This document shows positions 1 to 64,000 of a DNA stretch of 64,000 bases, piece after piece. The DNA comes from Anthoceros angustus. Its lineage: Eukaryota > Plantae > Anthocerotophyta. How positions within the stretch are numbered: the first letter of the stretch is position 1; the number at the start of each line of letters is the position of its first letter. The DNA lies in the NCBI GenBank assembly GCA_010909165.1, contig MU008195.1, positions 248,001 to 312,000 of the forward strand. The letters run 5' to 3'. Below the pieces are notes generated by a model. It was not told where the DNA came from and did not search any database. It saw nothing but the letters and a program-made list of their open reading frames with translations. The translations under genes were made by a program, and so were the position numbers.

Positions 1-16
1 CAAAATTTGAATGCCA

Positions 17-700
17 TTAAGCATATATCCGTGCCCAAATGTCCATAGACATTGTGCACATGTCTGGTGATACCATGCACCTGATCTTCCAATGGCCTCC
101 CCACGATTCAGCGACCCGGCTCTTGATCTTGTCCTTCCTACACCGGCAGATCCGAGATCTTTGACACTGGCTGAATTGCTTGTTCACCTCCCACTTGGAT
201 AAGCCAGGTGCAACAGCCCAGATTTTCCGCCGCAGCTCTTCTTTCTTGTCCTCCACCAGCTCCCTCCAGCATCGCAATGTCCGTATGTCCGTTTGCACTA
301 GTTGGTGCACCATGTTCAACACCCCGCGCCACTCAAAGTGGGTGAGCCCTCCTCGGCGAGAACGTCTAACCTGAACTTCCGCCGGAGGTGCAGATCCAAG
401 CACCCCTGCCACAGGTGCTCCTTCCGGGAGAACGCTCTCAAGTAAGCGCTGAACCCCCTCCTTACCCACGGATGTCAAAATTCGGCGGAAATGGGCTTCT
501 ACCTCTCCTTCTGACAAAGGAGCCCTTCGGCTCTGCCGGAGGGCTCCAACTGTTGGCCCCTCTCCCTCCTCTCCTTCTTCCCCACCGGCTACCTCCCGCT
601 CCGCCCATGCTTCCCGCCGGTTGCTAAGATCTCGCCGAGCGGGCGACTTCATCGTGACACCCCCGCGTTGAGACTCGATGACTTCCTCGTCCGCGCTAGG
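17..700 (-). CDS. Possible TnpA-like / ORF2 fragment of the CACTA element
   Basis: The 3' part of ORF 17..1300 (FEWRGVLNMVHQLVQTDIRTLRCWRELVEDKKEELRRKIW...) looks protein-like. It lies downstream of, and co-oriented with, the Tnp2 transposase, where CACTA ORF2 usually sits. The family assignment is inference. Confidence 0.35.
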   Translation of the reverse strand, partial: PSADEEVIESQRGGVTMKSPARRDLSNRREAWAEREVAGGEEGEEGEGPTVGALRQSRRAPLSEGEVEAHFRRILTSVGKEGVQRLLESVLPEGAPVAGVLGSAPPAEVQVRRSRRGGLTHFEWRGVLNMVHQLVQTDIRTLRCWRELVEDKKEELRRKIWAVAPGLSKWEVNKQFSQCQRSRICRCRKDKIKSRVAESWGGHWKIRCMVSPDMCTMSMDIWARIYA

Positions 701-3700
701 CAAGTGCCCATATGCCCTTCTTCGCTGCAAGCCGCCATCCGCTACGGGTGATCCTCGCCACCGCCGATGGTCACCAGTACCGCCGCAGCCTCCAACCGCG
801 CCATTGCCATCGTCACAAGCAATTTGCGCAATTTGCGCGCTGCACTTGTTTCTCTCGCTGCCGCCGCAGCGCGCCTGCCGATGGTGTGTCCGTGTTCCCC
901 GTCGCCTCGCATCGCGCTCCGCCTGCGACCACACCACTGCAGTGGTTCCCCACCGTCGAGCCATTCCGCGTTCCACCTCTTCCAAGCTTGACCGGCGGTG
1001 TGGTCTTAAGTGCTCAGCTCCCGCACTTGCATATCCATGTTCACGCCTGGTGATCTCCACACCCTGCCTGCAAGTGTTCAAAATTTGAATGCCATTAAGC
1101 ATATATCCGTGCCCAAATGTCCATAGACATTGTGCCTGTTGTACGGTGGTACCATGCACCCTGATCTTCCAATGGCCTCCCCACGATTCACGAGCGCCCC
1201 CGCTCATGTGACGGCCGGCCCTTCCACGGCTGTCACGCCCTCTTGTACCCGGGCGTGAGCTCCTGTCGATCCTCTTGCAGCGCCCCATACAGCAGTGCAT
1301 GCGGCATCCGGTAGGTTCTATCGTGGCGGACCCTTCAATGTTCTCACCTCACCCGGTGGCGTGGGACGTAAGGTCGGTCAAACCAAGTGAGTTGAATGGT
1401 GGCGAAGGTACATAGTCTTGGACCGTCGCGACCGGTTCCTTTCCGATACCGCTTGTTTCCTGCCAAACATGGACTCGCAGGCCGATGTCCCCAGTTTCTC
1501 ATTGCATTGGAGCACGGCGCTTTCTGGTGACCCACCGCCAGCGGATGGCCAAGACCCAACCCCTGCCGGGCCGGTGGCAGTGCAGGCTGTGGATGCATCA
1601 GAGTCTTTCACGACGACCGAGTTGGTGTCGAACGCCTCCACCGAAGGAGGCGTCGCCAGTTCACGGTGGGAAATATGACCCCCGGGCCGGCCGTCGGCGG
1701 CCGATGGGGATGACGCTACAAGCCCGAACATGGAGAACTCGGTGAGCTTATGGCCGTCGATTGAAGTGCATCATTGTGTCTTTGTCTCCAGCGTGGGATC
1801 CGCGTCATTCCTCACCCGTTGCTCCCGACATGTTGGGGATGCATTGAGTGGGACGATAGTTGCTAGAAAGGTCCACACCTTGCGGTTACTTCTTTCCACC
1901 TCGAGGAGGTGCCTTGCCCTTCTCATGTAAATGTCGCGGCAAGTGAACGCATCATTCGAACCGAAACTTGGTGAATGCTTTTGTCTACTGCAGCAAGCGG
2001 GCGCTGCCGCCTCATTTTCTCTATATGCCCGCAAGGGAGTTGAACAATGCCCAAATCGCAAATCAAACATTGCAGTTGTGTCGATCGGTTGCCGCACGGT
2101 GTCCAGACGCTCTTGGGAAGTTTCTAAAGGCAAGTGTCACTCGCCACGCTTGCTGGCGTGTACTTCCTGCATCTCGAGCCGCTAGCGGAGCCTCGCTGGC
2201 CAGGGAGGCCGCGCGATTGCATTCCATGGACCAAGATGGTATTAGTGACTCCTGGGGTGACTATCCGTGCATTTAAGGCCTTTGTCTTCCTTGAGTATCG
2301 GTAATAATATGAGGTCCCCGTACGTTAATCCACCTCACATCGGCATATTCCCCACGATTCCCGACGGCCAAGGGTACTTCACCAAAAATTTTAGGGTTAA
2401 GTGATCCTTCAGCTTCGGTGCAAAGGGTGGGCACACAACACCCGGTACCGCATTTCGAAGCCCAAGGACAGACACCGCAGTTCTGTACCAAAGCAAATAT
2501 AAATAGGGTAATTGTTGTCTACCAAAGTCCGAGCGAACATGGGGTAGGGTTAAGAGTTCGGTTTAGGATTTAACCTGAGTTTGTGGTTTGACTGCGCATC
2601 GAATCTTCTTGACCACTCAAGTTCGCGCACACCCGTATGTGCCGCTCAGACCTTGTTGTGCATGTCCTTATAAGGCACGCGGGTTTACATTACATGTGAA
2701 GTGCGAGCTGCGGTCTCGGGCGTGCGGACACTCGTTCATGCCGATTGGGCATATAAGGAGGCACGCATTCCAGCTTACTTCTTGCTTTTCTCGAGCGGAA
2801 ATTTCTATTCGCTTGCCAGCAGTCTTAGCTTGCAGCTCTTCCTATTCCGATTGCCTGCAAGCATCGGCCTCTTCAAGGATCTTCTGGGCCTTCTCTTCCA
2901 CGAAGGGTTGCTCCTACGGGTCCGGGCTCAATCGCTGCCAATGTCTGGAGGAAATGGGCCGAGCACCCGGGATGGCTGGGCGGCAGAGTGCCTAGAACTC
3001 TACCGGCAAACCTGGGATCAGGCTTGGGCAGTTCGGAGGCTTCCAGAGCGCGATCCACACACGTCGGAAGCGGACGCGGACCGCCTGTTGGCGATGCAAT
3101 CCCCGTCGGAGGCGTTGGATTTCAAGCGTCGGATCATGGAGATGGGGCGGTGCATACTGAAGATTATTGCCCTCTCCGAGGCTCCGAGTCGGGCGCGCCC
3201 GGACCTGGGATGTGTCTTCCTTGACTGGATTGCATCTCGCCACGTCTTAGAGATCTTTTATAGAGCTGCCCAACGACGTTGTGGAGGCGCGCCATAGAGG
3301 GCCCTTTCAACCCGTCTTCTTTGCTCGGAAACGGCTTCATTTTGTTCATGTGCTAGCGGATGCCCATGCCGAGAAAGCTTGCGGTAGGCCCTAAATTCGT
3401 GCCTTTCAGCGGTTTAGTAAAATAAACCACCGTGGCTTAGCGCGCTCTCGTTGTGCCGTTGCTGGTAGTATAGGTGCGTTTATCCCAGTGGTGAAAGGAA
3501 GCTCGCTGTTCTCGGCACTGCGAAGGTGTGCCTGCGGCGTGGGCAGGACACGTTGTCTCAGTTCCGCTCATCATCGAGGTCGTGAGGGGAACTCCCATTC
3601 GCCATTGTATGAAATGAGGCACAAAGGCCGTTGGCTCCGTCTGCTTCCTCCTCCCCGTCTAATCCATGTGCCTGCTCTTATGGATGGCCAGGCGATGGCG

Positions 3701-3917
3701 CAACTGTGAACATGCTTGGGGTCAACCCGCCCATGCCTCCAGTCAAAAAACCCTCCCGTGACCGGCCGGAAAGCGTGAGTAGGTGCGCCCGGCCCAGGCG
3801 CACGGATGGCATGCACTACGGTACATGCAGAATGGATGGTCCTTGTGCATGGGGATTACGATTTGATTTCCGTATGCACGCGTGGCAGGTACTATGGGTC
3901 AAAAAAACGTCATGTCC

Positions 3918-6900
3918 CTATGCATCTGAATTTGGATAGTGTTTGGACCTAGTAGGGCACTCCGCGCAGACCTCCCATCCACGCTGTGAAGGGAGGTGCG
4001 AGGGATGAAACAATGCTTGTGTGACCTGGCCCGGGAATGTGCACGGACCCGCTTCATCGTCTCCATCCGTGTACTCATATTCTTTTCTGGTGTCCACCAA
4101 GAGGAACCCGGAAACATCATCTCGCATGGACACATTCTCCTCGCATTGGTACCACTTCACCTTGAACACAAATGGACGTATATGACCGCATTGGAGCTGC
4201 AGTATTTGTTGAATTCTACCACAGAATGTCTGCTCCACTTCGCCTGTTCCAACCTTCCACCGCTGAATGACCCCATTGTCCTGGGTTGCCTTCATGTGTT
4301 TATCTCCTTTTTCAGTACGGTAATGGTATCCGTAGGCACGTAGTGCACGATAGCTCTTGATTGTCATGCTCGGGCCCCGAATGAGGTCTTCAATTTCTGG
4401 TGTGAGGACAAGCCCTCCGTCCCCCGACGCGTTTTGTTCATCGCCGCACCGGGCCCAACGAGCCTCGCCGACACCTGCTTCCAGCCAATCGCGAAACGAG
4501 GGCCGGGCTTCCCGGCCCCCCCCATACGTCCTGGTACTGCTGAAGGAATAGGCGGAGGGGCTGGCTGTGTCTTAAAATATACGAGTGCACCTCGAAGTGG
4601 GCCTCTGCGGTCATCTCCTTGTCCTCCGGTTTCCCGATTCCTGCCATATCCTCCTCCAGCAAATTAGGCTCCGTCGTTGGCCGCCAAGATGTCCCGCCAT
4701 CGTGTATTTCGCCAAATATTATGCAATAAAACATGGCCTCTCATGCAATAACCCTCGACCATGCATGCCTGGATGAGCCATGTTTCGCACCATATCTTTT
4801 AAAACTTTCATATACCGTTCTATGAAATACATCCAGCAGACGAGGATGCGCCATGTGTCTCCACTTCATCGACCTGCACCACCATGTGTACTTGGATGTC
4901 AAAGAACTTGGCATAACTCTCCAATTGTGCCATCGTTTCATGAGCCACGCATTGCCTCGATTGCCTTTCAATCTCCCGCCTCCCGGAACAACCTCGCAAG
5001 CCCTGCGATGGGGTCATAGACTTCTCTTGGCAATGCACCGCGCAACACTATTGGCAGGTAGTACTCTAACACCTTTTTCCAGTCATGTGTTTTCAAGCCA
5101 GATAATTTGCCTTGTGTTAACTTCCGCCCTATGTGAGTTGAGAACCCTGTAGGCGGCCGGATCTTCCGCAACTGGTCATGGACCACTGGCATGGCCAAAG
5201 CTGGGATGACATACTCAGCAGCTTCAAATGTGGCATCCACCGTTCCGACGGCCACAAATGGGCTTTGGTGCACACCCCTGGATCCGCCATGTCCCTCCTA
5301 CATGCCAAGTCATCCTTTGCGCCCGTCAAGAAGCCATATAATGAGACAACCACGTTTTTGAGGGTGTGCATACCATCCTTTAGGTCACCGGGAGCAAATT
5401 ACGTGCATCTCCATGAGCGGAGTAAATTTCATCATTGCAAGCGATGAAATACACAAGAAAGCGAAAGGAAAGTAATCGCAACACACTGTTTATCTGCAGA
5501 AATCGCCGCCATCCACTTCTTTGTCACGTTCCACCGGCTGCTCTACGCTCGTTCACCGGTGGCCCACCTCTCCATCTCGAGACGACTGAACCCGGTGAGC
5601 AGGGAGGTGCGAGGATGAAACAATGCTTGTGTGACCTGGCCCGGGAATGTGCACGGACCCGCTTCATCGTCTCCATCCGTGTACTCATATTCTTTTCTGG
5701 TGTCCACCAAGAGGAACCCGGAAACATCATCTCGCATGGACACATTCTCCTCGCATTGGTACCACTTCACCTTGAACACAAATGGACGTATATGACCGCC
5801 TTGGAGCTGCGTGTTGAATTCTACCAGAATATGCTCCCGCCGCTGTTCCAACCTTCCACGAATGACCCCATGACCCCAGGTTGCCTTCATGTGTTTATCT
5901 CCTTTTCGACGGTAATGGTATCCTAGGCACGTAGTGCGATAGCTCTTGATTGTCATGCCGAATGAGGTCTCAATTTACGGTGTGAGGACAAGCCCTCCGT
6001 CCCCAGCGTTTTGTTCATCCGGGCCCCGAGCCTCGCCGACACGCTTCCAGCCAATCGCGAAGCGAGGCGGGCTTCCCGGCCCCATCGTCACTGCTCAAGG
6101 AATAGGCGGAGGGCTTGTGTCTTAAAATATACGAGTGCACCTCGAAGTGGGCCTCTGCGGTCATCTCCTTGTCCTCCGGTTTCCCGATTCCTGCCATATC
6201 CTCCTCCAGCAAATTAGGCTCCATCGTTGGCCGCCAGTATGTCCCGCCATCGTGTATTTCGCCAAATATTGTCTGCAATAAAACATGGCCTCTCTCATGC
6301 AATAACCCTCGACCATGCATGCCTCTGGATGAGCCATGTTTCGCACCATATCTTTTAAAACTTTCATATACCGTTCTATGAAATACATCCAACGGACAGG
6401 GGATGCGCCATGTGTCGCCACTTCATCGACCAGGTGCACCACCATGTGTACTTGGATGTCAAAGAACTTGGGCGGCATAACTCTCTCCAATTGTGCCATC
6501 GTTTCATGAGCCGGCAATGCATTGCCTCGATTTCGCTTTCAATCTCCGCCTCCCGGCCGGTGAACAACCTCGCAAGCCTGCGATGGGGTCATAGACTTCT
6601 CTTGGCAATGCACGCAACACTATTGGCGGTAGTACTCTAACACCTTCTTCCAGTCATGTGTTTTCAAGCGGATAATTTGCCTTGTGTTAACTTCCCTATG
6701 TGAGTTGAGAACCACAGGCGGATCTTCCAATCGGTCATGGAGGCATGGCCAAAAGGATGACATACTCGACTTCAAATGTGGCATCCACGTTTCATCCGGC
6801 CACAAATGGGCTTTGGTGCACACCCTGGATCCGCCATGTCCCTCCTACATGCCAAGTCATCCTTTGGCGTCAGAAGCCATATAATGAGACAACCACGTTT

Positions 6901-9900
6901 TTGAGGGTGTGCATACCATCCTTTAGGTCAGGGAGCAAATTACATGGAGCGCATCTCCATGAGCGGAGTAAATTTCATCATTGCAAGCGATGAAATACAC
7001 AAGAAAGAAAGGAAATCGCAACACACACTTTATCTTTGCGAAATCGCCATCCACTTCTTTGTCACGTTCCACGGCTGCATCGCTCCGTTCGGTGGCCCAC
7101 CTCCATCTCGAGACGACTGAACCCGGTAGCGGAGGTGGCGGTTTCAAGGCACCGTTGAAAAGATGTACGTCCGCGCTCCTCAATGGATGGTCCTCCGGTA
7201 GAAACTTCCGCCCTATGTGAGTTGAGAACTGAGGTAGGCCGGATCTTCCGAATCGGTCATGGACCATTGGCATGGCCAAAGCTGGGATGACATACTCAGC
7301 AGCTTCAAATGTGGCATCCACCGTTTCATCCGACGGCCACAAATGGGCTTTGGTGCACACCCCTGGATCCGCCATGTCCCTCCTACATGCCAAGTCATCC
7401 TTTGCGCCCGTCAAGAAGCCATATAATGAGACAACCACGTTTTTGAGGGTGTGCATACCATCCTTTAGGTCACCGGGGAGCAAATTCTGTGGAACGCATC
7501 TCCATGAGCGGAAGTAAATTTCATCATTGCAAACGATGAAATACACAAGAAAGCAGAAAGGAAAGTACTGCAACACACTGTTTATCTGCAGAAATCGTAC
7601 GCCATCCACTTCTTTGTCACGTTCCACCGGCTGCCATCACGCCTGCTCATCGGTGGCCCACCTCTCCATCTCGTAGACGACCAACCAGGAACAGCGGAGG
7701 TGGATGCACCGGTTTCGTTGAAAAGATGTACGTCCGCGCTCCTCAACGGATGGTCCTCTGGTAGAAACTTCCACGCCCCTTCGTACACCACCTTGTTCAG
7801 ATGTGGGGAGTACCTTGCATCCAAGTGCTTCCAACACATATGGCATGCCATGTACCCTGATGTTTGAAGCCCACACAAGCACCCCATGCCAGGGTAATCG
7901 GTGATGGTGTTCAGCACGCCGGCTCTGAGCTTGAATGCTCTCATTGGATGCCCAATTGGGTATGATGCGTCGATGGCATCCACTCCGATCCAAAGCCGCT
8001 GAAGGTCCTCGTACAATGGCTGTAAAAAGACATCAAGGTTTTCAGCCTTATGTGGGCCGAGTATGATAACGCATGTGATAATGTAATCCTTGCGGATGGT
8101 CTTCCACGGAGGAACATTATAGTTACGATCAAGCCACCTGTAAGTGGAATGTTTTGCCCAAATGGGTTGACCCCATCAGTGGAGAGCCCAAATCGAAGGT
8201 TCCGGTCTTCAGCCCCAAAGCCGTCAATCGCATCAAGAGCGGCCCAAGCGGGCGTGTCTGCCATTATGCTCATTTTGCCTTCATTACTCCTGAGACACCG
8301 GTGAGCCACACAATCACGGGAGAGCGAAGGCACCATATACATCCGCTGGCAACGCTTCACCAACGGTAAATACCACATCACTTTTTCCGCCACGGAGTTT
8401 TTCTTCATGGTGCCCTTCTTGAATCTTTTCAACCCACATTTCCAACACTTTTTGTATGTTTCATGCTGGCCCCTGTATAGCATGCAGCCCTTGGGGCACA
8501 CGTCGATGCGCTGGGAACCTAGGCTTAGAGAAGCCATGATCGTGGAAGCTTGATCCCTCCCTGCGGGCATGGTATTTCCATCCGGCAATATAGATTGATG
8601 CAGCGCTTGTATGATAGCGTTCATGCGCATGGCGATCTTGTGCACGGATGTCAAGCGGTAGCATGGTGGCGGACAGATCGAGTTTGCCCAAGAAACAATG
8701 GCGTTTGCGCTTGAACAATCTTCTCCATGGACCGGGCTTATCACCTTCCGCTCGCAAAAGGACTCTTCCCCCACGGCGGAGGCGTCATCATTGTCACAGT
8801 CAGCATCATCGGAGAAATCACTGACCTCGTCCGTGGCAGTGTCGGACGCATCCGCATGTTCTTGTTCCGGGTCGTCGCCGTCCACATCCTCATGCACATT
8901 GGCTTCGACATGCACATCCAGATCAAGGTCGATGGCGTCATGGTCCGCATGGATATGGGAGGGGGATGGGGTGCCCTCTCGACTTGCATCGACACCCTCA
9001 CCCGGGCCAGCCGTGCCAACAGCCAGGTAGTCGCGGAAGCAGTGGTCTAATCCAACATCCGCGGGGACACGTTTCCGTTTCTTACAAAATCGGCAAGGGC
9101 ACCATATGACATGCCCGGCTGTGCATTCCTCCATGCCTGCAGACACACGTGCCAAAGTGAGCGTGATAGAGCCCACACAAATGATGACTCGCAGGACGCG
9201 CCCTTGTCAGTGGTATTGGAAGGAGAGGACAGAGTTCCAGGCGTACGGGCAGAGTTTGCGTCGCGATCGAAGGTTTGGAGCCGTGGAAGCACCTGGGGGT
9301 ACACGGCCGCCTGCTCGGCCAGTGTCCAGATAGGCAGCTCCTTCAAACCCGCACACGCGCAGCTCCGCCCACAAGAACACTTAAAGCAGAAACGGGGGGC
9401 TGGTGTTGTAGTGATCTCGACAGCCAGCCATCGCGATGACGAGTTCTTCACGAAGACATGGCCACGCCACCGCCGCCTACACCTCTCAACGATGAAAACT
9501 TTGGTTCCCACGCTAGCCTTCGCTGTTGATCGCGCTGTTCAGCGTGTCCACTCGCAGGAAAATCCTGTGAAGTATCTCTCATTCCCAGTGTTGTCGTGCA
9601 TTGCAATTGACGCAGGAATCTTGAGCGATGGGCGGCATTCACGGTGGCGAGGGCGAGGAGGGCAGCAGCGCAGCTCCGGCATGCCGCGTGGCCCGGCACA
9701 ATGGGAGAGGGCCGGGGACACCGGGCGCAACCCGAAGAGGAGCACACGGGAGGGACCACCGGCAGTCCTCCCCGCGGGCGTGGTCACCAGGAAACGGGAG
9801 CCCGCGATGTTCCGGATGACTTCGCCCCAATCTGGCTGCCCGGGGAGTTCGAAGGCTGGGCCGCGCATTCGCAGGCCACGGTGGTAAGCACACGCCGGTA

Positions 9901-11007
9901 GAACTCCTATCCGCTGTCGGGTTCGGTGAAGTTAGCGGCGGGAAGATGGTCTAAGACAAGTTGTTTGTGCCGGTGGTCCTTGATGCGATTGGAATGCTTA
10001 GGCGTATGACCGTGCTCGTCGAGAGGCCTTCGCCGATCGATTCGGCCATTCTCGCTAGAGAGGCGATCCGTCGAGTGAAGAGGCCAAGCGTGTCCGCCAT
10101 TATGCTCATTTTGCCTTCATTACTCACGAGACACCGGTGAGCCACACAATCACGGGAGGCGAAGGCACCATATACATCCGCGCTTCACCAACGGTAAATA
10201 CCACATCACTTTTTCCGCCACTGAATTTTTCTTCATGGTGCCCTTCTTGAATCTTTTCAACCCACATTTCCAACACTTTTTGTCAGTTTCATGCTGGCCC
10301 CTATATAGCATGCAGCCCTTGGGGCACACGTCGATGCGTTGTGAACCTAGGCTTAGAGAAGCCATGATGGTTGAAGCTTGATCCTTCCCGGCAGGCATGG
10401 TATTTCCATCCGGTAATATAGATTGATGCAGCGCTTGTATGATAGCGTTCATGCCCGCATGGCTGATGCCGAACTGTGCCTGGATGTCAAACAGTAGCAT
10501 GGTGGCGGACAGGATACTGAGTTTTGCCCCAAGAAACAATGGCGTTTCTGCTGCTTGAACAATCTTCTCCATGGACCCGGGCTTATCACCTTCCACGCCG
10601 CAAAAGGACTCTTCCCCCACGGAGCGAGTCATCATTGTCACACCGGCATCATCGGAGAAATCACCGACCTCGTCCGTGGCGTGTCGGGATCCGCATGCAT
10701 GTTCTTGTTCCGGGTCGTCGCCGTCCACATCCTCATGCACATTGGCGACATGCACATCCATCAAGGTCGATGATGGTCCGCATGGATATGGGAGGGATGG
10801 GGTGCCCTCTCGACTTGCATCGACACCCTCACCCGGGTTAGCCGTGCCAACAGCCAGGTAGTCGCGGAAGCAGTGGTCTAATCCAACATCCGCGGGGACA
10901 CGTTTCCGTTTCTTACAAAATCGGCAAGGGCACCATATGACATGCCCGGCTATGCATTCCTCCATGCCTGCAGACACACGTGCCAAAGTGAGCGTGATAG
11001 AGCCCAC
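3918..11007 (-). mobile_element. CACTA/EnSpm Tnp2 transposase region (transposase-associated domain, Transposase_21, DUF4218, DUF4216), frameshifted and internally duplicated
   Basis: Motifs in order on the minus strand: CPCRFCKKRKR; IDVCPKGCMLY..CWKCGLKRF..KVMWYLPLVKR; RNLRFGLSTDGVNPF; NTITDYPGMGCLCG..GYMACHMC; FLPEDHPLRS; DGMHTLKNV; FFDIQVHMVVHLVDE..RWMYFIERYMKVLKDMVRNMAHPEACMVEGY; FCGRIQQILQL..VFKVKWY. No terminal inverted repeats identified. Confidence 0.92.
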
Positions 11008-14000
11008 ACAAATGATGACTCGCAGGACGCGCCCTTGTCAGTGGTATTGGAAGGAGAGGACAGAGTCCCAGGCGGACGGGCCGAGTTTGCGTCGCGATCG
11101 AAGGTTTGGTGCCGTGGAAGCACACAGGGGTACACGCGGCGCCGCGGCTGTCCGGATAGGCAGCTCCTTCAAACCCGCTGCAGCCCGCCCACAAGAACGA
11201 AAGCGGCTGGTGTTGTAGTGATCTCGACGGCCGCCATCGCGATGGCAGTTCTTCACGAAGACATGGCCACGCCGCCGCCTACACCTCTCAACGATGAAAA
11301 CTTTGGTTCCACGCTAGCCTTGTTGATCGCTCGTGTCCACTCGCAGAAATCACGTGAAGTATCTCTCATTCCAGTGTTGTCGTGCATTGCAATGTGGAAT
11401 CTTGAGCGATGGGCGGCATTCACGGTGGCGAGGGCGAGGCGGCCGCAGCAGCTCGGCATGCAACACAAAGCGTGGCGCCCGGCACAATGGGAGAGGGCGG
11501 GACAGGCGCAAGAGGAGCACGGGAGGGACCCGCAGTCCTCCCAGCGGCGTGGTCACCAGAACGAGAGCCGCGATGTTCGACTTAACCGCCACTGCCGGGA
11601 GTTCGGTGGGCCGCCCGCGCGCCGGGCCACGGTGGTAAGCACACGCCGGTAGAACTCCTATCCACCGGGTTCGGTGAAGTTAGCGGGAAGATGGTCTAAG
11701 ACAAGTTGTTTGTGCCGGTGGTCCTTGATGCGCTTGGAATGCTTAGAGCGGTGACCGTGCTCGTCGAGAGGCCTTCGCGATCGGTCCATTCTCGCTAGAG
11801 AGGCACCGATCGCAGTGAAGAGGCCAAGCGTCTGCGACTCATGGCGATCATCCGGGACCTTCGTGATTGTTGATGGCGGTGTGGGCGAGAAGTGCGGTGG
11901 TCCTTGATGCGCTTGGAATGCTTAGAGCAAGCGACGCGTCCGAGAGGCCTTCGCCGATGTGCCATTCTCGCTAGAGAGGCACCGATCCGCCGCGAGTGAA
12001 GAGGCTGCGACTCATGGCGATCATCCGGGACCTTACATGATTGTTGATGGCGGTGAGTGGGCGCGGCGTACCGGGCGACATTTATGTAGGCGAGCTCCTA
12101 TGCTGAAATTGTGTGTCATTGGGGGGTCCTGAGAGGTCTGCCCGCGATTGGCGCACCTAATTTGTCACCGTCCCTTGTTTGCCGCGAGGCAAAGTATGAA
12201 ATGGCAACACCACGCCTTTTTCTTTGTGCATTCTTATCGTTTGTGTTCCACGCCCGCAAACAGTCCCCAATGGCCCGTTCCAACCACTTGCACATGAAGC
12301 AGGCACTGTTCGTGAGAAGCACTCATCTTGCAGTGCCGAGCTGGCTCGCGGAGATCGGCAAAGTGAGGACCGAGTTTGTGAAACATCGCACGGGGACGGG
12401 GATGGAAAAGAAGCCTTCTGGCTAGGCGATGGATGTCATCCTCCCGATCATTGGTATGCACAAAACACATGAAGGCAGAATGACAACAGGGCGTGTCACG
12501 CCGCCCGCACCTGTCATATATCACGCCCTGTCAGGGCAGGCCAATGTACGATTTTGTACAGTCGCGCTCGGTGGGTCGTGCCAAGTGCGATGGAAAATTT
12601 CGCCGTTACGCACGCATGTAACATAGAGGCGAGGAACGGCGTGAAGTATCTCTCATTCCCAGTGTTGTCGTGCATTGCAATTGACGCAGGAATCTTGAAC
12701 GATGGAGCGGCATTCACGGTGGCGAGGGCGAGGAGGGCAGCCGCTCAACAGCTCCGGCATGCAACACAAGGCAGCGGCGCCGGCACAGTGGGAGAGGGCC
12801 GGGGACACCGGGCGCAACCCGAAGAGGAGCACACGGGAGGGACCACCGACAGTCCTCCCCGCGGGCGTGGTCACCAGGAACGCCGCCGGAGACGCGATGT
12901 TCCGGATGACTTCGCCCCAATCTGGCTGCCCGGGGAGTTCGAAGGCTGGGCCGCCCGCATTCTGGCACCGGAGCCCACGGTGGTAAGCACACGCCGGTAG
13001 AACTCCTATCCGCCGGGTTCGGAAGAAGCTGGGAAGATGGTCTAAGACAAGTTGTTTGTGCCGGTGGTCCTTGATGCTTGGAATGCTTAGAGCAAAGACG
13101 GCCGCGTTTGCCGAGAGCCGCCGATTCAGCCATTCTCGCTAGAGAGGCACTGATCCGCGCGAGTGAAGAGGCCAAGCGTCTGCGACTCATGGCGATCATC
13201 CGGGACCTTCTGTGACTGTTGATGGCGGTAGTGGGCAGAAGTGCGGCGCGCTGGCGACATTTATGTAGGCGAGCTCCTATGCTGAAATTGTGTGTCATTG
13301 GGGGGTCCTGAGAGGTCTGCCCGCGATTGGCGCACCAAATTTGTTACCGTCCCTTGTTTGCCGCGAGGCAAAGTATGAAATGGCAGCACCCTTTTCTTTG
13401 TGCATTCTTATCGTTGTGTTCCACGCCCGCAAATGTCCCCAATGGCCCGTTCCAACCACTTGCACACGGCGGTGCACTGCGAGAAGCACTCATCTTGCGG
13501 CCGTGGCTCATGGAGATCGGCAAAGTGAGGACCGAGTTTGTGAAACATCGACGGGGACGGGATGGAAAAGAAGCCTTGCTGGCGATGGATGTCATCCTCC
13601 CGATCATTGGTATGCACAAAACACATGAAGGCGAATGACAACAGGCGTGTCACGCCGCACTATCATATATCACCGTGGCGGGCCAATGTACGATTTTGTA
13701 CGCCGCTGGTCGTCGCGATCGAAAATGGAAAAGCCGCGCTGCACGCATGTAACATAGGGCGTGAACTGCTACTGTAGCCGCGCTGTGCACGGCCCAAAGT
13801 ATCTTCGACATCTTCGTGTTGCTTTCCTCTTCTGAGATTGCCGCGTCCGATGGCGTCCAGCAGCAGCGCTCCCAAAGTTCAGGAGGCGGAAGCCCATTCC
13901 ACTCCCCTGCCTCCTCCTCATGTTCAACTGTCGCCACGCATCGCAGCCATCTTCAAGCGAGAGCGGTGGAGTGGCCATGTCGAACCGCAGTCACCTGTCG

Positions 14001-17000
14001 CATCCCCTTGGAAGTGGAAGAAATCGATTACTCCGAAACCCGTTTCACAACACGCTGTTGGGCCCCATCCCTGAAACAGAGAAAAGGGAGGACACCCGCG
14101 CACTGGAGCAGCACGCCGTTTCCTGGGAGAAGAATGAGGCCCGACTCACTGAACTTGGTGCCCAGTATGCGAACATCAGCCCTGGCAGTATGGCGGGAGC
14201 ATCATATCTGGACATGATCAAGGCGGCTGTCGAATTCAAGCTGATTCTGCACCGCGAAATTATCCGAGCGGCTCCAAAGGCGAGGACTCTGTTCCAAATG
14301 GACATGAAGGTTGAGGTGGACCGGCGCCTGAAGGAGCTCACGCCGGTGTGTGGACAAGATCACGGATCGGTGATGCGCGGGTGGCGGGCATGGCGAAGAA
14401 GAGAACCCCCGGGTTCGCGGATAAAATGGGAAGGCTGCGAGAGGCGCCGGGTTCCTTGCTGCGGCGCTTGCTGCGCACCGGGAGTACCTTGTAGTGGTGG
14501 ATCGGGAGTGGCTTGTGAGCGTGCTTGGAAATGTGGACAACCTGCTCCATGCGCTGCGGCATGCGGGAGCTTGATTTTGCGGGGAGGCGCCGAACAACAT
14601 CTCGATGTCAATCTTCGTGGCCTGTTCCATTCAAACTTTGCTACTGTCTAATTTGCTTCCATTGCGAATTAAGTCCCAACGATGCGTTTATGCATGTTCG
14701 TTGCATGGTAGAGCAAAAGGGAAATCATTTCCCTGCAAAACAACGCAAATCGCACTCACGGCTTGTGAGGCCAAGGTTCAATGGCACTCAGTCTTTGCGA
14801 GGCAAACCTCCAATTGCAAGCAACGTGCCTTCTCTTATTTCTCGGGAAATGACCAATTGTCCTGCCCATCGAGGACACGCTAAAGCACAGGGTCTGCAAG
14901 CATAAGAAACCACTAGCTGCTCTGTTTTCGGCTTGCCAATACCCGGCCTGCATTGAGCATCCAGGCGCTTCACACTAGCTTGGCACAACACGAGCCAATA
15001 ATTCTTGGAAGGTCCCGGACGTGGACGGAGGGGCCGTTTCGGTAACGAGGGCCATTAGGCTTGTTCCCGGTGTAAGCTGTATGTGCAGGGTATCAGACAA
15101 GCCACGCGGTGTGGTTCGCCATGGGGCGAGATGACCGAATGTGGCAGCGCGCATCACAACTGAAACCAAACCTCGCATGGCGGCGCCCCTCCCGATCGGA
15201 CGCCCACGTTTTGTATGCCATGGAGCCGTGCAATGGGATTACCGATCGGGATGCGCGAAGTGGATATCCCCCGCGATCCGGACAGAGAGGTCAAGTGTTC
15301 GAAGCCGCCAAAGCTCATAAGTTGTTTCTTAAAGCAAAGTGGGTTCACTTGCACACCTGCGCGCGGAACAAGAAACTACTTTATCACTGTGGGTGATGGA
15401 GTGGTTCACCGCTAGGCCGCTGTGGGGAGGTTGCGTTCGAGCACCGGGCAAATGGTATACTGCATCTCAAGGCACAACACGAGCCAATAATTCTTGGAAG
15501 GTCCGGGGCGTGGGCGGAGGGGCGTTCGATAACGAGGCCATTAGGCTTGTTCCGGTGTGTATGTGCGGTGTATCGGACAAGCCGCGGTGGTTCGCCATGG
15601 GGCGAGATGACCGAATGTGGCGTGCATCACTGAAACCAAACCTCGCATGGCGCCCCCTCCGATCGGACGCCCGTTTTGTATGCCATGGAGCCGTGCAATG
15701 GGATTACCGATCGGGATCTGTGATGGATCGGGAGTGGCTTGTGAGCGTGCTTGGAAATGTGGACAACCCGCTCCATGCGCCGCGCATGCGGGAGCTTGAT
15801 TTTGGGAGGCGCTCAAAACAACATCTCGATGTCAATCGTGGGCCTGCTCCATTCAAACTTTGCTATCGCCTAATTTGCTTCCATTGCAATTAAGTCCCAA
15901 TGATGCGTTTATGCATGTTCGCTGCATTGTAGAGCAAAAGGAAATCATTTCCGCAAAACAACGCAAATCGCACTCACGGCTTGTGAGGCCAAGGTTCAAT
16001 GGCACTCGGTCTCTGCGAGGCAAACCTCCAATTGCAAGCAACGTGCCTTCACTTATTTCTGAAATGACCAATTGTCCCGCCCATCGAGGACACGCTAAAG
16101 CATGTGGTCCTGCAAGCATAAGAAACCACTAGCTGCTCTGTTTTCGGCTTGCCAATACCCAGCCTGCATTGAGCATCCAGGCGCTTCACACTAGCTTGGC
16201 ACAACACGAGCCAATAATTCTTGGAAGGTCCCGGACGTGGACGGAGGGGCCGTTGTTTTAGACCATTAGGCTTGTTCCCGGTGTAAGCTGTATGTGCAGG
16301 GTATCAGACAAGCCACGCGGTGTGGTTCGCCATGGGGCGAGATGACCGAATGTGGCGCATCACAATCGAAACCAAACCTCGATGAGGCGCGCCCGACGGA
16401 CCCCACGTTTTGTATGCCATGGAGCCGTGCAATGGGATTACCGATCGGGATGCGCGAAGTGGATATCCCCCGCGATCCGGACAGAGAGGTCAAGTGTTCG
16501 AAGCCGCCAAAGCTCATAAGTTGTTTCTTAAAGCAAAGTGGGTTCACTTGCACACCTGCGCGCGGAACAAGAAACTACTTTATCACTGTGGGTGATGGAG
16601 TGGTTCACCGCTAGGCCGTTGTGGGGGAGGTTGCAGGTTCGAGCACCGCAACAAGATACTCAAGGCACAACATATCATGGTACAGCATTTGACGTGGCTT
16701 AAGGGCACATAGGGGACACGCATAAGGCGGCTACGCGGCGAACAAGGAGATGACACAATCGGCGTGCCGGCTTTGGGTTAATTAACCGGGCACCATAGAG
16801 CACCCTTGCCCACACACCCTGAGCGTAAACGTGATTTTGTAACGCCTTTCCGCATCGTGAACGGGAATGTTACCCGACCGCTACTAAACCCCTTTCCGTT
16901 AGTGGCTGGTTAGTATTGCAACCTCGAAGAACGAGCACCCCGCACAGGAAGAGCCAGCCAGACGTGAACGCGATCGATCCATGATGTCGAGGAGGTGACA

Positions 17001-20000
17001 GCGAGACAGATGGAATGGCCTGACGGAGTGCGCGCGGCAGCTGCCCTGCGGCTCACATCGCACGGAACAAGACCACACCGCGATCGACCGCATCGAGCCC
17101 GCGAGTTTGTCCGCCAGCGATTGCCTTAGCCTGATAGCACCGTCACCGCCTTTCTCCTGCACCCTCACCACACAGCTATCCTCCAAGTCTAAGGTTAGTT
17201 GGACTTGCATAGGGCCTCTCATCATCAGGAGGTCTCAACATCCTTCTCTCAACAGTCACACCACATTGCCTGAGTACATTGCGTCGTTGTGCCATCTCAT
17301 TCTTCCTCGCCACACCAAAAATGCTTACAAAAGTAAGTTTGAGCATGGAGTGTGGCTTGAGGATTATGAAAAATTGGAGATGGCACAACAACGACTAGCA
17401 GCTCATCTTCACAACAAGATACTCAAGGCAACTAATGAATTATTGCGGCTTGCTGAGAGAAGGATGTTGGGACCTCATGATGATGATAGAGAGGCCCTTA
17501 TGCAAGTCCAACCAGAACCTTAGACTTGGAGGATGCCCCAAGCAACATGGGTGATGGAGTGGTTCACCGCTAGGCCGCTGTGGGGAGGTTGCGTTCGAGC
17601 ACCGCAACAAGATCTCGCATCTCCACAAGACAACACATGACATGTCGCCTGCACGACGTGGCTTAAGGGCACATAGGGACACGCCGCGGCTAAGGCGGCG
17701 TACGCGGGCGAGGAGATGACATCAAACCGCGTGCCGGCTTAAGTTAATTAACCGGGCACCATAGAGCACCCTTGCCCACACACCCTATGAGCCGTAAACG
17801 TGGGATTTTGTAACGCCTTTCCGCATCGTGAACGGGAATGTTACCCGACCGCTACTAAACCCCTTTCCGTTAGTGGCTGGTTAGTATTGCAACCTCGAAG
17901 AACGAGCACCCCGCACAGGAAGAGCCAGCCAGACGTGAACGCGATCGATCCATGATGTCGAGGAGGTGACAGCGAGACAGATGGAATGGCCTGACGGAGT
18001 GCGCGCGGCAGCTGCCCTGCGGCTCACATCGCACGGAACAAGACCACACCGCGATCGACCGCATCGAGCCCGCGAGTTTGTCCGCCAGCGATTGCCTTAG
18101 CCTGATAGCACCGTCACCGCCTTTCTCCTGCACCCTCACCACACAGCTATCCTCCAGTTCCTGGTTGACTGAGCGGGCTCTCATCATCAGGAGGTCTCAA
18201 CATCCTTCTCTCAACAGTCACACCACATTGCCTGAGTACATTGCGTCGTTGTGCCATCTCACCTTCATGGTCTTCGCCACACCAAAAATGCTTACAAAAG
18301 TAAGTTTGAGCATGGAGTGTGGCTTGAGGATTGCGAAAATTGGAGATGGCACAACAACGACTAGCAAGTACTTCATCTTCACAACAAGATACTCAAGGCA
18401 ACTAATGAATTATTGGCTCATCGAGAGAAGGATGTTGGGACCTCATGATGATGATAGAGAGGCCCTTATGCAAGTCCAACCAGAACCTTAGACTTGGAGG
18501 ATGCCCCAAGCAACATGGGTGAAGGAATTTCGTACCAGAGGGGAGCGAGTGAAGCGCTGATTGCTTATCAAGCCTAAGACAATCTTCGCGAACAAACTTC
18601 ACTTGGGCTCCAGTACCTGGTCCGTCCGCCATCCATTCTTGGTCTTGGTCTTTATTCCTCCGTGCATGAGTATGAAGGCCACCTTAGGAAGGTCTGTTGT
18701 TGTTGCACGTTTTCCTCTACTTGATCCTTCCATCAAGGTGATTCCACTATCTTCACTGTCTGGCCTGCCATACACTTGCCGTATACTCCTCACCATCCAG
18801 CATCATGGATCCGTCTCGTGCGTTCCTGTCTGGCAAGGCAACCAATTCTTCCTCTATTTGATGCAGGTTAGCAAAACATTCTTCAATTAACTCGAGGTTG
18901 GTATAAGACCAGTGCCTCCCATACACCCACTCCAGCTAGATGTTCTCCTCTGCTGCCCAGGGCCTAAAATCTGCAAGGTCCCTCGAGGACAGTTGACTTG
19001 CATAGCACGTGAATTGTGGCATGTCGAACTTCTATTTTCCGAGGGTCGCCTGTACCTCTTGCCTTAGACTTTTTATCCTTCCCTGTGCCATCTCCCCTGG
19101 TAGACGCCCCATCTTTGGCAGCCACCTCCTTGCCCTTGATCGTGGTTGGCTTAGTCATGGCTTCCTTGGTGAGTTCCTACACGAAATTGAGGAAAAGGGA
19201 TGCTTCGCCTGCAATTCCTGCACCACTTGCCAGCTTCCTACCACGGTAGGCGTTTTTCCTTCTCAACAACTCGCACCTGCTCACCTTGCCTAGGACCTTG
19301 CTCTTGTCCTCAAGCACTTAGCCCTTACACCTTGGCTCTTCCAACCCCAACTCCTCTTGTTGTGAGTTTCAAGAGAAATCCTGCATTAACTACCCCACAG
19401 ACTCTTATACTGGCCACAGCAATTTGGCAGCTCTCCCTTCACGATTTCCTTGCAATCCTGCCACGCTCCACCCTCCTGGGCACCCTCATGAGCTTGGCAA
19501 GTGTTGGGTTTCGCCACAACCTTCCTCTTCGTCCTCTTCTTCTCCTTTTCTTCCTGCTCTTCCTCTTGGCCGCTGCTTTCCTCCTTGTCGCTCACGCCTC
19601 CTTCTCCAGCCTCAAGACAAAGTGTGTACGGCAGGATGTTGTCTTGGGGCCTTGTGACCCCCGCGATGAGGCGACGCCTCAGGTGGACTGCCTCGGTTTC
19701 CGAGGTCTCAGACACCGCAAATACTTTTATAGATCACCCAAGTTTAGAAGAAGTAACTACCATTCTACCACCCTTGGATGTGTGCCACGTGGCACCTTTC
19801 CCACCTAGTTTCCTATTTCCCTTATACTAAAATACCATTTTCCCTTATTTTCCTATTTCCTATTTACTGAAAATTAGCCTCAAATCTCCTCATTACCTAT
19901 TTTGGCCTATTTATCTAGTCCACTAAAGGACCCTATATATAGCAAGCCTATCCTGCCTCCTAAGACATAGGCTTCCTTCCTTAGCAACCCATTTCCCACC

Positions 20001-20240
20001 GTGATAGGACACCCTCCTACCATGGTAGGAGTTTTTCCTCTTTTCCTACCACTACCGTAGTCTCTCCTACCCTTCTCCTACCATGGTAGGAGCTATTCCT
20101 ACACTGATAGGTGATCAAAGCACTAGCAAGGTCATTGGATATGCCAAAATTTACATGCTTTGCAGGTCAAGTATCTTCAAGGTTGCATATCATACACCAT
20201 CTACCACGGTAGGAGAAAAGACCCAAGGTTGCTCGCCAGC

Positions 20241-20600
20241 AAGACGGAATGAGGCTAGAAATGAGCCGGCCAGACGTGGCAAGACGGGTTGAAGATAGAA
20301 ATCAGCCGGCCAGACGCGGCAAGACGGGTTGAAGCTAGAAATCAGCCGGCCAGACGCGGCAAGACGGGCTGAAGCTAGAAATCAGCCGGCCAGACGCGGC
20401 AAGACGGGCTGAAGCTAGAAATCTGCCGGCCAGACGCGGCAAGACGGGCTGAAGTTAGAAATCTGCCGGCCAGACGCGGCAAGACGGGTTGAAGCTAGAA
20501 ATCTGCCGGCCAGACGCGACAAGACGGGCTGAAGCTAGAAATCTGCCGGCCAGACGCGGCAAGACGGGCTGAAGCTAAAGATCTGCTAGCCACACGCGGG
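20241..20600. repeat. 40-bp minisatellite, about 9 units (AAGACGGGYTGAAGCTAGAAATCWGCCGGCCAGACGCGGC)
   Basis: Units start exactly every 40 nt from 20241 to 20561, with no spacers. Confidence 0.95.
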
Positions 20601-21733
20601 GCCCGTCATCTGTATACCTGGTGAGCCATGCCCTCTACCTCTCCCTCCTCTCAATACCCGATGGCCATGAATATTGGCTCGTACGACTGGGAATGCCACA
20701 CCTTCCGTGCCGTCAGGACACCGGGATGGACGGAGAAGCAGAAGCACGGAACTTCCGCGCGGCTTTCGGGTAAACCCTAATTAGTACATGGTTCCTGGTT
20801 TTCGCACAGAGTTTATCTCCATAAGCAAGAGAAGGGAGAGGAAGCCGGCAAAAAATTTCTAGCAAAAAATTTTTAGCGAGGAGTTGTCTCCATGAGGAAG
20901 AGAAGGGAGAGAGCCGGCAAAACATTTCTAGCGAGAACCTTATCTGAGACCTAAACCACTGCCAAGACGCTCAACCGCAAGATTTCTATGAGGACTGGGG
21001 TATCTACCATAGATAGAGGACACCTTTCGATGAGGACTGGGCTTTCTACTATCGATAGAGAACACCATAAAATTCACGCATCTCGACTTGTATATCACTT
21101 GTTGGCCGATGCCCCCTGCCCCCGCCTTATTGCTAATGTGTTTTGACATTGTCTTGCTGTATGAGTTGTGGTTGCGTTCCGTCTTCTCATTATTGCTGTG
21201 TAATGGCAACGATCAAAGCATGCGGCCCTCATTCGCGCAGTTCATGTACGCGCTAAAGCCTTTCCAAAGGCCCATTCTTGCGACTCAACCTGACTCCCTA
21301 AGACACACTCCAACAGCTAGTCTGCTTCAGAAACCGCCGCAGCAACAACTACCTCTGCAGCAGCCAGCTGCCAGGGCACGGTCTGCCAGACAAGATGTGG
21401 ACAGCAGAGTGTTCCCTGGTCAGATGTTGTTGCACAACAGATTGGATGCTGAAGAGATTAGTCTCCTCTTCAAGCTCGAGAAAATTTTCTAACACCTTCT
21501 CGTGAAGTACATCATGATCTGTGATTTTAGTACTGTCACCACGCACCCTGACTGCTGCAACTTGTAAACAAAATTGGTTCGCACGATTGCATGTACTCAG
21601 GTCCTGAGTTGGTGGCGGGTCCTTGGGGCATAGAGCTATCAATTGCAATGTACTAAGGTTCTGTGTTGGGCATAATGCGATCAGAAAGGTACACTTCCAC
21701 TGTTGACCTACTAGGTCACACTACGTTTACTTA

Positions 21734-23530
21734 TCAAACAGACCCACAGGAGCAGACGCCATCCACAAAATGATGCACACGATGTGCATCCCTTACTATG
21801 ATCTCCCGCCTCTCATATCTAGACATGGCCTTGGTACCGTTGTGGCAGTCACTGCACATCCGAAGGTTCTTGGTAACCCGCAGCGTTGTGCCATCGGGAG
21901 TGTTCAGTAAACCATAGGCAAGAGCGAGTTTTTCAGCATGTCCGCACAATGCACTTTCCCTTTCACTCGAATCTGGCTCCATGAGGCATTCCTCCATCTG
22001 CACATTGATGCTCGTCAGCTTGCACGAAGTATCATCCCTCTCTTCGCCCACAACGAAGGAGTGCACTTTGCTGTTCACTTCAATCCAGGCCCTTGCAGGC
22101 TTCTTACAAGCTCCTGCACACTTTCTCAGCATTTCTATTCTGTTCGCATCCCCCCACAAGCCCGCATTCGCATACATACTTCCCAGCAGCAGATATGCAC
22201 TAGCATTTTGAGGCTCTTGTTCAATCAAGCGCTCAAAACAGCGCCTACCGCGCTCTATGTCACCAAAGCTGTTGCACGAGCTGAGCAAGGATGTCCACCC
22301 CACACTATCGCTCTCAATTGGCATGGTTAGCAGAAAGCTCTCTGCCTCTTGCAGGCAGCCTGAGCGCCCAAGAAGATCTACCATGCAAGTGTAGTGTTGT
22401 GCAGAGGGTGGGATACAATACTCTTCCACCATAGTTTTGAAAATTTGTTTGCCCTCATTCACCAAACCCTCTTGACTGCAAGCCATAAGAAGGCAAGTGA
22501 ATGTGGCATCGTTAGGCGCCACCCCATGTAACTGCATCTCTTGGAAGCAGTCTAACGCTAGTTTGCCACGATTATGTTGGGCATAGCCATGAAGAAGGGC
22601 AGTCCATGCCACAACATCTCTGGTGGGCAAGCTGTCAAACACTTTGCGAGCATCATCTAAACTCCCACATTTTGCATACATGTTCACCAGGCTACTCCCA
22701 ACAAGCACATCACCTTCAAGCCCAATTTTTTCGATGTTCGCATGAAGCTGCTTTCCCTGGCACAATGCTCCGACACTGGCACATGCATTCAGCAGGCACA
22801 AGATAGTAACGTGATTCCCTACGTTGATGCCTTGATCCTGCATACCTGAATACAAATCAAGAGCCTCTTCACCAAGCCCTTGCCGAGCATACCCTGCAAG
22901 CATAGCATTCCAAGTCACCACATCCCGGATTGCCAGGCTGTCAAAGACTCTGCGAGCCTCATTTAAGCTTCCACATTTTGCATACATGTCCACCAAGCAG
23001 TTGCCAACAAACAAATTGAGCTCGGTAGCAAGCCCCAAAGCATCAGCATGGACCTTCTTGCCACCTGCCAAATCCAATGCCGTGGCACACGCTTTAAGGA
23101 CAGCAACAAATACATGGTTGTCTGGCTTCACACTAGACTGTCGCATCTGTTCGTACAGCTTAATAGCCTGAGAAGGGAATCCATGATCAACATGTGACAA
23201 GATGATGGACGCCCACATGAATTTGTCTGGTGCAGCCAGTTTGCTAAAAACATGTGTTGCTTCCTCCAGCTTCCCATGAGAAGCATACATGCAGATGATG
23301 TGGTTAGCTAAGAATTTATTACATTCATACCCACTTGCAAGAGTAAGAGAATGAACACGCTTGCCAAAACCCACAATCTTGCACTCAGTGCACCTTTTGA
23401 GGACATAATACAAGAGTGATGCAGGGACATACACTCCTAGCTGCACCAGGAGGTCCAACTCTTGCATGACCTCACCCAGCTGTCCCTCGTCACTTGCAAA
23501 CTCGTAGGGCCCTTGTTGAACTCCCCACTC
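21734..23530 (-). CDS. PLS-class PPR protein with E1/E2 and DYW:KP-type deaminase-like domain (putative U-to-C RNA-editing factor); terminal exon of a CRL-PPR chimeric gene
   Basis: 577-aa ORF with ~11 P/L/S motifs (e.g. VVTWNAMLAGYARQG, LVDMYAKCGSLNEARRVFD), E1/E2, then KPARAWIEVNSKVHSF, HAEKLALAYGLLNTP..KNLRMCSDCH..HHFVDGVCSCGSV. The frame is open 21 codons further upstream (EWGVQQGPYEFASDEGQLGEV) to a TTTCTAG acceptor at 23531. Confidence 0.93.
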   Translation of the reverse strand, partial: EWGVQQGPYEFASDEGQLGEVMQELDLLVQLGVYVPASLLYYVLKRCTECKIVGFGKRVHSLTLASGYECNKFLANHIICMYASHGKLEEATHVFSKLAAPDKFMWASIILSHVDHGFPSQAIKLYEQMRQSSVKPDNHVFVAVLKACATALDLAGGKKVHADALGLATELNLFVGNCLVDMYAKCGSLNEARRVFDSLAIRDVVTWNAMLAGYARQGLGEEALDLYSGMQDQGINVGNHVTILCLLNACASVGALCQGKQLHANIEKIGLEGDVLVGSSLVNMYAKCGSLDDARKVFDSLPTRDVVAWTALLHGYAQHNRGKLALDCFQEMQLHGVAPNDATFTCLLMACSQEGLVNEGKQIFKTMVEEYCIPPSAQHYTCMVDLLGRSGCLQEAESFLLTMPIESDSVGWTSLLSSCNSFGDIERGRRCFERLIEQEPQNASAYLLLGSMYANAGLWGDANRIEMLRKCAGACKKPARAWIEVNSKVHSFVVGEERDDTSCKLTSINVQMEECLMEPDSSERESALCGHAEKLALAYGLLNTPDGTTLRVTKNLRMCSDCHNGTKAMSRYERREIIVRDAHRVHHFVDGVCSCGSV

Positions 23531-23685
23531 CTAGAAATCACAAGAAGCCAGGCCAGACGTCAAACACTTGTGACAGACAATTACAAATGAACAAGGACTC
23601 ACACGGACACTTCAGATGAAGTTTCCAAATGCGATTGCCTTCTGTACAGAAAGGTAAAACTTAGATCTTGGCAAATGGTTGATAC

Positions 23686-24787
23686 CTGCTGATAGGGCCG
23701 GTCAGGTGATCTCCAAAAGGCCTGGAACGTGGGTGCCACAGGGAGTATGAATCATGGCAAACTGCATACAACCCAGCTCATAAAAAACTCTAACAAAATA
23801 ACGATCACTGAGATGCAGATACAGAGAAGCACATATCGCAGACTCTGCACTGCAGATGTTACAAGATCTCATTGTCACCTGTTCTAAGTACAAAACTCTG
23901 GCTCCATCAGCAAGGACAGGTGCTGGACAAGTGAGTAACCTGCAAGTTAGTGGTTAGGTTGAGAACCAAAGTTCTGAAAATATATTCTGCACTGACAGGT
24001 GTCACTTGCTCCAACTGAAGCACAATAGATTATGTAAACTACCAGCTAGCAAGTACGTGAAAGTCAAAAAAGACAGAAAACGGTGACACATGCTTACCGA
24101 ACATTGAAATAAGTCATTGGAGCCCGAGCAGCCTGACCCGGAGAAAACTGCAAGCCAAAGCGCGACGGCACAGGTAAGCTGGCATAGACCTCATTTAACC
24201 TTCAAAGAACGACCCTCCGACCAGCAGAAAAACATGATGGCTCGACACAATGTTAAAGCTCTCGGCATCTCCAATCACATGCTCACGAGACAGCTAAATT
24301 GGACACAAATTTAGGCGTAGATTTGTCTACGCCTAAATCCAATGACTCCCTAACCCTGTGAGCAGACCACATTTCACTTTAGAGAAAAAGGGATGATTGC
24401 AGGTACCTCCGCAAAATGCTTCCCCATTTTGAACGAGCTTGAGTGTAAACCTAACGTACAATCGGAGCGCAGAACGGATGTCCAGGACGCCCCGAGCTTG
24501 CATTCGATACTACACGATGAAGCACCGGGAGCCCCAGCACCATCCAAGCAGATTGATGACATATTCGGCCATAAAGGCCAGGAAACACGGATGTGCTCCC
24601 ACCGGGAGGTGATTTTGGTGAGCCTACGGATCAGAAACGCGCCACCTAAGAGGCACACAGCCTTGACCACTAAACTGCGTACCATACGCCCGCTGTTGTG
24701 GTGGAGCGGGCCTCCACCTCCGACATCCCCCGACGGACCGCCTTCAAGACTGCCAGTGCCGGACGGCGTAGGCCTGTCACAGACCAT
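23686..24787 (-). CDS. CRL-derived 5' exons of the chimeric gene: exon 1 from ATG 24787; 24147-24098; 23939-23879; 23721-23686
   Basis: Exons read MVCDRPTPSG..RSLVVKAVCLLGGAFLIRRLTKITSRWEH / FSPGQAARAPMTYFNVR / LLTCPAPVLADGARVLYLEQ / AFWRSPDRPYQQ. Exons 2-4 have the same lengths (50, 61, 36 nt) and GT-AG borders as CRL exons 2-4 at 36730-37204. The exon 1 donor is uncertain. Confidence 0.7.
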
Positions 24788-24872
24788 CTTGGCGCATCTG
24801 ATGGCAGCTGCTCGCAACCTGGATCCTACTACCGCAGCTACAATGTCCAGCCCCCTCTTACATTCCTGGCCG

Positions 24873-27800
24873 CAACCCGGTTCAGGCCACTGCCAATTGC
24901 GTCCGCGTCACGCAGACGCCTCACCCCGCTGCCTACACTGCGACATTAACCGGGACGGCCTACACCGGTTTGCACTTGGTCGACCAGAAGGCCATGTACA
25001 GCAACAAGCAGACAACAGGATGAGAGCATACGCAGGTAAAAGGGGCGCACACAAAAAGGCCATTTCGGACGTTCCATTGATTTCTGTCCACGCACAGCTT
25101 CTACAATTCGCCCCACCGCCCTACAGACCCTGCAGCCTCCATGCAGTCTGGTCTCTTCTGCGCTGCAAATTCACATAGCCGGCAGAACTAGCTGGAGGAG
25201 GAATAGGGGCAGGCAATGAATTGCGATGGACTAACATCATACATGGATACAACAGGCTCATGTTTGTTATGTCTCCATTGCCCTTTGTTATGTTAGTCTT
25301 CTGCTATGTTGGTTTATTTCATTTTCGTCTTTGGTGTTAGTCTAGCATGCGATTCTTGAACATCAGTCTCTCATACGGCAATAATGCCCGTTTGTAAACC
25401 TGGATAAATACCTAGTACCTAATCCCTGGATGTAATTGAATGACCTTCTGTTATGTGTGCTGTAGTTGGGGTGTCTCCTAGTTTTTAGACACCCCTAGGC
25501 TGGGTGGCCTGGCCTCCATGTTTGCTGCTCCTCAGCCCGCTCAGGCTCTATGTATTTTTTGTATATATTTATATAAAGCCTGGTTTCTTTAAACAAATAA
25601 TCAGTCTCTCATGTCATAATAATGCTCGTTTGTAAACTTAGATAAATAGTAATACTCCCGAGATGTAATTGAATGACCTATTTGTATTGAATGTCCCTGT
25701 CTCAGGATAAATGAATCTCGAATTCGGATGATTATGAGCCAGGATCCACGAAGCCTGGAGCTCTTTATCATCTATTATTTTTAGGGAAAATTAGTTTTTA
25801 GTTTTCGTCATCGAAACCAGGCTCGGGTTCCTATTGCAGTCTGGGCTCATATGCGGAGCTCTTCATCATCTATTATTTTTAGGGAAAATTAGTTTTTAGT
25901 TTTCGTCATTGAAACCAAGCTCGGGTTCCTATTGCGGTCTGGGCTCATGTGCGGAACCGTCCCTTTGCAGAGTCATGTCCTCAGACATATTCAAAACATG
26001 AGGTCACGCCTCTTTGCACAGTCATGTCCTCAAACATATTCAAATGTTCTAAGACATAATTAAAACATAATAGGGACAAAGGCTGAACTCATCCTCTAGG
26101 TATGGTACTTTGTTGGCTATTAGTTTAATTTTTTTGGTAATCTTCTTTATTGACATCCAAACCCAACACCATCTTCTAGTGACAAGATCTAGTTTCAATG
26201 GTATGGGTCGTTTCTCATAAACCATGAGTAACCACATTGGCAATAGCAGGTCATAGGTCATATGCTTCTTCATGTAGCATGGTGTCATCAACCCCCCATG
26301 CTCGCTGCTTCTCCTTATCAGAGGTGCTTCATCCATGACGGATTGTGAAATGGTAAATCAAGCACTTATATCGTTATTCTTGTACATAGATGTTTGCTCT
26401 CTATGTGTTCTCAATCCTTTTTGGTTGAGAAAGAGTTGTTTGCAATTCCTTGCACCTGTCCAAAGTCGGAGAAATCCTTAAACAGTCGCACAAAATCGGT
26501 GATTCCATTGAAACATGTTGTTGGGCATAAGTCAATAGACTTTCCCATCACCATATCCAAAGAAAAGCCTCTTAGAAAAACATGTACGTTTTGCGGTGTA
26601 TTGAACATATGTAGTGTCCAATATTCGACGGTAGCGCACTAGGACGTGGCAAAATTTAATCACGCCTTTGAATTCATTCCTTCAAAACTCCATAAAATGT
26701 CGGGACTATCATCATGGATGCGTTTGAACTTGCGCCCAACACGCCGTTCTTATTAGGTGACCCAATCTACAAACAAAGTTGAACATGATAGAGATAAGAC
26801 GAAGGACATCACTAGGTGTCCAAAGCATGAGAAGTCGGCTTCAACCCGGTTCAGGCCACTGCCAATTGCGTCCGCGTCACGCAGACGCCTCACCCCGCTG
26901 CCTACACTGCGACATTAACCGGGACGGCCTACACCGGTTTGCACTTGGTCGACCAGAAGGCCATGTACAGCAACAAGCAGACAACAGGATGAGAGCATAC
27001 GCAGGTAAAAGGGGCGCACACAAAAAGGCCATTTCGGACGTTCCATTGATTTCTGTCCACGCACAGCTTCTACAATTCGCCCCACCGCCCTACAGACCCT
27101 GCAGCCTCCATGCAGTCTGGTCTCTTCTGCGCTGCAAATTCACATAGCCGGCAGAACTAGCTGGAGGAGGAATAGGGGCAGGCACGAATTGCGATGGACT
27201 AACATCATACATGGATACAACAGGCTTGCGTTTGTTATGTCTCCATTGCCCTTTGTTATGTTAGTCTTCTGCTATGTTGGTTTATTTCATTTTCGTCTTT
27301 GGTGTTAGTCTAGCATGCGATTCTTGAACATCAGTCTCTCATACGGCAATAATGCCCGTTTGTAAACCTGGATAAATACCTAGTACCTAATCCCTGGATG
27401 TAATTGAATGACCTTCTGTTATGTGTGCTGTAGTTGGGGTGTCTCCTAGTTTTTAGACACCCCTAGGCTGGGTGGCCTGGCCTCCATGTTTGCTGCCCTC
27501 AGCCCGCTCAGGCTCTATGTATTTTTGTATATATTTATATAAAGCCTGGTTTCTTTAAACAAATAATCAGTCTCTCATGTCATAATAATGCTCGTTTGTA
27601 AACTTAGATAAATAGTAATACTCCCGAGATGTAATTGAATGACCTATTTGTATTGAATGTCCCTGTCTCAGGATAAATGAATCCTCGACCCGGATGATTA
27701 TGAGCCAGGATCCACGAAGCCTGGAGCTCTTTATCATCTATTATTTTTAGGGAAAATTAGTTTTTAGTTTTCGTCATCGAAACCAGGCTCGGGTTCCTAT

Positions 27801-28805
27801 TGCAGTCTGGGCTCATATGCGGAGCTCTTCATCATCTATTATTTTTAGGAAAATTAGTTTTAGTTTTCGTCATTGAAACCAAGCTCGGTTCCTATTGCGA
27901 TGGGCTCATGTGCGAACTGCCCTTTGCATGTCACCCTTTATATTCAAAACATGAGGTCACGCCTTTGCATGTACATGTCCTCAAACATATTCAAATGTTC
28001 TAAGACATAATTAAAACATAATAGGGACAAAGGTCGAACTCATCCTCTAGGTATGGTACTTTGTTGGCTATTAGTTTAATTTTTTGGTAATCTTCTTTAT
28101 TGACATCCAAACCCAACACCATCTTCTAGTGACAAGATCTAGTTTCAATGGTATGGGTCGCTTTCATAAACCATGAGTAACCACATTGAAGTGTGTCATA
28201 GGTCATATGCTTCTTCATGTAGCATGGTGTCATCAACCCCCCATGCTCGCTGCTTCTCCTTATCAGAGGTGCTTCATCCATGACGGATTGTGAAATGGTA
28301 AATCAAGCACTTATATCGTTATTCTTGTACATAGATGTTTGCTCTCTATGTGTTCTCAATCCTTTTTGGTTGAGAAAGAGTTGTTTGCAATTCCTTGCAC
28401 CTGTCCAAAGTCGGAGAAATCCTTAAACAGAGTCCGCACAAAATCGGCTGATTCCATTGAAACATGTTGTTGGGCATAAGTCAATAGACTTTCCCATCAC
28501 CATATCCAAAGAAAAGCCTGTCTTAGAAAAACATGTACGTTTTTGCAGGTATTGAACATATGTAGTGTCCAATATTCGACGGTAGCGCACTAGGACGTGG
28601 CAAAATTTAATCACGTCTTTGAATTCATTCCTTCAAAACTCCATAAAATGTGCGGGGACTATCACTGTTGGATGCGTTTGAACTTGCGTCCAACACGCCG
28701 TTCTTATTAGGTGACCCAATCTACAAACAAAGTTGAACATGATAGAGATAAGACGAAGGACATCACTAGGTGTCCAAAGCATGAGAAGCTGGCAGCTTCA
28801 ACCAG
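24873..28805. repeat. ~1.97-kb tandem duplication (24873-26841 / 26842-~28805)
   Basis: CAACCCGGTTCAGGCCACTGCC recurs at 24873 and 26842, and the following ~2 kb is repeated with few differences. Confidence 0.9.
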
Positions 28806-29021
28806 GGTTGGGACATAGATCAAAAGCCCACGGAATCTTTTGTTCCGTGTAGGGTTTCCATACAAATTTCTTACAAAAATTTCCACACAGCCTCCATTCC
28901 ACATCTCTCGATTTGGAGAACTGTCTATTAATCCTACATACCTTGCCCATCTATTTTTGCTGGAATTGGGGTGTATATCACCCTCTGTCCTCCCCCCCAC
29001 CTCCCCCCACCTGGAATGACG

Positions 29022-29843
29022 TCATGGTGTACAAGTGCTTGGCTGACATGTATGGGAAGGTGTACGACAATACCAATAGGGTTTTCCGGTGTTGACATAG
29101 TCGAAGCCACTAAAATCCATTTCCATGGACACTGGCCTTCTCGTCATGTTACACTCGAACCTATCCACCTCCAATATGAAGAAAGTGACGTCTCCTTCCT
29201 CGCACGCGATATCCAGTATATCCCGAATCTGGCCGAAAAAATCTTGTCCTTGCGGGTGGCCCTCCATGGTAAAATTGCAATAAACCCAACTATCACATGT
29301 GGACCGTTGGTTTTCGTCCCCCTGCTTGGTACAAAAGTGATACGCGTGAGCCTCGTGACCGCAGTATGACGTGACCTGCATAAGCGGGCCATATGATAAG
29401 GCCCTGATGACAGAGGCATGTTCCTTCACATCGAACCCACTGGCGCGAGCCATTAATTTCATCCCACACAGGTGCGACTTCCTTGGGTGTATGGCGGTCA
29501 TATACTCGGAAGCATAGTGCATGGCCTCCATAGCTAAATAACCTGCTACCATGCTCCCTTCCGGGTGGACTCTTTGGTGAACATGGTTTTTAAGGACTTG
29601 CATGTATCTTTTAATTGGATACATCTACCGACATTGTATTGTACCATGTGTCTCAACTTTGTCAACGAGTTGTATTATGATATGTTGCATGATATTCCAG
29701 AATATAGACGGCATATGGCATTTCAGGTCGACGACCGCATCAATAGCTTCTTGTTTTTTCCTTGGTACGTGTGGCGCGACTTTCGCTGATGGCCAGCCGG
29801 GCGCGCACAATCCCGTGTCGTTGTAGTAAGGGGTTCGTTCCAC
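29022..29843 (-). mobile_element. Second, decayed CACTA/EnSpm Tnp2 remnant (DUF4218/DUF4216 region), a different family from the first
   Basis: FWNIMQHIIIQLVDKVETHGTIQCR*MYPIKRYMQVLKNHVHQRVHPEGSMVAGYLAMEAMHYASEY and FFGQIRDILDI. There is an in-frame stop at the conserved W position. Confidence 0.85.
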
Positions 29844-30194
29844 AGGGAATGAACTCGTGCTTATTTTGCCTGAGCTCTACAACCTATCGCCTGAACGGAC
29901 TTCATCATGTTGGGTCCGGCGGCTCCACAACCCTAAGTGTGTGGCCCTCCACAACTCCTCGGACCAGACGCGCAGCCACCGGACCTTCCCACAAACCCCG
30001 CCGGTTTCTCCAAGACCCAGTTTAGCGACGCTGTTCCTCCGTCGGTCTCATTACTCCCGCCAAGCGCTCCTCAACTCGTCCGCCACAACTCCACCTCAAC
30101 ACACACGCCGCAACGCGACCCTCCCCCCTTATCCATTCCCGGCTAGTAGTCACAACACCAACACGCCGATGTATTCACACCAGGGCCGCCTTTG

Positions 30195-30560
30195 CCCGCT
30201 CCGCTTCACGTTACTGGAGAAGCCAGCGGCCTGCAACCCCACGCCTCGGTTCCAGCCTCGGGATGGCTTCCGCAGTCACCCCAAGCGCCTCCTAATCCCC
30301 TCCTGCTTCACGCTTGCGGAGAAGTGGCTTGCACTGCAACCCCACGCCTCGGTTCCGGCCTCGAGGATGGCTTCCGCCCAGAGTCACCCCAAGCGCCTCC
30401 TAATCCTCCGGCCGCCTACTCTGGGAGAAGTGGCCGCACTGAACCTGACCTGCTCCCAGCCTCCGTGGATGGCTTCCGCCCAAGAGTCACCCCAAGCGCC
30501 TCCTAATCCTCCTCCGCTTCACGCTCATGGAGAAGTGGCTGCTGCAACCCCACCTCCATT
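30195..30560. repeat. Degenerate tandem repeat, ~105-115 bp, ~3 copies
   Basis: GATGGCTTCCGC..AGTCACCCCAAGCGCCTCCTAATCC occurs three times. Confidence 0.8.
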
Positions 30561-30867
30561 CTAGCCTCCGAGGTTAGTCTCGCACCCGAGAAATCACCCC
30601 ATGCACCGCCTCGAGTCCAGTCCCAGTGCACCCATCAAGCGTGTTGGCGGAGCTCGTCGCAGCTCTAAACACATCCCTCTACCACCAATTAATCCCGGTG
30701 CGGACGCAGAACTCACTCCGCTCCTCGAGCACGGAAGGCAAGAGCACACGGAGCGCAAAGATGGTACCCAGGATAGCCTCCTCTCTTGGACGCCGGGCCT
30801 CCCTTTATATCCCCAACACCCTAATCTACCCACCTATGTATGTACCTTAACCTGGATCGTGGTAACC

Positions 30868-31160
30868 GCTCGGCCGGACTTACTCCATCGAACGCCGGCG
30901 GACTTACTCCGTCGCCGGACTTACTCCGTCGAACGCCGGCGGACTTACTCAACGCCGCCGGACTTACTCCGTCGACGCCGCTCGCCGGACTTATTCCTCA
31001 ACGCCGGCGGACTTACTCCTCGAACGCCGCTCGGCGGACTTACTCAACGCCGCCGGCGGACTTACTCCGTCGCTCGGCCGGACTTACTCAACGCCGCCGC
31101 TCGGCCGGACTTACTCCCTCGAACGCCGCTCGGCCGGACTTACTCCGTCGAACGCCTCGC
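30868..31160. repeat. Array of 12 CGGACTTACTC cores with short variable GC-rich linkers
   Basis: The core recurs every ~17-29 nt between ~30876 and ~31145. Confidence 0.9.
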
Positions 31161-31794
31161 TAACGGACCATATCTTCCCCTTCGCCGGATCACCCCATCC
31201 CGACGGACCCGAGAATCTGGCCGACTGCCGCCTAACGGACCCACGGTTTAGGGATTGCACTCTAAGTGCAATATGGCCAAAACGGCCTTATTGGCTAACT
31301 CCTCCCTATCCCTCTTAACAGTAACGACCCGAAAAAAAACAAAACAACCCTAAAACAAGTCGCCAGGAGCACGGACATCGGATTTGGCACTCCACAGTAC
31401 GTCACCCAGATTAATCTCCTTACTACAAATGATATTCATCGGTATAGCACAGATGAAGTTCCAACCCTTCAACATAAGGAGTGGGACGAAGTTTGGAGAG
31501 GGAGTGTCTCATTCATCTCAAAAAGTCTATTCATATGTGGTGTGAGAGTCTACTCCCAAAGTCTCTTGTGCATAGAGTAATTGCTGCTACATTGTAATCC
31601 CAATCCTAAACGGAGTAAGAGGCTGAAGCTCAGTTGCAAGAGGTCGAAGTTGAGTTGCAGGTGTCCGCCATTTCCCTTCTCACCCGCCCTCAGCCACAAA
31701 CCAACCACAACAACGTTAGCTTTAGGAGAAACTAACAACAACGTTAGCTCTAAGAGAAACTGATAATCTGGCTGCAGGGAAGAAACTTACCAAC

Positions 31795-34000
31795 TAATCT
31801 TGGCGAGGATGAGTTGTGAAACTCATCCTAGTTCCATCAATATCTAATTTACCTTGAGCTAATACAGACCTCCCAATAAGCACTTGGCGGGATTTGTCAG
31901 TCTAATAAAAGCCCACAATTTGCTTTGTTGTGCATTCCTCAAAGTGAATATCCAAACTCACATGCCAAACATGAGTTGTCCCCTCCCCTCCAGTACACTT
32001 TATCGCTTTTACTTGCATGTGGGGAAAATCCCCGCTCTGATTCTCCCTAACAAAGTTAAAAAGATGTTAATGCACACGTGATGGGACACTCAATGTGGAA
32101 GCCCCAGTGTACACCAATCCATCGGCAACCTTTACCCACATGCTGATATTGTCCAGAAAATCAAACTCAACAGACAGAGAAGTTACTGCTGAAGCACTTG
32201 ACAATTCAGAAAGGAAGTAACCATCATCCGATGGCACCCTTTTACAACCAAACGTAAAATGCACTACTAGAATCTTGCCACTCGCCGGAATGTTAGAAAA
32301 TTTTGACACTTTGGTGGGTATGATTGTTCCATCGTTCCCTATCAAGTGAACTTGCTCAATACACAATTGCGAACACAAATGAAATCAAGAACGTAGAGCT
32401 TGCAGCAAAAATACCTGTGCATACATTAAAACACTAAAGTGCCGCGCCATTGTTTTAGTGGAGATAAGGTAACGGGCATGAAAAGCTATGAATGGCACTG
32501 CTTTCTTTAATATTATTTGCCCATTGCCCTAAGAGGGTGGTTGGATGGCTCCGAGTATAAGGCCATCGTGAAGCTCACCTATACTTCACATTCTTGAGCA
32601 TGCATTCTTCACATGTAAACTTAAGCCAAACCAATTTAGAATTTCTAATTTGTCTATCAATGAGGCATAAGTAGTTGAAATATATACATCAATATTATAA
32701 GTTGAATCTCGCTTTAGTCGAGCCTCAGTTTCATTTTTGACATCATAATCTACCGTATCTTTAATATTATGGTCAGCCATGTGGGGAACCACTTGTACAT
32801 GATATCGTTAACAGTAAGCTTGTCAGAAAGTGCGCCTGACAAACATGTTAGAAGCCTAAACATGTTAGAAGAGTTTTTTTTTTCCGTGTAAAAAAAAATC
32901 AGATTGATCATAAGGTACTTACGGAGGATGTAGGTAGCCTAGGTGTAAGTAATGGCTTGCTAGAAGCCAAAGATTAGAGTGATCTAGTCAGGCCCCCTTG
33001 GAAGGGCAAGTAGCCAAGTTCTAGGGAGGCCTCCGGGGATGTGACATTCATAGCAATGGAAGAAGCTGAGTTGGCTGGGGATAACTTCTGAGACAGTAGG
33101 GAGTCCACAACCGACACGGAAGCAAATGTGGTGTCGAGACCAACCAGAACATGGATTTGCTGCACAGTCGCATTTTCAAGTAGCCCTGAAATGCCCCTCA
33201 TTTTTAGAGCTTCATCTGCTTAGGAAAGGAGGATGGGAGGCATAGGGATTGCCTTCTCTATGAAGTACAGCAAGGCCATGTGCACAGCGACCAGCAGGAT
33301 ATGGTCAGCATCAGAACCACATGCATAGTTGGGGGTGTAGTCGAGCAGATGTTGTAGCTTGGTGATGAACGAGGAAAAGCCTTGGGCCACCACTCCTTGG
33401 CATGCGAGGACCTAGTCCCAAATTGAGAAATTGAGTTTAGCTTTACCTGAATTTCTAATTCGGGTGAAACTCGGAGTTGCAGGGTCCTGATGGATCAAAC
33501 CATCAATCTCCTCAACTAACAAGAACAACTCCTGGATTGGTGGGCAAGATTCCACAAAGAATGTGCCCTGCAAAATAATAGCTTTGACAAAAGCTTGCAT
33601 GTTGACGTCTTGGTCTGCGGCAGTGTGAAGGACGGAGTCCAAATCTTCAAGGAGCATTGGTCATTCTCCCAATTTCATCGAGGTTCGAATAGGGTCACTC
33701 CAATGAGGTACTAGTGGAGGTGTGCCTGAGGACCGGATGACACCATATCCTCTTCCACCAGCTCCAGGATGTCATCGTCACTGCTATCAATGGTGGAATC
33801 AGCAGTTGCAGCACGGATCGCGAGCAAGGTGTCTTCCCTCTCTATGCATAGGGGCACCAGGTCGGCGCAGATCAGTCTCTCATGCCCTTGTTTCTTATAA
33901 TATACGAAGCTCCCGAAAGAGATCCGCCAATTGCCTATGCTGCAAGTGAAAGAAGATTTCTTGTATCCTTGTGGATCCAACACCTCCTTTGCAAGCCCGA
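31795..34000 (-). pseudogene. Decayed multi-exon gene with a C-terminal retropepsin-like (clan AA) protease domain
   Basis: Reading through stops in the frame of ORF 32067..32378 gives VKVADGLVYTGASTLSVP..*..HVWHVSLDIHF..*..QVLIGRSVLAQGKLDIDGTRMSF. Co-oriented ORF pieces lie upstream (32974-33657 share one frame), and there is a GT-AG intron candidate at 32922-32836. Confidence 0.5.
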
Positions 34001-35981
34001 ATAGAAGCCACCCTGGATGCTAGGATTCCAAGTTGGCTATCGATATCATTGGGTATGTGGCAGCCAGCTCAAGTTCCATCCAAGTCTTTGCATGCGCAGC
34101 AGAAGCACTAGCTCATTCCTGTAAGAGAAAGCCAAGATAGGGTGGCGGATAAAGAGACGCCTGTAATGACAAGGTTGTGTACTGACGAAGGAGTTTGGGG
34201 ACACACAAGGGACAAGGACCAGCTGGCCTACTTGAGGGAGATAGGAGGCCTACTTAAGGGGGGATTGGGGGTTGGAGGGGTGAGGTCTTCTTGCTAGCAC
34301 AGGTGAATGGGCTGGGAAGAAGAATTTGCTAATCAATCTCCAACAAAGTTGAGGATGTGAGGTATTATGTCTTGAATCATGTACCCTAAAATTCAATTGG
34401 ACATATTATATAATTACTACTACGATGATCTCTATGAAAGTCTCACGCAAAAGCCAGTAATTAAAGGACTTTTAAAAGGGGCCAAAGGAGGAACAAGCCA
34501 TGCACAAAAGAGAAAGGAAGGGGAGTGTTATTTTCTACTATAGCATTGTGGTTTTAGTGTGGAATGTGCATGTGTGGATTTTCACCAAGGAACAGTGCGT
34601 TAACGTTGAAGACTTTGCATAAAAAGACAGGTTGTGGGGAAATAAGAAAGCCAAGAGCTTGTTGGTCTAGTGCACTCACATGAGGTGTGTCAATTGTGAA
34701 GAGGGATAGATGAAATCTGCTTTCTTTGGCCGATAGCCTAGAACGTAGAGTGCATTCTTAAGATAAGTGAAGGCTGAGCAAGTAGGGAATCGTTATCAAG
34801 ATAGAGGAATTGTGTAGCGGGAGCTCGCTCTCGCCAATCTAAAGGGGTCACCTAGTCTGACTAGTTCGTGGATAAGGGGAAGGACCCTCAAAGTCCTACA
34901 TTAAGCGGGACTACATTAATATTGTCAAGCTCCTATTTCGTTTCTAAAGACTACCAGTGACTATTGAAGGTAGCCACTTTGGGTTATTCTTCCACAAAAT
35001 CTGTTTGTAGCCTCAGCAGTTGTGTATTAATTTTAGTCATTTTGAAAGAGATGTGCTCAATAATTGTGATCCCCATTACCCATATGTGAGTGTAATGACT
35101 AAGTTGACCGTGGTCGAACTGATGTCCTACAAGTCGAGCATTGGAGGGACCTTCATTTTTACTTGACCTGTATTGAGGTGATCAAGCATTACGTAGGCAA
35201 TGGATTGTATCTCAGTTTATCATCATATGTGGTATTCACAAAAGTCTAGAAGCAAGAGTTTGTTGACCCTAACCCTCTAGAGCATCACTAAGGAGTCTAG
35301 TCACTTAGCTGTAGAGGGTGTGTGTAGGCCCTTACTCATGTGTGTAGGCCCTTACTCATAATTGTCTTTTTTATAGTGGTTGTAAACAACCTATAGATGT
35401 AGGCCTTTACTCATAATTATCTTTTTTACAGTGGTTGTAAACAATCATGGATTTTCCTCGACGACCTACTTTCTCTATTGTGCTACTATGTGCTGAAAAT
35501 TTTGTCGGAATAAAATGAAAAGAAACGTGCCATGCACCTATTGCTTAGACTTGTTTTAGTGTACTCACCTTGCTCTTCATTGGTTTAGGCCTTTCTTTCC
35601 TTTCCCCCAATCCAAAAAACACAGGCTTCGTTTCATGGCAGGTACAGACCTAGGAAGCAACAAACATTAGGCATATTTAATCAAACGTCCGAAATGGCCT
35701 ATGGTGTGAGCCCCATTTACCTACGTATGTATGCGCTCATGGCGTTGTCTGCTTCCTGCTGTACCATCGCCTTCTGTGGCGGTCAAGTGCAACCCAAAAT
35801 CTGATGCGCGTCTTCCCGGCTAATTTCACAGTGCAGGCAGCAGGGTGAGGCGTCTGCGTGACGCGGACGTAATTGGCCGTGGCCTGTATCGGGTTGCGGC
35901 CAGGAATGTAAGAGGGGGCTGGACATTGTAGCTGCGGTAGTAGGATCCACGTCGTGAGCAGCTGCCATCAGATGCGCGAAG

Positions 35982-38239
35982 ATGGTTGGTGACAGGCCCA
36001 CACCGTCCGGCAACGGCAGTTTTGAAGCCGGTCCGTCGGGGGATGGTGGAGATGGAGGCCCGCTCCACCACAATGGCGGGCGTATGGTGCGCAGTTTGGT
36101 GCTCAAGGCGGTGTGCCTCCTAGGTGGTGCGTTTTTGATCCGCAGGCTTACCAAGACCACCACCCGGTGGGAGCACACGCGCATTGTTGCCCAGGCCCTG
36201 AGCGGGGAAAAGGTTGGTTCCTCGCCATTATGGCCGAACGTTTCATCAATCTGCTTGGATGGGTCTGGGGTTCCCGGTCCTTCTTTGTGTAGGGTCGAAT
36301 GCATGCTCGCGGCGTCCCAGACATCCGTTCTGCGGTCGATTGTACATTAGGTCTAAACTCAAGCTCGTTGAGAATGGCGAAGGCGGTACCTGCAATCGTC
36401 CTTTTTCTCTTCTGTGAAACGTGGTGTGCTCACAGGGTTGGGGAACCATTGGATTTAGGCGTAGACGATTCATGGGTTTGTGTCAATTGAGCTCTCTCAT
36501 GAGAGTGTGATGGGAGATATGCCTCCTCTTCGTGAGTAAGCATCGCTCTGCTCCTAGGTTCTCTTGCACTGGTTTTACGAGTATGACTCCCAGGGTTAGC
36601 ACAGCACAGTGAACTAAAGTGACAGACTCCTACAGGGCTTCATTCAATGGTCAGCAGCAATTGCGTCGCAGAGAGCTGAAATTGGTCTTCTGCACTTACT
36701 CACCTGGAATGTCGCCCGTTTTCTTGCAGTTTTCTACAGGTCAGGCAGCTCGGGATCCAATGACTTACTTCAACCTTCGGTAAGCATTTGGCACAGTCGT
36801 TGGTCGTTTTCGGGTCTTTCATGTTCTTGACCGCTGGTAATTTACATGCCTCTATGTCTATTGTGCTTGAACTGGAGCAAGTAAACACCTGTCAGTGCAA
36901 ATTATGTTGTCAAGGTTGTGATTCTCATCCTACCCTAACTTGCAGGTTACTTACTTGTCCAGCAACTGTTCTTGCTGATGGAGCCAGAGTGTTGTACTTC
37001 GAACAGGTGACTTTGATTATTTGCACTATTTTGTGACATCTGAATGCAGCATCTGCTATTAGTGCTTTTCTGTCTGCATCTAGCGGTCGATATTTTGTTG
37101 GAGTTTTTATGAGTTGGGTGGTATGCTGTTTGCTATCATTCATACTCCCTGTGTCATTCATGTTTTAGGCCTTTTGGAGAACACCTGAACGGCCCTACCG
37201 GCAGGTAGCAATCTTGTACCAAGAAAAAATTGTTGATCTATTTAGAGACATCTAGGGTTGATACAGGAAGTCAGATGTGCTAGGTCTTCTGGGCTAAGAA
37301 GTACCTTATACTGACTGTTTGATCCAGAGGTTCTACTTGGTCAAGCCCTGCCCAAAGGAAATGAAGTGCGACGTGGAGGTAGGTGCATGTTTTGTTTGGA
37401 AACTTTTGCCTCGTGGGTATGCACATCGAAGGAGCACTTTTCTCACAAGCTTGTGCAGCTTGGTTGAGGTTAGCTCAATGTTAAGAATCTGATCAGGAGC
37501 TGGGCTTGGAAATACAGGTGGCTTCATACGCTGTGAGGGATATTGAAGAATACAGGAACTTCTGTGACCGACCCAAAAATCAGCGGCCTCAGCCAGAGGA
37601 AATTGTTGGGGTATTAAGTCGTGCTATAGTTCTCCTCAAACCAATGTTGCACAGTTGGAGCTTGAACGCATGTTGTCAGCCATAGAGAGTTTTCAGGGGC
37701 AATTTCTCAATCCATGGTTTTTATGATCGAACTTGCAGGATATGGCTGAACATCTTACTACAGTTTACCTGTCTCATTGTGAGCGGGGCCGACGCTGCCT
37801 GTACGAAGGATCGACTCCACCTGGTGGATTTCCAAATTCATGGGTACAACATTATCTGATACAACCTCTTGGGATGTGGTCAAGTGTGTACTTCTGGCGG
37901 CCGTGTTATAGCTGTGTGGATGTATGTGGCAGAATGGTGCCACTCGCTGCACATCAGAATTGACAATCTATAGGAACGGGGAGATACATTGCTGGGATCG
38001 TGCGTATGATGATGAGGGCAATCAGGTTCGTACGTTTCATCACAATTTTGAAGAGGTCTCTTCTGTCTGTCAAGCCTTCACAAGTGTATGACATCTTGCC
38101 TGCATGTTGTGAATTCTAGGTTTGGGGAGTTCGACAAGGGCCTTACGAGTTCAAGCCTGCGTCTTCCTCTTGTCCAACGGGGTCATACTACAACAACGAC
38201 CTGGAAGACAAGTCCTCCGCAGTCACTCTGACGACTTGA
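35982..38239 (+). CDS. CRL: CRUMPLED LEAF, CpcT/CpeT-family chromophore-lyase-like plastid envelope protein, 279 aa, 9 exons
   Basis: Exons 35982-36212, 36730-36779, 36946-37006, 37169-37204, 37328-37378, 37518-37610, 37739-37843, 37933-38025, 38120-38239, all GT-AG, total 840 nt. Translation: LVLKAVCLLGGAFLIRRLTKTTTRWEHTRIVAQALSGEKFSTGQAARDPMTYFNLR..AFWRTPERPYRQRFYLVKPCPKEMKCDVE..YEGSTPPGGFPNSWNGA..VWGVRQGPYEFKP, matching Arabidopsis CRL as I recall it. Confidence 0.93.
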
Positions 38240-39109
38240 GATGCTGTGGCATGTTTTTGCTGGACAAAGATGTGCACGGATGGGGTAAATAGAGCAAAAC
38301 GTGTGAAAACTCATCTGTGCAGGGAGTTGATGCGAAGAGACTTCTCAGGGCAGCATTTCGTTATTTGACGACTCTCCTCTCCCACAGGCTGTGAAAGGAT
38401 TAGGGACCTGGGAGCATTGATGACTCTCTTGTGCCATAGGCAATCAAGCTGCAATCATCACCGCCATTGGAAAGCTGTGCTGCACCCATGTGTCTCCTGA
38501 TTCTCGTCTAGGGTTTGGCTCTCAATTGGGCAGCCAGCCTTGTGCCCAGCTTCGGGAATGCTGGATGGGGCCGGGACCGGGCCTGCATGCTGAAGTGCAA
38601 GAGATTCTTCCGAAAAGCCGAGCCAGGAGTTGTCTCTTCCAGCTTTTTGAATTATTCTCAGCATGTTACAGGGAATTAAATAGGTAGTAGGCGAGGTGAA
38701 TAAGATTTCGTGTTTTACAGGCTTTAAAGCTTCGCTTCTATGTAGAAGCTTTCGGTAATAAATGGTAGCACTGGCTTCGAGCTGGGTGCACTAAACAACT
38801 AGCAGACTAGAACCGCGCTCTGGTGTTGACGGACGAGAGCGAGGTTCTAGTCTGCTTGTCCCGGGGCCGTCCTCCTCCTGCTTCGTCTTGCCGGTAAGCG
38901 GCACCCTCCTGCTCACGTCTTTGCCAAAGCAAGCAAGACATCCATGCGTCTGCCTCCGTCTCAGTCCGCCCTCTCGGAAACAGGCGACATGGTTTCTGGG
39001 GTGCAGGGATGGTGGATACTTATTTCCCTGTACATGTATCCATTATTCCATCGCATTCAAGTGCTGCAAGCTCCATCTTTGGATGAGTTGCTAGAAGTAC
39101 AGGGGGCTG

Positions 39110-42100
39110 TCACCTGCAACACAAGTACTAGCATCCTTTTCAGCAAGATGACAAACCTAGCTGCACAAATGACAAGTTTATGTATGAGTTCCAATGGTTG
39201 CTCTAAACGTGGTCATGGGAATTCTACAACAACAGATGCAGATGCAGCATCCAGAAGTATGCAATACGCATGTGTTTGTCTGGTATACCTCTTGCGTTTA
39301 GTCTTGGCTGCGGCTGCCGCAGAAGGATTAGCATGCCAGTTGCGTTTGCGCTGGTTGATGAACCAGTTGTTGATTTGCTTCAGCTCCAGACCAGTCTCCT
39401 GCACCAGGCGTGCCTTCTCGTCTTCCTGTGCACAGAGGAAGAACAGGAGCAGCAAAAGTTGAATGAGCGGACACTGGTGGATGGAATAATCTCTTCCGGG
39501 TACCTAGACTGCATCTCCCTAAACATGAATATAGGTCCTAACCATGGCAAGTATATCACTGCCGGGTACAAAACATCTGTGGAGCATATACCGTAGGGTA
39601 GGGCCACTTAGCATGCGCATGCCACCATGTTTTCAGCACCGTAGTTGTATCACCTGGCAGCTTGCCGGCTCGACGCTTGCGCAGTATCTCCTCCCTCACG
39701 TCAATGATCTTGGCTTTGTATCCCTGCGCCCAAATCATCACTATTAGCAATCAAGCAGAGTTCCACCAGGCAGCATCACACACCACCTCCACCGTGCTTC
39801 TGTCTCATAAGAAGAGGCTTCTCATGATGATATCAGCTGGCGGAGGTATGTGAGCTTGCAAGAATCTAAACGGCCCTCATATAATAAATGTCTGTCTCCA
39901 CTCTCGTGAAATGCACGCAGGCCTGTGCCATTTTCACTCCTGCATATATATATGCAACTCTGGCAGGTTCTAAAGCTGATCAATGGATTGCCACACATGG
40001 ACATATGTAGGAATCCTGCAGATCTGATCAGAGTCTTGATCGATATATATACAGATTCTGTTGCAGCACAAACAGAATCATGACAACTCCAAAACGCTTT
40101 ACTCTCAAACGCCAGATCATACAATGAGGTGCGCATGCACTGCAGCAGTGGGTCCACCGCACCTTGCATGACACTCCTCATCCAGAAGGAAAACGAAAAA
40201 CACGATAAGTACTTACTGGTCAACGGATCCCTGACGTCAAATTTAAGATACGTCTGGGATCGTATAATATATATTAATGGGATCTCCTGCAGAATAAGTA
40301 TGTCTCTATCCAGAGACAGTCCATCTATGCTAGAGTGTTCCGGACTGGCCTGGCTGCCATGGCTAAGTATACTAGTCAGAGTTTTCGGCTTGCCTGTTTG
40401 AGCTCTGCCTTAAGCTCCTGCCGCACGCGTTCCATGAGAGTGCGCTCTGTTTCAGTAGGTATCAATGGCCCGAAGCCCCCATTCTCGGCCCCATCCAGGC
40501 TGGGATCATAAGCAGATAAATCACTATCTCCATGTGCCTCATCCTCGTCATCTGACATCAGGCAACCAGAAGTTTGTCCAGATTCACCTGCCCCTGAAGA
40601 CACCCATCACATTTCAGTCAATCTCTTGAACCCTCGTTCCAACTGTCAATGCAGGCACCTAAGATGGCATCTACTATGCAAGCTTTGTGCTGGAATACGG
40701 GGGGCTTACGAACGCCAGTCAGCTCTTCAAGTTGCTTCTCCAGGTCGTAGCAAGACATTACAGCCTCCATAGCATGTACTCGAACATGTTGCTGCAGCTG
40801 GTCCTTGAAAGAACGAAGCAGCATGACGTTGTCCGCCTGCACATGTAAAACAGCGACTTATATATGTCAGCCTCTCTCTACATATATATAAGCATTGATT
40901 GGTTCTAGATAAAGGTGGCTCCATCGAAGTCACCATATATTGCTCCAGCTCCTCCTTGTCTGGATTGTCTTCTGGTCGTGAATCCAGGCTCAATGCCTGA
41001 TACTTGCTGATTACAAGGTGTGACTGCGACAGCTGAGCATCGATGGTTCCCAGCTGGTCCACAGGTGTTGCGATGCGCAAGCAAGCGACATGAGCAGACA
41101 GAAGCTCGGGAAACAGAGGGTGCGCTACAATATCCGCTTTCCTCTTTGCCAACACCCAGTTCTCTTGGTCCTCTGTGTCGTGGTTGGGCTCACTGCTGTT
41201 GTCGCCATCTAGAAAATGTAGCAAGAGGGCAGCTTAAAAGCCTATAGCGAGCACTCACAAAGCACGCATTTCTAGATCTATGCAGATCTGCTCAAGGCGT
41301 TCTACTGTGAACTCGTCCCCGTCCAAAGGCGAGACATTTCTGGAAGGGGGGGTTTGGTTTCACTATCATGCTGTTGAAAAGTCCTCCGACTGCAAGATCA
41401 AGTCTTAGCTACAGCTCCAAGGGTAGAACAGGCTGATAAACAGGTCTCGACAGGCAGATACAAGATTGCAAATTACCACCATTTTCGTCTCCTCCCTGTC
41501 CTTGCCTATAACCATTCTCAGCACTGTCATACTGAGTCCTCAAGCTTGATCCATTGTACATGGAAGTGTTCTTGAACCCCTGCTGCACCAGATCTCCCCC
41601 TTGAGGAGGCGACGCACTGCCATTGCTTCCATTCTCGTAGTGTGCTGCATCAACAATAACGGCTTCAGCAAGAAACAGGAAAGTACGAAGACGGCAAGTA
41701 TGTAACAAGACAGCTGAATTGGGAAAGTCCTACCGACGGGCATTGAAAGCCAGTGCGCACTGTAGCTTCCATTTTCCTGGCCTCCATTTGAGCCCATATT
41801 TGATTCTGCTTCAATATCCAGCCGCCACCACACAAGAACGACAGCATTATCTCGAGCGCAAGCAACTGGACAACGTTTGAGCAGTGAGAAAAAAGCAACA
41901 CAGGAAGCGGGCCTCACCTCCTGTCCCGTTCCCTGCAGCTGAAGCTTGCTGTGCCTGCAGTCGCAGGACGGCATTGGCGAGCCAGGTTGGACGCTTGATC
42001 ATCTGGGCAGGGTCGGGCTGGAAAGCAGCCTGAAGCAGGCTCCTGTTGCTCTCAGCAGCACGGTCTGCCAAAGGACTGCCCTCGACCTTGGTGTCCTCCC

Positions 42101-42353
42101 CTTGGGCTGGGCGCGGGCCGCCGAAGATCAGGTCACAGTCAGTCTGCTCCTCCCTCCGTCCCCGACCCTGCTCCCCGCCCTCACTATGCCCGAGTGTACA
42201 CTCTTCTTGCTCCTCCTTCATCGCCACCAGCGGCATCCTCGTCTCCACCTGGTCGCCAGATCTGCGACCGAACAGCGCCGACCCCGAGCCCTCTCTCTGC
42301 ACCGGCTGCTCCTGAGCTGAGGAATGTGTGGCGGTCGAGGACGACGTCATCAT
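39110..42353 (-). CDS. KNOX2: Class II KNOX homeodomain transcription factor (KNAT3-like), multi-exon
   Basis: KNOX1 domain [30 protein letters not shown]; KNOX2 domain [23 protein letters not shown]; ELK LKAELKQ|[13 protein letters not shown]; homeodomain [30 protein letters not shown]|[31 protein letters not shown]. The stop is in a 4-nt terminal coding exon (39113-39110). The start codon is tentative. Confidence 0.95.
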
Positions 42354-43646
42354 GCTGCAATAAGCTGCAACCACCTCCTTCGAACGAGCTCACAGATCCT
42401 TGTACAAGGTGAGCTCTCCTCAACACAACCTCCTTCTCATTTCAATCTTCTCCCACTGCTTAACGCCATGGACATGCAGGGGTCGCCATTGGTTCTTCTG
42501 CTGCGCTCCCCTTCCTCAACAAAATGCCAATGCCCCTCCCCGGGCTCTCTCCCGCACTCTCACTGTATCCTCATTCTTGTGGCAGACGACACAGCAGCCA
42601 AGCATAAACATGCGACAACAAGCCGGGATCCTGAGGCCGACCTCACCTGCAGACTTACAAGCGGCATCAGCACATTCACCTCCTTACTTCCCTCCAGGTT
42701 TCAACTGCCACCCATCAACATCACCGCTATGGTAATCAGCTGTCCAGCGATGTGACAGTCTCAGAAAGTACATGATTTAAGACATCGTGCAGCTGCAGGC
42801 TCAGCATTGCATGCAAGAGCGAGCAAGGAGAAGGAAGAAAATGCGGCAACCTAGGAAACAGCATACCTCGAGCGGGTGGACAGCAGGCAGAGGAGAGCAG
42901 AGCAGGGGACTGCGCCAGAGGCGAGAAGGAGCGAGGCAGATTTGCGAGAGGAAGGGAAGTAGAAGACGGTCCCGTCGCTGTCATGGTGACGACGAGCTGT
43001 ACACTGCGGTAAATGTAGGCGGTAGATATTCGGCCGGATTCGGCCGTGAAGATAATAAACCTTTGTATCTCTGCTTATCGGTTGCATTCAAAAACCAGCT
43101 TATGCTATCCGTGCACTGCCACGAAATCAAATTTGCCTGGGCCAACTCCACCCTTTTGCTGCTGCCTTCCCACCCCGATGTGACGGCTTCCAACCCCCTC
43201 ACGGACCATTAGACGCCGGCTGTCCTGCTGCCAGGACGGCATCGCCGGAATAGACGCCGGCAATTCAGTGCAGTGCGGTGCAGGCCAGTGCGGTGCAGGC
43301 GGTGCAGTCTTGCCGCGCAAGATCCGGATGTGGCCGCGGCGTCGGGAGACAGGAGTTCTTGCAACGAAAATGAAAGGCATTGATAACAGACTCTCGTCAC
43401 GGATCTTGGGAGCCGCAAGTCAGCCTGCTCTTGTCTGCAGTCCTTCGTGGGGTTTTCAGGCAATGCAGGAAAGATGGATGCACAGAGATGAGTCAGGGAG
43501 CCAAACCCTAGAGAGTGCGTCGCACACTTCTCCAGGACCTTTCCTTGTCGATTGAGAGCAGGAATGGGACAGTTAGGTAGACTACAATAATTTTACAGTT
43601 GGAAACCATAGCTGGAAGCAAGGTGTTCAAAGATGTAAAGTTCTTG

Positions 43647-46220
43647 TTATTCCGCGTCCGCAAGGGCCTCCAGCTTTGCCAGCAGTTTCTTGCGGTCCTC
43701 TGCGGTGAGGACGGCGTCCTCCTTCATCAGCCGTTGCCTCAGCTTCCAATTCTCTCCACTTGTTCCGATGATCTGATGGCCCGCAGATCTGGTAGTCAGG
43801 ATGGTGCCTCGTGTGGCCAATGTCCAGAACGGGTGGGCAAGGTGGTGTGGTAAGAGTGGTACCTCTACGTAGTTGTTCGTGTTGCCCTCGTTGTTGGTCA
43901 CAGTGAGAGCATCAGGGTTGTATGTCCATCGTCCATCGACGATGTATTTGTACTCGTATCTTCCCACCTGATACACACGACAAGGCCGGGGATCAGAGTT
44001 TGGAACTTTCGAACTTTTCACATCACTAGGGTACTGAAAGATGATCACGCACAGGCAAGTCTCGTGTGAGCTCCCATACACCTTGCTGCATGTTATAGTT
44101 GAACTTAAGGCGCTGGAGTAACAGGAGCCGAGGTTAGCACTAAAGCTGGGAAGAGACAGGCGTCCGAAGATTTACATGCATCTGACGTGTGGCTCGCTAA
44201 TTTTCTTACCTGACCCCAGCCTACATCGAGCCCTGAGATCTCTACAGTGTGGCAGATTCCCCTTCTCCAGGTTAGAGTCACGGATTCCTTCTCACCGTCT
44301 GTGAGCTGGTCATAGCAACCAAGTGTCAGAACCCTAATCGCCACACGATGACACTAGTGACAGCATGTTCAAGGACATGGACAATACTCCTACATCATCC
44401 CGAACTAGGAGTCTTGCCCTTAGTGGCAGTACCAAGCTTTTTGCCAGACCTTGGCCGTCCTTACAGCTGGTATAGTGAGGATATCCAACTTCTACACAGA
44501 AACTGTCTGCAGTTGCCGACGGACAAGCCAGCATCAGGAGAGTATTAACTAGTGCAACCACAAGGGGACACCTTACCAAATCACATGTGGCACTCCTGAT
44601 GGCCTCCAGCTTGGGATAGCATCTCCGAACTTTCTACAACATTCATCACAAAGCTATCGTCGTCAGTACACAGTAAACCAGATCTCAAAACCAACTTTTG
44701 CTTCAGCCGCTCACCTGAAGCATCATGTTTGCCTCATTGAGAGGGATTCCACGAACCCAGTACATGTAAGCCATCTAACAGAATCACAAGCCAGCAAGTT
44801 TTCAGTCCTGTGAACCCCAAGGCAATGAATGCTGCACTGGGAACCACATGTTTCACTAATACTCACTGCTGTAGCAGGAGCCCTACCCAGCCCCGCAGTA
44901 CAGTGCACATACGCTGCTCCCTTCCCCCTCTGCTTGGCTGCATGCAATTTTGCAACTGCGATTGGTAGCCGCATACGTAAATCAAACGGATCAAAGTCCC
45001 TGCACACAATTTCTTGGATTCAGACGTATGCTCAACCACACAATCAGGTGAGATTCAAGGTACGAAAACCGAAAGCTAACACAGCCACTTTCTACAAATC
45101 TTGATCGTGTTGTAAATTGTTACGAAGAGCTATCACTACCTTATGGGAGCTCGCACATGCTCCATTCCATGGAGCCCTTTGATGTGATTCTGAATGGCAC
45201 CAATATCAACACTGAAGTATCTGCTGTGTGTTCAGGAAGTCAGCCATTAACATGTGGAGATTGGATAACAATGAACATTGGACAGACAAGGCTATGAGTG
45301 CGAAGATGCATCACATACACCACCTGGAATGGACAAACACATTGTGAAGGATACGCAAGATCTGGATCCTGCTGCAGGCAGAAGACTGTACTAACTCCCG
45401 CCTTATGCAATTTGTCCGCATCAGCAGGGTTCTGCAGCCACAAAGTATGAGCTCAGCTTGCCATACACCGCACTCAACAAGGTGACTTGTCCCAAAGATG
45501 AGGGCATTGCATCGCACATCCACCTATTCGACAGACGACAGACGTACTTGTAGGCAAGACCCCACAATCAGGTCGGGTAGAACATAAGCATAATTCATGC
45601 CCAACTCGTGTCTATATGTCAGTGCTGCACAGAGATCAGGGGTAGATGGTGCACATGTGAGATAACCATCAAGAGCCAGTAAAGCACACGAATCCAAAGA
45701 GTTGAGACTGCACGTACGCGGCCCTCCCATAGCTTGCTGCATTGTTGCGCTGTACTCCTCAGTCTTCTCCTTGACATCATCCTGCGCAAAAGATCCCGAA
45801 CACCACGACACCAAACATCAGAAATTCATCCCCATGCAGCAGCATTTCTTGCCACACACAATTGGGATGAAATTCAAACCTTAGAATCCTTGTCCTGAGA
45901 GGAAGCAGTGGCGATCCCGGGCCCGTCGCTTGCAGACTGGGATTGTGCCCGCACTGGCCAGAGATGACAAAGAGGTTTCAGAGGTAGTGCCCACAAAAAC
46001 AGTGCTCCCATCCAACACCAAGACTGGATCCACACTCACCCACGCCCTTCCTGGACAACGGATTCCTCGACATCACGGAATGCATCTGCGAACAGCACGG
46101 TGCCAGAGAGTGCTGCACACGCACAGCGGGGGCCCAGCGAGCACCCTCCCTCGTAGGCACACACGAGGAGCAGCTCAGTCCCGCTCCCGGCAGCACAACT
46201 CCGCAGAGCACAGCCGCCAT
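43647..46220 (-). CDS. SEX4: Phosphoglucan phosphatase SEX4/DSP4 (transit peptide, dual-specificity phosphatase, CBM48), multi-exon
   Basis: [24 protein letters not shown]; [12 protein letters not shown]; catalytic [12 protein letters not shown]; [12 protein letters not shown]|[20 protein letters not shown]|[14 protein letters not shown]. Confidence 0.93.
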
Positions 46221-46994
46221 GCCGATTCCAAGCAGATTGCTGCGCCTGAATTTTGGGCTGGAATTACCAAATGCTGTGAGTCAAGCAGAAGCATGGAGTC
46301 GCATCATCTCTGTTCTCAAGGTCGATGGGTCGGGGCAAAGGCCTCGCTACGGCTCCACACCACTTGGCTTGTCCCAAGCTTGACAATGCACACCCCAAGA
46401 TTTCCACAGACTGCCAAGCTCCCGAATTCTGGGATCGATGTGATGGGTGGTGTGCACTCCTGCTATCCCCTCTGCTCATTTGCTCGTTGCTGCCCTAGCG
46501 AGTTTTGTTTGGCATGTCCTAGGAATCTATCACCATTTGCTTAGTGGAACAACAACCACAAACATAACTAACTGCACCATGGGCTTAACATTGCTGTGGA
46601 CTTGCCACAGCCCGGACTGACATGCAGATGTACAATTGGTGGAGCTGCCATTGCCTTTCTCATCCCACACCCAAATTCGACACATGGGGGATGGGAAGTG
46701 GTCACAAGAACAAACGGTTACGGAAAAGGGTGGCCATCGCTACCAATAGAATATGCTAGTCACCCTACACATCCCGGCTTGCTTGCTTGGGCGACGAGTC
46801 GTGGGAAGGGGAGCGAAAACCTAGACCAATGAGCAATCGGCATGTAGGGAAAATCGGAAAGCAGCACAGTGGTTTACAACTTTACAGCAAAGCCTAAATC
46901 GGAAAATATAGAAATTGAAATACACTCGAGTTGAAGACATAACGATGTGCAAAATACGCAAAGTCCTTTCCCGTGTAACAAAATACGAAGGGTA

Positions 46995-47312
46995 AAAACT
47001 CCAAAAAATGGGGGAAGGAGTACAAAAAAGGGTCCTAGATGACCAAGAGGAGGAAGGATGAAGAAAATGCACTCCAAAAAATGGGGGAAAGAGTACAAAA
47101 AAGGGTCCTAGCTGAGCAAGAGGAGCAAGGATGAAGAAAATACACTCCAAAAAATGGGGGAAAGAGTACCAAAAAGGGTCCTAGCTTAATCTCACGGAAG
47201 GATAAAAGTTTAGCAAGAGGAGCAAGAATGAAGGAAATATACTCCAAAAAATGGGGGAAAGAGTACAAAAAAGGGTCCTAGCTGAGCAAGAGGAGCAAGG
47301 ATGAAGAAAATA
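46995..47312. repeat. ~72-bp tandem repeat, 4 copies (ACTCCAAAAAATGGGGGAAAGAGTACAAAAAAGGGTCCTAG...)
   Basis: Units start near 46998, 47071, 47143 and 47240; the third carries an insertion. Confidence 0.88.
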
Positions 47313-47802
47313 TTTACATACGACCCTTACCGCCAATCACTAAAGTCTGCCCAGGGTTTTATGCTGCGCTGGAGGTCATTTCTCGGAAAGGAATGAAGAT
47401 AGAATTATGTGGGATGCAATGTTTCTTAGAAAGGCATGGAGATAGAATTATACAGGACGCAATGTTTAGCATAAGACAATGAAAGAACCATTAAGTTCAT
47501 CATCATGCTTAGGATCAAAAGATGAAAGAAGCAACAAGTTCCTCATCCAAGACCTAAGAAAGGGGCTTTGACACTCAAGTTCTAACATGCGAGTGTTTAT
47601 TAATCGAGCTTTTAACTTCTTTTAAGGACATAAAATGTGGCTATATAGATGGAGCTTTTTAGTTTTTATCTAATACGTAAAGTGTTGTGTGTCTATATAG
47701 GTATATGGAGCTTCTCTTGTGACGATTTGCAATTACATATTTATGTAGCTCGTTTTGTACGAGAAGGATTGTTACTTGTAATTCTTATTGGTATAATGTG
47801 TT

Positions 47803-48160
47803 TGGCCCACTACTGGAGCTGAGCACAGCCAACTATGTCAAAGAAGAAGGGCACCATGTTGCAAAAGGAGCGCCATGTTATGGTCTCATGTTCAATGAGG
47901 CTTGTTTGGAAGATCCCTCGAGATTGACGCTATCGGACCGACAGGTCTACATAAAACATATTAGACATAGAAAGGTTGAACGGCCCACTACTGGAGCTGA
48001 GCACAGCCAACTTTGTCAAAGAAGAAGGGCACCATGTTGCAAAAGGAGCGTCATGTTATGGTCTCATGTTCAATGAGGCTTGTTTGGAAGATCCCCCGAG
48101 ATTGACGCTGTCGGACCGACAAGTCTACATAAAACATATTAGACATAGAAAGGTTGAACA
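47803..48160. repeat. 178-bp direct tandem duplication
   Basis: GGCCCACTACTGGAGCTGAGCACAGCCAAC...AGAAAGGTTGAAC occurs twice with a few substitutions. Confidence 0.9.
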
Positions 48161-48479
48161 AGTCAACAGCAAGAATATTTAAATAAAGTCATCAAAAGGA
48201 ATAGCGATCTCCAGTTGTAGTAAGAGTGTTGTAATTTCCTCTAACTAAAGTTAGACCCATTTGTAAAAGGTAGCCCCTCCTTGTAGTGTACGGTGTTTGA
48301 TGAGGAATTGAAGTGAACTGGTGTCCCATGACGAAGAATCCAATGGATATGAAGCGACGCTTGATATCCATTGGATTCTTCGCCATGGAACACCAAAGGT
48401 AAACTTGCACATATCATGACCCTGAATTTTTAGACTTGTCTTACTTTGCTGATCATCTAAGAGCACTTTAGCAACAGTG

Positions 48480-49950
48480 GTGTGAAGGTTATGTGTATAG
48501 AACTAATCCTTACTGTTGCATATGTGCGAAGTTGCCCCGGAATCAAGATACCATCCGTCTTGTCCAGCAAAGAATAAGCAATACAAACAAAGTTTAATAT
48601 CCGATTGCTTGTCTTTGATTGCTAAACTAGTTGTGCTCTTAGGAGTCCTCTGAGGCTCGCCTGCTGTCTTCTTCTTGCATTCTCTGGCCCAGTGTCCAGC
48701 AATGCTGCACCAGCTGCACGTTCCTAGTCGCTTGGAAGGTGTAGATGAAGAAGCATCAGGTCTGCCCATTGGACCATCTCTGCCTCTCCCTTTTCCTTTG
48801 TTTGGTCGGAAACTGCTAACACCTTCTCTGCTTTGTTCTTATGAACACCTACAGAGAACATATGACTTTGCTCTTCCTGGTACAAAGTACCAATGACCTC
48901 TTCAATTGTGATTGTACTTCTACTTCTAGAAGCAGCACCAATCTGTGCACTGTGAATGGGACTATTATTGTACAAGTGGAGGCAAACTTGCTAAGAATTG
49001 TGCAACAAGAATCCAATTCGTCCATGCACAAAGTGTTAAGAGATTCTTGACTTGGTATGTTTTCTCCAATTGATTCCAGATGGAAGAGGCTTCCATGAGA
49101 TATTCCACATCAGGGACTGGATCAGAGTCTAGCCCCCCAACTAGCAAGACAATGAAGATGCTATTGTGATGTTCCCATAGAGCTATTTCAGCTGCTGTGG
49201 GGGTAGGGGTAGCAGTTGGATCTGGTTTCTTCCTGGAGCCATCGACAATGTCCCAGACTCCACGAGTTAGCAAGGTGGATTTCATTCGGACTTTCCATAT
49301 CTGGTACTTGTTACCATTAAAGCGATCCTTTTCCTTCAACTCGGATGTAAAGACAGGCTCAGAAGATGAAGTTCCAGACATCGTTTATGGTATGAACATG
49401 ATAATATTTGAAGTGGCTGAATATACAAAGCCTCTTCCGGCAGAATTGGAGCCGCTTCCAAAAAACTACACAGTAACTAAATCACGATTTTAGGTAATTT
49501 ACACGAGTCAGTGCTCCTGCTCCTACTCCTGGCACCGACCATCGCTGGAAAACCCGTCTCTACCCACATACTTTCTGAGAAAACGAAATGCTGGGTCCTT
49601 ACACTTTTGCATCTAGAGGCTTTGTTTGCCAGGGGTTGAAGCCCTAAGATGAGGTGAGCGGGAGCTGCTCGTAGAATCCTTGTACATCACACAAATTTGT
49701 TGGGTCCACAACGGGTCCAATTGCCATACTGTGGCCATCGTTTAGGGACAGCTGTTGGAAGATGAGTCCAACAACAGACTATGAAAGAATGCCCAGGAAG
49801 AGAAGAGGAGGGAAGAAAGAGGAAGGAAGAATCTTCTAGCTTGAAATACTAATGGGCTCAAGAGAGAGTATTGGAAGCCAAGCGTTATAAGAAGTATTTA
49901 GACATATATTATTGAGCTCTCGTATCGTATTCTACAAGTCTTCACCTCTT
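48480..49950 (-). mobile_element. Truncated Ty1/Copia LTR retrotransposon (gag and protease; possible 5' LTR at ~49753-49944)
   Basis: Gag N-terminus RFNGNKYQIWKVRMKSTLLTRGVWDIVDG; zinc knuckle CSWCSIAGHWAREC; protease WYLDSGATSHIC. Frameshifted, with no integrase or RT seen. The LTR call (TGTTGG...CA) is tentative. Confidence 0.85.
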
Positions 49951-51085
49951 CACCCAAAGTTTCCATGGCAGATCCGCTTGGCGACGTAACGGACGATCCT
50001 TGTGCAATTCCTGAAAGTGTGAAGTACTGTGACAAGAGTTGCACTATCAGTTGCCATCTCTAGGTAGCTTGGATGCCCTTATGGCTTGGGACTGGAGCTT
50101 GTGAGAACCTTGGATGGCATATATACACACCACTCCACGCTCAGTTCATCCATGTGGTCCATCGCCGTTCCATACAAGACTCAAATTTGCACTGGTCGAT
50201 ATCGCCCGTGTTGTTGCACGATCGTTCCTCAGTCTGGAAGCATGTTGCAACTTGCCGCTTGCAAGCGCGTACTGAGCAACATTCAGTCGTCGGATTCTTA
50301 TTCCGGGCCGCGGTGATGTGACGGTGGCTGCTGCGCTGTTGGTGGCATGATCGATCCATGCTTGCAAGCAATGATCGATCACTCCTTGATGGCAACATTT
50401 GAAGTGTATATTCTTCATCTTCTGCTGTTCGCAACCCAGCAAGACAGGCAGGTAATAAAGATCCGGAATAGAAGAGAAGAAGTAATCGGTGAGGGCAGCG
50501 CCAAAAATCCTAAACTGCCAGTACCCGGGGCTGCAGTCGGCGAACAAGATGTGGGTGGAGTCGGGGTAGCTCGGAATCTGCAGGGAGAAGGCGTGCGAAT
50601 ACTGGAGTGTTGAAGCCCACGGGGAGAAGGTCCAGGTAGCCCGGCTGCCGGATGCGGACGCAGCCCCCGTTGCCGTTTTCTCTCGCGATGTCGTTGTCCC
50701 AGGCCTTTTGAGAAACACCTTGGCTTTGGGGCCCTTTGGCACGGCTGCCCCCCTCCGACCGTAGCCCTTTGGCTACGGCCAACATACATGACAGACAGCA
50801 CAGGCCGTGCCAGGATGCCCAGGCAATGTCCATCACAACACCCCCCTTTTGCTACCAACGTTGAGAACTCTGAAAACTCTAAGCCTGATGAGGTTCGTGA
50901 CTACTGGAACCCCCTTTGTCAGACTACGAGGACATACAGCTGAACATTGCAAAAAATGAAGTACACCTCTCAAATTGAGATTCCCGAGGCCTACAATAGG
51001 CCTTTAAACTGCTCCTTGCTCTAACATCCTACTACTGCCCTATCCAACAAACGGATAGGGCCCCATTCTGGGCAGCCATGGGAAT

Positions 51086-51755
51086 CTAATCACCCTTCTT
51101 CCTGAAAGAGCATCCTTCGGTAAGGCGAGCTTTGCCGCCTGTCGGCTGGCAAAGCACGGTTGCACAGGCGGGGCAAGTAACAACTGTCGTCGCGTGGCTG
51201 AAGACCGTAGAGCTGCAGCAGAGCAAATAACGACTGCCGGTGAGTAGCCGACTAAAACCAGAGCACAGAACCAAGGCAGAAAAACCAAAGCTGCGTCAGG
51301 CAGGCATATGGACTTACATGGTGTAACATCCCTGGCACTTCACATCCTGAAGTGGCAGAAAAACGAGTCAGAACGTGAAACAAAGACTGTTGAGTCTGCA
51401 TGCCAACTTGTGAAACCTCAGCCTCCTAGGTTAAAGCTAAACAACAGCGAGAGGAGGATGAACGAACCATGAAAAAAGAGTTCGGGGACTGCACAAGTCG
51501 TTTCAACTTGTGCTTCCTTCTCTCCAGCTCAGGTGGGGGATGCAAGAGGTCAATATCACCGGAGAGCACCTGCAAAAAAAAAACCAGCGTTAGACACCAA
51601 ACGGAATGCACCGCTTCATGCAAAAAAAACACCTCCAACTGCAGTCGCAGCGCGCAAACAGCAAGTCCGCTCGTCTCAAAGACTTCGCATGCAAATTTAG
51701 GAAGCCGGAGGACAGATTCAAGCAGAGGGACACAGAGCAAGCCAAGGCGTACCAT
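51086..51755 (-). CDS. RPS27: 40S ribosomal protein S27 (eS27), 4 exons
   Basis: ATG|gt ... [34 protein letters not shown]|[10 protein letters not shown]|[41 protein letters not shown], with GT-AG introns. Confidence 0.96.
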
Positions 51756-51898
51756 GATTGAGAGCTAGTCGAATACGCCGGGAGCTCGAGGAAGAGGCCG
51801 TTGGCACGAGGGAGGCGCTGGAGGCGAGGTGCACAGGCGGCCAGAGAAAGATCGCTTTGGCAAGAGGAGGTGCTGAAGGCGAGCTGCGCATGCGTGAT

Positions 51899-52534
51899 TC
51901 ACTCACAACCGGTCCTGAATTGATTCTCACGACGACGCGGTCTGTGACACAGAACTTGTAAGCAAGCAACAAACCGTGTAAAGCAAGACAAACGCTGAGC
52001 ACTGACCACGATGTCTGCAGTGGACTTAAATATGGGTACTTCTTCGTCTTCCATACAGGTTAGCGTTTTAGGTCTACGAAATATAGAGCATGCTACTTTA
52101 GCGATAGTTTCAGAATTTCCATAACGTGTTTCTGGATCCCAGTCTTGGAGATCGAAGTATCCTGGCTGCCGGACTCGGACGTAGCCTCCGTTGCCGTATT
52201 CCCCGGTTCCGCACGCCAGGAACACATTGTGGCCTTTCTTCACGGCTGGCCCTCTCCATGGGTACCCGGACTTGTAGTCCGCGTCCATGTGCAGGGCCGA
52301 CAGGCTTGCCAGCACCATCAGCGCAGCAGGCACCATCCCATTATTATTGCCGCGGCCCGCCATGCTCCATGTCCCGGAATCAGAATCCGAACCATCGCTG
52401 CTGAGGACGGGCTTAATTGCAGGCGTCAAGCTTCTCGGCTGCGGAACGATCGTCCGAGGTGACAGACGATATGACCAGATGGCCAGAGCAATTTGAACTC
52501 TTGAATGGAATGGAGATGGAAGACATGGATGCAC
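51899..52534 (-). CDS. Unknown ORF (155-211 aa) with a rearranged paralogous remnant at 50090-50840
   Basis: Open frame with a hydrophobic stretch and GEYGNGGYVRVRQPGYFDL; the related ENGNGGCVRIRQPGYLDL occurs in ORF 50510..50836. Confidence 0.4.
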   Translation of the reverse strand: MHPCLPSPFHSRVQIALAIWSYRLSPRTIVPQPRSLTPAIKPVLSSDGSDSDSGTWSMAGRGNNNGMVPAALMVLASLSALHMDADYKSGYPWRGPAVKKGHNVFLACGTGEYGNGGYVRVRQPGYFDLQDWDPETRYGNSETIAKVACSIFRRPKTLTCMEDEEVPIFKSTADIVVSAQRLSCFTRFVACLQVLCHRPRRRENQFRTGCE

Positions 52535-52879
52535 GGAGCCTATCTATGATATCCAAGGTTCCCACAAGCTCCAGTCCCAAGCCTTAAGGCATAAGGGCAT
52601 CCAAGCGTCCTAGGGACGGCAGCAGACCGGTGAAACTATTTTTTCACTCTAAGGAATAACGCAAGGAGGACAAGCTACGTACCTCGCCAAGCGAGCCACA
52701 ATACCTACACATATACCTAAATGCACTGCCGACGCACGACTTGGAGGCTCAACGCGAAATCTTGCATCGCGAGGATACCTCAGTCTCGGAAATTGGACTG
52801 CCGGACGTGTTTTTTGTATCACATCATTTTCTTTCGTTATGTTTCTGGCCGGGTGGATTGTAGGATTGCAAGAAAGATG

Positions 52880-54695
52880 GCACCAAAAATGACTCCACAG
52901 TCCACACAGCACAGTGCCGCTCCTTTGTCTCAGGCATCCACATGGCACAACATTTCCTCCTCCACCATCAGCTGCTTATACAACTCCTTGCCCACATGTA
53001 GCAACGCCGGCATCGAGGATGCAGGCTCACCTGGCGGGATAGCTTCGGAATCTGTCTGTGTGAACTGGTGTCCTTTGGGTATAATAACAGGATGGAGCCG
53101 TGCACTAGTACTCCGGTCACAGTGAAGGCATGTCTTGGTGGTGTAAGCTTGCAATTTTCTGAACTTGAACGTGAACCTCTTCTGCCTCCTGCTGCTACTC
53201 AGCCTGAATTTTCCAAGAGATCAGTCATGGGCCTATCTGTCGTCCAAGCAGATACAGTTGGACTGGCTCCAGCTCAAGATTGCATCGAGATTTATGACCG
53301 ATCAGGATTCAGTTGCTGTTTGGTCCCGAGGAGGGAGCAATTTGCTAGATCTGGACCAAATGTGATAGGGGCTCGTAACGTTCTGGAGTAACTCGTAAAA
53401 TTGTGTGCCGCTGCTGCTTCTGGATGAGTAACCCGTAAAATTGTGTGTCGCTACTGCTTCTGGATGAGCCAACCAATTCCAAATCTATGCTGGACATCGC
53501 AGCTCGACTTTGAAGCTTACTTCAATGGCAGAAGGGACTTAGAGTGATTTCCGTCTAACAGTCTGGAAAATAGTGGCCAACCAGGTTTCTATTTTTTCAT
53601 ACCTAGATGGCCAGGTGGTGGAAGTCCTGCAAGAGGATGGGTTGCGGACTGCATCTCTTATTTCAGGAGAGGTGAATGTAGATACTTCTAGTGACAGACA
53701 AACAATGCAAACGGTGACCGATGCCAAAAGGGGAGGCTACACATATTTATCCTATCCCATTCTTGGACTGCCGTCTCCTCCACTCGCAAGGCCGCCAGAC
53801 GTGTTATCCGCAAACATTGAGTACGGAACCGCAGTGATGAACACGTCATCCCCAGGCAAAAAGGGGCCATCCTGAGAGCTGTGAGGCAGAGTTTCGTTAT
53901 GCGTATTCCTACCTTGGTTGTGGACCACCCTGAGGATCAAAGCATATCTTCGGAGCATAACCAAAGTCTACACGTTGCCCAGGACGATTGCTTCTTTTGT
54001 TGCATCAATGCACGTGGTCAGATCGAAGAAGATAAAAGGGGCAACCTCCTGGTGAGGGACAAAGTACAAGTCCTCGAATGTATTGTGAAGCCCGTCAATG
54101 AATGCAAGTATCTTGCAGACAAGCCCAAAGCTTTCACACAATCAATGCTTGTCGAGCCACTGGTAGGCACTGATAGCCTAGTCCTCACCAAGACGATAGC
54201 AGGAGAAGTCGGACTCCTGCATACTGTAAGTGATTGTTTCAGTGCTTTCCCCAGCAGTCGTAGACAACAGCTTATCCGAGGTGAAGTGAAAGGAAGGTAT
54301 ACACACGTCTATCCAGACTTTGATGAATGGAATCCTGGAGGGAGCTCTCAAACAAGAGCGGATCTGCTGATCATCATGACCAGCGTCATCGCTAAGGTCA
54401 AGGAAATAGAGGTGAAAATCCGTAGCGCAACCAGAGGGCTGTACTGGTCATCACAACAGCATTGCAATTCGCTTCAGAGTTCAGGATTAGACTACGTCGT
54501 AGCCCCAAGTGCCTAGGATCAAACCTGCAAAGCCTTGACTCCGGACGCTCTCAGGTATCCTTCCCCACACACGCTGCGCAGGTGCAAGAAACAGCTTCTG
54601 GTGCGGCTTCCCTCCTCAGGACAACCGCACCAGAAGCTGAGACAGCACAAAGAATGGCTCCCGTACTTCATGAATTCATAGAGGAGAGGAGTTGA
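52880..54695 (+). pseudogene. Probable decayed ORF of unknown family
   Basis: A run of co-oriented 77-211-aa protein-like fragments broken by stops and frameshifts, including a ~40-bp tandem duplication at ~53387-53468. No family recognised. Confidence 0.3.
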
Positions 54696-55814
54696 GGAAC
54701 TCATCACCCGTAGCAGAGCTGTAGATGCAGTTTCCAGGCTTGCTTCCGAAAGGCGCAGGTCCTCTGTTTGAACGAGGCTCTCTTTTGTCTAACTGTACTA
54801 GGCCATTCTTGTCCTAAGTTCCTTCCCCTTCCCTGCAGCTGCCATACGGATATGCTCGCAAGCTGCCATCACCCGCTCTGCCACGATGTGCACGCCTCGA
54901 CCAGCAGAGCTCCAGGAAGGCGACGGTGAACGCAGCGTCTCACCTAACGGGACGGAAAGCAAAACGGGCCCCGTCGCCGCCCGCCAGGCGGCTCCGTTTC
55001 TGGAAGCCAAGCCCTCTCCACATTAGCGAGCAATCATCGGACGCGGCGGCTGGACGCCGCGCCCGAGGAGTGCCTGTCACGCTTCATGGCCCATGCACTG
55101 CACTCAGTCCCGCATCCCGCATGGCATGGCTCATGGACCAGATGCATGCGCACACTGAGCCCGGGCGGGTACGTGTCCACACGCTGACGCGGTAATTGTG
55201 GGCTAAATTCAAAATTTGGAGACAGAATTACCCAAAATGTGTTTCTTGATTCGCTCGGGAATCTTGCCAGCCAATAAGGTTGGTGTGGCCCCGCTGCAGG
55301 TGCAGCGAACCGGGCCAACCGCAATTTGGTTGGGCTGACGTCGCCGCGAGGCGGGGACCGGGTGCACCGAACCGTGCCCGGTCGCCGCCCCCCCGGCACC
55401 GACCGGTCCTGCGGCGCCCAGGTGCATCCCCCCCGGGCCCTTCTTCCTCGTCCCTCGCTCCCGCTGTGCTAGCTGCAAGTGAATGCACCTGCCTCGCCAC
55501 GCTCTGCTCTAATCGCAGCGCGCTGCGTCCACGACCTCGCACTCTGCCTTCTTCTCATCCCTTCGCCTCTGGTTTCTGTGATCGAGCTCCGGCTCGCTGC
55601 TTCCCAGCAACTCCCGGGACGGGCTCTCTTTTCGGCGAGCTCGGCCACTGGATCGTGGCGGATTAGGTTTTTCTGGCGCAGTTCCTCTCGACCATGTCGA
55701 ATTTCCGGCTCGTGCTCGGGCGCGCTTGCGGCGGAGTCGTGTGCCTTGCCACTGCGGAGTGTTGCTGCCGGTGTTGTAGGCCCAATCCTTGGAGACGGAG
55801 TTTCGGGTGAGAGC

Positions 55815-55914
55815 AGCCGAGAAGAGACGAGGAGAGGCGAAGAGAAGAGAAGAGAAGAGAACAAAAGAGAGGAGAAGACGGGAGAAGAGAACAGAAGGAA
55901 GGAGAGGAGGAGGG
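55815..55914 (+). repeat. Purine-rich (GAGAA-like) low-complexity tract in the SHMT 5' leader
   Basis: GAGAAGAGAAGAGAAGAGAAGAGAACAAAAGAGAGGAGAAG... directly upstream of the ATG. Confidence 0.7.
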
Positions 55915-55957
55915 TTTGCATTTTGTGAGGGACGGAACGGGTGAGTTGCTGTGGTGG

Positions 55958-58340
55958 ATGGACAACAAGCAGGAGATGAAGCCGGGGTTGTCGCTGGGGT
56001 ACGCGGCGGGGGCAGAGGGGCAGGGGCTTGCAGAGCTCGCTGCAGCTGGGGGTGAATCAGGAGGCAGGAGTATACATATGCAGCTGCAGGACGGGGGCGG
56101 TCAGCACAATGTGATGCAGCTGGGAGGGATGCAGGGGCAGGAGGGGTCGCTGCACAGCCCTATCGCGCAGCCGGCGTCTCAGAATTCGCTGCCGCTGCAG
56201 CTGCTGAATCACGGGGGACGGGGAATGGGGAAGGGGAATTTGCAGTCTCCGAGTGTGGGGAGTGGGAAGCACGGGTTCAGTCATCTGGGGAGCGGGCCCG
56301 CCTCGAAGAAGCGGAAGGAGAGTAGTTTGCAGCGGGAGAGCCCGTTTCGGTCTCCGGCGACGCATCTGCAGGGCGGGACTCCGCCTGTGAGCCCGCGTCG
56401 GATGATGGTGCCGCAGGCGACGTCGCAGGGGGCGTTTCAGTCGGTGCAGCCGAGCTCCGAGGCCAACGCGGCCTTCAAGAAGGTGATGACGGGGCTGCAG
56501 CCGCAGGCGGGCGGGGTGGCGCAGGGCCCGGGCTCAGGCGCGTTCCACCAGGTGCAGGAGCACCCACATTCGCAGTCCGACGGGATGTGGGATGCCAGGA
56601 GGCTGCAGGTGAGGTCTTGGGGGAACCAGCCGTTGTCTGTTGTGGACCCCGTTCTGTGGGACTTGATGGAGCGGGAGAAGACCCGGCAGTGGAGGGGGAT
56701 AGAGCTTATTGCTTCGGAGAACTTCGTGTCGCAGGCGGTGATGGAGGCGTTGGGGAGCCATCTGACGAACAAGTACTCGGAGGGCATGCCGTTTGCCAGG
56801 TACTACGGGGGGAACGAATACATCGACCAGATTGAGACCCTGTGCTGCGAGAGGGCCCTGCAGGCGTTCCACCTGAATCCGGAGCACTGGGGCGTGAATG
56901 TGCAGCCCTACTCCTGCACGTCGGCCAACTTCGCTGTCTACACTGCGCTGCTGCATCCCAAGGACAGGATTATGGGGCTGGATTCCCGCTCGGGAGGGCA
57001 TCTCAGCCACGGGTATTACACCTCGAGTGGGAGGAAGGTGTCTGTGGCTTCCAACTTCTTCGAGAGCTTCCCCTACAAGGTGCACCCGCAGACGGGCTAT
57101 ATCGACTACGTGAAGCTGGAGGAGAAGGCTATGGACTATCGCCCCAAGATCCTCATCTGCGGGGGCAGTGCTTACCCGAGGGAGTGGGACTTCGCAAGGT
57201 TCCGTCAGATCGCAAACAAGTGCGGAGCTGTCCTTATGTGCGATATGGCGCACATCTCCGGCCTGGTTGCTGCCCAGGTAAAGCAACCCGAGCTCTTATC
57301 ATCCGCATCCTTCGCTTGTCTCACATCCATCTGGTCCCTCGACTCATTTGGAGTATGTGTATGTGTGTTTGGTGCTGCTACCTACAGGAATGCAACAACC
57401 CTTTTGACTACTGTGACGTCGTCACCAGCACTACGCACAAGATACTCAGGGGACCTCGAGCCGGGATCATCTTCTATCGGAAAGGCCCCAAGCCCGCCAG
57501 GAGGGCTTTTAGTTTGTACGGTGGCGAGGAGTCCTTGCAGTATGATTTCGAAGATAAGATCAACTTTGCAGTCTTCCCTCAGCTACAAGGCGGTCCGCAC
57601 AACAACTGCATAGCTGCTTTAGCGGTAGCTCTTCTTCAGGCTAATAGTCCGGAGTACAAAGTTTACATCCAGCAAGTGAAGAAAAATGCCAGAAGACTGG
57701 CATCCGCTTTGATTCGGAGGAACTGCAGGCTGGTCACAGATGGAACTGACAACCATCTCATACTGTGGGATTTGCGTGGCTTTGGCCTCACCGGTACTCC
57801 CCTCACTTTTCTGTTCATGCCGTCGGCTGTGGTTCCCGGTGTAGGTCTATGGTGCCGTTCCGAGATCATTTCCTCATTGTTCTCTTCACGTTGCAACCCA
57901 GGAAACTTGTACGAGAAAGTTTGTGAAGCTTGCCACCTGACCTTAAACAAGAACGCGGTCTTTGGTGACTGTAGTGCTTTCGCTCCTGGAGGTGTGCGGC
58001 TCGGTAAGCAACCACCCATCGTTATCCATATTCCCAAACATGAGCTGGTTATGCATGGGTATGTGCTCTCTTGTGCTCATGTCTGGCTTTTGCAGGAACT
58101 CCGGCTATGACTTCAAGAGGCTGCACGGAGGAAGATTTTGAGGTGATCGCCGATTTCTTGTATAGAGCTGTTCAAATAGCTCGAGGTATCTCAAGGGAGC
58201 ATGGTAAACTGCCGAAAGACTTTGTGAAGGGCATCGAGAACAACAAGGCCATCCAGGAGTTGAGGCAGGCAGTTGAGGACTTCGCCCGCAATCTGGAGAT
58301 GCCAGGCTTCGATTTAACAACTATGAAGTACAAGCCTTGA
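55958..58340 (+). CDS. SHMT: Serine hydroxymethyltransferase, SHM6/SHM7-like clade with long N-terminal extension; exons 55958-57277, 57388-57793, 57902-58003, 58096-58340
   Basis: [63 protein letters not shown]|[36 protein letters not shown]|TPAMTSRG. Basic motif KKRK in the extension. Confidence 0.95.
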
Positions 58341-59199
58341 GCCTGGGTTGCATCCTGATCTGTATATATCCAAGATCCAGGTCTTCACGATGGGCTATGG
58401 GTATGTCAGTGGGGAAAGGGAGCTGCACCGAGAGCTCAGGTGGGACTTGTTCTTCCATCACTACGGCCTCGCCACTGGCCTTAGTGATGCAAGAACATCT
58501 GCTTCCACCCGCATGGCTCTGCCATTCGTGCTTTTCCGGGGCCGGACAGCTACCGTGCTCCCTCCACTGCCAAGGTTGCAATTGTGGCAACTCTGCAGCA
58601 AGTGTATCTATGGTGTCTCTCTGTGTCCTCTTGTGTTCAGAGCATTGGCAGCGCGTACTGTTGGAATAATAAAGGTACCTAGTCACTTTTGGATACAACA
58701 AAGCTCAAGTGCCACCCGAGTCTCAGCCAGATTCGTGGGCTCCTCCCTTGATCCCGGATTCACATCTAAATGGAGGATGCAAATTTGTGTTGTGTAGGAG
58801 GCAGGTGGATGCGACGAACCTTCATGGATCTTGCGGTAATCTGCATTTCTGTTAGGTACACTGTATCTGACAGCCAAAGGGTGACGAGGAAGGACCAGAT
58901 GCAGCCGCTTGGGCAAAGGTGACAGCACATGTTGGATGCATTAGGACTGCTGGCCTTTGGCGTACTGACCAGACCACCCAAGGTGCATCTTTGGCGGGCT
59001 TGCCAGATTAGCTGGAATCTGTTCGGAAGATTCAATGAAATGTGTACCACCAACTTTGTACTATCTGTGCGCCATGCATACTGGCCCACTGTTTCTTGTT
59101 CTGCCGCCCGTCGTATTCCAACCTTGAGTGAGCTGGCAGAGAGGCCCTTCGTAGAATATTCCGACGCAATTCGCAAACCTACTTGGCATCTAATATCTA

Positions 59200-61400
59200 A
59201 CAAATCTTTTTTGAGCGAAAAATATCTAACAGGTGGTGTTGATTGTGCTGTTTTATATACTGAATACGTACCAATTAGGTTTGGAAGGAAACTATAAAGT
59301 ACATATTTTTCTTCGCAGTTTACTTGTAGTGTAAATGAGTGGAAGGAAGCTATAAAATACATATTTGTCTTAGTAGTTTACTTGTCATATATAAAAGTTA
59401 AATAAGTAAAATAGATCTTATTTTAAGAAAAGTAGCTAGGAGAACTAGAGCTTAAGGTTGTTCCTTGCCAATTGGAAGTGCTGAGTGTTTGACTCATTAG
59501 TAACCCTGAACAAATCTTGTTCTATTTTAGATTAGTTTGAAGGTTAAGCCTCCCTTTTCTGTATGGACCACCATGATTATTCCTTGTCCTCATCTATAGA
59601 CTTCTCACTATGCTATGCTTTTAGCAAGGACTTGTGTAAAGATTTTTGTTGAAACAAAATATTACAGCACATAAATTGATGAGATTTGGATATCATGAGA
59701 TAAGTGGTATAGCAGCTGAAAAAGATGGGATAAAACTAGCCAAAAGAAAGCTATAAGTTGTATGAACATCATCATCATAGCCTACAGACAACTATAAGTC
59801 ATATGAACATCAGCATCAAAGATTTTATTTTCCATGTGGTTCAACATGTGGTTTAGTAGCCCATCATACATACATATATTAGAGGGCTTCAAAGAGAATA
59901 ATATGAAGGCCCCGAAGGACCTTACAATAGCCAGGCCCCGTCGTTTTGAGGCCCTTCAACAGACAACGCCATAAAGGGGTTACAACAAGCAACCCCTTAG
60001 GACCTTAATACTCGGGATGAGTAAGGAGCATCCCATCCCATTGGTATTCCAATTGCAGGTTGTTTTACTTGTGAAGTTTTGATAAATTCTTGTTGAGATG
60101 TTATTCGTGAAGGAGAAGGGATGAAAATTTATTTATCATCAAAGAACTATACTACTTTAGGGAAAAATTATTTATCATGCAAAAAATATATGTATTACTT
60201 CATGATGTATAAAATTATTTGACTTCAAAAGAAGAAGAAGAAGAATTTTGTTTAAGTCCACTAAGGACGGATTTCCGTCATGGGACTTGGTACTTAACAA
60301 CTTGTACCATGGTGTGCCTAAGCTACTTGCACCAAGGACATCCACTCCCTTTAGGCACCTCATCTAAGTACCGATCCAAGCTCAGGATGCTTAATCACGG
60401 CGTTCTTATACATTTGTGTGTCCATTTAGCCTAAGCCATTTGGACATTTGGAAAAGGTTTTAAACTCTTATTTCGATGTTTTCTGCTGAAAACGATCAAG
60501 CTCTGGTCTAATGTCACTCTTGAAGTAGAATGGAGGAAAAGTTATTGATCATTGAGAACTACATTACTTTAGAGGAAAAGAATATCTTTCATGGAAGAAG
60601 CAGAGTCCTCTTACATTAAAGTGAGATTCGAACCCATACCCTTCACGATTTGTAGGATTTGTCCCTCTGCACTTTAGACCAACAACAACAACTTTATTTA
60701 TGTTCGTTAAGGGTAGAAAGACCACCATGGGACTAAGGAAGTACAGCATAAAAGAAGTAAAAAACAGAGTACACAAGGAAGTACATATAACATAAAAGAG
60801 GTAAAAAATAGAGTACACATACGTATGTATGAACTTATGAGATAGTAACTCATTGAGTTAACAGAACTAATTGCGGTATCCAGCCACAATTTCTATGAAG
60901 GTGCCTCCCCTTTAGGATATTTTTATAAAGGTACCTCCTCTTTAGGATTTGTCCCTCAAACTGGATCCTTAGACCAACTGCGTTATCCCGATACAATATC
61001 CATAAAAGGTACCTACAAATGTATGATTGAGGATAATTAAAAATTATTGAATATATTTGAAAAAAATTAATATCACACCGCATGATATTCATCATATCTT
61101 TTATGTACACCCATGGCAATTGGACTATTTACTCTTTCTAGAAGCTATCAATATACTCCCACATATGAGGAAGGATGTCCTAGAAATCTATACAAATATA
61201 TTATTATCAACAAACAAAACTAGTTAATAGGTAGTTAAAAATAATACCTATTATTTTGAAGAGGTATTAAATAGATATTATGAGATAGGTACGTAGATAT
61301 AATATTTACTTGGTAGCAGTCAAATTTGTAGTGGATGTACGGTGAATCAAACAAATTTCTAGTGGATGTACGGTGAATCAAACATGTGTGAAGCAAATCA
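59200..61400. repeat. AT-rich intergenic region with short direct repeats, probably non-autonomous TE debris
   Basis: Low GC and no credible ORFs. Duplications include AATTTGTAGTGGATGTACGGTGAATCAAACA twice at ~61323-61384. Confidence 0.4.
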
Positions 61401-61988
61401 AGTTGAACGACGGAATCTGAAGGCTTATTTCAATACCAACAAAACCATGTAATGTAAAATTTCGAAATCCCTCAGTGGCACATAGTGCACAAGGTGGGCT
61501 ACACGGAAACCGGACGATTTCAGGTTGCCTAGATGGACACTTCCGGAGACCGCGTAGTGGTTCCGTCTGCTGCTCTACAGGCGATAAAACACACCTGGTT
61601 GTCTCATCTGAGTTGTAAAGGGGTAATGCAACCGACAGTGCTCACAGAGCACTCGCAAGTTGGAAGAAAAGCCTTGAACATCCAAGTCACTTGTAGAGGC
61701 GTATGTCCCACAGATGAATCGCATGAGGTTGAGAATCGTCAAACACATGCATTCCCAATTCCCTTGAACTGACTTGCACCTTCTGCAGGTTCAGCGGCTT
61801 CTTGAAGATGGGCATAATGAAGATAAGAGTAGTTGGAGTTTCTCCGCATACATAATGCTCGCACCCTGCCTTGTCAGCCAGTGTAGACATTGTCCTCCAC
61901 AAAAGTTGAGGACGCCTTCTGAACTGACAGTCAAACCTCCAGACCACTCTGCAACTATCAAAGTTGGCAGCAAAGCACTTTGCGTGAC

Positions 61989-63110
61989 CTAAACGTCTGG
62001 CGGGGTGTACTTCCGCTCATGCTCCCAGGCAATTTGAGCCATCATGTTAAGGGAAGACCTAGCATCTCTCTCATCAACCACCTCCCTGGGGAATGGTATC
62101 CTAATCTCCCTGATTTCCTGCGGGTCACGCGTCAATACCTGAAGATCAAACCCTAACCTATCCACCCATGTTATGCTTACTTGGGCCACCTCTGCCGCAA
62201 CACGAGCATAGACATTGCAGAACCGGAGGACATCTTCAAAGTGCTCCCTGTTCATGTCTTCAACAATCCTTGCTGCACATTCCCTCAGGGGATCCGCAGC
62301 AGCTTGTGCATACTCCGGCCCGGATACCCAGTTTTCCTCCTCCCCAACATCCTGAGCCTGCAGAAGCTCCTCCACATTTAGGACGAACAACTCATCACTG
62401 CTGTTGTCTGTGCCAAATCTTCTTTCCCATGCCACCTTTAGCTTAATAACATCCGAAGCATCTGCCTTACTAATCTTCCCTTTCAACGTGCATTGTGGCT
62501 TTTGCCTCCCAGGTTGCTCCAATTGCACATGGAGGCTGCACCGGCTTTCAGCCAAGACATGGCCAGTATGCAGGGCAGTCGAGGCCAGACGGAAAACAGG
62601 GTTCCCCTCAGGATCTACAGCAAAGCGCACTGCTGTGCCCAACGGCCACCCATCCTGAGACAGTGTGCACAACGTTCCTTCAGAGACGATGTCCACCACA
62701 GTCCTCGCAGCCTCAGCTGCAGAGGGTCTGAGCAGCACCGACGGCGATGTAACAGGCGGGGCCGATGGAGGTGCAGCAGCTGATGCCACCACCCGCACTC
62801 CCCTCCCAGGAGCCTGTGCACACATATGCCCACGTTATCAAACCGGCTCAGGTCAGCATCTCAGACAAAGCACAGCACACACTGATCCAAAAGCTAGCCA
62901 GCAGAAATCACCCAACAATGCGACAAAATCCACTGGAGGAAGAGAGGACATCATCAAATCGGTTCCACTGACATGTTGCAGCGGAAACACAGAGGGCGCA
63001 GCTCCTAGAGAAAGATTCAATGAAACTCTGAGACGCTGCAATGGCAAGCCCCGCTGCTGCGACACAGAGGGCAGCGCAGGCAGCTGCAAACAGCGCAGAG
63101 CAACCGCCAT
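61989..63110 (-). CDS. GBP: Glutamyl-tRNA reductase-binding protein (GluTRBP/GBP/PGR7-like), chloroplast; exons 63110-62973 and 62813-61989
   Basis: Transit-peptide-like exon 1, then GTLCTLSQDGWPLGTAVRFAVD, SLHVQLEQ..PQCT, DPLR, EDVLRFCNVY, WVDRLGFDL, IRIPFPREV..MAQIAWEHE. The intron is phase 0, GT-AG. Confidence 0.9.
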
Positions 63111-64000
63111 GGCTGGTTTCGCTCAACGGACTGACAGAAGCCAAAAGGATGGCATGATCTAGACTGGATAGAGATGCTCCTTGGTGATTAGGGCTGCCAA
63201 AAAGCCCGTTTCACACAGACGATGTGACCGCAATGGTGGTATCTGGAAGGCGCAACACGACATGAACGAAGGCAATCATGGACTGGAATGCGGACACTGT
63301 TTCGCCGGTAGCGCCAGTTTCGCCTGTTGGGTTCTTGCCAACGTGAAGCCTCAAAGTGGTTGCTGCTTCTTTCACGACCCGCCTCTCCTGCTTCTGCATT
63401 GCAGGCAGCTGGCGAAGGTTTCTCCTGGCTCACGTGATTTCATCGGAGGTCGGTGCAGTAGCATTTTTGTAGAGCTAGAGGTGCCGGAGTGCTTGATCGT
63501 GCTGAAAGCGCCTGGAAATCTTTGGTTTCTTGGAGCTCCCAAAGCGTGCTTGATCGGAGAAGTAGCTGCATTCTCTTGCGTCTATCAATTCCATGTGCTA
63601 ATTCAGATCAGCTTGGCTGCAGCTTGCTGAGGTGATCTGTAGCAGTGGCGAGGCTGCCGCTTGTTCGCCTATTGGCGTATTTCCTTCCGTTCTTGGTTGA
63701 GGGCGTGCACACAGGCGTGCAGGTTGGTGAGGTGAGATTGGAGTTCTCTTTGCAAATATGCACAGGGAGAACGCTGCCTCTGCGACGATGTTATGAGCTC
63801 AATTGTGCCGTTCTTTGCTGTTCTGTCGACTTCAAAACCTTGTATTAGTATTTGCCCGCCTGTCACCCTTCTGCTCTAGCGTTGTACTGTTCTGTTGTGT
63901 TCTCCTTGAAAAGTTTAGCCTTGGCTAACTCGTCTTGTCCTTCAGATCTGAAATGCGCTGCCAGTCCAGCGAAAGACCATAGCTACACACTTTCGTGGAA

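Follow-up and report, generated by a model that had tools for sequence, protein, structure and literature searches.

What does a gene make that begins as a copy of CRUMPLED LEAF (CRL) and ends, in the same reading frame, as a pentatricopeptide repeat (PPR) protein with a DYW:KP domain, and where would its product act? To our knowledge, the PPR-DYW editors of plants are regarded as active in plastids and mitochondria only, and a KP protein with an outer-envelope anchor in place of a presequence would be a natural test of DYW editors in the cytosol. Hornworts, moreover, are transformable. The reading that we tentatively prefer, with a probability of roughly 0.4, is that this chimeric gene is spliced to encode a 774-aa protein anchored in the plastid outer envelope, with its PPR-DYW part facing the cytosol. 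Judged from its sequence, the gene is probably functional.

Anatomy of the locus

The window, a stretch of 64,000 nucleotides, contains an intact parental CRL gene on the plus strand (35982..38239; nine exons, 279 aa), 243 of whose 279 residues are identical to the hornwort CRL P0128. On the minus strand, CRL (35684-38151) has an inverted paralog at 23499-25073, as the earlier note had proposed: blastn blocks of 78-85% identity and the alignment (roughly 80% identity overall) put the similarity far above chance. The copy holds the leader, exons 1-4 and the start of exon 9. It differs from CRL by more substitutions than indels, unlike the adjoining tandem duplicate with its clustered errors. 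The repeat 24873-26845/26842-28806 is no hairpin; its two units are direct tandem copies, and it is probably assembly noise. Remnants of a CACTA-type transposase lie nearby, and Rfam gave no matches in 20000-39000.

All parts of the chimeric gene lie on the minus strand. An upstream block, promoter or 5' leader (24926..25073), is homologous to 35684-35843; from an ATG at 25063 it can be read for 51 codons without a stop, in frame with the start codon of CRL. It is followed by a leader of 138 bp (24788..24925) that aligns to CRL without gaps at 94% identity and contains a donor-like site at 24924, a minimal uORF consisting of AUG and stop, and an overlapping uORF of six codons. Exon 1 (24587..24787) has its start codon at 24787 and includes the membrane-anchor segment (residues 34-58; 24614..24688). 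It had been described as intact, which is incorrect: a 33-bp deletion took its last codons together with the intron-1 splice donor. Exons 2 (24098..24147), 3 (23879..23939) and 4 (23686..23721) are, by alignment, as described before, with the 50, 61 and 36 nt found in CRL, intact GT/AG sites and no stops.

Exons 5-8 have no counterpart in the copy (tblastn). Their proposed loss within a hybrid intron (23531..23685) agrees with the make-up of that intron, of which the first 20 nt resemble the start of CRL intron 4 and the 3' end resembles intron 8. In between, about 12 nt of the end of exon 8 are retained, with the donor destroyed (local score 58, shuffle maximum 35). The first 11 codons of exon 9 (23498..23530) then run on in frame into the PPR sequence, at a junction near 23498, and the last exon is open for 598 codons; in this assembly the in-frame fusion recognized earlier is real. 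With respect to the CRL family (CpcT/CpeT, PF06206; structure 6LIX), the copy has in common the leader, the start, the N-terminal membrane span, exons 2-4 and the 11 codons of exon 9, at about 83% identity to the CRL gene nearby. It lacks a complete CpcT lyase domain, about half of which has gone with exons 5-8, while the remnants drift. The copy can therefore not be a CRL.

The frame for the 774-aa product put forward in the earlier note exists. With the exon-1 donor deleted, however, such a product depends on a cryptic donor in frame at 24406, a requirement that the note did not state. The putative new donor (GAG/GTACCT) closes a stretch of former CRL intron 1 (24407..24586) with 60 codons open in frame, and its use would add 60 aa of former intron to the protein. 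It is the top-scoring donor 3' of the deletion, has phase 0 and scores inside the range of CRL's own donors; the 180 nt that precede it are stop-free, as they are in 8% of shuffles. Splicing from 24406 would likely join exon 1 in phase to exon 2. There are two competing out-of-frame donors, at 24354 and, weaker and inside the hybrid intron, at 23602. Of the differences between the exonised codons and the CRL intron, 7 are synonymous and 19 non-synonymous, and thus no amino-acid constraint is seen.

PPR array and DYW:KP domain

The intronless region at 22106..23497 was parsed by Pfam and motif analysis as a pre-PPR helix followed by L1-S1-P1-L1-S1-P1-L1-S1-P2-L2-S2-E1-E2, that is, 11 PPR motifs plus E1 and E2 with the P2-L2-S2-E1-E2 end of PLS proteins. 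The PPR part does not start directly in the repeats, as had been supposed. A conserved helix comes first, as it does before the first L1 of hornwort-type PLS proteins. The native presequence is absent, and the CRL membrane anchor stands in its place.

The DYW:KP domain (21734..22105; 123 aa) ends in GSV, followed by two stop codons. It has KKPA, with KP replacing the PG box, HAE replacing HSE, and no xHP. It keeps CxxCH, the zinc ligands HxE...CxxC, the ligands of the second zinc, the catalytic Glu and the equivalent of Lys88, in alignment with H892, E894, K915 and the cysteines of OTP86. In a tree of 54 rows the domain falls in a 13-row clade with proteins ending in DRH or GRP (support 100/99), on a branch (0.35) of similar length to those of other clade members. 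The predicted structure has a mean pLDDT of 90 for the deaminase core; in a single-sequence fold the DYW domain was not resolved.

The previous assignment to the PLS-DYW:KP editing factors is borne out by the array, the KP box, HAE and the zinc ligands, but not by the gating region and the last residue. About 10 aa are missing in the gating region (OTP86 867-875), which is of low confidence in the model, and the C-terminus is one residue short, leaving both the gating domain and the C-terminal triplet incomplete. The clade members P0015 and P0064 are also gapped in the gating region, with shorter gaps. Since in OTP86 the removal of the gating finger markedly lowers editing and the terminal Trp is essential, the domain may be inactive. 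We consider catalysis probably weak or altered, owing to the gating deletion and the lost terminal residue, and the fusion could inform on the effect of a gating-region deletion on U-to-C chemistry.

Selection on the CRL-derived part and location of the product

The 378 bp of CRL-derived exon contain no internal indels, as stated earlier, whereas the non-coding DNA has 18 over an aligned 663 bp, each of a length that would shift the frame. If half of the copy's branch were neutral, this absence alone would have a p of 0.05-0.10. The comparison of dN/dS with CRL, suggested in the earlier note as a check, gave a divided answer. The pairwise value is 0.25 (95% CI 0.13-0.46, 126 codons), but polarisation with an outgroup places 17 of the 21 amino-acid differences on the copy's branch, where dN/dS is about 0.45-0.6, which is not distinctly lower than 1 (Fisher p 0.003-0.39 across the range tried). 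Exons 2-4 are altered at sites that are otherwise near-invariant. In the anchor, 9 synonymous codons stand against a single amino-acid-changing one, versus 13 and 20 in the remaining codons (Fisher p=0.009, with boundaries set post hoc and part of the synonymous count falling on CRL's own branch). Its hydropathy equals that of CRL (1.96 vs 1.94) and the paired glycines of the CRL span are kept; in Arabidopsis CRL, G31D within the membrane span is hypomorphic. The leader has no excess CpG loss (3 against 5). The pattern indicates that the frame and the membrane anchor are maintained by selection, with the CpcT remnants drifting.

Because the copy kept the membrane-anchor sequence, the editor would likely be tethered to the chloroplast surface and not be at work in the interior of the organelle. 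Arabidopsis CRL is reported to have its N-terminus inside the intermembrane space, after which come the membrane span and then the lyase domain, so that the PPR-DYW part would face the cytosol; tethering at the plastid surface fits this topology. The CRL leader would provide expression and the anchor location, the broken CpcT pieces and the 60 aa of former intron would form a spacer, and the array of 11 motifs would bind a single RNA sequence on the surface of the plastid. The sequence itself shows the anatomy, the open frame and the pattern of selection; that the transcript is spliced, that the protein inserts into the membrane with this topology, and that it binds and edits RNA are predictions of the model. 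A cytosolic setting as such has an artificial parallel: the N-terminally tagged moss PPR-DYW protein PPR56 (PMC13656186), with a large N-terminal fusion, edits cytosolic RNA in plant cells, although it is engineered, C-to-U and soluble, unlike the fusion here. More than 1500 off-targets are reported to be possible for a cytosolic editor, so such an enzyme should be costly. It is distinctly unlikely, in our view, that the stolen anchor puts an ungated deaminase on the cytosolic plastid face to edit nuclear-encoded mRNAs near the protein-import machinery; if true, this would be the first native plant PPR editor acting outside an organelle.

The fusion could also be translated but imported into the stroma or the mitochondrial matrix, where it would be a U-to-C factor of the usual kind whose address is borrowed, either by way of the CRL-derived N-terminus or with an additional presequence that starts at the ATG upstream, at 25063, and is joined through a 5' intron. 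DYW:KP proteins are candidate organellar U-to-C factors, which is the usual reason for an intact frame. Furthermore, the copy alone has this in-frame ATG, with 46 codons that are hydrophobic and then Arg/Ser/Pro-rich, devoid of acidic residues, and followed at 24924 by a strong donor, for which five acceptors further downstream would be in frame. Yet the best-conserved part is a membrane span, which would tend to stop transfer, and residues 1-35, being acidic and rich in Gly, do not resemble a transit peptide. We regard import by either route as somewhat unlikely.

Rather unlikely, too, is a young, decaying chimera with little or no function, in which the CRL copy was constrained as a full paralog and later relaxed, and the PPR sequence is in frame by chance. 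The branch dN/dS, the changes at conserved CRL residues, the deleted exon-1 donor, the gating deletion and shortened C-terminus, the CACTA-type remnants and the failure to find an orthologue among representative proteins would all agree with this. Against decay, the chance that indels are absent, that the splice sites and the start are retained, that the junction is in frame and that the extension is open and in phase comes jointly to about 1e-4 even under a half-neutral branch, by a rough, post hoc product; the anchor is specifically conserved, CpG decay is absent and the DYW branch is like those of its clade.

It is improbable that the CRL part serves as promoter and 5' leader only, with the PPR part translated from the in-frame Met just inside it (codon 22 of the last exon) into an untargeted or weakly targeted product. 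The leader is indeed the most conserved stretch and out-of-frame donors are present, but a mere leader would tolerate indels and show no synonymous excess in the anchor, and the Met sits within the conserved pre-PPR helix. An assembly chimera at the CRL/PPR junction is highly improbable: several tandem duplicates in the window, one of which abuts the copy's leader (54 substitutions and 18 indels in about 2 kb), carry clustered substitutions and indels suggestive of imperfectly polished long reads, but the changes between the copy and CRL are biologically patterned, with a synonymous excess and indels only in non-coding DNA, and a misjoin would hardly land in frame in the last exon.

Relatives and origin of the fusion

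No CRL-PPR fusion was found by blast among 107 CRL-like representative proteins, the longest of which has 334 aa, and none of them has PPR similarity; spliced fusions could be missed there because many of these proteins are single-exon read-throughs. The best 120 of 234 PPR matches contained no CRL sequence. Exon 1 of the copy matched none of the longer proteins, in a search that is uninformative since it also missed P0128. In the Atlas, the extended exon 1 gave nothing usable and the N-terminal part of CRL gave only CRL clusters of 239-373 aa with scores below 0.9. A metagenome scan with 595 pattern matches left a single locus, where a match of 14 residues in opposite context was judged to be due to chance. 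Such a fusion was not found in the literature searched; other published lists of hornwort KP proteins may hold unusual N-termini.

Among the closest known proteins are the hornwort DYW:KP PLS-PPR proteins with their DRH/GRP variants, which are candidate U-to-C editing factors (PMC9478123, PMC11845758); activity of a natural DYW:KP protein had not been shown as of PMC11845758. They share PLS-E1-E2-DYW, the KP box, HAE, the absence of xHP, and Lys88 with the fusion, which differs in starting with the CRL anchor and CpcT remnants instead of a presequence, in lacking about 10 more gating residues and in ending one residue earlier. Natural fusions of PPR or DYW sequences to foreign domains (RRM, MORF and OZ, including one hornwort RRM-DYW) are described in PMC13386178. 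The partners described there are editosome domains, unlike the CRL anchor, and CpcT does not occur in the main text of that paper.

As to its origin, CRL may have given rise to an inverted duplicate at a distance of 10.6 kb, after which a PPR-DYW:KP coding sequence that had lost its own targeting region would have joined in frame inside exon 9. Deletions would then have removed exons 5-8 and the donor of exon 1, and a new phase-0 donor would have taken over. The capture of the leader and membrane segment of a CRL duplicate, as envisaged in the earlier note, is supported by the frame and the conserved anchor; what was captured at the N-terminus serves as a membrane anchor and is no transit peptide. 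As in chimeric retrogenes, e.g. jingwei of Drosophila and the plant cases in PMC5470649, an intronless coding sequence has the promoter and 5' exons of a different gene in front of it. In contrast to those cases, the donor here is a membrane anchor, the acceptor is an organellar RNA editor, and marks of retroposition are not evident: the 440 nt after the stop contain no poly-A tract and no target-site duplication is apparent, while the parental PPR gene lies outside the window. Even if the product were stromal, the locus would show stepwise how promoters and addresses are acquired in the large PPR family of hornworts, through duplication, exon loss, donor loss and intron exonisation, with selection kept on the frame and the anchor only.

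An inverted CRL copy running into an editing-factor frame

Self-comparison of the window placed matches to CRUMPLED LEAF (CRL) on the minus strand at 24267-25073, 23666-24166 and 23499-23573, with 78-85% identity to 35684-38151. The parental CRL on the plus strand (35982-38239) is intact, with nine exons encoding 279 aa; 243 of the 279 residues are identical in the hornwort protein P0128 (labelled Nothoceros aenigmaticus), which matches Arabidopsis CRL (PDB 6LIX). A hornwort is therefore the most likely source of the window. Of CRL, the inverted copy retains exons 1-4, roughly 290 bp ahead of the start codon and 11 exon-9 codons. The earlier note had described such a paralog, and exons 2-4 indeed have the same lengths as in CRL and GT/AG sites. 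Exons 5-8 are absent, as had been proposed, and the replacement intron resembles intron 4 at its beginning and intron 8 at its end; it retains about 12 nt of exon 8, the donor of which is destroyed. The 11 exon-9 codons lead stop-free into a 598-codon PPR frame, in line with the earlier reading.

An intact exon 1 with its splice site had also been claimed, but a 33-bp deletion in the copy has removed the end of this exon together with its donor. With every GT scored, crudely, by the energy of its pairing with the splice-site RNA, GAG/GTACCT at 24406 was the top-scoring donor downstream of the deletion (-5.7; the eight donors of CRL range from -5.3 to -11.5). Two better-scoring sites lie within exon 1, upstream of the deletion, and similar sites are present in CRL. 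The donor at 24406 is in phase 0, the preceding 180 nt are stop-free in this frame only, and the corresponding intron frame in CRL contains a stop. The product of 774 aa proposed earlier is predicted with this donor, but not by way of the deleted native one; a weak donor at 24586 would yield 714 aa, and out-of-frame donors at 24354 and 23602 compete.

Transposase remnants, including a DUF4218 remnant at 29022-29624 (-), lie between the copy and CRL. The joining of an intronless gene to 5' exons of another gene is a well-known route (PMC5470649), and because retroposition is reported as a driver of PPR expansion in hornworts (PMC13386178), such an origin of the PPR part is plausible by analogy.

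The PPR array and the DYW:KP domain

The editor part contains the Pfam families PPR, E and DYW, with the motif order L1-S1-P1-L1-S1-P1-L1-S1-P2-L2-S2-E1-E2. It does not begin directly in the repeats, as had been thought: the array is preceded by a helix that is conserved among the closest relatives, whose sequence N-terminal to it is variable, and the fusion point lies roughly at the expected end of a targeting region. Identity to the best relatives is 50-63% across the first 200 residues. In a tree of 54 C-termini (that of the window and those of the 53 of 120 listed matches with a recognisable DYW end), the domain groups, in a clade of 13 rows (support 100/99), with DRH- and GRP-ending proteins, which are reported to be hornwort KP variants (PMC9478123). 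It carries the KP box, HAE, CxxCH and a lysine aligned to K915 of OTP86, taken to be the Lys88 required for U-to-C editing (PMC11845758).

Most KP domains lack 3-4 residues at the gating region (PMC7611903), and the fusion lacks about 10 more at OTP86 867-875, the base of the gating finger; editing by OTP86 without this finger is reported to be markedly lower (PMC7611903), so catalysis by the fusion may be affected. The C-terminus is one residue short. The predicted core (41 homologues) matches known DYW structures, with a mean pLDDT of 90 and the lowest values at the deleted region. Two successive stop codons close the frame at 21734-21739 (-), the first of which may have arisen recently by nonsense mutation of the last codon of the DYW triplet. 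P0015 and P0064, of the same clade, have shorter, independent-looking gating-region gaps and non-standard ends, which suggests that gating erosion is recurrent in the clade.

Conservation of the anchor and proposed location of the protein

Across the 126 codons shared by the copy and CRL, dS is 0.33 and dN 0.083, a ratio of 0.25 (CI 0.13-0.46) that combines both branches. The comparison, suggested in the earlier note, is thus low for the pair but not firmly below 1 on the copy's branch (about 0.45-0.6), since 17 of the 21 amino-acid differences polarised with P0128 fall there (2 on CRL's branch, 2 ambiguous). With the 33-bp deletion at the edge of exon 1 left out of the count, no internal indel occurs in 378 exon bp, while 663 non-coding bp hold 18, all of frameshifting length; the exon expectation is 5.1 under full neutrality (p 0.006) and 2.3-3.1 under half neutrality (p 0.05-0.10). 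In the membrane segment (residues 34-58), 9 of the changed codons are synonymous and 1 alters the amino acid, whereas the counts elsewhere are 13 and 20 (p 0.009, with boundaries set post hoc). The frame and this segment are what the copy has kept, and the chimeric gene is genuine and probably functional. What gives it value is that the anchor is specifically conserved, which points to a membrane-surface editor.

The N-terminus of Arabidopsis CRL is reported to lie in the intermembrane space, with the lyase domain following the membrane span. Were the fusion inserted like CRL, everything past residue 58 would be on the cytosolic side, and we give anchoring at the surface a probability of about 0.4. 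Catalysis there would be possible, because a tagged moss PPR-DYW is reported to edit cytosolic RNA in tobacco cells, with >1500 off-targets (PMC13656186); a damped deaminase would restrict the harm from cytosolic editing. The boldest reading, a native cytosolic PPR editor, is quite unlikely. Import into an organelle, which we consider somewhat unlikely, could draw on an ATG at 25063, found in the copy only; its reading frame stays open and in register as far as a strong donor at 24924, and in-frame acceptors lie downstream. Decay of the chimera is unlikely: the CpGs of the copy show no decay, and the conservation pattern is the one expected of a translated anchor with a dispensable spacer, not of a pseudogene or a plain leader. 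That the CRL part serves as leader only is improbable. The 138 bp ahead of the copy's start are 94% identical to CRL and gap-free. Misassembly is a highly improbable source of the junction.

The way of gene making and the protein family are known; their combination was not found described. No second CRL-PPR fusion occurred among 107 representative proteins similar to the N-terminal part of CRL (all <=334 aa), and none of 120 listed PPR matches contained CRL sequence; both collections include few spliced hornwort proteins, which makes these negatives weak. In the literature covered, on DYW or PPR together with CRUMPLED LEAF, CpcT, the outer envelope or KP N-termini, no such fusion was described.

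Leader and surrounding sequence

The 138-bp leader (35844-35981 (+); 24788-24925 (-) in the copy) differs by 8 mismatches and is conserved more than the coding exons. It contains a strong donor-like site, predicted hairpins and two short uORFs: a minimal AUG-stop one at -76, and one of 6 codons that overlaps the start. In hornwort CRL it may serve to control translation. The copy's upstream block recurs at 26842-27042, within a roughly 2-kb direct tandem repeat (24873-26845 and 26842-28806; 96% identical), the tightly clustered differences of which look more like noise from long-read assembly than divergence.

Some 1.1 kb beyond the PPR stop lies a tandem array with a 40-bp period (20239-20599), and several tandem duplicates of 1-2 kb (3900-18500; 84-92% identity, many gaps) include CACTA-type transposase pieces (Transposase_21, DUF4218). 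The minus strand further holds a KNOX gene (40727-41233), a carbohydrate-binding (AMPK1_CBM) protein (43647-44171), a copia gag remnant (48965-49384) and a DUF2470/CREG-type protein (61989-62834). A serine hydroxymethyltransferase exon at 55811-57613 (+) has about 270 low-complexity residues in frame ahead of it.
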